A DNA stretch of 64,000 nt from Lytechinus pictus. Taxonomy: Eukaryota. This document shows, one piece after another, positions 1-64,000 of the stretch (position 1 is the stretch's first letter; the number at the start of each line of letters is the position of its first letter). The translations under genes were made by a program, and so were the position numbers. Under the pieces are notes generated by a model. It was not told the DNA's origin. It worked only from the letters and a program-made list of their open reading frames with translations, and ran no database searches. The DNA lies in assembly GCF_037042905.1 (NCBI RefSeq), contig NC_087245.1:21578001-21642000 (forward strand), written 5' to 3'.

Positions 1-3000
1 ATAAATTTCATCACAGAATTGAAAAGCACACCACCGTTTGTTTGCCTGTTTGTAAGCAATATATATTTCTTCCACCCTTAAATCTTTCTCATTTTGAAAT
101 ACTAGATTTCAATACTTCATTTGTATGTCAAGCAATAAAACATTCTTTTAGTTATCAAATACTATATATCAACAAATGACCAATATCAATGATATCAGAC
201 ACGTTTCTTGCATAACAAAGTATCATTCATGAAATACATACACATGTTCATTTAGATGTGGTTTGTATTTGTGTTATTTCAAGGAGAAATTCTCCCTGGT
301 ATCAAGTTAAGAAAAAAAAAAAACCATTAATGAAGGTTTGATGAAAAGCCATCAATATCAAAGGATAGCAGAGTTATTAATTAGTCAAAAAACTATGTTA
401 CCTCACTTGCCTACTGTTTCCCCATATGCTGTATTACAAATTCCATAAATTCCCCCTTTTCCCCCCGTTTCGTGACTGAGCAAATTTTATTCTTTTTAGA
501 GAGAAAGGTGTTTGACATACTGTCATATTTAGTACAGAGGTAAACCTTATATTTGAAATTTCTATAGTACAAGTAACATTAATAATCATAAATAATTCAT
601 AACACTGTTAATCTTTGATGGGTTAGAAATATACATTATGTGTCTAATTTTCTGCTTTAATGAATGTTGTGATTGCCTTCTACTTTGAAGATATCTTTTT
701 TCTTTATAATCGATATTTTACCTATATTCCAAAGGAAAATGATGAGATGTTAAGATTGCATAGCAATCATGTGTTAAATTGGGATGATATTGTATGTATT
801 CTATTTAATTTTCAACTGCTTTGTAGTTTTTAAAATGTTTATTTATTTTGGTGACTTTGTATGAGAGGAGACAGGGGAATCGTTTTCTGTAAAGGGAGAC
901 TTTTAGGTGTCCCGTTTTAGAAATCTTTGATATTCTAGAATAATAAATTTGAGCTGATTTAAACATGAAGTTAGAAGTTCATTTCTCAAAAATGGTTTTA
1001 TAAGCAATTTCTTCCAGAAAACGCATGAGGAGCTTTTCTGAAAGGTCTTGATCCTTTATTTGCCTTCATTTTGCAACAAAGAAGGGTATTGTAGTAATAA
1101 AACTACTACAATTCTTCAAAATGTACTTCAAGTTTTGTAGTTATTCAAGAAATGCCTTTTAATTTGTTTCATGGCTTTGTTGCCAATACTGTGCTTTATT
1201 CAAAATCAGAGAAAGTCAAATTATTGTACATAAATTATTTTATGTATTGTAAATAATACATTTTTTAACCAGATTCTATTATACTCCATGAAGTTGGGTA
1301 TGAAATAAGTATTCATGTTATTCCAGTCATATCGGATCTTTCATTGATAGTTGTGGCGAAAGCAGTGTTGTAAATAATTTTTGTTTCAGGTGTATATTGC
1401 ATGTATGTACAAAAATGTGTTATTCAACCGTCCAATAATAAATGTTTGCTACTTGTAAAGAAATGTGAACAAATTTTTTTTTCCCATTCATTCTTGTCAA
1501 CCATTTTGAGACAGTGTGAGAGGAGTTTCAGGAATTCATGAAAATTGTTACTTTCTGGTGAATATAGTAAGCAGTCAGCTTATGAAAATTGACTAAAAAA
1601 TGCTATTCATTTTTTGAGTTTCTTCACAATTAATGACTGTAAATATGATGGGGTTCATGGGGAATCCTTATCTGGCCATTTGAGGGGCATTTGGATATAT
1701 TTCAATGCAAATTATGCGTATGTAGGAAAATGTAGGGGGTAAATACCCGAACAGACAATCATTTGTTTTATATTAACAGCATGAGACAAAAATAGAAGAA
1801 TGATTTAACACCCAAAATACTTGGACTGATTGATTTATTCTAGCACCTTATGGTAGGATATTGCAGCACAATAAAAACTGAGGCATTGTTTGCACATTCT
1901 ACTCTTGAATATTAATAACAATGTGTATGTAATCTACTTCACACAGTGATTAAACATAATAAAATTCCAGCAAGCCTTTTGAACTGAAATACAGGTAAAA
2001 CTAGTATGAAAAAGTAGTAATTTCCGGTAAAAGGAAAGTAAAACATTTTCATTTTTCTTACAAAAAATTAAAGGGGAAAATTACAGAGTATATGAATGCT
2101 ACCAACATTTAAGAAATAATTTGATATTTAGAAAATCTAATTTTGATATTTCAGAGAAAGTAAAGTCCTTAAAATCTAAGAAATCATACAAATGAGCTTT
2201 AAAACAAATCCTAATGACACTTGCTGCTAGCTCCATGTCCATCTACACAGAGGAAAATGGTTATTCCAGTGGCAAAATGATAACTTCTATACAATTTAAA
2301 GAAAAAACATTTCATATTTTTGATAAAATTTCAGTGACAATATTACGGTCTTTTTTTGGTACTTATTTGCAGATTACAAACTGAAATCCTATCCATATAA
2401 CAATTCGATTCATCAGGCCAAATTACAATGGAGTTGTTAGATCATCAGGATCATGATTAAATGCCAGGAATGAACCAAGTACTCATTCTTTTTTTTCAGA
2501 GCAACTGTCTTATAACATTAATGAATAAGAAATGCATTATTTTTAAATGTTGGGCAAGTTAGCAATAATTTTTCAATATTTTTTTTTTTCACAAAATCTA
2601 TGATTCATGATTATTATGGGTACTTAAACACCCCTCATGAATCTATGATTAAACAAAGGTACAAATTGGATCATATTAGTGTGCCAAAAATAACATTTCA
2701 ATTCAATAAACACAACTAATTCCACATTCAAGCCCTGTAACATACTACTGCCTAATGACTGTATGCATCCTAAATGTCTAATATCAGATGAATCAATTGC
2801 AAATATTGGTTTCGAACATTTAGATCACATTTACTATGTTTCCACTGCCCATGTAATCACTGATAAAAATACAGCATATCAAATGTGGAAGTATAACAAA
2901 TGTAAGGAAATGTAAGTAAAAATCATTTGAACATTAGCACTTTAATATTAATTTAGAAGTAGACCCTGTTAAACTGATGCATAAACTACATATAAATGTA

Positions 3001-3237
3001 ATAACAATCAATTGCATAATACTAATTTCATTTCTTCATGTTGCATTGATACCACAATTGTTTCTGAATGACAAATTTCAGATTCAATCTATTGCTAATC
3101 TGTAATTCAATACAAACTTGATATTGTTTTTTTTATTGAGGTAGACATCTGACAAATACTAGAATGATTTTTGTTATCTGTCTTAAATCAGAATATTGCT
3201 TTCATATTGCTTGGCACATCTGTGTAGTCCTGCTTAA

Positions 3238-3840
3238 AGGTCAAGTCCACCTCAGAAAAATGTTGATTTGAATGAATAGAGAAAAATCCGACAAGCATAA
3301 TGCTGAAAATTTCATCAAAATCGGATGTAAAATAAGAAAGTTATGACATTTCAAAGTTTCGCTTATTTTTAACAAAATAGTTATATGAACGAGCCAGTTA
3401 CATCCAGATGAGAGAGTCGATGATGTCACTCACTCACTATTTCTTTTGTTTTTTATTGTTTGAATTATACAATATTTCAATTTTTACGAATTTGATGATT
3501 AGGACCTCCTTGCCTGAAGAACAAAATGTTAAAATAATGGAATTCCACGTGTTCAGGGAGAAATGAAACTTCATTTCACATGGCAATGACGAGAAAATCA
3601 AAATATTTCATATTTCATATAATAAAATACAAAAGAAATAGTGAGTGAGTGACATCATCGACTCTCTCATCTGGATGTAACTGGCTCGTTCATATAACTA
3701 TTTTGTCAAAAATAAGCGAAACTTTAAAATTTCATAACTTTCTTATTTTACATCCGATTTTGATGAAATTTCCAGTGTTATGCTTGTTGATTTTTTCTCT
3801 TTTTATTCAAATCAAGTTTTTGTTGGGGTGGACTTGTCCT
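3238..3840. mobile_element. Non-autonomous DNA transposon (Kolobok-like MITE), TTAA TSD
   Basis: TTAA at 3234-3237 and 3841-3844. Termini AGGTCAAGTCCACC / GGTGGACTTGTCCT. The ~210-bp TIRs produce the mirror-image ORFs 3241-3429(-) and 3649-3885(+). Confidence 0.85.
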
Positions 3841-6194
3841 TTAAATAAAGAAATACAATTTGTATTTATGGCCAACTCTATATAAGTTTAATACGTTTTG
3901 TCTGCACTGGCCAAATTTTTTTTTCAGGAGGAACAAGATCTTTTGCATCTCAGCTATGGCATGTTTCCTGTACATAGAAAAGATATCTATAGGTTGTACA
4001 GGGTCATCTCTAAGCAGCACCATGTATGACCTTAATCACTATTCGCTGTAAATATATTTAATGCAAATTCAGGCATATATTATCCTATCAACTTCATTCA
4101 AAACATAATACATGTGTAAAGTTACATTCATACAGTCTCACATTGCACAAGTGTTTAAGAAAGTACAAAAAACATCACTGGGATCTGCTTCATGAACTGA
4201 ACATCAAAAGGATTTGATTTACCCTCTGACCCTCAATAAATTGTTTCAAGAGCTGTAAATTGCTGTCTAAAAACTAATTACAATAATTTTCCAAACGATA
4301 TTTCTAATCGATTTCAAAATCAATGATTGTCATCACAATATGATCAAACAACATCATACCTGATCAAACTTCAACTCTTGGTCATCTTGGAAAATAATGG
4401 TCTATTTCAACCCTGCCAATACAAATTTGGTCACTCACACACAATTTTACAATAGCACAGAATCTTATACAGTTTAATCAACACATCAGTGCAAAAAAAT
4501 GTTAACTTAGTTGTTTTTTGAGTGGAAAATTACTTCAGTATAATAAAAAAAAATCCTTTCCAGCATTTGATGATTAGAAACTTCACAAAGTCGATGTTTC
4601 TTGCATGAAAATGTTAAATGACATAACCTATCATTAATGTGGTTTCTATTTGAGTGTATTCTAAGCAACCAAGGAAACAATTTCAAGCACCAGCAATCAC
4701 AGTTATTTCTTATGCAATTCATCTACAAAGCTCTTTCAATATGGAGACACTTGCTTTGCTAACCTGCCGATTATTTGTTTTGTTAAGCTCATAAATTAAT
4801 TATTTTAATATCAATTTCAGTGCAGCCTTGATTAATTTTGGACGGTATGTGTGCAATGATAAAAAGATTGCACATTCAGCTCTCATTCCTTGGTATACGA
4901 CAAGCTTATCAGGCATTGTATAAAAGGTACTATTAATGATGCTTAAAATATCAGCGCACAGAAATTTTTGAAAAGATGGTCAGTAATGACATAATTCATT
5001 ATCTAGAAGGCAAACATGTTTTTTTTCCATTTGTAGAAAACAAGAAAGAGACCTTTCAAAGTTATGCATTGATCTCCAGATGTAAGTGATCTAGATGACA
5101 CATTACAACATTGTCTGCTTTAAGAAAAGATTGTTATAAAGTGCTATTGAACAGCCATACATGTAAAAAAGGTCAACTATTAATGTCTCATATAAATAAT
5201 CATACTTCACTGATCATATCAAATTGGTCCACAAGCTACAATATTCTGTATCTTCAATACAATACAACATTAAAGTGATAAAATTGCACAAGAATCTTTA
5301 CCTATAAACTGTCCAATATAGAGGGACATTTTCACTGCTTGACCAATGGCTCATGATGAGATATGGGCTCAAGAGAGAAATGACCTTTCTTCCTGGCTTC
5401 CTTTATGCTGCAGTCACATTTTTCCTATGGTGCCTGCACGTCAAGTCGAAAATAGCCATTTTGTGTATTTCTGTATGAACTACCTACATGCAGCTGGTAC
5501 AAAAATCACAAATTTAATGTCAATTTGAACAATGCCAAGGTCATCTAATGAATTGCGTACTCCGAATCATGATACTTTTTTCACGGAATGCTCCTAAAAC
5601 TTGAGGCATGTATATTCTACAACAGCAGTTGTTCCTGTCACAATCTCATCAGATAATACCGAGACAGATTCCATATCCATGTGATCGCACAGGTGTATTA
5701 GAGATTAACCATGACTTAACATAATATAGAAGAGCTCATGATTAACTGGTTCTTTAAATATAATCTAGTTTGGTCCATATTCTAAACTGTAGTTTACCCA
5801 ATTTATGTATGTGATTTAATTACCGGTCGCCCCAAATGCCAAAGGTTGTTTAAATGCTGTTATTTTCAATGTTTCCCAGATATCAGGGTATCATTTCATG
5901 AAAGCTTTAAGCACTGACAACTGACAAAGTTATTGTTGTGCTTGAAATATTATATTCCTCACTTTGTTTAATGTATAAGTGTGGTTTTGTTTCTTTCACT
6001 CTCTTCCAAACGTGACAGATAATTACTCCAGCGTTGTCAGATGAACTTATTCATTGTCACCTAAATTATTTTATGTAACTCCTGCCGACTATTAAAACGG
6101 TCTAAAAAAAGTTAGCTATCTTGAAATCTCTAACCAAAGTGTTACATAAAAAGTTAGCTATCTTGAAATCTCTAACCAAAGTGTTACATAAAAT

Positions 6195-6212
6195 TGGCGT
6201 AGTCAGCAGGAT
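6195..6212 (+). promoter_or_regulatory. Primer-binding site complementary to the 3' end of tRNA-Ser
   Basis: TGGCGTAGTCAGCAGGAT matches 17/18 the reverse complement of the eukaryotic tRNA-Ser 3' end (..ATCCTGCCGACTACG-CCA) and lies 6 nt after the LTR-like end GTGTTACA. Confidence 0.8.
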
Positions 6213-6525
6213 ATCAGATAAGCAGGTATCAGGAAAATCAGGAGCAGCCAGGTGTACAGGCTGAACCAGCCTTGAGCAGCGATGGAAGACAACCAAACTA
6301 TAGCATCCTGGTTACTCATCAAATTCGGAATGTTCCAGTATTCATTGGGCGTGAGAGCAAATCTTTGAGGACTAGATACAGGACATCCAATACATGTTAG
6401 TAGCATCACCGCAGCCAGTCAATATGGAATTCTCGACCATAGTGTGAAACCTTGGTGGGGAAGCTAGAAGACTGGTCCTTAATATCCCTCCTCACGAGCA
6501 AACTCCAACGAGAGCGTTTGAGGTA

Positions 6526-6846
6526 TTGAGAGGGGAATATTCGGACTATTTTTACAGTGGTGACCCACGGCAGCATGAGAAGGTGGGATCCTATGCTGTT
6601 GCCCTGGAGGGCAATTTGAGCACGACTGAGGAAAGGACATATCTTAGGGTAATGGTAGAGGACAGGGACGTGAAGCTGACCCATCAATTCATGAGAGGGT
6701 TGGTCGATGATGAAGTCCGCTCCCGCCTAACCCCTTTGAGGCCAAGAGAAATTACATTCCGTGCGCTCACGGAGGAACTTAGGATAATGGCCCGGGAAAG
6801 ATCTTGCAGGCGGGGCCATAGCCGGAGACCAGTCCAGTACCACTAA
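6526..6846 (+). pseudogene. Gypsy gag (PNMA-like capsid) fragment
   Basis: RQHEKVGSYAVALE...RDVKLTHQFMRGLVDDEVRSRL...PREITFRALTEELR fits the gypsy gag major-homology and C-terminal pattern; it lies downstream of the PBS. Confidence 0.65.
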
Positions 6847-7160
6847 ATGAGCGCTGGAAATGACCCAGCAATGAATGAGGTACTGTGCCTCCTTCACGGT
6901 ATTTAAGGGGACCAGCGGGACCACAACAAACAAATGGTGGAGCTGGAAGAGGATGGATGCTCTGGAAGCTACTACGAGCAGGGATTCCGCAAAGATTCAA
7001 CGTCCAAGCCGAAAAAAGATTTACTGACAGTTGGTCTAATATCACTTGGTCTAATCATTAGATGGGCTAACAACATTTGGGCTAAACCCACTTAGTCCAA
7101 TTCTCTTTTGGTCTAATAGCCAATTGGTCTAATGCCTAGTTGGGCCACTTTGTCTAATTT

Positions 7161-9160
7161 GAATATACAGCCTGCTCAAGGAAACAGGATGGCATTTACT
7201 GCCTCTCGTGGGTGTTGTTTTCCTCTCCTGCTCATTGCGGAAAGCGGGCATCTGCTCTCATCAACTCCCCATTCAGGTCATGGAAAGATGCCGAAGGAGA
7301 CCTTTCAAAACATGGAACTTTATATTATCATTAACATTCTTGGGCCAAGTTACAGGAATTTTCTCGTACCATGAAGAGGCCATCGAGTCGAATTGATTCA
7401 ACTTTAACAAGGGCTGTTGCACAGCAAGTTGAGAAGAATAGAAAGGTATTAACCTCTATAATAAAGTGCATTGATGTGTGTGGCAGACAAGGGATAGCAA
7501 TGCGGGGCCACAAAGATGACGGCTTGGACGTTGCTTCTGACAATACTAACCTTGGCAATCTTAAGGCCCTACTTGAATTAAAAGTAGATGCAGGTGATGC
7601 TGTTTTACGCGAACATCTAGAAAATTGCCAAAGAAATGCAATGTACATATCCAAGACTTCTGAAAATGAACTTCTTGATTGCATTAAGAAAACGGTACAG
7701 GACATCATTGTCAAAGAGATCCAGCATCAGACGGAAGGTGCCGTATATGGTATAAGTGCAGATGAAGTGACCGATGCTAGCAATTGTGGAGAAGTTCTTA
7801 CAGTTCCTTCCTTGTGAAGTAATTACTGGAAGTTCAATTTGTGGAGAACTTGTCACGACATTGAACAAAGTCGGCCTTAACCCGTCTGTAGGTCGCAGAC
7901 GTATGACGGAGCCAGTAACCTGGCAGGTTGCCATAAGGGTCTGGCAGCAAGATAAAGAGAAAGCACCCCGTGCAACTTGCTTTCATTGTGCCAGCCATGT
8001 TTTAAACTTAGTAATATTAAAGGCATCTAATGTTGGCGAGGTGAGAGCAATGTATGGAACTCTGCAAACAGTAGGAGTCTTTTTCAAGAGTTCACCTAAA
8101 AGACAAAGATGCCTGGAGAAAACAATCTTGGACGTCAACAGGAAAAGGGAAACAGTTCAACTGCCTAAAATAGGGGGGAAAAAACTAAAGAGTCAGTGTG
8201 AAACCAGATGGGTGGAACGCAAACAAGTATTTGTGCACTTTAGTGACATGTACGAGGCAGTTCTCGGTGCCCTTAAGGCAATTCAAAGAAATCTTGGTTG
8301 AGACTCAGATTCTGTCACCCAAGTGAGTGGGCTAGCTAGGAGTATTTCAAGCTCCACATTCATCACAGCGTTTCATGTCTGCAGGCATTTGTTTGGGTTC
8401 ACAAAAGCACTCAGCACCCAGCTTCAGGGAAGCAGCAAAGATATTCTTGAAGCTTATGATGATGTCAAACTGATTAAGGAAGAATTGAAAGCAATACGAG
8501 CTAATATCAAGGAAGAGTTCGAAACGAACATATTTCCTGAAATGGTGAAAATGAGCAACCTTGCTGGCGAAGAACTGCATATACCTCGAAGATGTATCAG
8601 GCAAACCAGGCAGAGGAACCTTCCTGTTGAGGATTTATCCGATTATTTTCGAATCGGGATATCCCATGAATTCTTAGACGGACTCAATACTGAAATCGAT
8701 GAAAGATTCAATGACCTTACGTCTCAAGCTGTCAAGGCCCTTGCTTTTATTCCAGGAAATCACCACCTGCTTGACTCAGCATGTATGGGCGAATTACATA
8801 AGTTTTATGGACCAGACTTACCCTCACCTGATTCATTCTCTCAGGAACTGCGACTGTGGAAACGCCGTTGGACAGGAAACACCTGTGCCTCACTATCACT
8901 CACTGATGCATATCAGCAATGCAACATTCTTCAATATCCTAAAGTTCACAGAATCTTGCATCTAGTTATGCTAAAACCTGTGACCAGCTGTGGTGTAGAG
9001 AGGGCAAATTCTTTGTTGAGATTTATAAAAACTCCATTCAGAAGCACAATGAGCGGAGGTCGCCCAAATGATCTGATGCTGCTCTTTACCCACAGGGATA
9101 TCAAACTTGACTATGACAAGGTTATTAACCTATTTGCAACTAGGTATCCTCGTAGAATTA
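7161..9160 (+). pseudogene. hAT-superfamily transposase pseudogene (TTF zinc finger / DUF4371 / hAT dimerisation; THAP12/ZMYM-like family)
   Basis: From 7161, in frame with ORF 7371: KQDGIYC..LF...FRSWKD...KH (stop at ~7332). Then CGRQGIAMRGH, NLGNLKALL, YISK..ENELL, ISADEVTDASN (first catalytic D). Frameshifted YDGASNLAG, then FHCASHVLNL and CETRWVER, TGA at 8299-8301, and C-terminal VTSCGVERANSLLRFIKT..RSTM. Confidence 0.9.
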
Positions 9161-9161
9161 T

Positions 9162-9332
9162 ACCATCACTGGAGACCTTCAAATCTAAACTGAAGTCTTA
9201 TCTTTCTAACAGTATTAGTTATTGGCACTTTGACACTCTTCCAAACTTTCTCATTCTTTCTTTCCTTGTGCGCCTCGGAATAGAATATTTCTAGATAGAT
9301 GGCGCTATATAAATGCCTATTATTACTATTAA
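9162..9332 (+). mobile_element. 3' end of an L2/CR1-group LINE
   Basis: Encodes SLETFKSKLKSYLS (typical ORF2 C-terminus), followed by a GCGCC..GGCGCTATATAAATGCC stem and a (TAT)n tail. Confidence 0.65.
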
Positions 9333-9689
9333 TATTGGGAAATCCACTTCATCACTGAGAACATATTGGCCATTCCATGAAAAATGGTGAGTAGTAAAAG
9401 TAAAATCTAAAGATTGGCTCTATTTTGAATGAAATTTTAATTGATTGGTTGACTTTGCTAGGAATCTTGATTAAAGGTAACCAAAACCCGCACATAAGGG
9501 ACTTCGCGCTCGTTATGTAGGCTGTGAGAAAGATTTTTTTTGTAGGCTGTGAGAAAGATTTTTTTTTGTGCCCCCCCTTTTTGAAAATCCTGGATCCGCC
9601 CCTGTGTACAGTTTCAGATTAATGTTAGACTCGTGATGTGAAACTAAATTGTCTTACCGAGGCTCAATCATCTAATTGTCGAACTTGGC

Positions 9690-10646
9690 TTACATCAAAG
9701 GCATAATCTCAATCACCATATGTATGCTGATGACACGCAAATATATTTTTCGTGCTCTCCTACACAAGAGGAAGTTGATGCCTGGATTGCTCGTGTTGAA
9801 GCCTGTTTAAGTGAAATTAGGAACTGGATGATGGAGAATTATTTGAAGCTTAATGATGACAAAACTCAGTTTCTTATGCTGGGTTCTAAGCTGCAACTAG
9901 CCAAGCTGACAATTCCAAATTTGCATATTGGTTCCTTATCTATTACTCCAGTGGATAAAGTTCGAAATCTAGGAGTAATTTTTGACTCAAATATGACAAT
10001 GGAATCGCAAGTATCATCGAGTGTTAAACCTGTGATCTACAGTCTCCGCAATCTCCATATTGTTCGCAAATATCTCCCTAAAAAAGCTGCTGAGCAGCTT
10101 GTTCATACATTTGTTACTTCTCGCATCGATTGTTGTAACTCTTTGTTGTACGGCATTCCCATGTCTCAAGTAAAGAGACTTCAACTTGTTCAGAATGCCG
10201 CTGCACGTCTAGTTACCTATACGCGGAGGTCTTCCCATATCACACCAGTCCTTAAGTCCCTTCATTGGCTTCCTGTTCAACATCGTCTCACCTATAAAAT
10301 TCTTCTGATAGCATATCGTGCGCTGACCTTCTCTTCACCAGAATACATCTCATCTCTTCTTGATTTTCGCAAGCCTGGTTGCTCTGGTCTTCACTCTTCT
10401 AAGACTTCTAATCTTGATCTTTCTATTCCAAAAACCAGACGGTCATGGGGAGATCGGCATTTGCATCAGCTGCTCCCCGTCTATGGAACAATCTTCCAAC
10501 TAGACTAAAAGACTGTAGATCAGTAGAACATTTCAAGGCCAGTTTGAAAACTTATTTAATGGCCAAATTGTAAGTGTACCAGTAGAGAGTTAAGTTTATT
10601 GTAAGCGCCTTGAGCACCCCTAATATTATTATTATTATTATTATTA
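9690..10646 (+). mobile_element. 5'-truncated L2-like LINE (RT C-half), frameshifted
   Basis: ORF 9720-10508: YADDTQIY, NYLKLNDDKT, VRNLGVIFDS, LQLVQNAAARLV, HITPVLKSLHWLPV. Frameshifted continuation AFASAAPRLWNNLP...FKASLKTYL. 3' end GTAAGCGCCTTGAGCA + (ATT)n. Confidence 0.9.
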
Positions 10647-10660
10647 CATCTACGGATGAC

Positions 10661-11035
10661 ATGGAAGTTTTTAAAACTTCCAAGTTTTTAAAACTTCCAA
10701 AGGCAAGTCTTACATAGCCTATCAAGGTTTCTCCTACACGGAGAGGAGAAGGGCAAACGGATTTATTTACTGGCGGTGCAGGAACTGGAGAGTGTGCTCG
10801 GGTACCCTCATAACTATTGAGGGGGCAGGGCACATGGGGTACCGAAATCCACGGGAGAGCGTGAAGCACTCTCACCCCCAGATGTTGATGCTATAACTGT
10901 GGAACGCACACAATCATACATAAATGAAAGATCTGCTAACGAACTGTCCACCGTGCCATCCATTTACAGGGATGAGCATGTAAACCTGTTGTTGAATGAT
11001 CGTGCGGCAGCGGCAGCTGCACTACCCCCTTTCAG
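10661..11035 (+). pseudogene. FLYWCH zinc-finger N-terminus of a MULE-type transposase (frameshifted; not in the ORF track)
   Basis: After removing a 17-bp tandem duplication (10665-10698) and one frameshift in a C-run near 10875: MEVFKTSKGKSYIAYQGFSYTERRRANGFIYWRCRNWRVCSGTLIT...KHSHP-DVDAITVE...RSANELSTVPSIYRDE...AALPPF, ending at AG|GTAGG. Confidence 0.75.
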
Positions 11036-12108
11036 GTAGGCCTACGAAGTGATATGGATATAAGACCAAGTGGAAATTAGACCAATTGGATATTATTAGA
11101 CCAAGTGGAAATTAGACTAAATGGAAATTAGACCAAGTGAAAATTAGACCAAACGGTCATTAGACCATATAACAATTAGACGAAATGAACATTAGACCAA
11201 GTGGAGATTAGCCGAAGTGGAAATTAGATCAAGTGGTGTTAGACTAACTGCAAATTAGACTAAATGGTTTTAGCCCAACTGCTTATTAGCCATATTGGAT
11301 ATTAGACCAAGTGGGAATGAGACAAATTTGATATTAGACCAAGTGAGAATTAGCCCAAATGGAAATTAGACGAATTGGATATTGGACCAAGTGGGAATTA
11401 GACGAAGTGGATATTAGACGAACTGGTTGTAGACGAAATTGGTTTAGATTATGTGAAGATGAACGACCTGATAAGTAGACCGAGTGATATTAGACCATCC
11501 AATAATTCACCAATTACTCCAGCGTTGTCAGATAAACTTCTTGATTGTCACCTGAATTATTTTATGTAACACCTGCCTCTTTTTTTGACCACGACTATTA
11601 AAACGGTCTCAAGAAGTTAGCTATCTTGAAATCTCCAACCAAAGTGTTTCATTATCATTACTGCTTTGGCACTATGCTCCTGAGATGCAAAGAGAGAACC
11701 AAATCACTGTGACCCACAGGTCTCTCCTCCAGATATAACTGATTGGAGTGAAGTTGGATAGTTTGAGGAGGATGAGAATACTTTAAAGTCCAACTTAAAT
11801 GTCAGATTAATACGTTTGGCTGCCCAGATTTCACCCTCATATCAAAACCACGGTTTAACTGGAGTTATGACATCAAAATTAACCAGTCTGTGCACCCCAT
11901 CCCATTACTTGAGGGCGCTCTGGTAAATTTCCGACACACATCAGCACCGAGTACAATAGATAATACATATACATTAGTGCACAGTACAGCTGCAGAACAT
12001 ATTACCAGATACCCGTTTTACGAGCTAAGATGTGAATCATGCACAGATTGTCTGTATGGAGTTGATGATGTCCATATAAAATGGTTGAAGAGACTTAACT
12101 GAAGGATG

Positions 12109-15100
12109 TCATCTCCATACCTTGAACGTCTTATTGAAAGTCTGTCAAGAGAAATAAAAACAAAGCAGACCATTTGTCAAAAATTTGTTTGGTTATGAAT
12201 TGATTAGCTTTCATTATAATTATGTTGCAGTTATTGTAAGCATGTTCAATTTTGGGCCTTGAAAATTGTGAAATTTTTAAACTGAATAAATAAATAAAAT
12301 TAATTAAATGAATAAAATAAAAATAATTGAACCATCTCTGATCACAGGCTACTCCTAGCCTAGATTGCAATTATCAAGTCAACATACTTTGAATATCATA
12401 CTGAAAGGATTAAAGGGAGGGAAATAACAGTAGTCTGGATGAGCTACAAAAATAAACTGCAGTGCTTTTTTAAATACACAATTCACTTGAATCGTGACTA
12501 CTGAATTGTTATAGCTTATAGGAATTTTTTCTTTAATATCTAGTAACATACTTTGAAGTCTAATACATGTAGAAGTCTGTAATGAGGATAAAAAACCCTT
12601 CTGAACCATTTGTTAAACAGTATTAAACTATGAACACTGACTAGGTTCAGAATGTTTTCATTATCTTTATAAATATTCAGTAGCATACACTATAAGATTC
12701 CAGATTCAAGACAAAAATATGCATATTTTTCTTACATAGCTGCACTTGCAAACATGGAATTTACTTCCTTTTAGCCTTGTTTTCTCCAGCTCTGCAAATA
12801 TTAACTATAATAGTAAAAGCATTTCAAACTAGAAACCAGGGGAGAGCTTCAGGAAAAGCACTTGATGGATGTTTTTTTTTTTTGGGGGGTAAAATATTAA
12901 GAGAGGATGTGTTGGGGGAGGAGCAGCAAGGAGGAATATACACAACACAAAAAAGAAAACACGTAAAACAATCTTACCTTCTTCACGTTGCTTGAATTTT
13001 TGAAAGTTATGGTCCCTGATAACCTGACCCTAAAATGTCTTCTCCACATAAAGCTTCTTTCCATCCTCATAGTGCCTTGGACAGAATCCCCAGTCTCTAC
13101 ATCATACCAGTCATCTAGAACTAAGGCTGCTTGCTTCCAGTGGGTCAGTCTAAAAGAGAGAATGAATACAAATGACAGTCTCTACATCATATCAATTGGT
13201 CGTTGACTGTACAGTCACAATGAAAATCAACCTGTTCGTCACCTACAGCATAATCTACAAAACCGTTAAATCAATTTCTCCAAAAAATCTAATCACTAAT
13301 TTATGCATGAAATAAAAATGTTTACCCAAATGACAACAAGAAAGAAAAAAGGCCACTCACAGTTTCAATGTATAATTTCAGTAAAGCCCTGGATTATTAA
13401 GAAATATACCTATCAATATATTAATTTAAAAACAAAAAAGGGGGAAGGGAGAAAAAAAATCGCCCTTTGATTATTTTAAAGAAAAAAAATATAGAAGAAT
13501 ATATAGGATGGCAAAAATAATCAAACTGACTGGTTGCCAAATAAAAAGAACCCCCCCATTTGTCCTCCACTGCATGGTGCACAGAACAACCTGCCAAGGA
13601 CTACTTTTTCAGAACAATAGTGTTCAGTAATCCATGGTTACAGAACTATATTCTAGCATACCCAGTAATAGAAGTTGTACCTTTTTAGCGATAAATATTT
13701 TATTGAATCTGATTCTATGCCGGTTTACTTTTTTTTTTTTATACAACCTGTACAGTACAACTGTTATGTGCAAGGTGTGAAATAGATGTTGGACTTACGG
13801 GACATGTGGACTGGTGTCCAGCACCACACATTTTGCACTGCTCTTCTCAAGGGGTTCAAAGTCCACACTGAACCAGGAAGCAAAGCCATGTAGAGTTCCT
13901 GCTTTGCTGATGGTAAATGAAAAATCCTGTTTGATCATCTGCCAAAGAAACATGTGAGAAGGTTATTTTTTTGGGATATGAAAAAAAATATTTAAAAAAA
14001 GAGATAAAATAAAAATTTAGCATTCCACTATGTGTTAAATTCTTTTTTATTACAAACAGTGAATGGTAGTGATTTTTTTACCTAATTGCCTTAGAAAGCA
14101 TCAATGCTCGTAAGCAAGTAACCAGAGGACCAACGACTTAAGGTCCTCTCCGAGGGACCTGGCAATGAGGATTTAAATGCCTTACCAAAGGGCACTAGCG
14201 CACCAATTGGGGAGCAAACCCAGGTCACTGGAATATGAAACCCCCGCTCTCCTGACTGAGCTATTGTGCCTCCTCAATACATGCAGCATAATAACTCTGA
14301 TGTGTTTCTGTCATTTTACATTTTACAGTAAGCTGAAATTTCATTCCCCTCAAAGGTTTGTACAAGAATCACAAATCCATCCACTGCAATTGTTTTCTGT
14401 ACAATACCAAAGCCACAGCTTGTGTAAAAAAAGAAAGAAAAAGAACAACTTTGAAGCTGAACAAACCTCAAGATCTTCTATAGTAACCGTGTTGAGATCA
14501 CATGAATATACAACGTCTCCTTCAGCTAACAGATCACTTGCATTGAGTGCTTCATTGATCAGAGGCTTGCAGAAGTATTCTGACATGGCAGCTGTTCTGT
14601 CAAAAATAATGAAAACAAAATTTTGAGTAAGTGTCAATTTGAAAATGAGGGAAAATCATCTCTGTATGGAGAGGCTGAATGCTCAGATAGGTATGAAAGT
14701 GAACTGCTTGTAACAAGTTTATATTGAAAACCTTCATCAAATTTACTCAAGCTGCTAATTAAAATTGGTTCATTAATCATTTTACTAATTTAACAATAAA
14801 AAATACAAATGTGGATACAGAATTTGTTATCATTCCCCTTAATGTTGAGATTTTAAGACTCAAACAATGAGTTGACAAATAAGAAATGCATTCCCAATAG
14901 ATATTCACCCGTTATAGGGTAGCAGTTTTGCAATCAATTGCACAACAAGAATGTCAGCATTGCTTAAATTGTCAGGAGTGACAATTTCAAAGATAAAATG
15001 TATATGAAGATAATTTCATTTAAATTGGACACCTGATCAAAATAAATTTTCTGTAAAATTTTAGAATATATCGACTAAAACATGTTTTCACTTCATATCA

Positions 15101-18100
15101 TCCCTACCACAACAGTGTTAGGGAATACACGTTCATATAAAGTATTTAGTGTCATGTAACATTGACATCAACTTTTAAGGGAATTACCAGAGCAAGTACA
15201 GAGTAGTGAGTCTTGGGAATCTTTAATCACATCATAAAATCTAAATTTTATAGCAAATGTGAGCCAGCATCCTTAGGAGTATTATTATTACTTATTATTT
15301 GTACTGCGCTTTTCCCCATTAGGTAAATGGATCAACTTGACTGAACCATAAAATGTTAAACAATGGTAATTCCACATTTTCAGGGAGAAATAAAACTTTG
15401 TTTCACAGGACAATGAGAAACTAAAAATATCCCATATGTGGTTGCTGTACTGAACAGACGTGGTTGCAGTACGGAGCAGACGTGCATGGTTGCTGTACTG
15501 AATTCAGACGTGGTTGCAGTACGGAGCGACCACCACCTTTAGTACTAAACTACTAAAGTCTGGACAGTGCCATAACCCACAATGCAGTACTCTGATCAAT
15601 GTAGTCTTGTAATATAGAATCACTTGAATGATAAAACATTAATGCACTACTCAAATACATTAATACCACAATAATCATGTTACAAATTTATAATAGCAAA
15701 ATAAGTACACAAAATCCATAAGCTAATTTACTCTTTTCATTATCAACAGTCACCTTAAAAGGTATATTTCAAGACTAGCTATTTATAACAAACAGTCAAC
15801 GAGAGACCACACACAGTGTTGGCCAGTTCTCTCCCCCTTTAATGCCTAGTTGCCTATTGTTCAGTACGGATATGTGTCAAGTGCATTTATTCTGCCAGAA
15901 AAGTGCACTCACCTCAAGATAGAATAGTCCAGACCACAAACAGAGTCCCAGAAATGGATGCGATCCTTATGTTTGGGTGCAGAGGCTGGTGCCAGGAAGA
16001 GATGGGCTTGGGAAGGCCACATCTTACCATCCTCCTTCAACCATTGGTCCCGGGCAATAAGGACAGACTCGATCATGAACTCAAACTGAGGGAAAAGACA
16101 TCGATTAGGATGGTTTTTATACTTACATGGTTCACATTGCAGTAGTTCATAACATTCAATAATGTATGTGGTGTATATTGAATCTTTATTTATCATCATA
16201 TTCAAACAGTCAGACCGCAGGTCCCTATGCTAATGAGCAAAAAGGCCAGATTCATCCAAATCATCTCGTGGCTGAATCCTCCTCCTTGCAAAATCTCGTG
16301 ATTCGTGAGACTTTCTTTCTCTAAGAATTTACCTGTTTTAACCTCAAGTTAAATGAAATATTATTGCACCATCAGATAGAGTAAATGTTACTCTTTCATA
16401 TTGGTCATTTATTTTGTGTACAATATTTCGTTAAAAAAGTAAATTTCTGGCCTGAAAATGTGCCTCAAAACTGAATTTTCTTCCTCTGTTTTCTTTTGCA
16501 AATTGTGCAAAACTTTTTATTTTGAGCCTCAATGATATCTATATCACCATAAAGCTGAACTTCTGTCCTTTCTCACAATGCCACTCTTGATATGCGGCAC
16601 CTTTTAATCGGGTCAAGATCACACTTTTCCCACCAAGGTACAAGACGAGATTTCTGAAATTTTGTACTTGCATGAAATCCAGAGTTCTGATTGGCTGGAT
16701 AAGGTTCACAGAACAACAGGCGCGGGGTATTTGAGGAGATTACCACATGGGAAGTGTGACCTTCCCATGAACACAGGCACTGGAACCGTTGGAATTTGCC
16801 ACTGTGTGGTCTCTTTGACCAATCAGAGTGCAGTATTCTTGTTTTCAAGCTGCTTTATGTACTTAGCAAATTAAAAGTGTGATCTTGACCCGATTAAACC
16901 AATTCTTATTTTGAAACCTATATCATTTTAAAGCATACATATTCAGCTTTATCATGATCTAAAAATCATTTGGGCTCAAACAAAAATAAAGTGTGAAAAT
17001 AGCAGCTTTTGTCAGGTGAAAATAATTATTTTGTAGCATATTTTAGATCAAAGTTTTAACCTATATTACAAAATCTTTGAATAAATTTAAACACATGACC
17101 TGAAAGAATGATTCTTCTTCTTTACAATGACACCAAATTCATGAAATTCGATGCACAATTAGAGCAGCAATGACCGAATGAAAAGAGGTGTTTTGGTCCG
17201 CATCAGGCTCATTAAATATGCAAAACATCTCAAGTCATGAATATCACTTGGATGAAAGAAGCCACTTTCTTGGGACCTGCCGTCTGACTGCAAATAGCTT
17301 CGTACCTTCAAAGTGATGTACATAGATTAACACCATTTTGGGCAATAAGGAAAGGCAGGGGAAACAGTTTGCTCCAAAATGTGACAAAGGCATCTAGAAC
17401 AATGCAAAATAGCTCCTATAATTTGCTTTTGTGGTCAATAAAGAATGTGAAAACATTGCCCACATTAAAAGCACTTTTTATTTTCTCTGTGTGGTATACT
17501 GTGTAATATTGCATATATTTCAATTATGAATAAATGTATGCAATGATGGCCAATTTAATATGTGGTTGCATAATTTTATTGTTTAACACAGCCACTTTAT
17601 GTATATATACCAGAGGATATTTTCTTTTAAAATTTACAATTAATTGCCAATCTTTGTGTAACTGAGCCAAGATCATGGAGAGGAGGAAAGAGAAAAAGGG
17701 GGAGAGTACTCACAATAAGAAGGGTTCCCATCCATTCTGAAATGATGAGGTCTACTTTCTCTGGCAAGGTTATATCCTCTACCTTCCCATGATATAAAGT
17801 GATCTCATCAGAAAGGTTGTTATGTTTAATCAGCTTCTCTGCAGTATCCGCCATCTCACTGGCTTCGATTGAATGAACCTGATATTAAGGGGAACATTGA
17901 CAAGAATGTATTTACCAGCCAACAATCACAAAAGCGATTAAAACCTTCTTGGTTGTTTCAAGCAATCTGAATATTAAGCAATTACATTTTTCTTTTCGGT
18001 ATGCAACTGAGCCTATAGGCAATATTCATGCAGTTGATTATAGTGTGACTTGAACATTTCAGATTAAAAAAACGTCCTTTGCTGTGACAAATAGTGCACA

Positions 18101-21100
18101 ATATAGCTGCCTAATAGATACTGTTAACATCAATGATTTTGAACAAGAAAATGAAGAAAGACAAGATGCAAATTTTGGCTATATCATTAATCGAAAATCA
18201 TTGTTATTCAATACTTAAAATATGTATAGAGAATTTAAGATGTTAAGAACTTGAACATTTCTTATCATTTGTAATGTTTTTAAGTTCTAGCCATCAATCT
18301 ATATTGGAATACTGGATTCTGACCGGTAAGGCACCATCGGAATCTGAAAAAGAGAGATTTCAGACATGACCCGGCCCTATTTTAGAGAGACCAAGTTTCT
18401 CATATTAGATTTTTAAAGCCCAAATGACTACTTTGGCTCAATACATTAATACAACAATGCATAGTTGTGAGTGTGAACGTGTGAATAATGGCGATGCCAA
18501 TGCACATACTTGAGGGTATATGCAAAGTGCAACAAGCCTGACTGCTTTTGCATAATACTGTGGATACCTGAGATTTAATCCTGTGCATTCTTTGTTTTAT
18601 AAAATTGGTTGGTTGGTGTCACAGTGGAATTGCAATTACTTGTACTGTGCATCTTTTGGAACAATACAGATAAAGAGAGATAAAATAGAAAACGTAAAAA
18701 AATGCTTTTTGTTTCATTGGTGGTGAAAGATGGTGAAATGAGATTAATGAAAAGCGAGGTTAATTTCATAGTGTGAAAGACAAGGCATTGTCTATAGTTT
18801 CTGTTATTCCAGAGGTCATTGAAATGAATTATGGGCAGTGGAGCAGAAGATTATCCTTTGTTCATGGGGGGGGGGGATAGGGGACATCCACATGTATTGT
18901 TGCGTCCCCCTAACACAAAAGTTTAATCCTCTGGTCTGCTGCCCATGAAATGAATGTGAACAGTGTTGGAGAATGGGGTTTAATTTTCCAGTGTGAATGA
19001 GGTCCCATCTATAGAGTCTTGAATGCCAGAAGTAATTGAACTGCACGCTTACTGTATGTTTTTTAGCCCAGGATAGGCTTTTGTATTTGGGATTTTTTAG
19101 GTGCCAGTATGCAAATTAAGTTTGGACATGTTCCTTGCACTGTACATGTAGAATGGTACACTTGGAGCAGACACACCTAGCCAGCTAGAGAAGGATAACA
19201 TGCCAAGTATGGGCATGGGTCCTCAGCAGATTTTATTTGATAAATTTCCTCAATATTTCTCTAGTTTTGTCTAGATTTCTATTATCAAAAAGTTTTCAAG
19301 TTTGAGAGCAGAATAACCTGGTTTTTTTAACAGGGTTTTGCATAAATAATTCTGTACAAGAATAGTTGTAATTCAGCACCACCGGGTGGTTGACTTTGGA
19401 GCTTTTGTATGTTTTTTAAAGTATCAGACATAAAGTATAGTTGTGAAAGATATACATGATTTATGTGAACGGATAAAGGATTCTTTATTATAGTGAATGT
19501 ATGATTCTTTATGGACAATTCTACATTATATGAGTAAATCTTTAGTGCTGTTTTGTAAATGAACTTTTGAGAAAACTCATTTTTGTCAGGATTCAAGAGA
19601 CTTGATATTTCATAGAGAGTTAATGAACCGTATATGTTTCATTCTCAAAACTTAGCAAGTACCACCATTCCCTCATATTTACTGTTCAGTGATGCAAGTC
19701 AGATGTGGATTCTTACCCTCTTGGCTCCTCCATGCTTAACACACAGCATGCTAAGAAACCCTGTCCCACAGCCGACATCCAAAACAACCTGTAAAAAACC
19801 AACAAAATATGTCATTAACTCTTACTCTGCCAGGCCCAATACCCCTCTACTGCCAGGGATATTTGAGGGAATCCTAAATTGACCGAAATGTGAGCAGCGA
19901 CTGATTTTAAAACGGTCATAATTCTTTACCCGTACGTTGTATAATAAAACCTTCTACACATGAAATGATGCATGGTTCATGGGCTTTATGGTCGTGTTAT
20001 CATCTTTCATATTCGCGTTTGGAAAAATGGAGAAAAGATGTAATATTTTACATCATTTTTTTTTCAATAAGTAAAACCTAGAAAATTATGATTTCATAAA
20101 CATTTCAAAGAGTAAATAACCTGAGGAATTGTAGAGATACCAAGAAATTAAGAAGATAAAATGAAAGTTCAATGTTTACCCTTTCAAATGACGTATCTAT
20201 TGATGAAATTGAACAAACAGAAATAACGAAAAATAATGCTCTTTTGAATGAAATACTATTTTGCTATTCAAGTTATTTCCTCTGATGTACGAGAAAGCGA
20301 CCTGTTCCAAAAAAGGTCATTGTCGCCGATCAAGTGACCAATCACAGCACAGCAATCCCCAAGCAAACACACACAATAATACATTAGAGCCATGTATCTT
20401 CAAAGTGCGGCCAACCGTACCCTTTCATTCGTGTAGTCTTCAAAATAAGACTCTGTATTTTTTTTTATTCGTAGTGTAACAAACAAAGTTATTGCCAGTC
20501 AGGAGGAGACAAAATATAAAAGAACTAAAGATGATATATTGAAATATAGATAAAGAGGGTTGGACAGATTCAATACTTACAAGTTTGGGGTATAAAATCC
20601 CACAAAATAATATGGGCGTTCTTCGCAAAGTGCACAGAAGTAAGAAAAAAAAAAGTTTATTTGTCGTGAATCAAAGAAGAGGGAATGCAAATCAGTTACA
20701 AACAAAAAATCAATACAAATTTTCAAAAAGAAAATAGGCCTATTTGTTCTGTATTACTGGTCTGACCAAAGTAGCCACCTGTTAACATTCTAAGTGACTA
20801 CATTCTTTTGTTCATGCCACCAAGTCATAAACAATAGATGCCCAGACTCTCTTTCATGAGGAATCTCTAATCCGCGCTCCCTCCTGACCTATAAAGAATT
20901 CAGATGTAAACATCCCAAACCTACCTCGGGCCACCTTTTAGCGAACCTACCCGAGACCACATCCAGAGGTAGTCTCGGATAGGTATCGGGCCGGCCCCGG
21001 TCCACCGATTCGTAGATGTAAATGCACACAAGCTTTCGAACCTATCTCGGTCTGTTCGCCAGCTGTCAAATTATGTCATAGCGCGTGCTATCCCCTCTTC

Positions 21101-24100
21101 GAATGTTTTGCGGCATGCGACATGTGAATTGTGATTGATAAAGTCTTTGATTTGAGTGGAAAGAAGGAAGCATTTTAAACGTTTCCTTTTCAAGTCGATC
21201 ATATCTTCAACGACTGCTGGGATCATCAGCATTCTTCCAGAATCTCAGGTAAAGGTAAAGGTAAAGAGTCGTTTCGACTCTCACTGGAAATGATCGGCAC
21301 ATGTCCCACCCTGTCATTTCTGTGTAGCAGCCGACGAGTGTAACGAAATGTAAACAACTTCAATTAGCGCGCGCAAATTATTCAGAGCCTAGATCGAGAG
21401 CGCCCTTTGGTGTCAGCAATCGGATACCGTTCGAAACCGTACCGATAGGGGAGGGAATGAATGCTGTGATGTAAACAGACCACATTTTGCACTAGGTCCG
21501 TTCACGAAGCTAATCCACCAATAATCCAGTCAAGGTTGCAAGTGCACTCGGTCGGGTCTCGGGTAGGAAACTTTCAGATGTAACAGGGGTCATAGTTCCG
21601 AGAGTATATTGATCTATTTCATGAAAAGTACCCCCACTAAACATAAATGAGTATTCACATACCTTCCCTTTCATTGCTTCCTTGTTTCTTTCAATGGCAA
21701 CTTGATAAGCTTCATTCCTGGCTTGGTCACTTAGCATTTCCTGTTGCAATTTCTGTACAAGGAAGCAATAGGAAAAAATAAAGTATAGATGATTAAATGG
21801 AGTGGTTAGTAATAAACTGTGCATCATGTTTTAAAGAGCATAAAGACTTCCATTATATGTTTCTTGAATATATATCAGCAAAATTAACATGGGCCCTATT
21901 GGTATCTTAAAATGTTTCAGGAACAGAACATAATGACCTTTCTGAATTTCGAACTTTGACCTTGTGACCCCCAACTCTAATCAGATAAATGTTCCTCTAA
22001 TATGCAAACAATATTCATGTTTAAAGTAAAATACATGTACAGTTATTCAGTTATCTCAAGAACAAGATGTTCGAATGTATAATGACCTCTGTGACTTTGA
22101 TCTTGATCTTGCTCCCCCCACCAAAAAAAAAAAATAATGACAAATAAATAAATGAATATAGTAAAACATTTTGATTCTTAATGAATAGATACAAGAAAAC
22201 GTGGACAAAATATGAATAAAAAAAAAGATCACCACTCTTATAATGGCACAACCTCAGAGGCATGAAAACCTACCATTTTACTTGATGTATAAATAATTAT
22301 AAGCGTAACTGTGTAACGGGCCAATGCTATAATGATCATCCACTAATATGATACCAAGGACTCTTACCAAAGTACTGTAGCTCCCAAAGTATTCATCATC
22401 TTGCCAGTCAGGTTTCGATGCAGGATCCGTGGATTCTGTAGCAATGTGATTGGTTGGAATGTAACCTGTGGTATTACCCTTGCGTGCCCACCACCAGTCA
22501 ACGTTGGTTTTGCGCAGCACTGATAGCACTTGCCCGGTTTCAAAGCTCAACTGGAAGGAAAAACAGATTTTGAGACATCATAAGGTTGCACTGCTTACTT
22601 GTGTAGAGGTTGATTCAGCCAGGCAAAAATCAGATCCAGAATGTAATCAAAGGCAAATTACATCCAGAATGTCGTCGGAGGCAAATTACATCCAGAATGT
22701 CGTCGGAGGCAAATTACATCCAGAATGTCATCAGAGGCAAATCACATCCAGAATGTCATTGGGAGCAAATGACATCCAGAATGTCGTCAGAGGCAAATCA
22801 CATCCAGAATGTCATCAGAGGCAAATTACATCCAGAATGTCGTCGGAGGCAAATTACATCCAGAATGTCATCAGAGGCAAATCACATCCAGAATGTCATT
22901 GGAGGCAAATTACATCTAGAATGTCATCAGAGGCAAATTACATCCAGAATGTCATTAAAGGCAAATTACATCCAGAATATTGTCAGAGGCAAATCACATC
23001 AAGAATGTCATTAAAGGCAAATCACATCAAGAATGTCATCAGAGGCAAATCACACTAAGAATGACATTAGAGGCAAATCACATTCAGAGTGTCATTCATC
23101 AAGCAACTCTAGGCAAATAACATCCAAAATGTCATCAGAGGCACATTGGATTACTTCAGAGATATATCTAAATAATTACTCTCCCAAGGTAAACTAAGTG
23201 TTGATTGAAATATTCTGTCAGACTATTGGGGCGTTGCAAGAAACTTGCGTTCAATTGCATGTCCATTTTCGGTCTCTAAATCTTTCGTATGTCTTGTAAT
23301 TAATTGTAAATTTGTGATTGATTTCTAGACTGCTTCTTCTAATAAGAAGTGTATTCTGATTTGCTACAGCTAAAATTGATCTATTAATTGTAAAATTGCA
23401 ACATAATATTTGCAATTGATCGCAAATATTTTCTTGCAACACCCCAATATGGCTCGAGAATTGCGTCTAAATATGGGACCCTTATATATCTCTAAGGAGT
23501 CCAATGGCATGATGCAAGTTATATTTCTTGAATCACCATCTCTTTATTTACTATCTCTATTTCTATTAAAGTAAAGTAAAAGTAAACAAAACCATTAGGA
23601 GTGACATTTCTCTCCAAATCCACCCACAAGTTGACTGCTGTTCATAGTAAACATCATTACCAAACTAAGTCATCGAATCCCGACGAAGCAATCTATAAGA
23701 TACAAAAATATGCTCTTTAATATCTTTCCAGAAAGCATATATGCCAATTAAGTACTGTTACAAAAATCACCATATCCCACTGTTTGAAACTAAAGATTGT
23801 CTGTGCTTTCTAGGATTGTCTTCGTTTAGGGATTACTTAAAAACAAAACAATCTAGGAACGCTGATAGACATGTCAAATGCTGATTGGTTGGTAAATCTA
23901 CAGTACTCCAGCATAGCAACTATGAGACTAGACTGAAAAAAATCTGCCATTTCTTCTGGGTTTTAATTTTCTGATTTTTCTCAGTCCTCCTCTGACACAG
24001 ACGGATAACTCCTTTAGGCAGTTTCATAAAATAGGTACGTCCGACCCCCTATACGTGGGGCCTTCGTGAAATTTTCTGTCTGTGATTTCTTGTTCTTTTG

Positions 24101-27100
24101 ACAGTCAGTAATGTTCTCAAGGGTCCATGACTTGGTCAGTTTAAGAAGTGAAGTAAGACTTGAGATAAATGGGGGTCGGACGTACAAAAAGGTTGATTAT
24201 TTTATGGAATTGCCCATGACTCGTAATGGTGGTGGTTGGTGCGACGCTACTACAGCGTCTCACTTCACCCTCTTTGGTTTCTCCTTAAATCCCACTTTTA
24301 ATGGGGGAGGTATCCCCCATGAATGAAAAAAAAACTTTTTATGAATATTATAAACTTACTAGTTTCTCAAAATATGTAATGTAAAATCCAAAATTTTGAT
24401 TTCAAACAGACAGGGTCAGGTTCGTCTACAGTTCATCATGTTTCTAATGCAGCTAGAACATACCGCACGTACGTGCATAGCGCCAACTTAATGTGTTCCG
24501 CCATCTTGCTTGTTGGTTGCCGATAAAATGCACATTTTCAGATTTTTTTTACACTCAGTCATTAGCCGTGACTGAAACATTGACCAATCAAAAACTAAGA
24601 TTCTACAAGAAATATGAATATTCATATACGAAAGTATAAACATAGATAATTCAGTTTTATGTGAAATTTAAACCCAATACTTCAAAATAGGGTAAGTTTT
24701 ATGTCTCTAAAATGACCTTTAAAACCAGAATTTTATTCTTAAAAAATAAGGATTTTTCCAAGTTGCCATGGTAACGCGGCCTGAGATAAAATATCTTAGC
24801 AAATACTTCATTTCAGTGATCGAGGATGCATTTGTTCACGGTATATGTCTACATAAGTTATAACATTTTTTTCCAGACCATAGATAAACTTTCAAAAAGA
24901 GAAATTTTAGGCAAGTTTTTACGATTTTCGGCAATTTTCTGACACGGGCACTTTGAAGACGTAATTTTTACAGAATTAGAAGAAGACATTGTGGATTTTC
25001 CTAATTATCACGACGGATATGCAACTTACTTGTAAACAAATCAAACAAAGTCTATGATACATTTTCGATAATGCGAAAAGAGACATTCAAGTCTCTGATT
25101 GAGAGCCGTAGATTGAACATTCGCACGGCGCAATGGTAACGTTTTCGCCGAATTCGTCGGGGCGAAAACTCCAAGCGAGCCGTACCACTTACCAGTCCCG
25201 AACGCTGCGCTGTATGTTTGATGATATATCTGGTGCCATTTCGTGCTTATAAATTTGTTTTTTCTACAATGCCACTATCTCATTAAAATTGTTTGTCATG
25301 ATAACATTGGAAATACTATCGTTTAATGGCCCAAAGGATCGACTGTAATAAAAGATACTTTGAAATATTGTCAGAGAGTGATTAGTTAGGTGATGTTTAT
25401 GGTCAGAATTTAGTCATGGCTTCGGGTGAACTTACGCGAACGCGGTCACTTGCTCACGGGGCGAGTCGGCCTGGCCCTTTGGTGGAAGGCCGTTGGGCAA
25501 CGTGCAGTGCAGCTAGAGCAGAGTTGGGGAGTTAGGTAAAAATACTTTGAAATAAGTAATCTGCAAATATTTTTGTCTTATCCCTTTGGATTAGAAATTC
25601 AAATTCTCAAAGTTGAAATCCAATTTTAGACAGTGACATAACAAAGAGTGGTGCTGTTAGGGGGGGGGGGGGTCTTGCATGCCCCCAATTCACGAACAAG
25701 AAAAAAAAGGAAAAGGAAAGAGAATCTTGCGAAATTGTTTGATTGGAATTTTGTAACACAAACGTCAAAATTATGCTCATGTCGCTTGCTTGCAACTATA
25801 TACTTTTATAAATTTTGCCCGATATGTCATATCGTATACTGGTAACCCTCAATTTTTTTCGCTCGTTACGCCACTGATATAACAGCTACTTTATGCTATC
25901 ATTATTTGGTTGCGGGATCAAAGCATCAGCTACAGCTAAACATACTTTATGCCTGTTCAACTTCCAAAACAGGTTATGAGATGTTAAGATCTATGGGTGC
26001 CTTTATTATTTTCATTTTCAATTAAAACAATTATCATTACTTATGTATTAATTAATTTAGTATTAACCTCCATGATACATTTTATTGTGTTAAAATCATA
26101 CAATTTCTGTTATATTAAGCCCTTTTAAAAACATGCTCAATAGCAGACCCCCCCCCCCATATATAAACACAATAGAAGTGTATATAGAATTAATTGACCC
26201 CCCTAGCTCCCCTATTGAGGACAAAATGAAAAAAAAAATGCTCAAAATAATCGACCGCCCCCCTTTGACGAGGCAGCTGTCGGTGGCATGATGTCTTCAT
26301 TGACTCTTTTTTTTTTTTTGCTTGTAAAAAAATATTGAAGAAATAGGGGCTACTCTAAGTGTCCCCTATGAAATGAAAATCGATCTGGATCTGCAAGTGC
26401 ATGGGGCTGCGCCCTCTCCAAGGTCATAGCTACCCCCATATCTTTAGGTTTTAGCTGTCATCTTTTTCAGCTCCCTGATTTTTTGGAAGAAAAAAAAACG
26501 GGGCGAAAGAAAAGAGTGAAATAAATCAAATACGATTAATCAAAATTTGATTTGTTTGAAAGAACTTATCAGAGAAACTAAATTAAATTCTACAACCATG
26601 AAGAATAACAGCAATCTTGATTAATTCTGTTTGAATTGTTTTTTTGTTTTTTTCAAAATCAGAACCAATCAACCTTTTTCTGATTATTCTGTCACTTTCC
26701 ATATTTTGGAGAAAAAAATTAAGGTGTTCATCGACGCCCTGTACTGCATGATGAAACTGTATCCCCACTCGGCCCTCTTAACTCCCCCCCCCTCTCTCTC
26801 TCTCTCCCTCCCCCCCCCACCACAAAGCCCCTTGCTCATTTCTCTTATCTCACCTTGACCTTAATTAATTAATCTTAACTATCTGGCGGTACAGTCAAAC
26901 GTGACTGGTCGCCATCATAGTTTCATCCCCAACAAACACGGAACAAACAATAACAACAATTCTGTTTTTCGACCCAACATCATTCCTTTCAATACGCGTA
27001 AGGCCATACGTGGGCATGCACAAACAACGTGGGTTCACAAAAACAGACCCGCGTTTGGACTGAAATTGTGATTAAAATAAAAATGTTATAAATATAAAAA

Positions 27101-30100
27101 AAATATTGGTATAATAAAGGATATTTGATTAACGGAAAAACATCCATCGCTAATTCATAAGAATTCTGGAAAAGATTTGAACGAGGTTTTTATCAACGGT
27201 AATCAAAAGGAATTAGTGTATGGATGAATGGCGTTCGAGCGTTAGCCGGTGAGGGCGCGGGCCAAATCTGGCAGTATGGCGTCGTCCATTAAGCTGACGT
27301 TAGCCAGCGGCGACTGCACGTACGTGACCGGGGGGGGGGGGGTACTTTGTATAAATGTATGATACGTATGTGCTGCAGTCAAAACCTAAATTTTCAGCCT
27401 AAATTTCTGTTCCAGAGCATCACACAGAAATTCCTATTTTTTTTCAGTTCATGAACTGAAAATGGTAACACAGACGTTTTTGGCTGGTGCTTTTGTACGC
27501 TCAGCGGTATTGATGGTGAATGATCAAAGAAGAACCTGATCCTCAATGTTTGTCATAATAATTCAGTATTTTCCAGCATATATTTCAGAAAAGTTGTAAA
27601 GCGATTATAGTATATGCACTAACTATTATTTTCTCTTTATTATTGCGCCCCTTTTCACCCATCAAAAGGGTGAATTGTGCTTTTACCCCAAGCTTTTTCC
27701 CTGGGGTCATATTCTGGTGACAACTTGTTTAGGGTAGGGTTTCTGGAGATTTTTTTTTTTTTTCTTATTTCATGAAAATATGACATTTTCTTTGTGAATT
27801 TGAAGAGAAATAACCTTCAGACTGACAGAAATGTAACATTTTAAAGAAAAATCCAATTATTGGCTGCAAAAAAGAAGAATGAAATTAGGTCAATTTTCAG
27901 CACTTCTCTGCCATGGACTGTGTAGTTAAGAAATGGACACACACAAATCCAAATTTTTAGCTTCTGAGGCCGAGAGCTGTTATTAATTTATTATTAATGC
28001 CAAAAACTTGTCCATAAATAGTTCAATAAGATTTTTTATGTTCTTTCTAATGGTATGATTTTTATAAAGATTTGGAAAAAAGATCACAATAAAAAATTGC
28101 GACAAAGTGAAAAAAATTGTGCAAAACAGAAATTTCATTTTCCCACAGAAAACACATGGGGAAATGCCAATCTCAACACACAAATAAGGGTTTGCAATTT
28201 ATCTCTAAATCCTTATTTCAAATAATCCTATAAAATTGTCCTTACTGTCAAAAGAAGCCCCTGACTTTTCTCTTTCCATACATGCCAAACACAACTCACA
28301 AGTTAATAATCAATTCAGATCACATTTTTCTAGCACTAGTAGCAGCCTGAATTTCCGAAAAAATGTGCCATATTTTCCCCTAAATCAGCCTGTTTTATGC
28401 TGACAGTTTTCAGTGTGGCTTCAGACATGTCAGACACCCTATTTAGGGGCCAATGTGTAAATCGGTGTAAATAAAGCCCGCGAAAAACTTGTTTAGTCTA
28501 ACGTTAGACTCTACTCTAGTCTTTTGTTAGGGGATCTTGAATCTTGAAGAAGTACTCTCCCAAAAGCGTACACGCTGTCCTGGAGAGGGTTGTGCTGTGT
28601 CAGGTGCTGCCAGTGCTTCAGGTGATGTGGTGATCCTGTGGTGGTATTCTTGGTGCACTATATACAGTGTGCTAGGTGCAGTGTGCGGGTGGTGCGTGTG
28701 TGTCCCTCTTACAGCATCTTAAGGGGAGGGGGAGGCAACATTTGCTGAATGATAGGCAATGTTGCTCCCCGGAAGCCAGCTATAGAGGTCGAAGTTACAG
28801 CAGCGTTTGGGAGAGTATTCCAAATACGGATGGTTCTTGGGAACATACTGTACATGTAGCAGTTCACTCTACAAAAAGGCTGGGTGTACTTGAGCTGATG
28901 TCCAGTGTGTTGTGAACGTTGTGGACGAGAACTGCTGCTTAACTTAATCTGATGTGGCATGTTGATGTAAACATAATTGTGATGAATTTTGTAGAACATC
29001 TCACATTGGCTAAGAAGGCGTCTGTGTTGGAGAGTATCCCAGTGAAGAGTTGACAACATCGATGTTACACTGGATTCTCTGCTATAGTCATGAAGGACAA
29101 ACCGAGCACCCTGACGTTGAATGTTCTCAATAATGTTTACATCTTTCTGTATGTGAGGATTCCATGCACATGAAGCATACTCAAGTTGAGGTCTGACAAG
29201 TTGCTTGTACGCAATGTCTCTCACTTTCAGGTCACATTTACCCAATGCTCGACGTATGATTCCAAGAGTACGAGCAGCTTTGGAGGATATCTTCTGTGCA
29301 TGGGAGTTCCAACTCAGGTTGTCTGTGATGGTCACACCGAGGTATTTACAGGAGGTTGCCGTTGGAACAGGTTGGTCACTGATGGTAAAGTTGCAAGCCA
29401 AGGGTTGTCGTTTCAATGAGATACACATGTGGGCACACTTCTTGACATTGAAGGACATATCCCACAGTTTTGCCCAATCTGATAATGTTGAAAGATCTCG
29501 CTGGAGAATTGCGTGGTCAGCTCTTGTCTTGACCTTGCGATACAGCACACAGTCATCAGCAAAGAGTCTGATTGGTGATGAGATGCATTCACAGATGTCA
29601 TTGATGTACAGCAGGAATAACACAGGCCCGAGTACTGAGCCTTGCGGCACGCCTGAGAGTACACTGGCTCGTGGTGAGGATGTTCCATCAACATGAACTG
29701 ACTGAGATCTGCCTGATAGAAAAGCTTTGATCCATCCATGCATTTGACCAGTAATGCCATAATACTCCAATTTGTAGAGCAGCTTCCTGTGTGATACCTT
29801 ATCAAAGGCCTTACTAAAGTCAAGAAAGAAGGCGTCTGTCTGACATTGCTGGTCGATGTTGTATGCCCAGTCATTGATGGCCTCAACAAGTTGCGTTTCG
29901 CATGACAGTCCCTTCCTAAATCCATGTTGGTTTGGGTTGATGATGTTATTCTTTTCCAAGTATTTTGACATGTGGCTCAATACAATGTGCTCTTGGATCT
30001 TGCAGCAGATGCACGTGAGTGACACCGGTCTATAGTTGGCTGGGTTACTCTTGTCGCCAGACTTGTAGATGCTGGCCACTTGAGCTCTTAGCCAATCACT

Positions 30101-30711
30101 TGGAAGAATTCCCTCATCATAGGATTGTTGGAAGAGATGAGTAAGGACTGGGCTAATCTCATCTGCATAGTCTCTTAACATTCTAGCAGGTATTTCATCT
30201 GGACCACTGGCTTTGTTGGTGTTAAGTTCTTTCAGTTGTTTATTCACTCCTCGTAAGCTGATGAAGAGATCTTCAATTGGTGTGTACGGTGAGGGACCCT
30301 TGTCTGGTAGTCTGATATTTTGCACACGGAGAAAAAAAACTTGTTTAGGGGGTGTTTGGAAATAATTTGGTCACGCATGTGTACAGCAATACATTTGACT
30401 GCCCCCCCCCCCCCGGGCTCACATCATGCCAAACGAATAATAACACAAAATGATAAATCATGACTTACGAATCTAACCATAATCAAGATAGATAGAACAT
30501 TAATTTCTTCACGTGGGACTACAGAAAGGAATTGCACTCATACCTGGCTATCGTCAATTGCACAGAAATCTGCGACAGCGGTTACGATTTCTAGCTCATA
30601 ATCCTCTTCATCCCCATCATTTATGTGACTGCAATCTCCACTTTGATTTTCATTTCCATTGCAAGTTGTAAATGATGTTGAATTTCCATCCGATCTATCC
30701 CCCATTTTCAT
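12109..30711 (-). CDS. PRMT2: Protein arginine N-methyltransferase 2 (SH3 + type I PRMT), 10 coding exons, 441 aa
   Basis: Exons (minus strand, all GT-AG, phases compatible): 30711-30544 (GCCATG start; ...IVTAVADFCAIDDSQ), 22550-22368 (SH3 LSFETGQVLSVLRKTNVDWWWARKGNTTGYIPTNHI; DEYFGSY), 21752-21663 (EMLSDQARNEAY), 19788-19717 (motif I VLDVGCGTG), 17878-17714 (VHSIEAS; VDLIISEWMGTLLI), 16085-15913 (FEFMIESVLIARD, completing the double-E loop), 14596-14467, 13938-13799 (LHGFASWFSVDF), 13149-12978 (THW loop LTHWKQ), 12141-12109 (TFNKTFKVWR-stop). Total 1326 nt. An N-terminal SH3 domain is diagnostic of PRMT2. Confidence 0.95.
14085..14272 (-). mobile_element. tRNA-derived SINE
   Basis: Minus strand: GAGGCACAATAGCTCAGTCAGGAGAGCG (A box) ... 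GGGTTTGCTCCCC (degenerate B box), followed by a GTGCCCTTTGGTAAGGCATTT body typical of SINE2 elements. Confidence 0.7.
15437..15530. repeat. Short tandem repeat (~4 x GTGGTTGC(A/T)GTAC(G/T)GA.CAGAC)
   Basis: Four similar 21-26 bp units are visible directly. Confidence 0.7.
16207..17290. mobile_element. Non-autonomous DNA transposon with CAG termini and 4-bp TSD (Academ-like)
   Basis: TIR CAGTCAGACCGCAGGTCCC / GGGACCTGCCGTCTGACTG (18/19). CAAA duplicated at 16203-16206 and 17291-17294. Internal inverted repeat ~16603-16628 / 16873-16898. Confidence 0.75.
22620..23145. repeat. 28-bp minisatellite (~18 copies of GAGGCAAAT(T/C)ACATCCAGAATGTC(A/G)TCA)
   Basis: Period 28 read directly (AGGCAAA at 22651, 22679, 22707...). 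It explains the repetitive ORFs 22468-23058 and 22610-23014. Confidence 0.95.
23226..23447. mobile_element. MITE with TA flanks
   Basis: TA-TTGGGGCGTTGCAAGAAA ... TTTCTTGCAACACCCCAA-TA inverted termini, with internal CAATTGCA inversions. Confidence 0.75.
24017..24216. mobile_element. MITE (inverted termini)
   Basis: GGCAGTTTCATAAAATA..GTACGTCCGACCCC / GGGGTCGGACGTAC..TATTTTATGGAATTGCC. Confidence 0.65.
27735..28441. mobile_element. Non-autonomous hAT-like element
   Basis: Termini TAGGGTTTCTG / CAGACACCCTA, with flanking TTTAGGG(G) duplicated (7-8 bp). It interrupts CAACTTGTTTAGGGGCC, which is contiguous at ~45770-45786. Confidence 0.7.
28535..30315 (-). mobile_element. 5'-truncated non-LTR retrotransposon (CR1/RTE-X-like; clade unresolved) with an uninterrupted RT ORF (28709-30325, 538 aa)
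   Basis: KASGPDEIP, NYRPVSLT, QHGFRKGLSCETQL, FLDFSKAFDKV, GVPQGSVLGP, FADD, KYLGV, MFPRTIRIWNTLP. 3' UTR ends in a (TTCAAGA)2 tail near 28535. Lies in PRMT2 intron 1, same strand as the gene. Confidence 0.93.
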
Positions 30712-30929
30712 GGCATTGGGATGTCGTCTCGCTCTCGACTACTAATCGACCTCGGTGCGGCCCCATAATACCGACGCGACCGACCATCGGCCGTCTACAA
30801 CAAAGGCAGCACGCCCCAATGGAATCAAATGGGGTCAAATTCAAATCTACTCTACTATCGCCGCTTCTGAACAAAACCAATATAGTAGTAGAGGAGGAAT
30901 AGGTAAAGAAATTATCAAACTTCATCCTG

Positions 30930-31235
30930 ACAACCACCACCATCATCATCAACATTATCATCGATCATCATCATCAGCAGCATCATCACCACCACCATAA
31001 TGCATCATCAAATATCACCCCATATACACCACCACCACCACCACCACCACCACCACCACCACTACCATCATCACCATCATCATCATCACCTTCATCATCA
31101 TCATCATCATCACCACCATCATCATCATCATCGTCATCATCATCACCATCACCATAACCATCATCATCATCATCATCATCTCATTTTCTCCGTCATCATC
31201 ACCATCAACATCACCCTGCATGATCATCAGATTAT
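30930..31235. repeat. (CAT/CAC)n trinucleotide microsatellite
   Basis: Read directly; it resumes at 32681-32700 after the hAT insertion. Confidence 0.95.
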
Positions 31236-31243
31236 GGATCACC

Positions 31244-32672
31244 CAACCGCGTAGCCAGGATTTCATTTTTGAGGGGGCGGTAAATGCAAGCGAAGCGTGC
31301 CAACCAACACTTACAGAGCGCGCGAAGTGCTCCTTAGGGGGTGGGTGCAGGGAGGGCTTTTGGTGTTTCATATATCGAAATGAAAAGGAGCCGTCTCTCT
31401 TGTCTCTAGTACCTATATTAGCTCCAATTCAGTTGACTATATTGTGATTTTTAACCTTGTTTTCATGAACCTTGTTTTTAAAAGTGATTGTGAACGCACA
31501 AAAAAGGAATACAATGGAGGAAATTAAAATAATAATTACCCTGCGCGAAGCGCGGAAGCTAAAGCGTTTTATCAATTTTTTTGCCATGAAAAGGGTCCCG
31601 AGAAAAGGGTATTCTCAAAGATATATTGAATACTTCCCTTGGAAAGATCAGATTTGATTACAAACAATTTAGCGACAGTGCATATCATTAACTCGCAAAA
31701 CAGAGGAGAAGAAGTGTATATGCCGTGAGGAAGATATTCCTCCCCGCGCAGAGCAATGAAACTCTGAAATTTCAAAAAAAAAGGGCGGACGTTTCATCAA
31801 ATGCATATATATCTAATACCACATCGGCTCTAATTCAATTGATTTTCTAAGACTATTGAACTTCATTACAAGGAAAATAGTGCGCAAAAAGTTGAAACTT
31901 CTGTGATTTATTGTAATTATACGAGAAAGGAGGCCTAATTTCTTTGACTTATCCGGAAGCGCTTGATTTTGAATTATAAAGAAACTTAAGTGTCATTCAA
32001 AATTTCAAACTGAGGGCGCAAAACAGGACAGATGAATGTGCAGGGAAATGACATGAAGTTTAATAGAATTTGATAAAAAATATTGTACCTTTTTATTTAA
32101 TACGACACGAATTTTATACCTTCCTCTTTTTAAATTAGGAACCTGTTTGCCCCAAAATTATGGTTGTTTAGTAATGAGCTGAAAAGCAGGAGAAGTTGAC
32201 TTTATGGAGGTGACGGCAGAAATTGATATAAAGATTTTACCCGCCCGGAGCCAACCCGACCAGAAGTTGCGCGATCAATTAAAAAAAAAAGATAACTTCA
32301 TATACTTCGGCCCAACCTAACTCTTAATTCCATGCCCTAATATATACATTTGAACTTTAACTGGCAAGAAACACATATAGCTGAGGTGGAAAAACAGGGT
32401 TAGAGAAAGGGTGGGGGAAACAATGGAGAACTTCAATATTGTCATTTAACCGCGCGCAGCGCGGAAGCAAAATTCATATATAAATTTAGAGCAAGAGAAA
32501 AGGAGTTTCTCTTTTGAGAAAAAAAAAGAATAAGAAGAAAAAACAAACACAAAGCTACCTTTCCTCCCTTCCCTTTTCCTTTTCTCCTCTCTTTTTTCCC
32601 TTCTTTTTTCTTTTTGGGGACGTTTTTTTTTGGGGGGCGACCGCCCCCACCGCCCCCCTGGCTACGCGCCTG
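31244..32672 (+). mobile_element. Non-autonomous hAT element, copy 1
   Basis: TIR CAACCGCGTAGCCAGG / CCTGGCTACGCGCCTG. Perfect 8-bp TSD GGATCACC (31236-31243, 32673-32680). Confidence 0.9.
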
Positions 32673-32827
32673 GGATCACCTCATCATCATTAACACCATT
32701 GTGAAACCGGGATCATTGATCGCATCATGGCCATCAGCAAAAGAAGTATATAGATAGAGATGCATCACGGATCACATTTCTCTGCAGCTTAACCACCCCA
32801 TTTTCTCTCAGTGGACGTCAAACTTTA

Positions 32828-33955
32828 AGGCGACCGCACACCTTACGATTGATCTGCGACCCGATTTCAGAATAAAATGTAGTAGAATTTGATGCTAATA
32901 TTGAGACTTGAAATATCTTACTGCGTAATGTTCTAAATCATCATACGAATACCTATGTTCAATTCTGTGACTATGCTATCATCCTTCTTAGTTCTTAGAA
33001 TAAAAGCGAATTTAATATCTAGTCGTAATGACGTAATAGCAGTCGTACGATTGGCTACGATTTGAAACTAATTTGGCCTTCACTCCAAAATAAAGGCTTG
33101 CAATCTTTCAAAATGGTTATATCAGTATTCTTTTAATTAATTTTAACCTCAAATAAAATGATATGTTCCATTCACATTTTCAGAAAATGAGCAAAATGCG
33201 ATTTGTTCCAAAATCGGATCGCGAACAGTCGTAAAGCCCCTTTCACAATTGACGTACGACCACTTGCGACCTTTTGGTCGTGCGACAGGCTGCAACAGGC
33301 ATCAATCGCCAGTCATCTCATAATATCGCACAGAGGCTTTCACAGTTGCAACAGCTGTCGTACAACAAAAACAATCAGTAAAACCCGTTGCACGAGTAAG
33401 TCGCTTATGATCCTATTGTGCTCGTGCGATCACATGCGAGTGTTGCACGAGGGATTGCGAGGGGAACGGTCGCACACAACGGTAGTGCAATGTTGTAAGC
33501 CGTTGCGATCGGTCTTGCAACAGTCTTATGGCCATCATATTATCGCACCCAGTCGCAAGACAGGTCTCTGTACATGTAGGTCGCTAGCACATGTGCAAGT
33601 GTTGTACGACCTCCAGTCGAGTAAATGCGACTACTTAGTTGTGCCACCTCTCGCACCAAGTCGTGCAACGTTGAACAACACTCCCACGATGATCGCCCGA
33701 CCGATGGTACGACCCCGGATACGAGCTGATGCGAGTGAATCGGTCGTATTTGATCGCGTTCGGATTTTGAACATGTTCAAAGTTCAGATGTGACCAGTCA
33801 CGACCACCTCGAGTTCGTGCGACCGTCTACAACCACTGCGAGTGCTCGCAAGACACCAAGAGATCGATCGTGCAACAACAAGAAAAAACTGTTGCAGGTG
33901 GTCGTAAACAGGTCGTACGTCAATTGTGAAAGGGGCTTAAGGTGTGCGGTGGCCT
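32828..33955. mobile_element. PIF/Harbinger-like MITE (outer)
   Basis: TTA TSD (32825-32827, 33956-33958). TIR AGGCGACCGCACACCTTACGA / TCGTAA..GGTGTGCGGTGGCCT, with the right TIR split by the inner element. Confidence 0.85.
33235..33937. mobile_element. PIF/Harbinger-like MITE (inner)
   Basis: Perfect 27-bp TIR AGCCCCTTTCACAATTGACGTACGACC. TAA TSD (33232-33234, 33938-33940). Confidence 0.9.
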
Positions 33956-34553
33956 TTAGGCGCTGCCTATATATGCCTACCGTAAAATGTCCATCTGCGC
34001 AATGGCTCCATGATCTAAGTCCCGTTATACACAAAGGTTAGCGATTAATCGTACGCTTGATTTTCACGATTGATTGTAGGCTACATTGTAGTCAATGCAA
34101 TCGATCGTAGCAAATTCATTGCTAATCTTTGTGTTACAGGCCCCTGATTGTGATTTTATATTCAGTTATAAGTGAATAGGCCTATCAAAAATTAATAATA
34201 CAAAAAAACTTGTTCACTTTACGTAGACAAATATCCAATTAAAAGATGGATGGTTGCAAATACCGACAATCCACAGATGGACTAATGAAGGAACTTTATG
34301 ACCATATTGAATTATCATACATCAAGAAAATATTAACTCATAGGATTCACCCGCTTAAGATTAACCATACATAATTAATATGTCTTCCTCGGGACCCTCT
34401 GAAATAATTTGATTATGGATCATGAAGATAATAATTCTATAAAACATGTAGATTTCGATAGAAACTGCAAAACGTATCATTCACGATCCGTGCATCCAAC
34501 AAACAAATATTAAGCCTGTCCTCATCCATTTTGTTTTCCATCCTGATTTATAA

Positions 34554-34682
34554 CAGGCGCGTAGCCAGGGGGGGGCGGTGGGGGCGGTCGTCCCCAAAAA
34601 AAAACGTCCCCAAAAAGAAAAAAAAGAGAAGGGAAAAAAGAGAGGAGAAAAGGAAAAGGGAAGGGAGGAAAGGGAAGAAAGG

Positions 34683-34716
<34 letters not shown>

Positions 34717-35997
34717 CTCAAAAGAGAAACTCCTTCACTCTTGCTTTAGATTTATATATGAATTTTGCTTCCGCGCTGCGCGTGGTTAAATGACAATATT
34801 GAAGATCTCCATTGTTCTCCCCACCCTTTCTCTAACCCTGTTTTTCCACCTCAGCTATATGTGTTTCTTGCCAGTTAAAGTTCAAATGCATACATTAGGG
34901 CATGGAATTAGAGTAAGGTTTAATAGGCCGAAGTATATGAAGTTATCTTTTTTTTTAATTGATCGCGCAACTTCTGGTCGGGTCGGCTCCGGGCGGGTGA
35001 AATCTTTATATCAATTTCTGCCGTCACCTCCATGAAGTCAACTTCTCCCGCTTTTCAGCTCATTACTAAACAACCATAAGTTTTGGGGCAAACAGGTTCC
35101 TAATTTAAAAAGAGGAAGGTATAAAATTCGTATCGTATTAAATAAAAAAGTACAATATTTTTTATCAAATTCTATTAAACTTCATGTCATTTCCCTGCAC
35201 ATTCATCTCCTGTCCTGTTTTGCGCCCTCAGTTTGAAATTTTGAATGACACTAAAGTTTCTTTATAATTCAAAATGAAGCGCTTCAGGATAAGTCAAAGA
35301 AATTAAGTATCCTTTTTATATAATTTCAATAAATCACAGAAGTTTCAACTTTTTGCGCACTATTTTCCTTGTAATGAAGTTCAATAATCTTAGAAAATTA
35401 ATTGAATTAGAGCCGATGGGGTATTGGAGATATCCGCATTTGATGAAACGTCCGCCCTTTGAAATTTCAGAGTTTCGTTGTTCTGCGCGGGGAGGAATAT
35501 CTTCCTCCCGGCATATACACTTCTTCTCCTCTGTTTTGCGAGTTAAAGATATTCACTGTCGCTAAATTGTTTGTAATCAAATCTGATCTTTCCAAGGGAA
35601 GTATTCAATATGTGTTTGAGAATACCCTTTTCTCGGGACCATTTTCATTCAAAAAAAATTAATAAAACGCTTTAGTTTCCGTGCTTCGCGCGGGGTTATT
35701 ATCATTTTCATTTCCTCCATTGTATTCCTTTTTTGTGCGTTCACAATCTTGTTTTAAAACAAGGTTCAAAATCACAATATAGTCAACTGAATTGGAGCTG
35801 ATATATAGGTACTAGAGACAAGAGAGACGGCTCCTTTTCATTTTAATTTATGAAACACCAAAAGCTTCGCGCTTCGCGCGGGAGGGGGAAACTCCCCCTC
35901 CCTGCACCCACCCCCTAGGGCGCGCGCTCTGTAAGTGTTGGCACGCTTTGCGTGCATTTACCGCCCCCTCCAAAATGAAATCCTGGCTACGCGGTTG
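34554..35997 (-). mobile_element. Non-autonomous hAT element, copy 2 (inverted relative to copy 1)
   Basis: Reverse complement of 31244-32672 along its length (mirror ORFs MKFQSF..LRGEEYLP at 31572- and 35459+). TSD ATTTATAA / ACTTATAA (34546-34553, 35998-36005). Confidence 0.9.
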
Positions 35998-38900
35998 ACT
36001 TATAACCATAACTAAATTTACATTTTTTATGAATTAGTATTTTGTATGACTATTGTTAGAGATTTCGAATACAAAGATGTAAAATCTATTTGACCAAAGA
36101 CGATAAACAAAAATACAATTCCGTGTTTGGCTCGGTCAACATTTCCCAGATATAGGCCTACACTTTCATGGATGATGTCAATGGCTTAGGGACATATCGT
36201 GAAATATGAATATAAAAATGATAAAGAAAGTAAAATAGAATATCACGAATTTCATGGAATGGTCAGTGCTCATGATCATTTGTTTTGGTACCCATCAATA
36301 TACATAGATTATATTTAGTTGTTTCTGCACCCCATCCATTATCGCAGAGTGCATTTCATTAACGTTTTCAAGTATTACAATTGGAATGGAATAATACACT
36401 ACAGTGATTTGGTACTTATTTTCGGTTCCCGTTTCGCTACAACTGCACAAATTGTAGCACGTCTAAAAATAAATCAAAATGGCATTTATTATTGATTAGT
36501 TAAAATAATGATTTATCATGAATCTAATTATATGCAACTTCTCCCTTTTTTGTATCACTTGTATTATGTTTTGTTTGACATGATTTTCCTTCCCGGAGAG
36601 GCATACATCTGAAATGTATATGAAAATCATGAAGTCATGATACAGCCAAGGAGATATCACCTCCTTGATACAACCACATAAAGTTGCTGGTCTGTAAACC
36701 TATATCCGAGCAACCTTATACATATATTCAGGAACAAGGTTGTGATCTTCGATTTGTTTTCAATTTTTTTTCACCAAAGTACTTGAACACCACCATTAAT
36801 TTATTATGCCTGATCAGGTTACCCACTAAATAGCCTTAAATGCCCTCATCCATGCCCTGTCACACCAAATAGAAAGATGCTCATTTATATTCACATATTA
36901 TGCAATCAGTATTATCGACCGAGAAAAATAGGCAGAATTTGAAGTATTTATGTGGATCCGCACTTAAAAAAAAAGAAGTGATAATTTAGCACTTAATTAA
37001 AGAGCTTGTAAAGTGAATGCAGTTCGGAGTACTGATTTATCAATTCAAATTTGAACTAGGAAACCAGCATTCCGCAGTGCAGTCATTATACAAGCTCTGA
37101 ATTAGCACTTCATTTTTGGAGTCAATGATAAGGGTCTCAGAACACGAGCCCATCCTCTCAAAATGTCAACTAACGTTTAACGCCCCCTTTTGTTCGATAT
37201 AAGTTGGATAAATAGTCGCGGGACCAATGTCCAGGGGACGAATGAAGGATAAAGAACCTAGAGGGGTGCCCCATTACACCCCCTTTTGGTACAATGTGTA
37301 AATAAAAGGACAGGTCCTAACACGACGTACGGGGAAAAACTACTTAATGGTTTTGAGTGAGCGAAGCGAGCCAGATAGAATAAACTTAAAAATAAAGTAC
37401 ATCTTCTTTTTGCGGCAAAAGAGAATTAACAGCGCGCAATTAGTGAATAAATTGGAAGATTTTGAAAACTGAACTAAAATGTGAATTCAGTGGACTTTAC
37501 GGCTAGAATGGCATGCTTGACAGCATTTAATTATTTCAAAATTAATACACATTCCCCCACTTTTCCATATTTCAGGTTGGGAGCGGGGGAATGCACATGC
37601 CATCCTTGATGCCATTATTAAAAAAAAATATAGCCAACACGAATACACTAAAAGCTCGAGGACTTCTCCCCCAAAAGAAACAGTTTTTTAGCTTTCGAGT
37701 CGCCGATCGGAGCAAAGGCGGATAACCAAAAATCCGCCCCAACTACCCCCAAACGTATATAGAGGCTTGCACTTTATTTGCCGAAAAAATGATTAAAATT
37801 CACAAAATTGTGTGTTCTAAATCCATCAATTTCACTTTCGAGTTTTTTTCACGTAGAATCCCTAAAATGTGTGACGTGCATGCTCTTCCCGAAACGTGAG
37901 CCCCTATAATAGGCTCCTAAAATCTCCACTGAGAAATTCTTCGGGCGCGCCTGATCGCTGCGAGTCCCTGTACCGCGACTTGACTATGGTGTGTATTGTG
38001 TGTGTGTGACTGAGTCTGAGGTCTAAATGTTTTTGTAGTTCAATGGAGATGACGCGCACCACCCGATATCCTGTCAACGAAATGGGACTGACAATAAGCG
38101 TGACTTCATTGAGGGGAGGAATTGGGGGAAAATAGTGTTTTTATCAGGGAATTGTTGATAGTACACTTTGATGGCGTTATATGCAAGGGTGGTTTGGAGG
38201 GGAATGAAAATTAAAACCACTCGTAGAAAAAAAAATTAAGGAAAAGAGACTACCGAGGGTGAGAATGAGAGGTATTCGCGTTTAAGCTTGTGTAATTGTA
38301 GGGGTTAGTATACTTTGTGGTAATATAAAAGAATTTCGTTCCCGTTCAGTTATATCTGTACGCACGTTGCACATTATGATTGATATTCAGATCCATAGAT
38401 TATTAAACTACAAATATTTCTTTATTTTGTTATAGAGTAATAAATATGTTGCACTCCCGGGTGCCATCCCCCCAAAAAAAAATCTGACTGCTTAAAAAAG
38501 TAGTTTAATTACTTCCAAATTCGGTAGAAACCTTTATAATTACGTAATATCATATTTATATAACTATTTTCTAGGGAGGGGCCCATGCGACCCCTCCCCC
38601 CGACCTTCCCCCTCTAACGGTCCGGTGTTAGGTACACGATGGCGAGTTAAGCATTTGACACATAAAAATACGTTACACTGCTTGGCCTGCTTTAAATCAG
38701 ATATATTGTAAAAAGGCCAGTAATCTGTTGCGTCCCGTGGGTCATGACATGGGGGGGGGGGGGGGGTAACCAGCAAAAAGTAGGAGATAGCCAGGTATAC
38801 TGACCTAAAATAGACATTTGAAGGACTGTGCCATCAAAAGGATATGTATCGCACCAATCAAATAACCAGTGTATAGCGTGAGCTAAATATATGTTTGGTA

Positions 38901-39079
38901 TTCAGACCGAAAACGGCACATTATAAAGCAATTTTTTTTTATAGTCATTCAAATTTACATATATTATTCAGATTGATTAAAAAATAATTATTTTCATATT
39001 TTTTTACTAGCTTGTATTTGATGTGGTAAAGAACGGCTGCCGAGATCAGAAAGGGGCATCATGCCCCCACCTCAGTCCT

Positions 39080-41202
39080 CAATGTGACGATATAAGTAAC
39101 ATTCTCCTGAAAAGAAATCTGATACACATTATTAAACCTTTGACTTATATCTTTAATTTGTCTCTTTCTACAGGAGTTGTACATTCATCATTAAAGCAAG
39201 CCCGAGTAATCCCTGTTTTTAAAAAAGGCGACAACACCGTGTTGGGAAATTATCGCCCCATATCATTATTGACATGCCTTTCGAAGGTTATGGAAAAAGT
39301 AATTTTTGTACGCACGAAAAAGTTTCTTAATATGCATAAATTGATTTATCCCCTGCAGTTTGGTTTTCGCGAAAAACACAGTACTACGCATGCCCTGTTG
39401 GCAATGATCAATAAGATTGCCAATGGAATTGACAAGTATGAGCATACTGTTGGGGTGTTCCTGGACTTCTCCAAGGCTTTCGACACAATCAATCATGATA
39501 TCCTTTTATACAAGCTTAATTATTATGGAATCAGAGGGATAGCCTTGGAGTGGTTCAGGAACTACCTCAGCAGTAGTCAGCAATATGTTTCCATAGCAAA
39601 TATAAATTCCCCTACCAAATCTATCTCATGTGGTCTTTTTTTGGTCTACATTAATGCTTTTTATAAATCTTCAAGTACTTTATCATTCATTCTTCTTGCC
39701 GACGACTCGAATATATTTTTTTCCCATAAGGACCCCAAACATTTACTTGACACATTCAATAAAGAATTAAAACTAGTCTCGGAGTGGATCAAAGCCAACA
39801 AATTATCGCTTAATCTCAATAAAACAAATTACATGCTCTGCAGCAATATCATTGATGAACTCCCCGGTTACATTACTTTTGATGATATTAATATTCAAAG
39901 AGTATTAAATACGAAATTTCTAGGAGTAACTATCGACGACAGACTGTCATGGAAAGAACATATAGATAACACATGTAAAATAATTTTACGGAATATTGGA
40001 ATTATAAATAAAGTTAAATTCTACTTTCCGACTCGTATATCATTAAACTTATACTCTACGCTGATACTCCCGCATTTGAACTTTTGTATTATTGCATGGG
40101 GGTTGTGCTGATTTTCATTTGAATAGACTTTTATTACTCCAGAAAAAAGCTTTGCGCGTTATTTGCCATTCTTATTATCGGGCACATACGAATGTTCTTT
40201 TTAAAACTCATGGTATTCTTAAGATACATGATCTTTACCATTATAATCTTGGATCTTTTATGTACAACCTTAGTAGAGATGAACTACCAGACGTATTTTA
40301 TTCTATGTTTACAAGAAATATCAATGTTCATCACTACCCTACAAGATCTGCTGGACTGTTCCATTTACCTCGAACGAGGACATTATTAACAAACAAACTG
40401 TTCATATCTTCTGGCATCAAACTTTGGAATTCACTTTCGCAAACTTTACGAAATAAGCCAACTATTCATAGCTTCAATAGAGCACTTAAAAAAATCTAAC
40501 TAATAACTATAACACTCAAATTATTCATCCTACTTAGGATATCTTGTGGATCTTCTGTTCTTCCGGATTCCCCCCCCCCGCCTTTATTTCGCTTCTATTC
40601 TCGTCTCTGTCTCTTTTTATTCGATCTACATGTGCAGATTTGTTTTTTTGTTTGTTCTTTTGTTTGCTTTCTTTTACTCGTTTTTTGTCCTTTGTTTTGT
40701 TGTTTTTTATTTCAATTTGTCTGTTCTTATACTATTTCGTATGTCTTGTTTTTGTATAACTTTTTGTCATGCCTTGTTCTTGTACCGTTCTGTCACGTCC
40801 TGTTTTTGTAACGTTTTGTTTTGTGTGTCCTTTTCACTTTTTCTTCATATCTTGTAATATAATCCAGCCTTGTTTATCTTTTACTTGGGAGAATATGTAA
40901 AAAAAAATATTTAACAAGGATTTACATTTAATTTCTACAAGAAAGATATGACGACTTGTGTATTATACATATTTTGAACTTTTACAAGAAAGATATGATT
41001 TGTATATTTTATATATATATTGAACTTTGTATTTTTGCATTAATTTGTCTTATTTATTGAAGGAAACCTTCAATAACAAGCTTTGCTTTTCAGAAGGTTT
41101 CTATTTCATTTCATAATGTTATATTATATTTTGCTTTACTTTGTAACCTTGTTGAAATTTTGGAATGAAATAAATTCGTTATCAATCAATCAATCAATCA
41201 AT
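39080..41202 (+). mobile_element. 5'-truncated, degenerate CR1/L2-group LINE (Crack/Daphne-like)
   Basis: NYRPISLL, QFGFREKHST, FLDFSKAFDTI, LADD, KFLGVTID. Frameshift near 40100, then LQKKALRVI...KLWNSL. Long T-rich 3' UTR, AATAAA and a (TCAA)n tail to 41202. Confidence 0.9.
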
Positions 41203-41259
41203 ATATCTCATGTAGCCCAGTCCTTACAGGGTTTTCAACACGCCTGTAGCCTGTAGGAA

Positions 41260-41992
41260 CGATCATGATAAGAAGGTAATAACGCCCTTCGCAAAAACAG
41301 ATGATCAGAACTCTTTTTATGTAAGAACTACCAAAGATTGGAACATGCTTTCTCGTAATGTAATAAATAGCCAATCTAACTCTACTTTCAAAGACTTACT
41401 CAAGGCCCACCTTCTCTCATAATTTATATCATAAAAATAAATGATTTGACAACCTTTCATATCCCCAATAATGCCTCACAATTAATTGATAAGAATTTGG
41501 TCATATTATGTACAATTTTGTCTCATACCATACTCTGAAAGATTTATCATTAATTCATTTTTTGGTCACCATTATCTTATGTCTGTTCTATCATTTTGTT
41601 CTCATATCACTTTTTCACTATTTTTAGTTGTTACATACATCTATAAATCTAGTCTATGTTCTTTCTATGGTAATTCACATTGTTTTATTTTTCGATTGTT
41701 AAACTCGTGTTTTTATCTTGATGCTACTTCATTATAATTATATTTTGGGGATTCAAACCTGTACATGTTTTAAACATTTTTTAAATCCCTTGGCATGTTT
41801 TACTTTGCTTGTTTTACTTGTCTAGATAAATACATATTTATCTCCCTTTCCTCCCTTTTTGCATTTGTTTTTGTTTGCCAGCCGATGGGGTGGGGGCACG
41901 TTCCCCGCCCCCCCCCCCCCGTAGTTACGCCAATTCTAGCAATCATTAATGTATTTATGTTGTGTTTGTCATTCCAATAAACACTTTCAATA
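41260..41992 (+). mobile_element. 3' fragment of another LINE
   Basis: HDKKVITPFAKTDDQNSFYVRTTKDWNMLS..TFKDLLKAHLLS-stop (ORF2 C-terminal pattern), then a T-rich UTR ending AATAAACACTTTCAA. Confidence 0.6.
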
Positions 41993-43347
41993 CAAAAAAA
42001 GTTGACCAACAAGATCATTTTTCTTCCAGTTGTTAAGGTCAACAACTGAAAAGTGAACTCACCATTGAGTGTTATTCCCCAGTCATACCAATGAAACCGA
42101 CTTCAGATCGATCAAATCTATTATGTTATTTCCAATGACATAACATCGGTCGGTCTTGAGTTGATTTTATCACTATGACTGTGGCATTACAACTCTATTT
42201 TAAAACAATAATACGTACGTGTATGTAGATTGAATCAATAAATTTTGAAACATGAATACCGGATTCTAAACTTGGCCCAATTTCGGGTTGATTCGCCCGC
42301 GAGAATTAATGATATTTTTGCAGGTATTTAACAAGTGATCAGTTCGTTCGATTGCATAGAATGATGAACGATAGATGAACGAAAACTCTAACAGTGCAAG
42401 AGTAGAGTTTTCGTAACCTGTTGAATCCTGAATGCTTTAATTCCCATTGGATTTGTAAATTTATCACCTGCCTGGTTCCTGTTGCCAATGGGTTGAAATT
42501 GTTGAAAATTATTTGAAAATATAGTTGCGTTTAGTGACACTGAGTTGCCGTATTTTCAAGTTATAATTTTCAAGGAGTTATTGAAAAGGTATCACAATAA
42601 AGGATGTGGAGATAACGTTTAAAGCACTTAAACACGAGTAAAATCAGGGTTGAGTCCTATATGTGCATTACATGCGTATAACAAGATAACATGATTAATG
42701 GAAAAATATAACCTGTGGGCTTTTGTTCCCCATAATTTTGTTTTGTTAATAGTATCTTCATTGTATAAAAGAAACACACCCTCGCTTGAGTGCAGTAGTA
42801 TACGTGGTTGAAAGTAGGAGGTACGGTTTTTAGGACATTATCGTGATAAAGGAAAGGAATATGCGGGTAGGTACTGTTTTTTTTCCATCGACTGATTTGA
42901 CATCATTATTTTGTTAACAGTCAACTACTCCACCGGCTGCTTTATGAGCTCTATCCTAGTAATCTAACTTCACCATTAGAGTTTTTAACAAATGAGATCT
43001 CTTTCCATATATCTGGCTTTTATCTGCAATAAAACGTGACTCTCTGAGGACACATACTGCTTCCGTCGCTCACGAGATGGACGAATTTACGTGATAATGA
43101 TGGTGGATTCGCTAATTATTGAAGTTATTAACGTGAATCTCGCTCATGTCTAAATTTCCTTATCAGTGCCAACCCCGCATCATCATCGATTGCATACAAA
43201 GAGCTCAATTAACACGAGGCGTGATTGTATACACGTAGGCGTAAGCCCGATTCCACAGAGGTCTCGATAACAGTTCTAGCGGCTCAAAAGACCAGGGAAA
43301 CGGTAATAACCTGATGAATCGTCACAATCTTGATTTTTCTCGCAATA

Positions 43348-44739
43348 ATGACATCCACCTTTCGATTTTGCACCATGTGTGGAGACGACGACGACGTCGG
43401 AGGAATTCCAACGTTTGGTAGTAAAGGTGAAACGGAAGATGACCCAATGAACCCCTTAGTCGTGTCCATCATCGAAGCACTCTTCGTACTCTTGATCGCT
43501 GTACTTGCAGTCTTCGGTAATGTAATGAACATCGTGGTAATCGGTGGATCAAAATCACTCAAGAACTGTCAGGGATATTTTCTTTTGTCACTCGCCATTG
43601 CCGATTTGGGGATGGGAATCGTTGCTACGATAGGCATAGCTCCAGCCACCATGCATCGATGGCCCTATGGTGACTTCATGTGTCAATTTTCTTCCTATGT
43701 AACAGAGGTGTGTACCAGGGTATCGCTCATAATGATTATTGGCCTTAGTATTGAACGGTACATTGCTGTGATCCATCCTTTTCAGTACAACCGCATCGTC
43801 ACCAAAAACCGAGTTCTCTTTACTATCATAATTACCTGGCTCTTATGCTTGGCATTTTTTCTTGTCCTCTTTACGGAGGTTGGACTGGGATACGAATTCG
43901 ATCTGGACAAACTTGCCTGTTCCGCAGCATATGAAGACACAATGGAATACTACATCGCCGCTTTGGCGATTCTCCTAGTACCAAGTTTCGCGGTGATTAC
44001 TTTCACTTCGATAAGTGTCCATGTACGAGTTCTTCAAAGTTCCAAAAGGCGCCAAATACTCTTCGGAAGGTCGACTTCTGCAAGCCCGGGGAATGGTGAA
44101 CGATTCCCCATGCATTTCCGAAGGAACATGAAAGCTTTTAAAATGCTTGTGATAATAGCAGGAGTATATTATATCACATGGTTACCCTACACAATCATAG
44201 CAAGTCTCGTCCTTGCCACAGTATGCCACAAAACTCTACCAAGCCTGGTTGAATTCCTCGCCTTTTGGCTCACAGTTTCAAATAGCGGTTTTAATGTATT
44301 TGTGTACTTTGCCATGAACAGAAAGTTCCGCAACAAGGCCAAAGATATCTTTCAAAGGCTACGAGCTACATTCCTTTTCTGTTGCTGCAGACACTTCTAC
44401 GAAGTTTTCGAGGTGATTCGGAGGAATAGGGAGTATCCAAACTCGTCTTTTCAAGGTTCAGTGGACCGTAGGTTTTACTTAGGTATTAGGAACTCCAAAG
44501 GCGAAGTAGTGCCAACCACTCTTCGCATCAAGTCGGGTAGCTTCAGTGATGCCACAATGAACGCTATAGGTGTGATCCCGACAGATCAGCACATCTTCAG
44601 TTTAAGATCACTGAAGAAGATGAGAAGTGAACCGATGAGGAAAAAGTCAGTCGCCATGCCGACAATGTCCCTGAAAATGGAAATGAGGAGAGAAGGAGGT
44701 CAACCGAAATTCTTCGCTACCGAAGTAGAAGAGACTTAA
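43348..44739 (+). CDS. Intronless class A (rhodopsin-like) orphan GPCR, GPR21/GPR52-like
   Basis: Single ORF with 7 hydrophobic segments and motifs GN (TM1), SLAIADL (TM2), WPYG..C3.25, ERY (TM3), W4.50, TWLPY (TM6), SNSGFNVFVY (TM7), plus a Cys cluster after helix 8. In-frame ATGs at 43348 and 43375 (ACCATG context). The ORF track starts at an upstream TTG (43330). Confidence 0.9.
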   Translation: MTSTFRFCTMCGDDDDVGGIPTFGSKGETEDDPMNPLVVSIIEALFVLLIAVLAVFGNVMNIVVIGGSKSLKNCQGYFLLSLAIADLGMGIVATIGIAPATMHRWPYGDFMCQFSSYVTEVCTRVSLIMIIGLSIERYIAVIHPFQYNRIVTKNRVLFTIIITWLLCLAFFLVLFTEVGLGYEFDLDKLACSAAYEDTMEYYIAALAILLVPSFAVITFTSISVHVRVLQSSKRRQILFGRSTSASPGNGERFPMHFRRNMKAFKMLVIIAGVYYITWLPYTIIASLVLATVCHKTLPSLVEFLAFWLTVSNSGFNVFVYFAMNRKFRNKAKDIFQRLRATFLFCCCRHFYEVFEVIRRNREYPNSSFQGSVDRRFYLGIRNSKGEVVPTTLRIKSGSFSDATMNAIGVIPTDQHIFSLRSLKKMRSEPMRKKSVAMPTMSLKMEMRREGGQPKFFATEVEET

Positions 44740-47700
44740 CAAGAAATTTGACATTATCTTTTAAATGCAACAGCATGGTCGATTATTAAACTTTTGTCTG
44801 TGTTCTTTACACCTAATAGACAAAAGTTAGAGATATTTTTCTGTAACAATTAAGTCTCGGCAAGTGAATTTTCGTGAATCTAATTAAGCAACGTAAATGT
44901 TTTAATATATGTATAAAATATAAAGCCGTGGTCTTCAATAGTGAGTAAAAAATTAACCCTCATAAACCTGAAAAACAAACGATATGCATAATGATGCATA
45001 CACGCTAAGGAATAGCTTTTACAATATTACCGCTATACGTATAATGGGCTCACATAATGAACCAATAAGTTTATTGATAAGTGATAACCAACTTTAATTA
45101 AAAATTAGATATAAGAATCGCTATTACATGCTGGATCATGTGTTCTTTCAAATATAATATTGTAGAAAATAGTTATTAAAGCGACATTAGAAAAAGGTCT
45201 GAAGGTATCTAAAAACACTTGTGTGTTTAAATTATATCGTTAACTGTTCCACAAGGCAATGAATTAGAGATTCCTATATCAATTTGTCGATTGTGTGATT
45301 GCTTTATATTGTTACATTTCGAAACATTCACCATTCATTTTGTTTCAAATTATTTTGTTTTACCATGTAAATTCAGACCTTTCTCTTCATTGATTATCCC
45401 TGGTCTAAAAAACTGTTGGTATACTTTAATCGTTTCTTTATCATGAATATTTAACTCTTACACTGATTTTCGAAAAAAGGGTGGTTTTGAAAGACTGGTC
45501 AATGGTCAATCGCGGGCTCAAACGTATTTAGGGTATGTTTTTTCAAAAGCTTTTTTTTTAAGACTAGCCAATTGTGTTTAGGGTATGTTTTTCCCCGGGG
45601 CTTTTTAAATTATTACCTGATGAATTTTGGATGACAATTATAGTTATTTGCAATGTTAACATTGGTACTTTAACCCTAAATGCATGCAATACCCATCAAT
45701 ATAGTTTTGTCTATTCAAGCTTATTGTTAGCAATTAGACAAAACTTGTTTAGGGGTCATATTCTGGCGACAACTTGTTTAGGGGCCAAAATGTGCAAGCC
45801 CGCGAAAAACTTGTTTAAGGGGTTATTTTGCACACACAAAAAAACTCGTGTATAGGGGGTGTTTGGAAATGAATTGGTCACGCATTTGTACAGCAATACA
45901 TTTGACTGCCCGCGGGCTATTTTTTTAATGTAAGTCTATTATACTATTACCTCAAACTTACCAATTTGAATACGACGAGAAAAATTACAAGAATCACTTT
46001 AATCAAATAATTTAGATCAAATGAGTTTTTTTTTCTAATAATATATGTGTCTTCTTAATATCGTAAGAGCTTTTGGAGCCAGTTCTCAAAAATTCTTAAC
46101 CTTGATAATGGGATTGCAATGATTCTTATATGATTCATTATCCTAACAAAAAATTGGGAGTGTTTTAAAATATTATTCTAGAATGTTCATTTTGGGGGGT
46201 CGCTTTTATTCCATTTTGATATGCAGACGGTATTGTGTCACAAACATAGCGACGGGGGCGGTAGCAACGGCGCCAGGATAAGTTGATGGGGGAGGGAGGG
46301 GGGGGGGGGGGGCTAGACGACTTAAAGACCTGTTATGTCAACAACAAAAAATACTGGGTGTACGGTCTAAAATTCTCTTGATGATGCTCTTCTTTCTTCA
46401 GGTTTCTTCCTCTTATTATTATTCTCTGTTTTTTCGCTCGGAAAAAGACGGGGGAGGTCGAACCCTGTCACCCCATGGCTCCTCCATTAAATAATTATCT
46501 AAATTGAATACATGCTATATACAGCTACAATCGATTTTTTTTCCTGCGAGTATTGTAACATAATCACAGAATATGAAAGTGAAAGATTATATGGCTCAGT
46601 GAGTCATAAATGAAAAAGAAATTGTTTCGTAAAATGAGCTTTTTGTCCAGCAAAATTTATCGACATTTCGCACCTAGACAATGTATTTTGTAGTTTGAAC
46701 ATTGATCATTTTTTATTTCATCCGGGAAAGAGAGCGGAACATTTTTTCAGAAAGACAGGGAGAAACAGAGAAAGAGGGAGAGAGAGAGGGGGGGGGGGGG
46801 CGAGGGGAGGGAGGGAGAGGCAGGGGAGAAGGAGAGAGAGAGAGACAGAGAGGGGGGGTGGAGGGGAGGAGATTAAAAGGAAACTAAGGTAGACATTCTG
46901 GAAATCCCAGAGAATGCAGATTATTATTATAAAATCTTGTCCAACAAATTGGGGTTTTTAAAGAGGAAGTTCACCCTAACGATAAATGGGCTTTCATAAA
47001 CGCACAAAAAAAAGAGAGAAATGTACTGGGGAAGGTTTGATAAAAAATAATAAAAGAATGATTTTTTTTAGATTTGTGAACCCACATGACAACAGCTTCC
47101 CCATATTTCATGTTATTCAAAACGGTTTTCGATGAATACAAATATTTGTCTTCTTGAAGGGGGTATGAAATGATGTATGTGATGATATATCCACCGTACA
47201 AATAAAATCGCATTTAAATCTGTGAAAAATGGCATTTGGGGGAATTTAAGGTATATTATACGACACATGGAGTGGAGGAGCTGCTTGTCCGAGCAGTGAG
47301 GGATGATATCAATACATTGAGCTGAAAATTCTTAATTTGGGGAACACCCCCACACCAAGGAGTATATTTATACGCGGGGGTACATGAACATATCCACTAT
47401 CAATAGAAGTGGTGATTGTGAAGGTCTACCAGGAATCAATTTTCGACGGCTGATTTAATGGTTTCAATTGTGACATAAACTAATGAAGAAGAGTTTGGTT
47501 GACCACAGATTATGTGAGTGAGCGAAGCAAGCGAGCAAATTTCCAGTTGTTGAAAGACCGAATGGTTTCCAACACCGTGTTTCTTTTTAAACCAAACGAG
47601 AAAATTAAGATTGAACAATAGAAATGTATTCAATGAAAACTCATTCATTCATTGGTTACAGGTGAGATGAGAATGGAAGAAGATGTCATCATAATTATCA

Positions 47701-48727
47701 GGAAAAAGTGTGCCTTAATATCAAAATTAATATGCGAGTAATAACCATATTTAAAAGTCGTTAGAATCATATAATTCATTATAACACTATGGCTCATATA
47801 ACCATACTCAACGTGATGTTACAGATAATAACTACGCAGTAGTTTAACCAATTTTAAGATTAAAAAGAAATATCGTTTTATCTTGAAAAAAAGTGTGTGT
47901 GGGTGTACGTGGGCGTGTGTGTACGGGGGGATGATTCTACATGCCATCCTCCTCTCCGAAAAGTGTGAGGGATAAATTTTTCGAATCCCCCAGGATTTAA
48001 GCCAGTTGCTGTAACGTTACAAATCAGAATTTCAAAAACTCCGTTATTCCTACATGGATTTTCATCGAACCTTCACCGATATTTTTCTGCTTTTATCAAA
48101 TTAAACTTAAGCGTACTCTCATGCGTGAGTGAGCCCAAATATGGAGATGCAGCTACACGAAAATTCATGCACAAACGGGATGAGAATAGCGATTTTGAAA
48201 CACGCACGAATACACAACAATAAGAACTAAATAGTAAATTTGGCAGCGCATAAAATTTGTTATCCGCGATATTTCTGCAGGTTTTTGAAATTGTATTGTG
48301 TATCGTATTGCACTTTTTATTATTGTGTGTATCACAGGGATGAACCTCAGCTCAGCTCGTGAACTTTAGGTTACGGGTTACACACAGAATATTGAAAATT
48401 GGGAAAACCCTCGTTCACGTGATTGGTATTTCCCTCATAATTCTCGCAAATATAAACTATTATATTAATTCAACGCTCTCGATGGTCCATTTTATTGCTC
48501 TCGATTGTCATGCTCAAATCCGATTTGAAAACGAAACCAATTTCTACATTTTTGTTGTTCATGTCAAAATTGTATGTACATGCAACGAATGAGGACGATC
48601 ATCTGAATTCATTTATCAGCTTACGGCGTTAATGTGTTAGCTTTATGTGTTTGGGTAAAGACAAGACGTAAAGTGTGGTCGTCGGTCGATCGAGGATTGC
48701 ACGAATCGTTAAGGGAAACAAGTCCGG

Positions 48728-51700
48728 ATGGAATCGTCTGGGGGATGTGTTCCGGATGCCTACCTTGAGAAGTTTGCAAGGGCAAAGAAAGAACAGCAAT
48801 TACTTTATGACGACACGGGTGACCTCATCAGCAGAATTCAAAGTGAGCTGCATGAAATGTCATCGGTTCAAGGTAAGAAACTTTGATATTAACTGTTGTT
48901 TTTTTAATGCCAAATGGTAACCAAATGTTAACCAGGGACGGGTATTTTGAGCCTTCAGCAACCCCTCTCACTGACGCTTACTTACTCATTATTTTAATTA
49001 TGTAATTGAAAATTAATGAATAATTTGATTTTAGGGGTCCACGATTTACAAGCACAGCTTCATAGTGGACCTTTCCATTTCCAGCATGTTATTTTTAGCT
49101 ACAAAATAATATTTAATGATCCATATTAAGTTTCAATTAATGTTTAATTAAGATGAAATATATATATATATATATATATATTGTCTACTGTTTTGTTAGA
49201 AATGAGAAAAAGATAAAACTGAAACTGACGGCAAAGGCCATAATTATTTGCGTCTTTAATTCAATTTTTGTTACCGTCCCCCAATCTCTCACCCCGCCCT
49301 TATTGATTAAAACTGTACTACTTTTCCAATATCACATTTCATTGAATTGCATTGAGTTTGTTTATTTTGTTTGCTTTCACCTGCGTATAAATCAAATTAA
49401 ATGAAATCACACCAGTTATTTTATCAATTTTGAATCACAGTCAAAATTATCGATGAAAGGGTGGAAATGGGGTCCGTGATCTTAATGATATAAAATATAA
49501 TTCAGGAAGTGTAATTACATATGGCTATAGCGAAAATATGAAGGGGAAGAGGGGGATACAGATATAATTAGTGGCAGAGACAGACATTTTCTCAGATTAG
49601 TTCCACTTGAAATTTCCACACCAGAAAATCCCCTCTCACAGTTCGGATAAAGGAGTTAGGGTGCAAGATCAGCCGCCAGGGACTAAGCAACAGTTAATTG
49701 CTCTCCTAGTGAAGTCTTCCAAACTCGTCAATAGTTTTGCTTATTTTCTATTTAGATGGGTACTTCGGGCTGAAAGTAATTATATCCCAATTCATGAGGA
49801 CATGCGTAGATCAGCTTCACCGAAATAATGCAAAACTTTGAAATGTCAGTATTTTGTCTAATTTTAGTTTATCTGTTCAACTCAATAATTTCCAGCCTGG
49901 AGTACTCCTTTAATGTCAGAAAATTGAGATCTTGCATATAACATCTCGTTACAGAAATGAAGATAATGTTTCAACTCGGAATGTTGCTGGGTCCATCATT
50001 CAGCCAGTCTCCAAGGCACGGGATCTAGGGTTAATTGTCTAGAATGAATTAGGAATGAAGTCCCATGTTTAATAAAATGTATTTTCTAAGTTATGACGGC
50101 ATTTCAAAAACTTAACCTTGGTTAAGATTTCGATATTGATTCCCCCAACGTGGTCTAAGTTCATTGACCCTAAATGACCTTTGACCTTAGTCATGTGACC
50201 TGAAGCTCAGGCAGAACGTTCAATAATACTTGATTATTTCTATGTCCAAGTTTCATGAACTGGACCCACATACTTTCTAAGTTATGATGACATTTCAAAA
50301 ACTTAACCTTGGTTAAGATTTCAATGCTGACGACGCCGCGGCGCGCCGCCGCCGCCGACGTCGGAAAAGAAGCTCCTATAGTCTCGCTCTGCTATGCAGG
50401 CGAGAATAAATAGCAACATAATAAATTGCACATAGAGAAAACAAGTATATTATATATGCGAAGGCCTTGAAGTATGCTTGATACATGTAGAAGCACCCAA
50501 AATATAAAATGAAAATCCATAACTTATTGTTCGAAATAGACATGAAATGAAATACTCCGAATATTTGCTTTGCCCAATTGATCGTGGGCCCGGTAGCCGC
50601 TGTGCAGCGCCAGATAGGGTGGAATACTGAAAAAAATAGAGAAGTGACTCTTGAATCTGAGAATTGAATTGATGTAAATGATAATGGTTTCATGTTTCTA
50701 AAGGGGTGTTTATTTTTTATGGTGTACGTTCTATCTACGTGTATAATTTACCATGATTGCAGGGCTGCAGCGATTGGGTTACACAAAATTGGAAAAATGA
50801 AAAAACATCTTGATAGGAAAGGAACAAAGAAGTTGGTACATGCTTATAATGATATTCTGCTGTTCGGAATACAGGAATCACTTCCTGGCAAATTACAACA
50901 TATCCACAATTCTGCTGCAAGACTTAAAACTCGAAAAGGAAAGTTTGAACACATCACCCCTACCTGACCTTCATTGGCTACCCATTCGATCAAGGATCAA
51001 ATATGAACCTCTCATATTAACCATGTTAACATTCAAATGTATACATGGTTTTGCCCCTGTTTTTTTTTTTGGGGGGGGGGGCCAAAAAGGGCACTTATAT
51101 GTCAAAATTGGCATTTTGTGCAAAAGGATATTTTAACCACCATGAGATTATCATCTGTGTGAAGAAGTTTTGTGTTTTGCAATAATTAAGTTAATTAAGA
51201 GCAAAGCTTTTTAAAGTAATTTCTGATTGATAAGATTTATATTTCAGTTTCATAATTTTGAAAAATTTTCAAATCTGAAGTTATAAAAATCGCTTTTTGA
51301 TCAATTATGGCGCGGATTACTGTTAAAATTGCATCCTTGTGATATGTTGCGAGCGCGAATTGCGAGCTAAAACTTCTGGACATTTCACGTATTAAGACAT
51401 GAGAAGTAAACATTCCGAGCAGTTTTTGTAATCATTAAAAAAATACATCTGTCTAAAGAATTAACGGGAGCGCGAAGCATGAGCTGAAATTGTTAATATA
51501 CTGACCAGAAAGGGAACCTGTAAAAGACTGTATTTATAGTGACTCAAGAATAGGAGAAATATCTCACCAATCGAATAATGCGAGTGAGAAGTGCGAGCTG
51601 AAAGTGTAATCTCCGTTCCGGTTCACAAAATATTCTCTCTGAAATTACTGCCAAAACCAAATCATGTGGGGATCGGGCTTTCCAGAAAGCTGCACCAGCA

Positions 51701-53942
51701 AAATGAAATTCTCTTCCACCGACTTCAGGAAATATTACCCAGCTTGAGCAATTCAAAGTGCAATTAAAAACCCACCTCTTTCAAAATGTTTTACTAAGTT
51801 AGGTTCAATCTATATACTTTAAGATTTTTTTATGTTTATAATATATATTTGATGTTTAATTTTTAAATCTACAATTCTAACCATATTTCCCACTTTCCTC
51901 ACGCATAGAGACCTGTTATGCGTCTATTAAAAACTGTACAATTATTATACAGGGTGTTATTTCTATTAAAAAAAAAGGTAACCGAAGTACAAAGGTCAGC
52001 TATATCAAGAATACATGATTTATTCCTGTGATTCCTTTTCTACATAATTGAGTAACTCATCAACGTTAATTTGACACCTTCACTGCGTCACAATTGTCAC
52101 GGGGAGTTATGGTCATTCGGAGGTGACAGCTACGTACAAAACCCACTTATTCCACTTTGGGGGGTTTTAATGTACAAGCACGAAACCAAATTCGTTGAAA
52201 GGTTTTGGTTTCATCAGAGATTTTCCCTGCAAATTTCAGTAAAATGCATATTATACCCTTCTTATATTTTTTTTCAGTAAATGTTACATAACTGGTGTAT
52301 AGCTGCAATAATGGCTCATCACATCCTCGGTGACTTGCAGGCACATGTTTTGCGTATAAGCGTAAGATAAATGTTCTTCATCACAACCCCGTAATGGTTA
52401 GAAGAGCAAATACAGGACATGCAACGTCAACTGTGAGGTTCTGTGAAAACATTGGATGTGTTGATGCAAAAGTTAGGGGTGAATGACGTGTTCAACAGAG
52501 ATTGAAGCTAGTCAGTTGATATGTAAATGCCAGAAACTCACAAAAAAGTTAACAGAGGGGATAGGATTTTACTTAAATTTTGAAGGGAAAAATATGATGA
52601 AACAAAAACCTTACAAAAAAGTAGGTTTCTTGCATGTACATTAAAACCCAAAACTTGGAAAAAGTGGATTTTTGTACCTTTCGCCTTCGATGGACCATAA
52701 CTCCCCGTGACAATTGTGACGCAAGGAAGGTGTCAAAATTAAGTCGATGAGTTACTCAATTATTTAGAATACCAATCTAAAAAATAAATTATGTATTCTT
52801 GATATAGCTGACCTTTGAACTTCGGTTACCTTTTTTTTATAGAAATAACACCCTGTATATATTTCATATCATTTTGCAACCCGTAGCCTGGTTGATCAAG
52901 CTCTTACCCACTTCGCTTACATTATAATCGTTTCAACAAATAAAAGGCGCATACCTATTTGCAATATCGTTCGTATAAAAACATAATTTGTTTTCATCTC
53001 ATTTCCTATATCATGTATAATTTAGCTTTTGTTTTCATCTTATTTCCTATATAATGTATACTATAGTTTATTCGTGGAAAAAAAAACATTTAAAGTATTT
53101 GGGAAAAAAAACACCGACGTTAGTCTATTTCTTTTCTAAAAGATAAATTTTTCTCATCTTAATAATCTACTTGATATCGCTTAACAAGACTGTACTTTCT
53201 TTGCTTCAAACCTCTTAACATCGGGACCAGTGGATAGGTTGTAAAATTAAATGTATCGTTAAAATAGAAAAGACGTTTGGTATGCCTTGATTACAGAATA
53301 ACATTTCTTATGGTGGCAACTTAGAAATTATGCTCGCTCGCTTCGCAGGCTCCCTCCACTGTCTATCAACGCTGGGCCACTGATATTCGCATTCAACAAC
53401 GTAAAACAATTATTAAAAAATCGATAATCAAGCCAAAAAAAATACTAACAAAAATGAAACACTGAATATGTGATAAATGATCTTTGATTTCCCCGCTTCC
53501 TCTGATCTTTCCTGCTTCACATTTTTGTTTGATCAACACGCCGCTGACTCTCATTTTACCTCGCAAACAATGGATAACCTGACGTCATAATTGTCATGAC
53601 TGGAAAGTATCAAAGTACATAAGCATGATAACATGCACCAAATATATTTTTTTTTATATAGTAAACAGACCATGTAACTAAATTCAGAATTTTCCCCGTT
53701 TCAAATAGTAGGGGATCGACACCAGCTTAGAGTAAACGGATGAATGAATTTATTCCCCAGCGGAGCAACATTTCGCGAATCACCCTTATTCTGTGACTGA
53801 ATATTCTTTACAATAAATTTAGATGTAGTAACTAAAATCCATCTTTTTTTTTTCGGGGGGGGGGGGGGGTAACAATTTAGTGTTGATGCCCAACTTTTAT
53901 GGCAGACACTATATATAGATATAGATATATATATACATATAC

Positions 53943-54006
<64 letters not shown>

Positions 54007-57000
54007 GTATATAGAGGGGATATATAGAGGGGAATATATACACACACATACATTGAATTCATTGAAGATGGATGGGTTGTAACGCTGTAACGCAGAGCCA
54101 TTTGAACAATCTGGAGCTAACGAAGTAAGTTTATTATTTTGCAAGCTTTGATATCATATAAATCAAAGTATATGACATGCATGAATCACACTTTGAACTC
54201 CTTGAAGAAATTCATTAACATGATAAAGAGCTTAATAAGATGTGGACCATTCACATCTCATGAAGCAGTAATTTGTCTTTAAATTTTAGTGTAAAATATT
54301 GATTTAAGAGATATTTTTGAATCGCTTTCTATAACTGAATATAACATTAATACCGATTATTTTCCTTTCCTCTGTATCTCTTTTACAAAGGCGTTAACTC
54401 CTGTTCTGTTCAAATGAGAGTAGACCTCCTCGAAAGAAGGATTGAGAGTCTGAAAAATGACTTGTCAAGGAAAAAAATGAAGATAGCCTTTTTCGGAGGG
54501 TGAGTGTGTACAGTAAGAACGAAATAATCCACGTTCATAAGATCTTTATAAGAGCTTCCCAATGCTGATCAGTGAACTTGCATATGTCCCATCAAGGCGT
54601 TGTCGACCTTGCCTGTCCTGATTAAAAACAAATAAATTTGACAAAGATGAATGTGTATCCAAGGGATGTACGCCTGAACTCCTTGAAAATAATTCAGAAT
54701 ACCCATCGGAGAATTTGGCAACCATCAAGAAGTTTCAGAGTATTTTTGTGCAAACGATTTTCTTACCTCTTGCCCCTCAAAAGAAAATTTTTCTCCAGAG
54801 AAATTGATGTTTCCAGAGAACTCATTTGCTCTGAGGTAATGAGAATTTGATGCAAGGATTTCAGTAGCGGTCTAACAATAATTAGTAAAATCACTGGGAT
54901 ATGCGAATATGTAATGCCAATTATTCCAGTTTTGTAAACCGGTACACACAATGATTTCCACTGCGAATCAGTCAAATTGAGCTGGCCCGATCAAGTACAT
55001 TTTCAGCCAGGTCTTCTCTGATCAAACGGGCCGTCTGCACCATCCCGAGTTTTCAAATTAGCGCGCTATTTCTGATCCGACAAATTATCCCGATCTGAAC
55101 AATCTCGAGGTTATTTGCAATGGTGACGCATTTATCGCGCTATAGTTCGTAGGATTAATCTCGAGATTGCAATCCCAATTCAACTTGGGATTATTTGCAA
55201 AATAGCGCGCCATTTTACGAATTATCGCGCTAATTCGTAGGTGCAGACGCACTCGGGATTATTTATTCACGGCGTCAGACCATAATGCATCGATGCCTCG
55301 CTCGAGCAGGAATCGCTCTTCTTGCGATGGTGGAGACGGGGTTTCTTGAATCTCGAGATTAATCGCGAAGAGGGCCGATCGATCGGGCTAAAATCTCGAG
55401 ATTGAGCAAACTCGGGATGGTGCAGCACCGCCTAAAGACAAATCGGAAGAGGGTAGCTACTTTACACGCGAATCGGATTATTAAAAAACTTGCCATGTTC
55501 CTGCTGTGGATCAGTCATCTCGACCAGCATTCAAACCAGTTTTTGACCAGATGGATTAGAAGCTCGGCAGTGTTGACCAGGGTCAATCTACCAGGATCAG
55601 CATCTATCTACCTTGATCTGCACACCACTCTGGTTTTTGTTCGATAATAGAAACCGAACATACAAAATTATCATGAACACTTTCAATATATTTGAGTAGG
55701 TAATCAAGGCATAGTAGATCACATCGGTCATGGAGTAGCTAGCTGCGATATTCCCATGATCATTTTCTCGTCAAAGGTAGATTGAACCTGATACTGTATC
55801 GAGCTAGACCGAATAGGTCCAACTTAATTGGGTTGATTGGGCCTAATCGCGTTGGCAGATTGGCAGTGGGAAGCTAGCATCCGTGATTCATTGATTCATA
55901 CCCTCACCAGCGTCTACATAGAATATTCATATATAGCCTGTAATTCAACCCCGTTTCAACATCAAATTGCTAACTTAGCGACCCTTTAGGCCAATATACG
56001 CCGCAGGCTGCAGTTCTGATCGATTTGATATAGGGTTCTTAAATCCTTATTTCTAAATCGTATTTCTGGGCCCCGTTGCAAAAAAAGAGTTGAGATTGAA
56101 TGCACCTTAAAAAAATCAAGCGCATGTCCGTAATACGAACTATTAATAAAATATTGATTGAAAATCAAATTGTGTATATATATTTTTTGTTAGTTACGTT
56201 TGATTACAAGTATTTCTGCAACGATTTCTTGGTGTCACATTATTCTTTTGGCAGTACGAGCAGCGGGAAGACCACAACTTTGAATGCCATGATTGGGCAA
56301 GAACTACTACCATCCGGGATGGGTGATACAACAAGTTGCTTTGTCCAGATCGAGAAGATGACCAACGATCCGATTTGTGAAAATAGCTCCATAGAAGTCT
56401 CGCCCGCTAAGGAACATACAGAGAGTTGCACGATTGAGAAAAGGAAAGACCAACCGGACGGATCGTATTTTATCGTCAGGGAGGTCGAGAACAGAGAAAA
56501 GGAAGCTTCGCTTGACTCCTTTTTGGAAAATATACAACCTCTCACGATAAATGTTCGTAATCTTATTTACTCCCATGATGCTCGCTCGTATCCTGTGCTC
56601 TTTTTATTCTATTATATATCTCTAGATTTTATCTTCCTGTCAATCAGTTGTTTGTCTCTACCCGTTTGCTCTTATTCATTTATCAACACACTTGGATCTA
56701 AAAATAAGACAATAGTAATAATGAAATATCCATTAAGAAAATACTAGTAAAATTCCGGCATTCTAAACACGAGCTCTCATCTATAGCGGCAATTGTGGCC
56801 CAGGGGATTAGTCTGCTGACTCTGAAACAGAGGGTCGTGGGTTTTAATCCCAGCCATGGCGTAATTTCCTTCTGCAACAAATTAATTCACATTGTGCTGC
56901 ACTCAACCCAGGTGAGGTAAATGGGAATCTATTTCTTGAAATGCTTCCGCGCTGAAAAAAAGGCTGCGGGGTCATGTTAACAATATCCAAGACCTTTGGA

Positions 57001-60000
57001 AGCGCATAGGGACGTCATGTCATGAACTGCATTGTTATTATTAATGATGATGTTATTAGAAATTATGAAGCAATAAAAAACCGTATAGACTAATAGGAAT
57101 TACGTAAATTTTAATAGCCTATAAACACATTTGTCTCTCATAGGCTCTTACAAAGTTATGTGATGTAAAATCAGGCAGCTCCTTGGATTCAACCTATCTG
57201 GTAGAAATACATCTTTCAGAAGATGACATTAAGAATGATCACTTGCTTAACTATGACCTACAAATTATGGATTGGTGAGTCGTCTTCAACTTTTAACCAC
57301 CGAAATTGTCTGTAGCTGCATGGTTTCTGTTATACTATGTAACAAATTATACATATGACACGTATGACGTCACAGGTAAGAAAATCTAATAACTTTCGTA
57401 ATCTATATTTTCTTCAGACCAATGTTTTTTACTATTATTTTCTGGTGTTTTTACAATAAACTTTTGTCAGGGTGAACTTCCCCTTAAACGCTTATTAATG
57501 CTTGTATTTGCTTATTCATCTACCACTGCCTACATTACATTGACGTATTGCTGGTTGGGGGGGGGGGGGGGTCACCCCAACAAAAAGTTTGAATAAAAAG
57601 TGCATAACGCTGAAATTTTCATCACTATCGGATATGAAAAAAAAATGTTATGACATTTTGATATTTTATTACTTTTTCTTTGAACATTTATATGCTTATG
57701 ACAATGATATGCAAATGAGAGAGTCGATGATGTCACTCATTCACTCATTTTCTTTGTATTTTATTGTTTAGATAATAAGAAAGTTCTTTATTGAACCACA
57801 ATATGTTGCATCTTTGGCAATTTTACGCTGTTTATTTCCATTGGTGACTGGTCTATACATGTATTTAACAGCATCACAATAATAATTTGGATTTTGTCTG
57901 AGGAATTTGCTACTCTTATTTTTCCCCCTTTCGAGTGCCTTCTTTAATAAAGAACATATGATCAAGAAGAATATAAATGTATTTCTATAAAGGAATGGAT
58001 ATAATAAATGGCCAGATACGAACGAATATTGCGAGTTCGAAGCACGAGCTGAAAATTTTACTACACTGACCTGAAAGAGGAACAGTTTAAAGATTTTTTG
58101 TATGGATTCATTAAGAAGATGTCTTTCATCAAAATGATTCGCCCGCGAAGCGCTAGCTGAAATTTGACGATATTCAAAACTTGAAAACGGAAACTTTTGT
58201 AATCACAAACAGGATATTTATCTCACTAAACAAATAACACGAGCGCATATACTGATCCGAAAAAGAAACGTTTCAAGCACTGTTTTACATGTAGGAAGCT
58301 TGTGAAGATGCTGTGTATCTCACTAAAAAAATAATGCGGATACGAAGCTCCACCAGAATCTCTTTTTTATACCTATATAAAATAGGAAATAGGAAAAATA
58401 GGAAACGTATCGCCCGAGAGAACTATATACCTACAAAATTGACAATTTTCCAACTCTATTTCATATCATGAATAAAAAGCGTATCGCCCTTAAGACAGGG
58501 CTAGTGTGAGCAAGAAGCGCGACCTGAAAACACTTGATATTCGGAGCCAAAATTGACATTCAAAGCTTGAGCCGATCCAATATTTCCCAATTTGGGGATT
58601 GGGATGGAATTTGGTTTCCTCAATCAGCTACTCGAAGAGCTATAAAGTCTTGTTTATTTGTTTTTCCGTTTGTTTTTCGAGAGGGGGGGGGGGGGGTGGG
58701 AATCCTAAAGACTAAAGTTAAAGCGTAAGTAAATGTTAGCTTTGCGTTTACAGGATAAAATATATTTCTTAGACCTAAATAAAGCGCGAAGCGCGAGCTG
58801 ACAACTATTGAGTACAGATTTGAAGTACAGTATCGGTATCTCACGAATAAAAAAGGTATCAGCGCAAAGAGGGAGCTGGAAATCCTATTTATATATGCTA
58901 ACACAAACCCGAAAATCATTAAGTGACATGAAAATTATGAAGAGATACCTTTGTCAGTAAATGAATAATGCGGGTGGAAAGCGCGAGCTGAAATTTTTGG
59001 AGATGAAGAAATTTAGAACTTAACATTTTACTCACATTTTGTAATCATTAGTGAAAAAAGGCTCATCTAACTATAAACACAAAGAGAAATTCTGAAACAC
59101 TGACATAGACTTTTGTTTTTGTTCCTAGGAAATCATCAACAGGATACATACTTCACAAATCAAATAATACGGGTGCGAAGCGCAGACAGATTTTTTTTTA
59201 TTCAGACCTGACAAGGAGCGTATTAAGCATTGCTTGAAATGTAGAAAAAATCATGCGGATATGTTGTAAAACAAACATGACAAACAAAAGAATTAACCGG
59301 AATACAAGGCTACTGAATATATTTCTTTTATGTTGAGGGCATGGCCTAGCTACAGTGCTCCCCGCCCCAATTTTTTTGTGGGGGACTTGTCGCCCTGTCC
59401 CCCTTGTCTGACGCCAAGAAAATAAAATTCAAACCCTGTTCATGATTTTTTAAAAATTCCTTCCAATTTTATCATTGTTATCATAATAATTATTGTTGTT
59501 ATCATTATCACGATCATTTTCATTTATATCATTATGATTATTGTTCTGGTTATTAGGATCATTGTTATTATCAGTATGATCAGTATGATTACTACGTTTT
59601 CCTGAAATCTTGGGTTATATATTTCGTGATTATCAAATAAAATTATCCTCTTTCCATTGTTCCTGTTTAACATTGCTTATCATTATGATCATGATTATGG
59701 AATACTAATGATTATGTTTGGTAAAAGGAAAAGTATTTGAGTTCCTCTTCTAATTTTCATTTCACATTCTTAATCTCAGTCCAGGAATCACAAAATGTCG
59801 AGAGCTCGGTGATAGAGTGAAAACCTTCTGCAAAGACTCAGATGTACATCTCTTCATTGTGAATCCAAAGACAGTCATGTCACCAGAGGTATTTTTAATG
59901 AATGTTTCTATAGTTGAATCAAGTTCAAAAAGCCCGTCAAGAGAAAATCAATGTGTAGCGACTGTATTCAAGCAGGTCATTGATCTATTTTCATTTGCCA

Positions 60001-60958
60001 CAGCTAAAAAAACATGAAAAAAGTTCCCAGATCGACGTACAACTTTTTACTAGGATCACATATCCCGTACAGAAGACATGATTTTTGGAGTGAACATTTA
60101 ACCGTTTGCCAATAACAACTGATTGGGGAAAAGATCCACAATAATAAATTCCTGTGCACTATTGATACTTAATTGAATCTTTTAATTTCATGATTAAAAA
60201 AATTATTGCATTGTATGATTTATTTTATTTAAGATTAAACGGTAGGATTCTCCAAATTACTCCTAACGTGATAAAAATGAGGAATCACTTATTTTGTGAA
60301 TGTGAAAACTTCAGGTTACCCCAATTCGGCAAAATCTGCATGGTATTATCATTTCCCATAATAGTTCTGTCAGAAATGTTACAAAATTTGAAAATCTTTT
60401 TGGAATTTGCAATTACAAGTCTGTTTTTTACTCATTTTTTGTTATTTAAGTATCACATTCATTCTTGAAAATTTCAGTAATACCATAATACCATCCCCAA
60501 AAATGTATTATTCAAAGCTTTGTTATAAAACAGAAGAATGTTGAATATTATTTAGCAAAAATAAGAAGAAAAGAAAAATAAGGTAAATGGTGTTTTGAAT
60601 TATAATTTCCCCCGCTGCCCTAAGTATAATTGTGCATATTTTGCTTGACAATGTACTGTTTGTTTACATATCTTACGCCTGTAGGTGTATTGCCACATGC
60701 ATTTATCATTGGTGTCAATGTATGTACTTGATTAATGGGATACGTATCATGTTCATTAATAGTTCATAGAATTTCCTGAATTTAGGCCTAAAAAAAAAAA
60801 AAAATCGGCAAGCGCTTCGTGCTAGCATTAGTTGACCGTGATGAGATAACGTACATGCATGCTTTTCACGAATTCCTAAAAAGAGTCTTAAATGTCTCCT
60901 TTTGATCAATACATACAATAATTTCAGCTCGATTTAAGCTCATGTTTTTAATCCATGA

Positions 60959-60989
<31 letters not shown>

Positions 60990-61522
60990 TGTAAAGAAAT
61001 GGATGAAGAGAACAATGGTAGGCGTAGCTTAAATCTAGGTTCCCCAGAGCTATATACCCTTTTGGAAAAATTGGTGATGCCGAAAAAATGTCTCTGCCGG
61101 GAATCGAAACCGGGCCCCCAGCTTTGAACGCCGGTGCCTTAACCACTAGACCACAGAGACGGGTTAGTGGCTAGGGCGACCCCGATCCGATTGACCGTCA
61201 GATAGACAGATTTTCGACACTAAACCAATTATAATTTCCTTTGTCGGGTGAAGGTGGGTTTTGAACAATGACAAGCCGCCATTCCTCAGCTGGATCAAAT
61301 GTATTGCTTTGATACAGTACACGTATGGGATAAAGTATACAAATGTGTGAAGTTATACATGTACATTTTCGGCATCACCACTTTTTCCAAAAGGGTAGAT
61401 TGCTCTGGGGAACCTTGATTTTTTTTAAAGCTACGCCTTCCATTGTTCTCTTCATCCATTTCTTTACTATATTTAAATAAAAGAGTTGCCAAAGCTGTTT
61501 TACATGAAGAACTTCACACATT

Positions 61523-61553
<31 letters not shown>

Positions 61554-63986
61554 ATTATGTTATATTATATTATATATTATATATATAAATTTGTGGAGGG
61601 GGTATGTAAATGTAGCATGGCTTTTTTTTTCTCATAATGTAGGAGCGAGAACATTTTGTTGAAGTAGGAAAACGCCTTTCTAAGCCTGACATCATTGTTG
61701 GTTTCACCCAATGGGATTTATCAGCGAGAGAAAGACACCCTGAAGAGGTTAGAACGTTTTCGTCAATTAATAGTTATCTCCTAACGACTGGTATCTACAT
61801 CGGTCCACACCAGAGAGGTGTTGAAACAACACCAGTTTGGCGTTAGGCTAACTCCAGTTTGGCATTCAAGCAACACCAATTAGTGTTAAACCAATATCGG
61901 TTTGATTCTTAACTGGTGTTGTTTCAACACCTCACTGGTGTGGACTGATATTAAACTAAAATGATATTAATAAAGACTTGTAAACAATTACATACACTGA
62001 ATTCTGAATTGTCAATTGTTGCCGAATTTCAAAATGTGAAAAGTGAAGAATGGAAATTTGTATTTTTGATTATTGAGCTGCATCTCTTCCATGTTGGCCA
62101 AGGTAGGGATTGTAAGATCATATCAGATTTATTTGAATAAGCTTTTGGACATCAGTCAGTAACTCTATCCACTGTTCCATACTAATCTCGGCCATGGAAT
62201 TGAAAGGTACTTTTGTAATTTGTCATTTTGTTTTGATTGGCTGCTGGTAATTTTACGTACAAAATTAATAGGAGGGACAAAATATAAACCTAATCTCAAA
62301 TATTAACGAAATATATTCTTTAGTTCACGTTGTCTTCTTTATGATAAGATAATCAATTTTAATCAAACAGTAAAGCTAAGTAAGCGTTGATTATGCATTT
62401 GTAAATAATTAATCATTAAGATTTTAATTCATTATCAAATCATCAGATGATATAAGATATTGTGATTGAGTGTCAGCGATAGCATCGTTATCGTGCTTAC
62501 AAAATTTGGGAACAAGTTTTTGAAATTGTATTTTTATCTTCATGATTAGTAATCTCAATAATTAGCCACACAGTTAATTGATGATATCGAGTATAATTAT
62601 TTCCAGTAAATAAACGATATGTCGTTGTGAATTTATTTCAGGTTAAAGCTCGCCATGTGGACTCAGTGTTTGAGTTGCTTAAAGAGCTCGATGTCGTAAG
62701 TACGAGAATGGAGGCGGAGGAAAGGTGTTTCTTTTACTCTGGAATAGAAGCACTTGATTTAGCTCTCAATGAAAAGGGTAAATTTAAAAGGAACTACAGT
62801 AGATCTAAAGAAAACACATAGGAAAGCTTTTAGAAGCTGTTACTATAATTAGAAATAATATAATTCATTTTTTTTCAATTCAATTCATTTATTTAACATC
62901 CTTTAAAAACATACAAACATATGTACAGTATACAATAACAAAGGAGTAAAATAATTTAAATCACATTACAAGCAATAAAAAATGGTAGAAATATAAAAGA
63001 AATGAAAATAAAATGTAGCAGATGTAGGAAGTCAGCTTCCTACATCCTAGCTTCCTAGCTTCATAAACGGCACAAATTTTCAGGAATTTAAGAATTCGAT
63101 TTCTAATTACCACGGACATTTTACAAGTCAAAAGGAAGGAAAAGTTATGGTGTTTATGTCACCAGATTGTTTACCCTCAAGTTCGTTTCAATCAAAGCTG
63201 ATAATTATTGAACAGTATATCGAAAATCCAACAAAGAGTATCAGAGATATGATTGTGTTTATTTCAGACGTCACATGCAGTCTAGCAGAAGTAAATGATA
63301 TTGAAAAGTGTTGGAAATAAGTTTGTACTTTTTCTACCTCTTTTTAGGATTCTTGGGAAGGGGATGGGAGGAGAGATTCAAGACATTCCAAAATTTCATG
63401 TCGAAAATTGAGGTAAGATATTACATATATATACTTGTCTGGATAATAAACTTAGAATCTTTATAAATATTCTTTCTTTTGACGCAGAATGGCAAGTAAT
63501 AGCACGAAGATAACCAAAGAGTCACTGAAGTACTGGTGAGGGTGGGGGCTGCTTGTCCCTCAAGTTAATATGTTCACAACGGTGACATTTTTTGGTAATC
63601 ATCAACCGATATTAAATCACTAACATGCTTTTTCAACATCATGAGCCCAAAACTCGGCCCACTGAAGTAATTTTCTCATTACGCTACTATTTTATCAAGC
63701 TATAAAAAGCAGAATATCATTATAAAATTATCAGGCGTTCTCTAGTGGGCCCCTAGACAACATAATATTTGTGATAAAACATATTTATGAATTAAGGTAT
63801 CTTTTTTTTCTTTATTTTTTTACTACCATGAAGCTTCTGTGTTTTTCTCTTACTCTTGGTTCAGGAGAGGGCGACTACTGCAGGAATAACTGCCAAACTC
63901 TCTATGAATCGTGAAAATTGCCAAGAAGTATTGGAACAATGCATCGAATGTCTCTCATTACTCGAAGGGAATGTACTTAGTAAGAT
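48728..63986 (+). CDS. Divergent mitofusin-like (Fzo/MFN family) dynamin-superfamily GTPase; first 9 coding exons (~406 aa), continues beyond the window
   Basis: Exons: 48728-48872 (MESSGG..LEKFARAKKEQQLLYDDTGDLI), 54391-54499 (LSRKKMKIAFFG), 56255-56552 (G1 GGTSSGKT; LPSGMGDTTSCF), 57144-57274 (LLNYDLQIMD), 59780-59888 (G3 DCPG; FCKDSDVHLFIVN), 61643-61747 (KRLSKPDI; G4 TQWD), 62642-62777 (ERCFFYSGIEAL), 63348-63412 (RFKTFQNFMSKIE), 63865-63986. All GT-AG. Intron phases 1,2,0,2,0,0,1,0,2 give one open frame and match the vertebrate MFN2 pattern as I recall it. Confidence 0.88.
49960..51948 (+). mobile_element. Old L2-like LINE broken into three pieces by later insertions
   Basis: Colinear ORF2 pieces: ~49980-50070 (VAGSIIQPVSKARDLGLIV), ~50755-51060 (LHKIGK..HNSAARL..EHITP/LHWLPIRSRI..FKCIHGFAP) and ~51605-51790 (GDRAFQKAAP..FKVQLKTHLF). 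3' stem and tail at ~51900-51948. Confidence 0.7.
50085..50412 (+). mobile_element. Helentron-associated (HINE/DINE-like) non-autonomous element fragment
   Basis: TGACCTTTGACCTT core, an internal duplicated ~45-bp unit (CTAAGTTATGA..AAGATTTC), a (GCC) microsatellite and a 3' hairpin TCTCGC..GCGAGA. Confidence 0.45.
51950..52855. mobile_element. Tc1/mariner-like non-autonomous element
   Basis: TA-CAGGGTGTTATTTCTAT ... ATAGAAATAACACCCTG-TA, with imperfect TIRs of ~170-200 bp. Confidence 0.85.
53910..54012. repeat. (TA)n microsatellite
   Basis: Read directly. Confidence 0.9.
55027..55433. mobile_element. Harbinger-like MITE
   Basis: Inverted termini CTGCACCATCCCGAGTTT / AAACTCGGGATGGTGCAG; internal AATCTCGAGATT palindromes. 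Confidence 0.6.
56785..57050 (+). mobile_element. tRNA-derived SINE
   Basis: A box TGGCCCAGGGG, B-box-like GGTTTTAATCCC, central TGTGCTGCACTCAACCCAGGTG..AAATGGG, LINE-like 3' AAGCGC..(TAT)n. Confidence 0.75.
60991..61467. mobile_element. Inverted-repeat element inserted in (TA)n, carrying a tRNA-like gene
   Basis: ~100-bp inverted arms 60991-61090 / 61364-61467 (GTAAAGAAATGGATGAAGAGAACAATGG..GGTGATGCCGAAAA; mirror peptides KEMDEENNGRRS in the ORF track), with (TA)n on both sides. Confidence 0.85.
61089..61160 (-). tRNA. tRNA-like gene with anticodon TCA (opal-suppressor-like; possibly pseudo)
   Basis: GTCTCTG TG GTCT AGTGGTTA AGGC A CCGGC GTTCAAA GCTGG GGGC CCGGT TTCGATT CCCGG CAGAGAC A, then TTTTTT. 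7/7 acceptor stem, D arm, 5-bp anticodon stem, 4-nt variable loop, T arm with one mismatch (T53:C61). Anticodon at 61125-61127. Confidence 0.6.
61797..61950. mobile_element. Short palindromic MITE
   Basis: ATCGGTCCACACCAGAGAGGTGTTGAAACAACACCAGTT / AACTGGTGTTGTTTCAACACCTCACTGGTGTGGACTGAT. Confidence 0.75.
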
Positions 63987-64000
63987 GTGAGTATTGTTGC

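Follow-up and report, generated by a model that had tools for sequence, protein, structure and literature searches.

A (TA)n tract in the sea urchin Lytechinus pictus harbours an inverted repeat and, within it, a tRNA-like gene whose UCA anticodon would read UGA, which raises the question of what such a gene is for and how it came to be there. Here we report that the locus consists of two truncated copies of a head-to-tail unit joined head-to-head, and that the family to which they belong is abundant, young and non-coding, with a unit of 404-406 bp. The probable explanation, in our judgement, is a tRNA-carrying, ribozyme-free, non-autonomous parasite of Penelope type whose long RNA is predicted to mask the tRNA. 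All positions are those of the window, that is, the whole 64-kb stretch of DNA that was analysed, and statements from the literature refer to the available parts of the sources named.

Two truncated copies joined head-to-head

ARAGORN reports a tRNA at 61160-61089 on the minus strand and labels it tRNA-SeC, a label that comes from the anticodon TCA. The generic tRNA model of Rfam is the top match at the same place (RF00005, 53.9 bits against a gathering threshold of 29, E 1.2e-10), accompanied by one lower-scoring match of the same clan. These results uphold the 72-nt cloverleaf of the preliminary description, with its paired acceptor, A box, GT-TCA-AA anticodon loop (61129-61123), discriminator A and T6 run. 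The acceptor stem has seven Watson-Crick pairs; elsewhere in the tRNA such pairing is absent at U11-G24, at G29-U41 and at the end of the T stem, where the last pair is broken. The gene had also rightly been set apart from tRNA-Sec, with which it shares the UCA anticodon; the urchin tRNA differs in its 4-nt variable loop, in having A73 and not G73, and in its ordinary 7/5 fold (PMC9976931, available part). The coordinates of these and the other features are collected in Table 1.

The inverted arms of about 100 bp that first marked the locus are real, with 89.2% identity over 102 columns between 60991-61086 and 61366-61467, and the DNA of the inverted-arm locus folds with a z of -19. They are not terminal repeats; each is a copy of the same internal stretch of the head-to-tail unit. 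The element had been taken to end at 61467, whereas its right limit is at 61522/61523, next to the right (TA)n tract that begins at 61523, so that 55 further bases belong to it. The two truncated copies meet at 61365/61366 with their 3' ends (in the tRNA sense) outward, and the right copy ends 24 nt past the main copy's start point. From the arithmetic of the window the unit measures 375 + 31 = 406 nt, which leaves 334 nt when the tRNA (61089-61160) is subtracted.

Table 1. Features of the locus and of the neighbouring gene, in window coordinates.
Feature	Position	Strand	Remarks
Left (TA)n target tract	60959..60989		
Main copy, oriented in the tRNA sense; 375 nt of a unit of ~406 nt	60991..61365	-	Outer 3' end blends into (TA)n at 60991-60986
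Unit part downstream of the tRNA (left arm)	60991..61082	-	Second T run, T5, at 61070-61066
T6 run resembling a Pol III terminator, immediately after the discriminator base	61083..61088	-	Family-wide
72-nt tRNA-like gene; 7/5 cloverleaf, 4-nt variable loop, anticodon TCA, G32, A73	61089..61160	-	T53 private to this copy
Canonical B box core	61101..61109	-	Disrupted here at 61109; family form intact
Anticodon loop with two bases of its stem, match to B-box core GWTCRANNC	61121..61129	-	
A box	61143..61153	-	Consensus of PMC4333407 (available part)
Inverted, degenerate counterpart of tRNA positions 9-72 together with T run and the arm downstream	61161..61290	+	Antisense leader in tRNA-sense RNA
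Small hairpin	61294..61313	-	2 bp longer with family-majority letters
Stem-loop with AC-rich loop	61317..61364	-	Loop contains the equivalent of the right copy's outer end
Head-to-head junction, private to this copy	61363..61366		3 bases (ACA) common to the tRNA 3' end
Second copy, inverted, 5'-truncated	61366..61523	+	Extends from the T run that follows the tRNA across arm and link
One-sided, tail-like extension, 51-56 nt	61468..61523	+	Single copy observed
Right (TA)n target tract	61523..61587		
Dynamin-family exon and likely further exons	56100-56744, 59754-60017, 62597-62821, 63051-63320	+	

The element probably sits in an intron of a dynamin-family gene, of which one exon matches Pfam Dynamin_N (E 2e-10) and likely further exons have no Pfam matches. 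The window around it is rich in other repeats. A 151-bp hairpin element at 61799-61949, with 39-nt arms that are 95% complementary, resembles a small MITE. An inverted pair of about 1.45 kb (31244-32672 and 34554-35997, 89% identical), beside a (CAT)n tract, may represent a further head-to-head insertion or else a fold-back of large size, and a smaller inverted pair of 335 bp (51946-52278 and 52536-52859) is 82% identical. A broken hAT-type transposase with DUF4371 and hAT dimerisation matches occupies 7335-9294 (+), and reverse transcriptase remnants (Pfam RVT_1) at 9648-10508 (+), 28709-30370 (-) and 39011-40499 (+) look like ordinary non-LTR elements. Tandem arrays lie at 22627-23095 (28 bp, 16.8 copies) and 11055-11437 (16 bp, 22.8 copies). 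As for genes, a single-exon GPCR at 43348-44739 (+) has 57% identity to 'GPR21' of Diadema antillarum, the best named match of 16, and short exons at 14350-21830 (-) resemble a protein arginine methyltransferase; the one piece scanned had no Pfam match.

An abundant family and its antisense leader

Contigs from four of 24 listed runs (X3, X11, X12 and X15, the last being RNA only by guess) were placed on 60991-61522; 5,910 contigs of X3, 30 of X11, 1 of X12 and 78 of X15 lie on this stretch, which bears out the expectation of a mobile, high-copy family. The element is also present in runs labelled as organisms B, C and D, possibly samples with the same animal. The 434-nt X12 contig closes on itself with a period of 404, running from 61315 to 61061, through arm and extension to 61522, and re-entering at 61329. 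Loose ends behind 61365 (18 in X3, 2 in X11) are the reverse complement of the extension, one joint leads from 61364 through the link to 60993, and no contig among those listed spans the junction 61365/61366. In an assembly-graph cycle of this kind, tandem arrays and terminal redundancy look alike. The 21 X3 loose ends behind 61520 have a CA/TA-repeat consensus, with an agreement of 0.65. The element pattern had no match in viral contigs, prokaryote genomes or phage records, and its one match in a metagenome, inside unrelated sequence, was set aside as chance.

The letter that breaks the B box at 61109 is peculiar to this copy. The other letter accounts for 610,709 of 612,953 in X3, a figure in summed depth that is not a copy number, and it is dominant in X11, X12 and X15 too; the family has the G53 that the preliminary description had looked for in a consensus, and its B box is therefore intact. 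Among the best 40 of 56 variant rows, whose depths go down to below 10, only 61109 lies within the tRNA. One X11 contig over 61061-61220 carries 1 other letter and the X12 contig over 61061-61315 carries 6, all of them located outside the anticodon loop. Both TCA, which might have been private to this copy, and G32 are therefore family-wide. The T6 run is likewise conserved: in X3 a T is missing from it at no more than 11,014 of a depth of 809,352. This copy differs from the family majority at 8 of 375 positions (about 2%), so the family is young and a common anticodon is to be expected by descent.

Apart from 61109 of this copy, none of the 12 variant positions of X3 falls in the tRNA (p 0.07), nor does any of the 19 found in any run (p 0.016), and no variant of at least 8% lies within the 72 nt. 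Since variants avoid the tRNA, some constraint acts on its sequence; this avoidance would equally fit a functional tRNA.

What is new here is an antisense copy of the tRNA, without the anticodon arm, built into a tRNA-bearing element. It occupies the 130 nt directly upstream of the tRNA, with 82 of 113 aligned bases identical (73%) and an alignment score of 77.5, where 500 shuffles gave 50.3 +- 6.0 (maximum 72.5). The alignment's longest gap is exactly 61135-61117, the anticodon arm (positions 26-44). ARAGORN at a relaxed threshold found no second tRNA in this leader.

Folding predictions give the tRNA-sense RNA of 61290-61010 an energy of -105 kcal/mol (z -4.9), compared with -88 (z -2.5) for the opposite strand. 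The unit folded as a circle has a z of -4.5 with the letters of the window and -6.8 with majority letters (40 shuffles each), and the fold of the leader by itself is ordinary (z -1.1). In the predicted rod the partners of the leader are the D arm, the T arm, the acceptor 3' strand and the T run, with the anticodon hairpin left outside this pairing (pair probability 1.0). The length of the leader matters in these predictions: with 0, 5 or 8 nt the acceptor stem forms with probability 1.0, with 12 nt the acceptor pair probability is 0.17 (0.03 with G53), and with 17-70 nt a forced cloverleaf is 6-18 kcal/mol worse. At least 12 upstream bases are thus predicted to mask the cloverleaf and to leave the anticodon hairpin alone free. 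A Pol III transcript with a short leader could fold as a tRNA, and a long transcript would hide it.

Whether the rod itself is maintained can be approached through the variants. A neutral alignment holds 8 G-U and 9 A-C mismatches, with no asymmetry between the two. Set against the rod, the 21 family variant rows (20 in 60991-61365 and 1 in the link, poorly covered right-arm rows being excluded) comprise 11 at unpaired positions, 6 that turn a pair into G-U and 4 that break a pair; 6 of the 9 private changes break one. The mean fold cost of the family variants is 0.3 kcal/mol, compared with 1.05 for 150 random changes (p 0.06, or p 0.12 for the X3 rows alone) and with 2.4 for the 9 private changes (p 0.006), a set that is itself harsher than random. 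These values suggest selection on the RNA rod weakly at best, and the rod is possibly an old neutral fold-back whose hairpin was skipped in copying. At paired positions of 61061-61310, counted on the tRNA-sense RNA, the family transitions are 6 C>U or A>G and 1 G>A; the numbers are small, and the skew fits either tolerance of G-U pairs or deamination of an RNA intermediate. The G>A at 61065 and C>T at 61238 come from different runs and were not counted as a compensatory pair.

Proposed Penelope-type spread and its alternatives

The way in which the element has inserted points to Penelope-like elements (PLEs), which had been named in passing as a possible partner and which fit the head-to-head pair, the one-sided extension and the (TA)n flanks. 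According to the available part of PMC8557442, inserted PLEs are partly tandem and carry at their 5' end a copy that is inverted and 5'-truncated; a tail of 30-40 bp is often present at one end, and Naiad and Hydra have (TA)n targets. Three of these traits recur at the locus: 61366-61523 is the inverted truncated copy to 61365-60991, the contigs follow the head-to-tail order of a partial tandem (pLTR) or of terminal redundancy, and the insertion lies in a (TA)n microsatellite. The extension, known from one copy only, has 51-56 nt compared with the published 30-40 bp. PMC11167929, in the part available, explains the PLE tail by two internal start points of reverse transcription and places initiation in an AC-rich stem-loop, with ATT cleavage; the right end of our locus is located within an AC-rich loop, part of a predicted hairpin. 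By its insertion behaviour the element is a candidate non-autonomous PLE with a putative PLE partner.

The likeness extends to the non-autonomous PLEs of PMC8557442 (Chlamys families such as MRC1) and to the insertion pattern of Naiad, Neptune and Hydra; common to both sides are head-to-tail units, the lack of an ORF, the inverted truncated 5' copy, the one-sided extension and the (TA)n targets. To this pattern the urchin element adds a near-perfect tRNA gene, a terminator and the antisense tRNA copy. In the available part of that paper a tRNA is named once, for Sec tRNA, and no sea urchin family is included. Searches of the openly accessible literature yielded no tRNA-bearing PLE parasite and no sea urchin UCA repeat. 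For the autonomous partner, the 13 window ORFs scanned contained no PLE protein, and five motifs compared with the available part of the Naiad/Chlamys/Hydra supplement of PMC8557442 gave no credible match and one by chance.

Based on these observations, we suggest that the element is a non-coding retroelement, about 405 bp long, that uses an enzyme borrowed from a PLE. Its template would be a long RNA comprising, at the minimum, one full unit and a further 24 nt. Reverse transcription would take place where a (TA)n tract is nicked and would begin at either of two points some 50 nt apart, and the joining of the two truncated cDNAs head-to-head may have produced the observed anatomy, of which we have one junction. 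The unit itself may have originated when its tRNA-bearing end folded back in the distant past. In the long RNA, the predicted pairing of the fold-back with D arm, T arm, acceptor 3' strand and T run may shield the template from cutting by RNase P and RNase Z, and the tRNA gene would have been retained as a Pol III/TFIIIC module. It speaks against this reading that the tRNA promoter cannot make the long RNA except by read-through of the T6 run.

One competitor is a retrozyme-like cycle with the tRNA in place of the hammerhead, in which RNase P or RNase Z would cut multimers at the tRNA into unit-length RNA that is afterwards shielded by the leader. Animal non-LTR retrozymes (PMC7229834; bioRxiv 10.64898/2026.07.22.740005; available parts of both) have a tandem unit of 150-450 bp and a self-paired RNA, and have also been proposed to be PLE parasites; the urchin family, with its unit of 404-406 bp, tandem order and predicted fold, falls within that range. 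In plant retrozymes and viroids the ribozyme is hidden through pairing (PMC7229834, available part), the inverted copy starts within 3 nt of the tRNA 3' end, and the tRNA is spared by variants. Against this, the leader would be made before the tRNA and beats the cloverleaf by 6-18 kcal/mol, so that the substrate is expected to form only seldom; between the tRNA and the outer ends there are 100-150 nt; the three common bases at the junction suit plain microhomology as well; and another opposite-strand joint, 61192/61334, is away from any tRNA end. Retrozymes proper are defined in these sources by a type I hammerhead in each unit, whereas the urchin family has no hammerhead core: the Rfam scan gave none at E up to 5, and a candidate at 61290 was discarded, as its CTGANGA, the only one, is created by a private change and disappears with the majority letters. 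We consider the tRNA-based cycle unlikely. Similarly improbable is a satellite, or an array of tandem tRNA pseudogenes, that spread as DNA by recombination or rolling circles, with an incidental inversion. The head-to-tail continuity of the contigs would suit it, as would the 8:9 balance of mismatches, which fits a neutral old inverted duplication, but the locus amounts to less than 1.4 units, which point in opposite directions and have both outer ends in (TA)n, no further copy of the family occurs elsewhere in the 64-kb window, and it is the tRNA-sense strand that folds better (z -4.9 vs -2.5).

An origin as a MITE, a fold-back DNA transposon or a DIRS-type element, with the inverted arms as its ends, would account for 89% arms in a TA context and for a second, 28-nt inverted pair that is positioned like the internal complementary region of DIRS. 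One inversion of the unit yields both inverted pairs, and at 61365 the contigs continue head-to-tail, the junction being spanned by none of those listed; we rejected terminal inverted repeats as a fixed property of the family, and with them the DNA transposon suggested in the preliminary description, and give this origin hardly any credence. A miniature LTR element of the Helenus type (TRIMp3), with the tRNA sequence in its repeat, is scarcely credible. Helenus, Ajax and Cassandra are short, non-autonomous and non-coding, carry a Pol III gene such as a tRNA inside the repeat and can form tandem arrays, while being LTR elements with a primer-binding site and a polypurine tract (PMC10886601, available part); the urchin element inserts in PLE fashion, has a terminator right behind its tRNA and, in this copy, shows no direct terminal repeats, and truncated copies head-to-head in (TA)n are not an integrase product. 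With tRNA-derived SINEs (SINE2) the element has A and B boxes, high copy number and retroposition in common. It differs from them in the 205 nt of element upstream of the tRNA and in the T6 run immediately after it: the urchin tRNA is internal, fully paired and ends at T6, and the unit is circularly permuted, without a tRNA head and 3' body.

The anticodon and the significance of the family

The anticodon calls for separate consideration. Position 32 is a pyrimidine in nearly all tRNAs, and G32 is rare in working tRNAs. Together with the purine at 36, G32 supplies, in a post hoc observation, the letters required by a B-box core (consensus GWTCRANNC, PMC4333407, available part), which the anticodon loop and two stem bases match; there are 21 such cores on both strands of the 64-kb window, another of them at 61266. 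This match lends some support to the Pol III/TFIIIC cassette that the preliminary description had offered as one reading. The available parts of PMC5372738 and PMC11231383 deal with termination at oligo(T) and with what the 32:38 pair does.

Compared with the synthetase identity sets in the available part of PMC9976931, which may not be those of a sea urchin, the tRNA has no full set for any amino acid, and partial sets for Trp, Gly and Glu. It has the Trp determinants A73, C35, A36 and G1-C72 and lacks C34; of the Gly features G1-C72, A73 and C35 are present and C36 and C2-G71 missing; and the Glu features G1-C72, U2-A71 and a missing residue 47 occur in its body without U35 and C36. For Arg it lacks A20, and for Sec both G73 and the long arm. 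The gene is probably a relic of Glu or Gly type, and G32 with UCA would seem to be a change that founded the family and by chance made a second B-box core, not a tuned decoder.

Could the element nonetheless be selfish DNA with a working UGA-reading tRNA, whose short-leader Pol III transcript folds, is trimmed and is charged, most likely with Trp or Gly? A box, B box, T6 run and TCA are all intact in the family, short transcripts are predicted to fold as a cloverleaf, no variant of at least 8% touches the 72 nt, and the Trp and Gly features listed above are in place. G32 and the missing determinants tell against it, a young family has a common anticodon by descent, and hundreds of active suppressor genes would presumably be costly. 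Judged from sequence, a working suppressor is very unlikely, and the opal suppression that had been proposed finds no support in a family-wide G32 and incomplete identity sets. A two-state RNA, in which the long intermediate masks the tRNA and Pol III frees it from hundreds of copies to be charged and to read UGA, would be a transposon that carries and amplifies a non-Sec opal suppressor in an animal nucleus; we think the odds heavily against it. Nor is the idea of service to a UGA-containing partner supported: the Penelope-like ORFs with UGA reported from clams and spiders (Naiads; PMC8557442, available part) are accompanied by SECIS elements and use Sec tRNA, and because of these SECIS elements they need no such tRNA. 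The same part of that source contains no UGA-containing Penelope-like ORF from a sea urchin.

If the family is indeed a tRNA-carrying parasite of Penelope type, PLEs would have a small-RNA-gene-bearing parasite of their own, a counterpart to the SINEs of LINEs and to Cassandra and Helenus among LTR elements, and a mobile RNA would be seen to carry an intact tRNA uncut by the tRNA-processing enzymes. It may also offer a short, ribozyme-free substrate for studies of PLE reverse transcription and (TA)n targeting. Annotation of the L. pictus genome is liable to list copies of this kind under tRNA-Sec or among suppressor genes; if they did act as suppressors, that would be a much greater surprise than the parasite that we propose.
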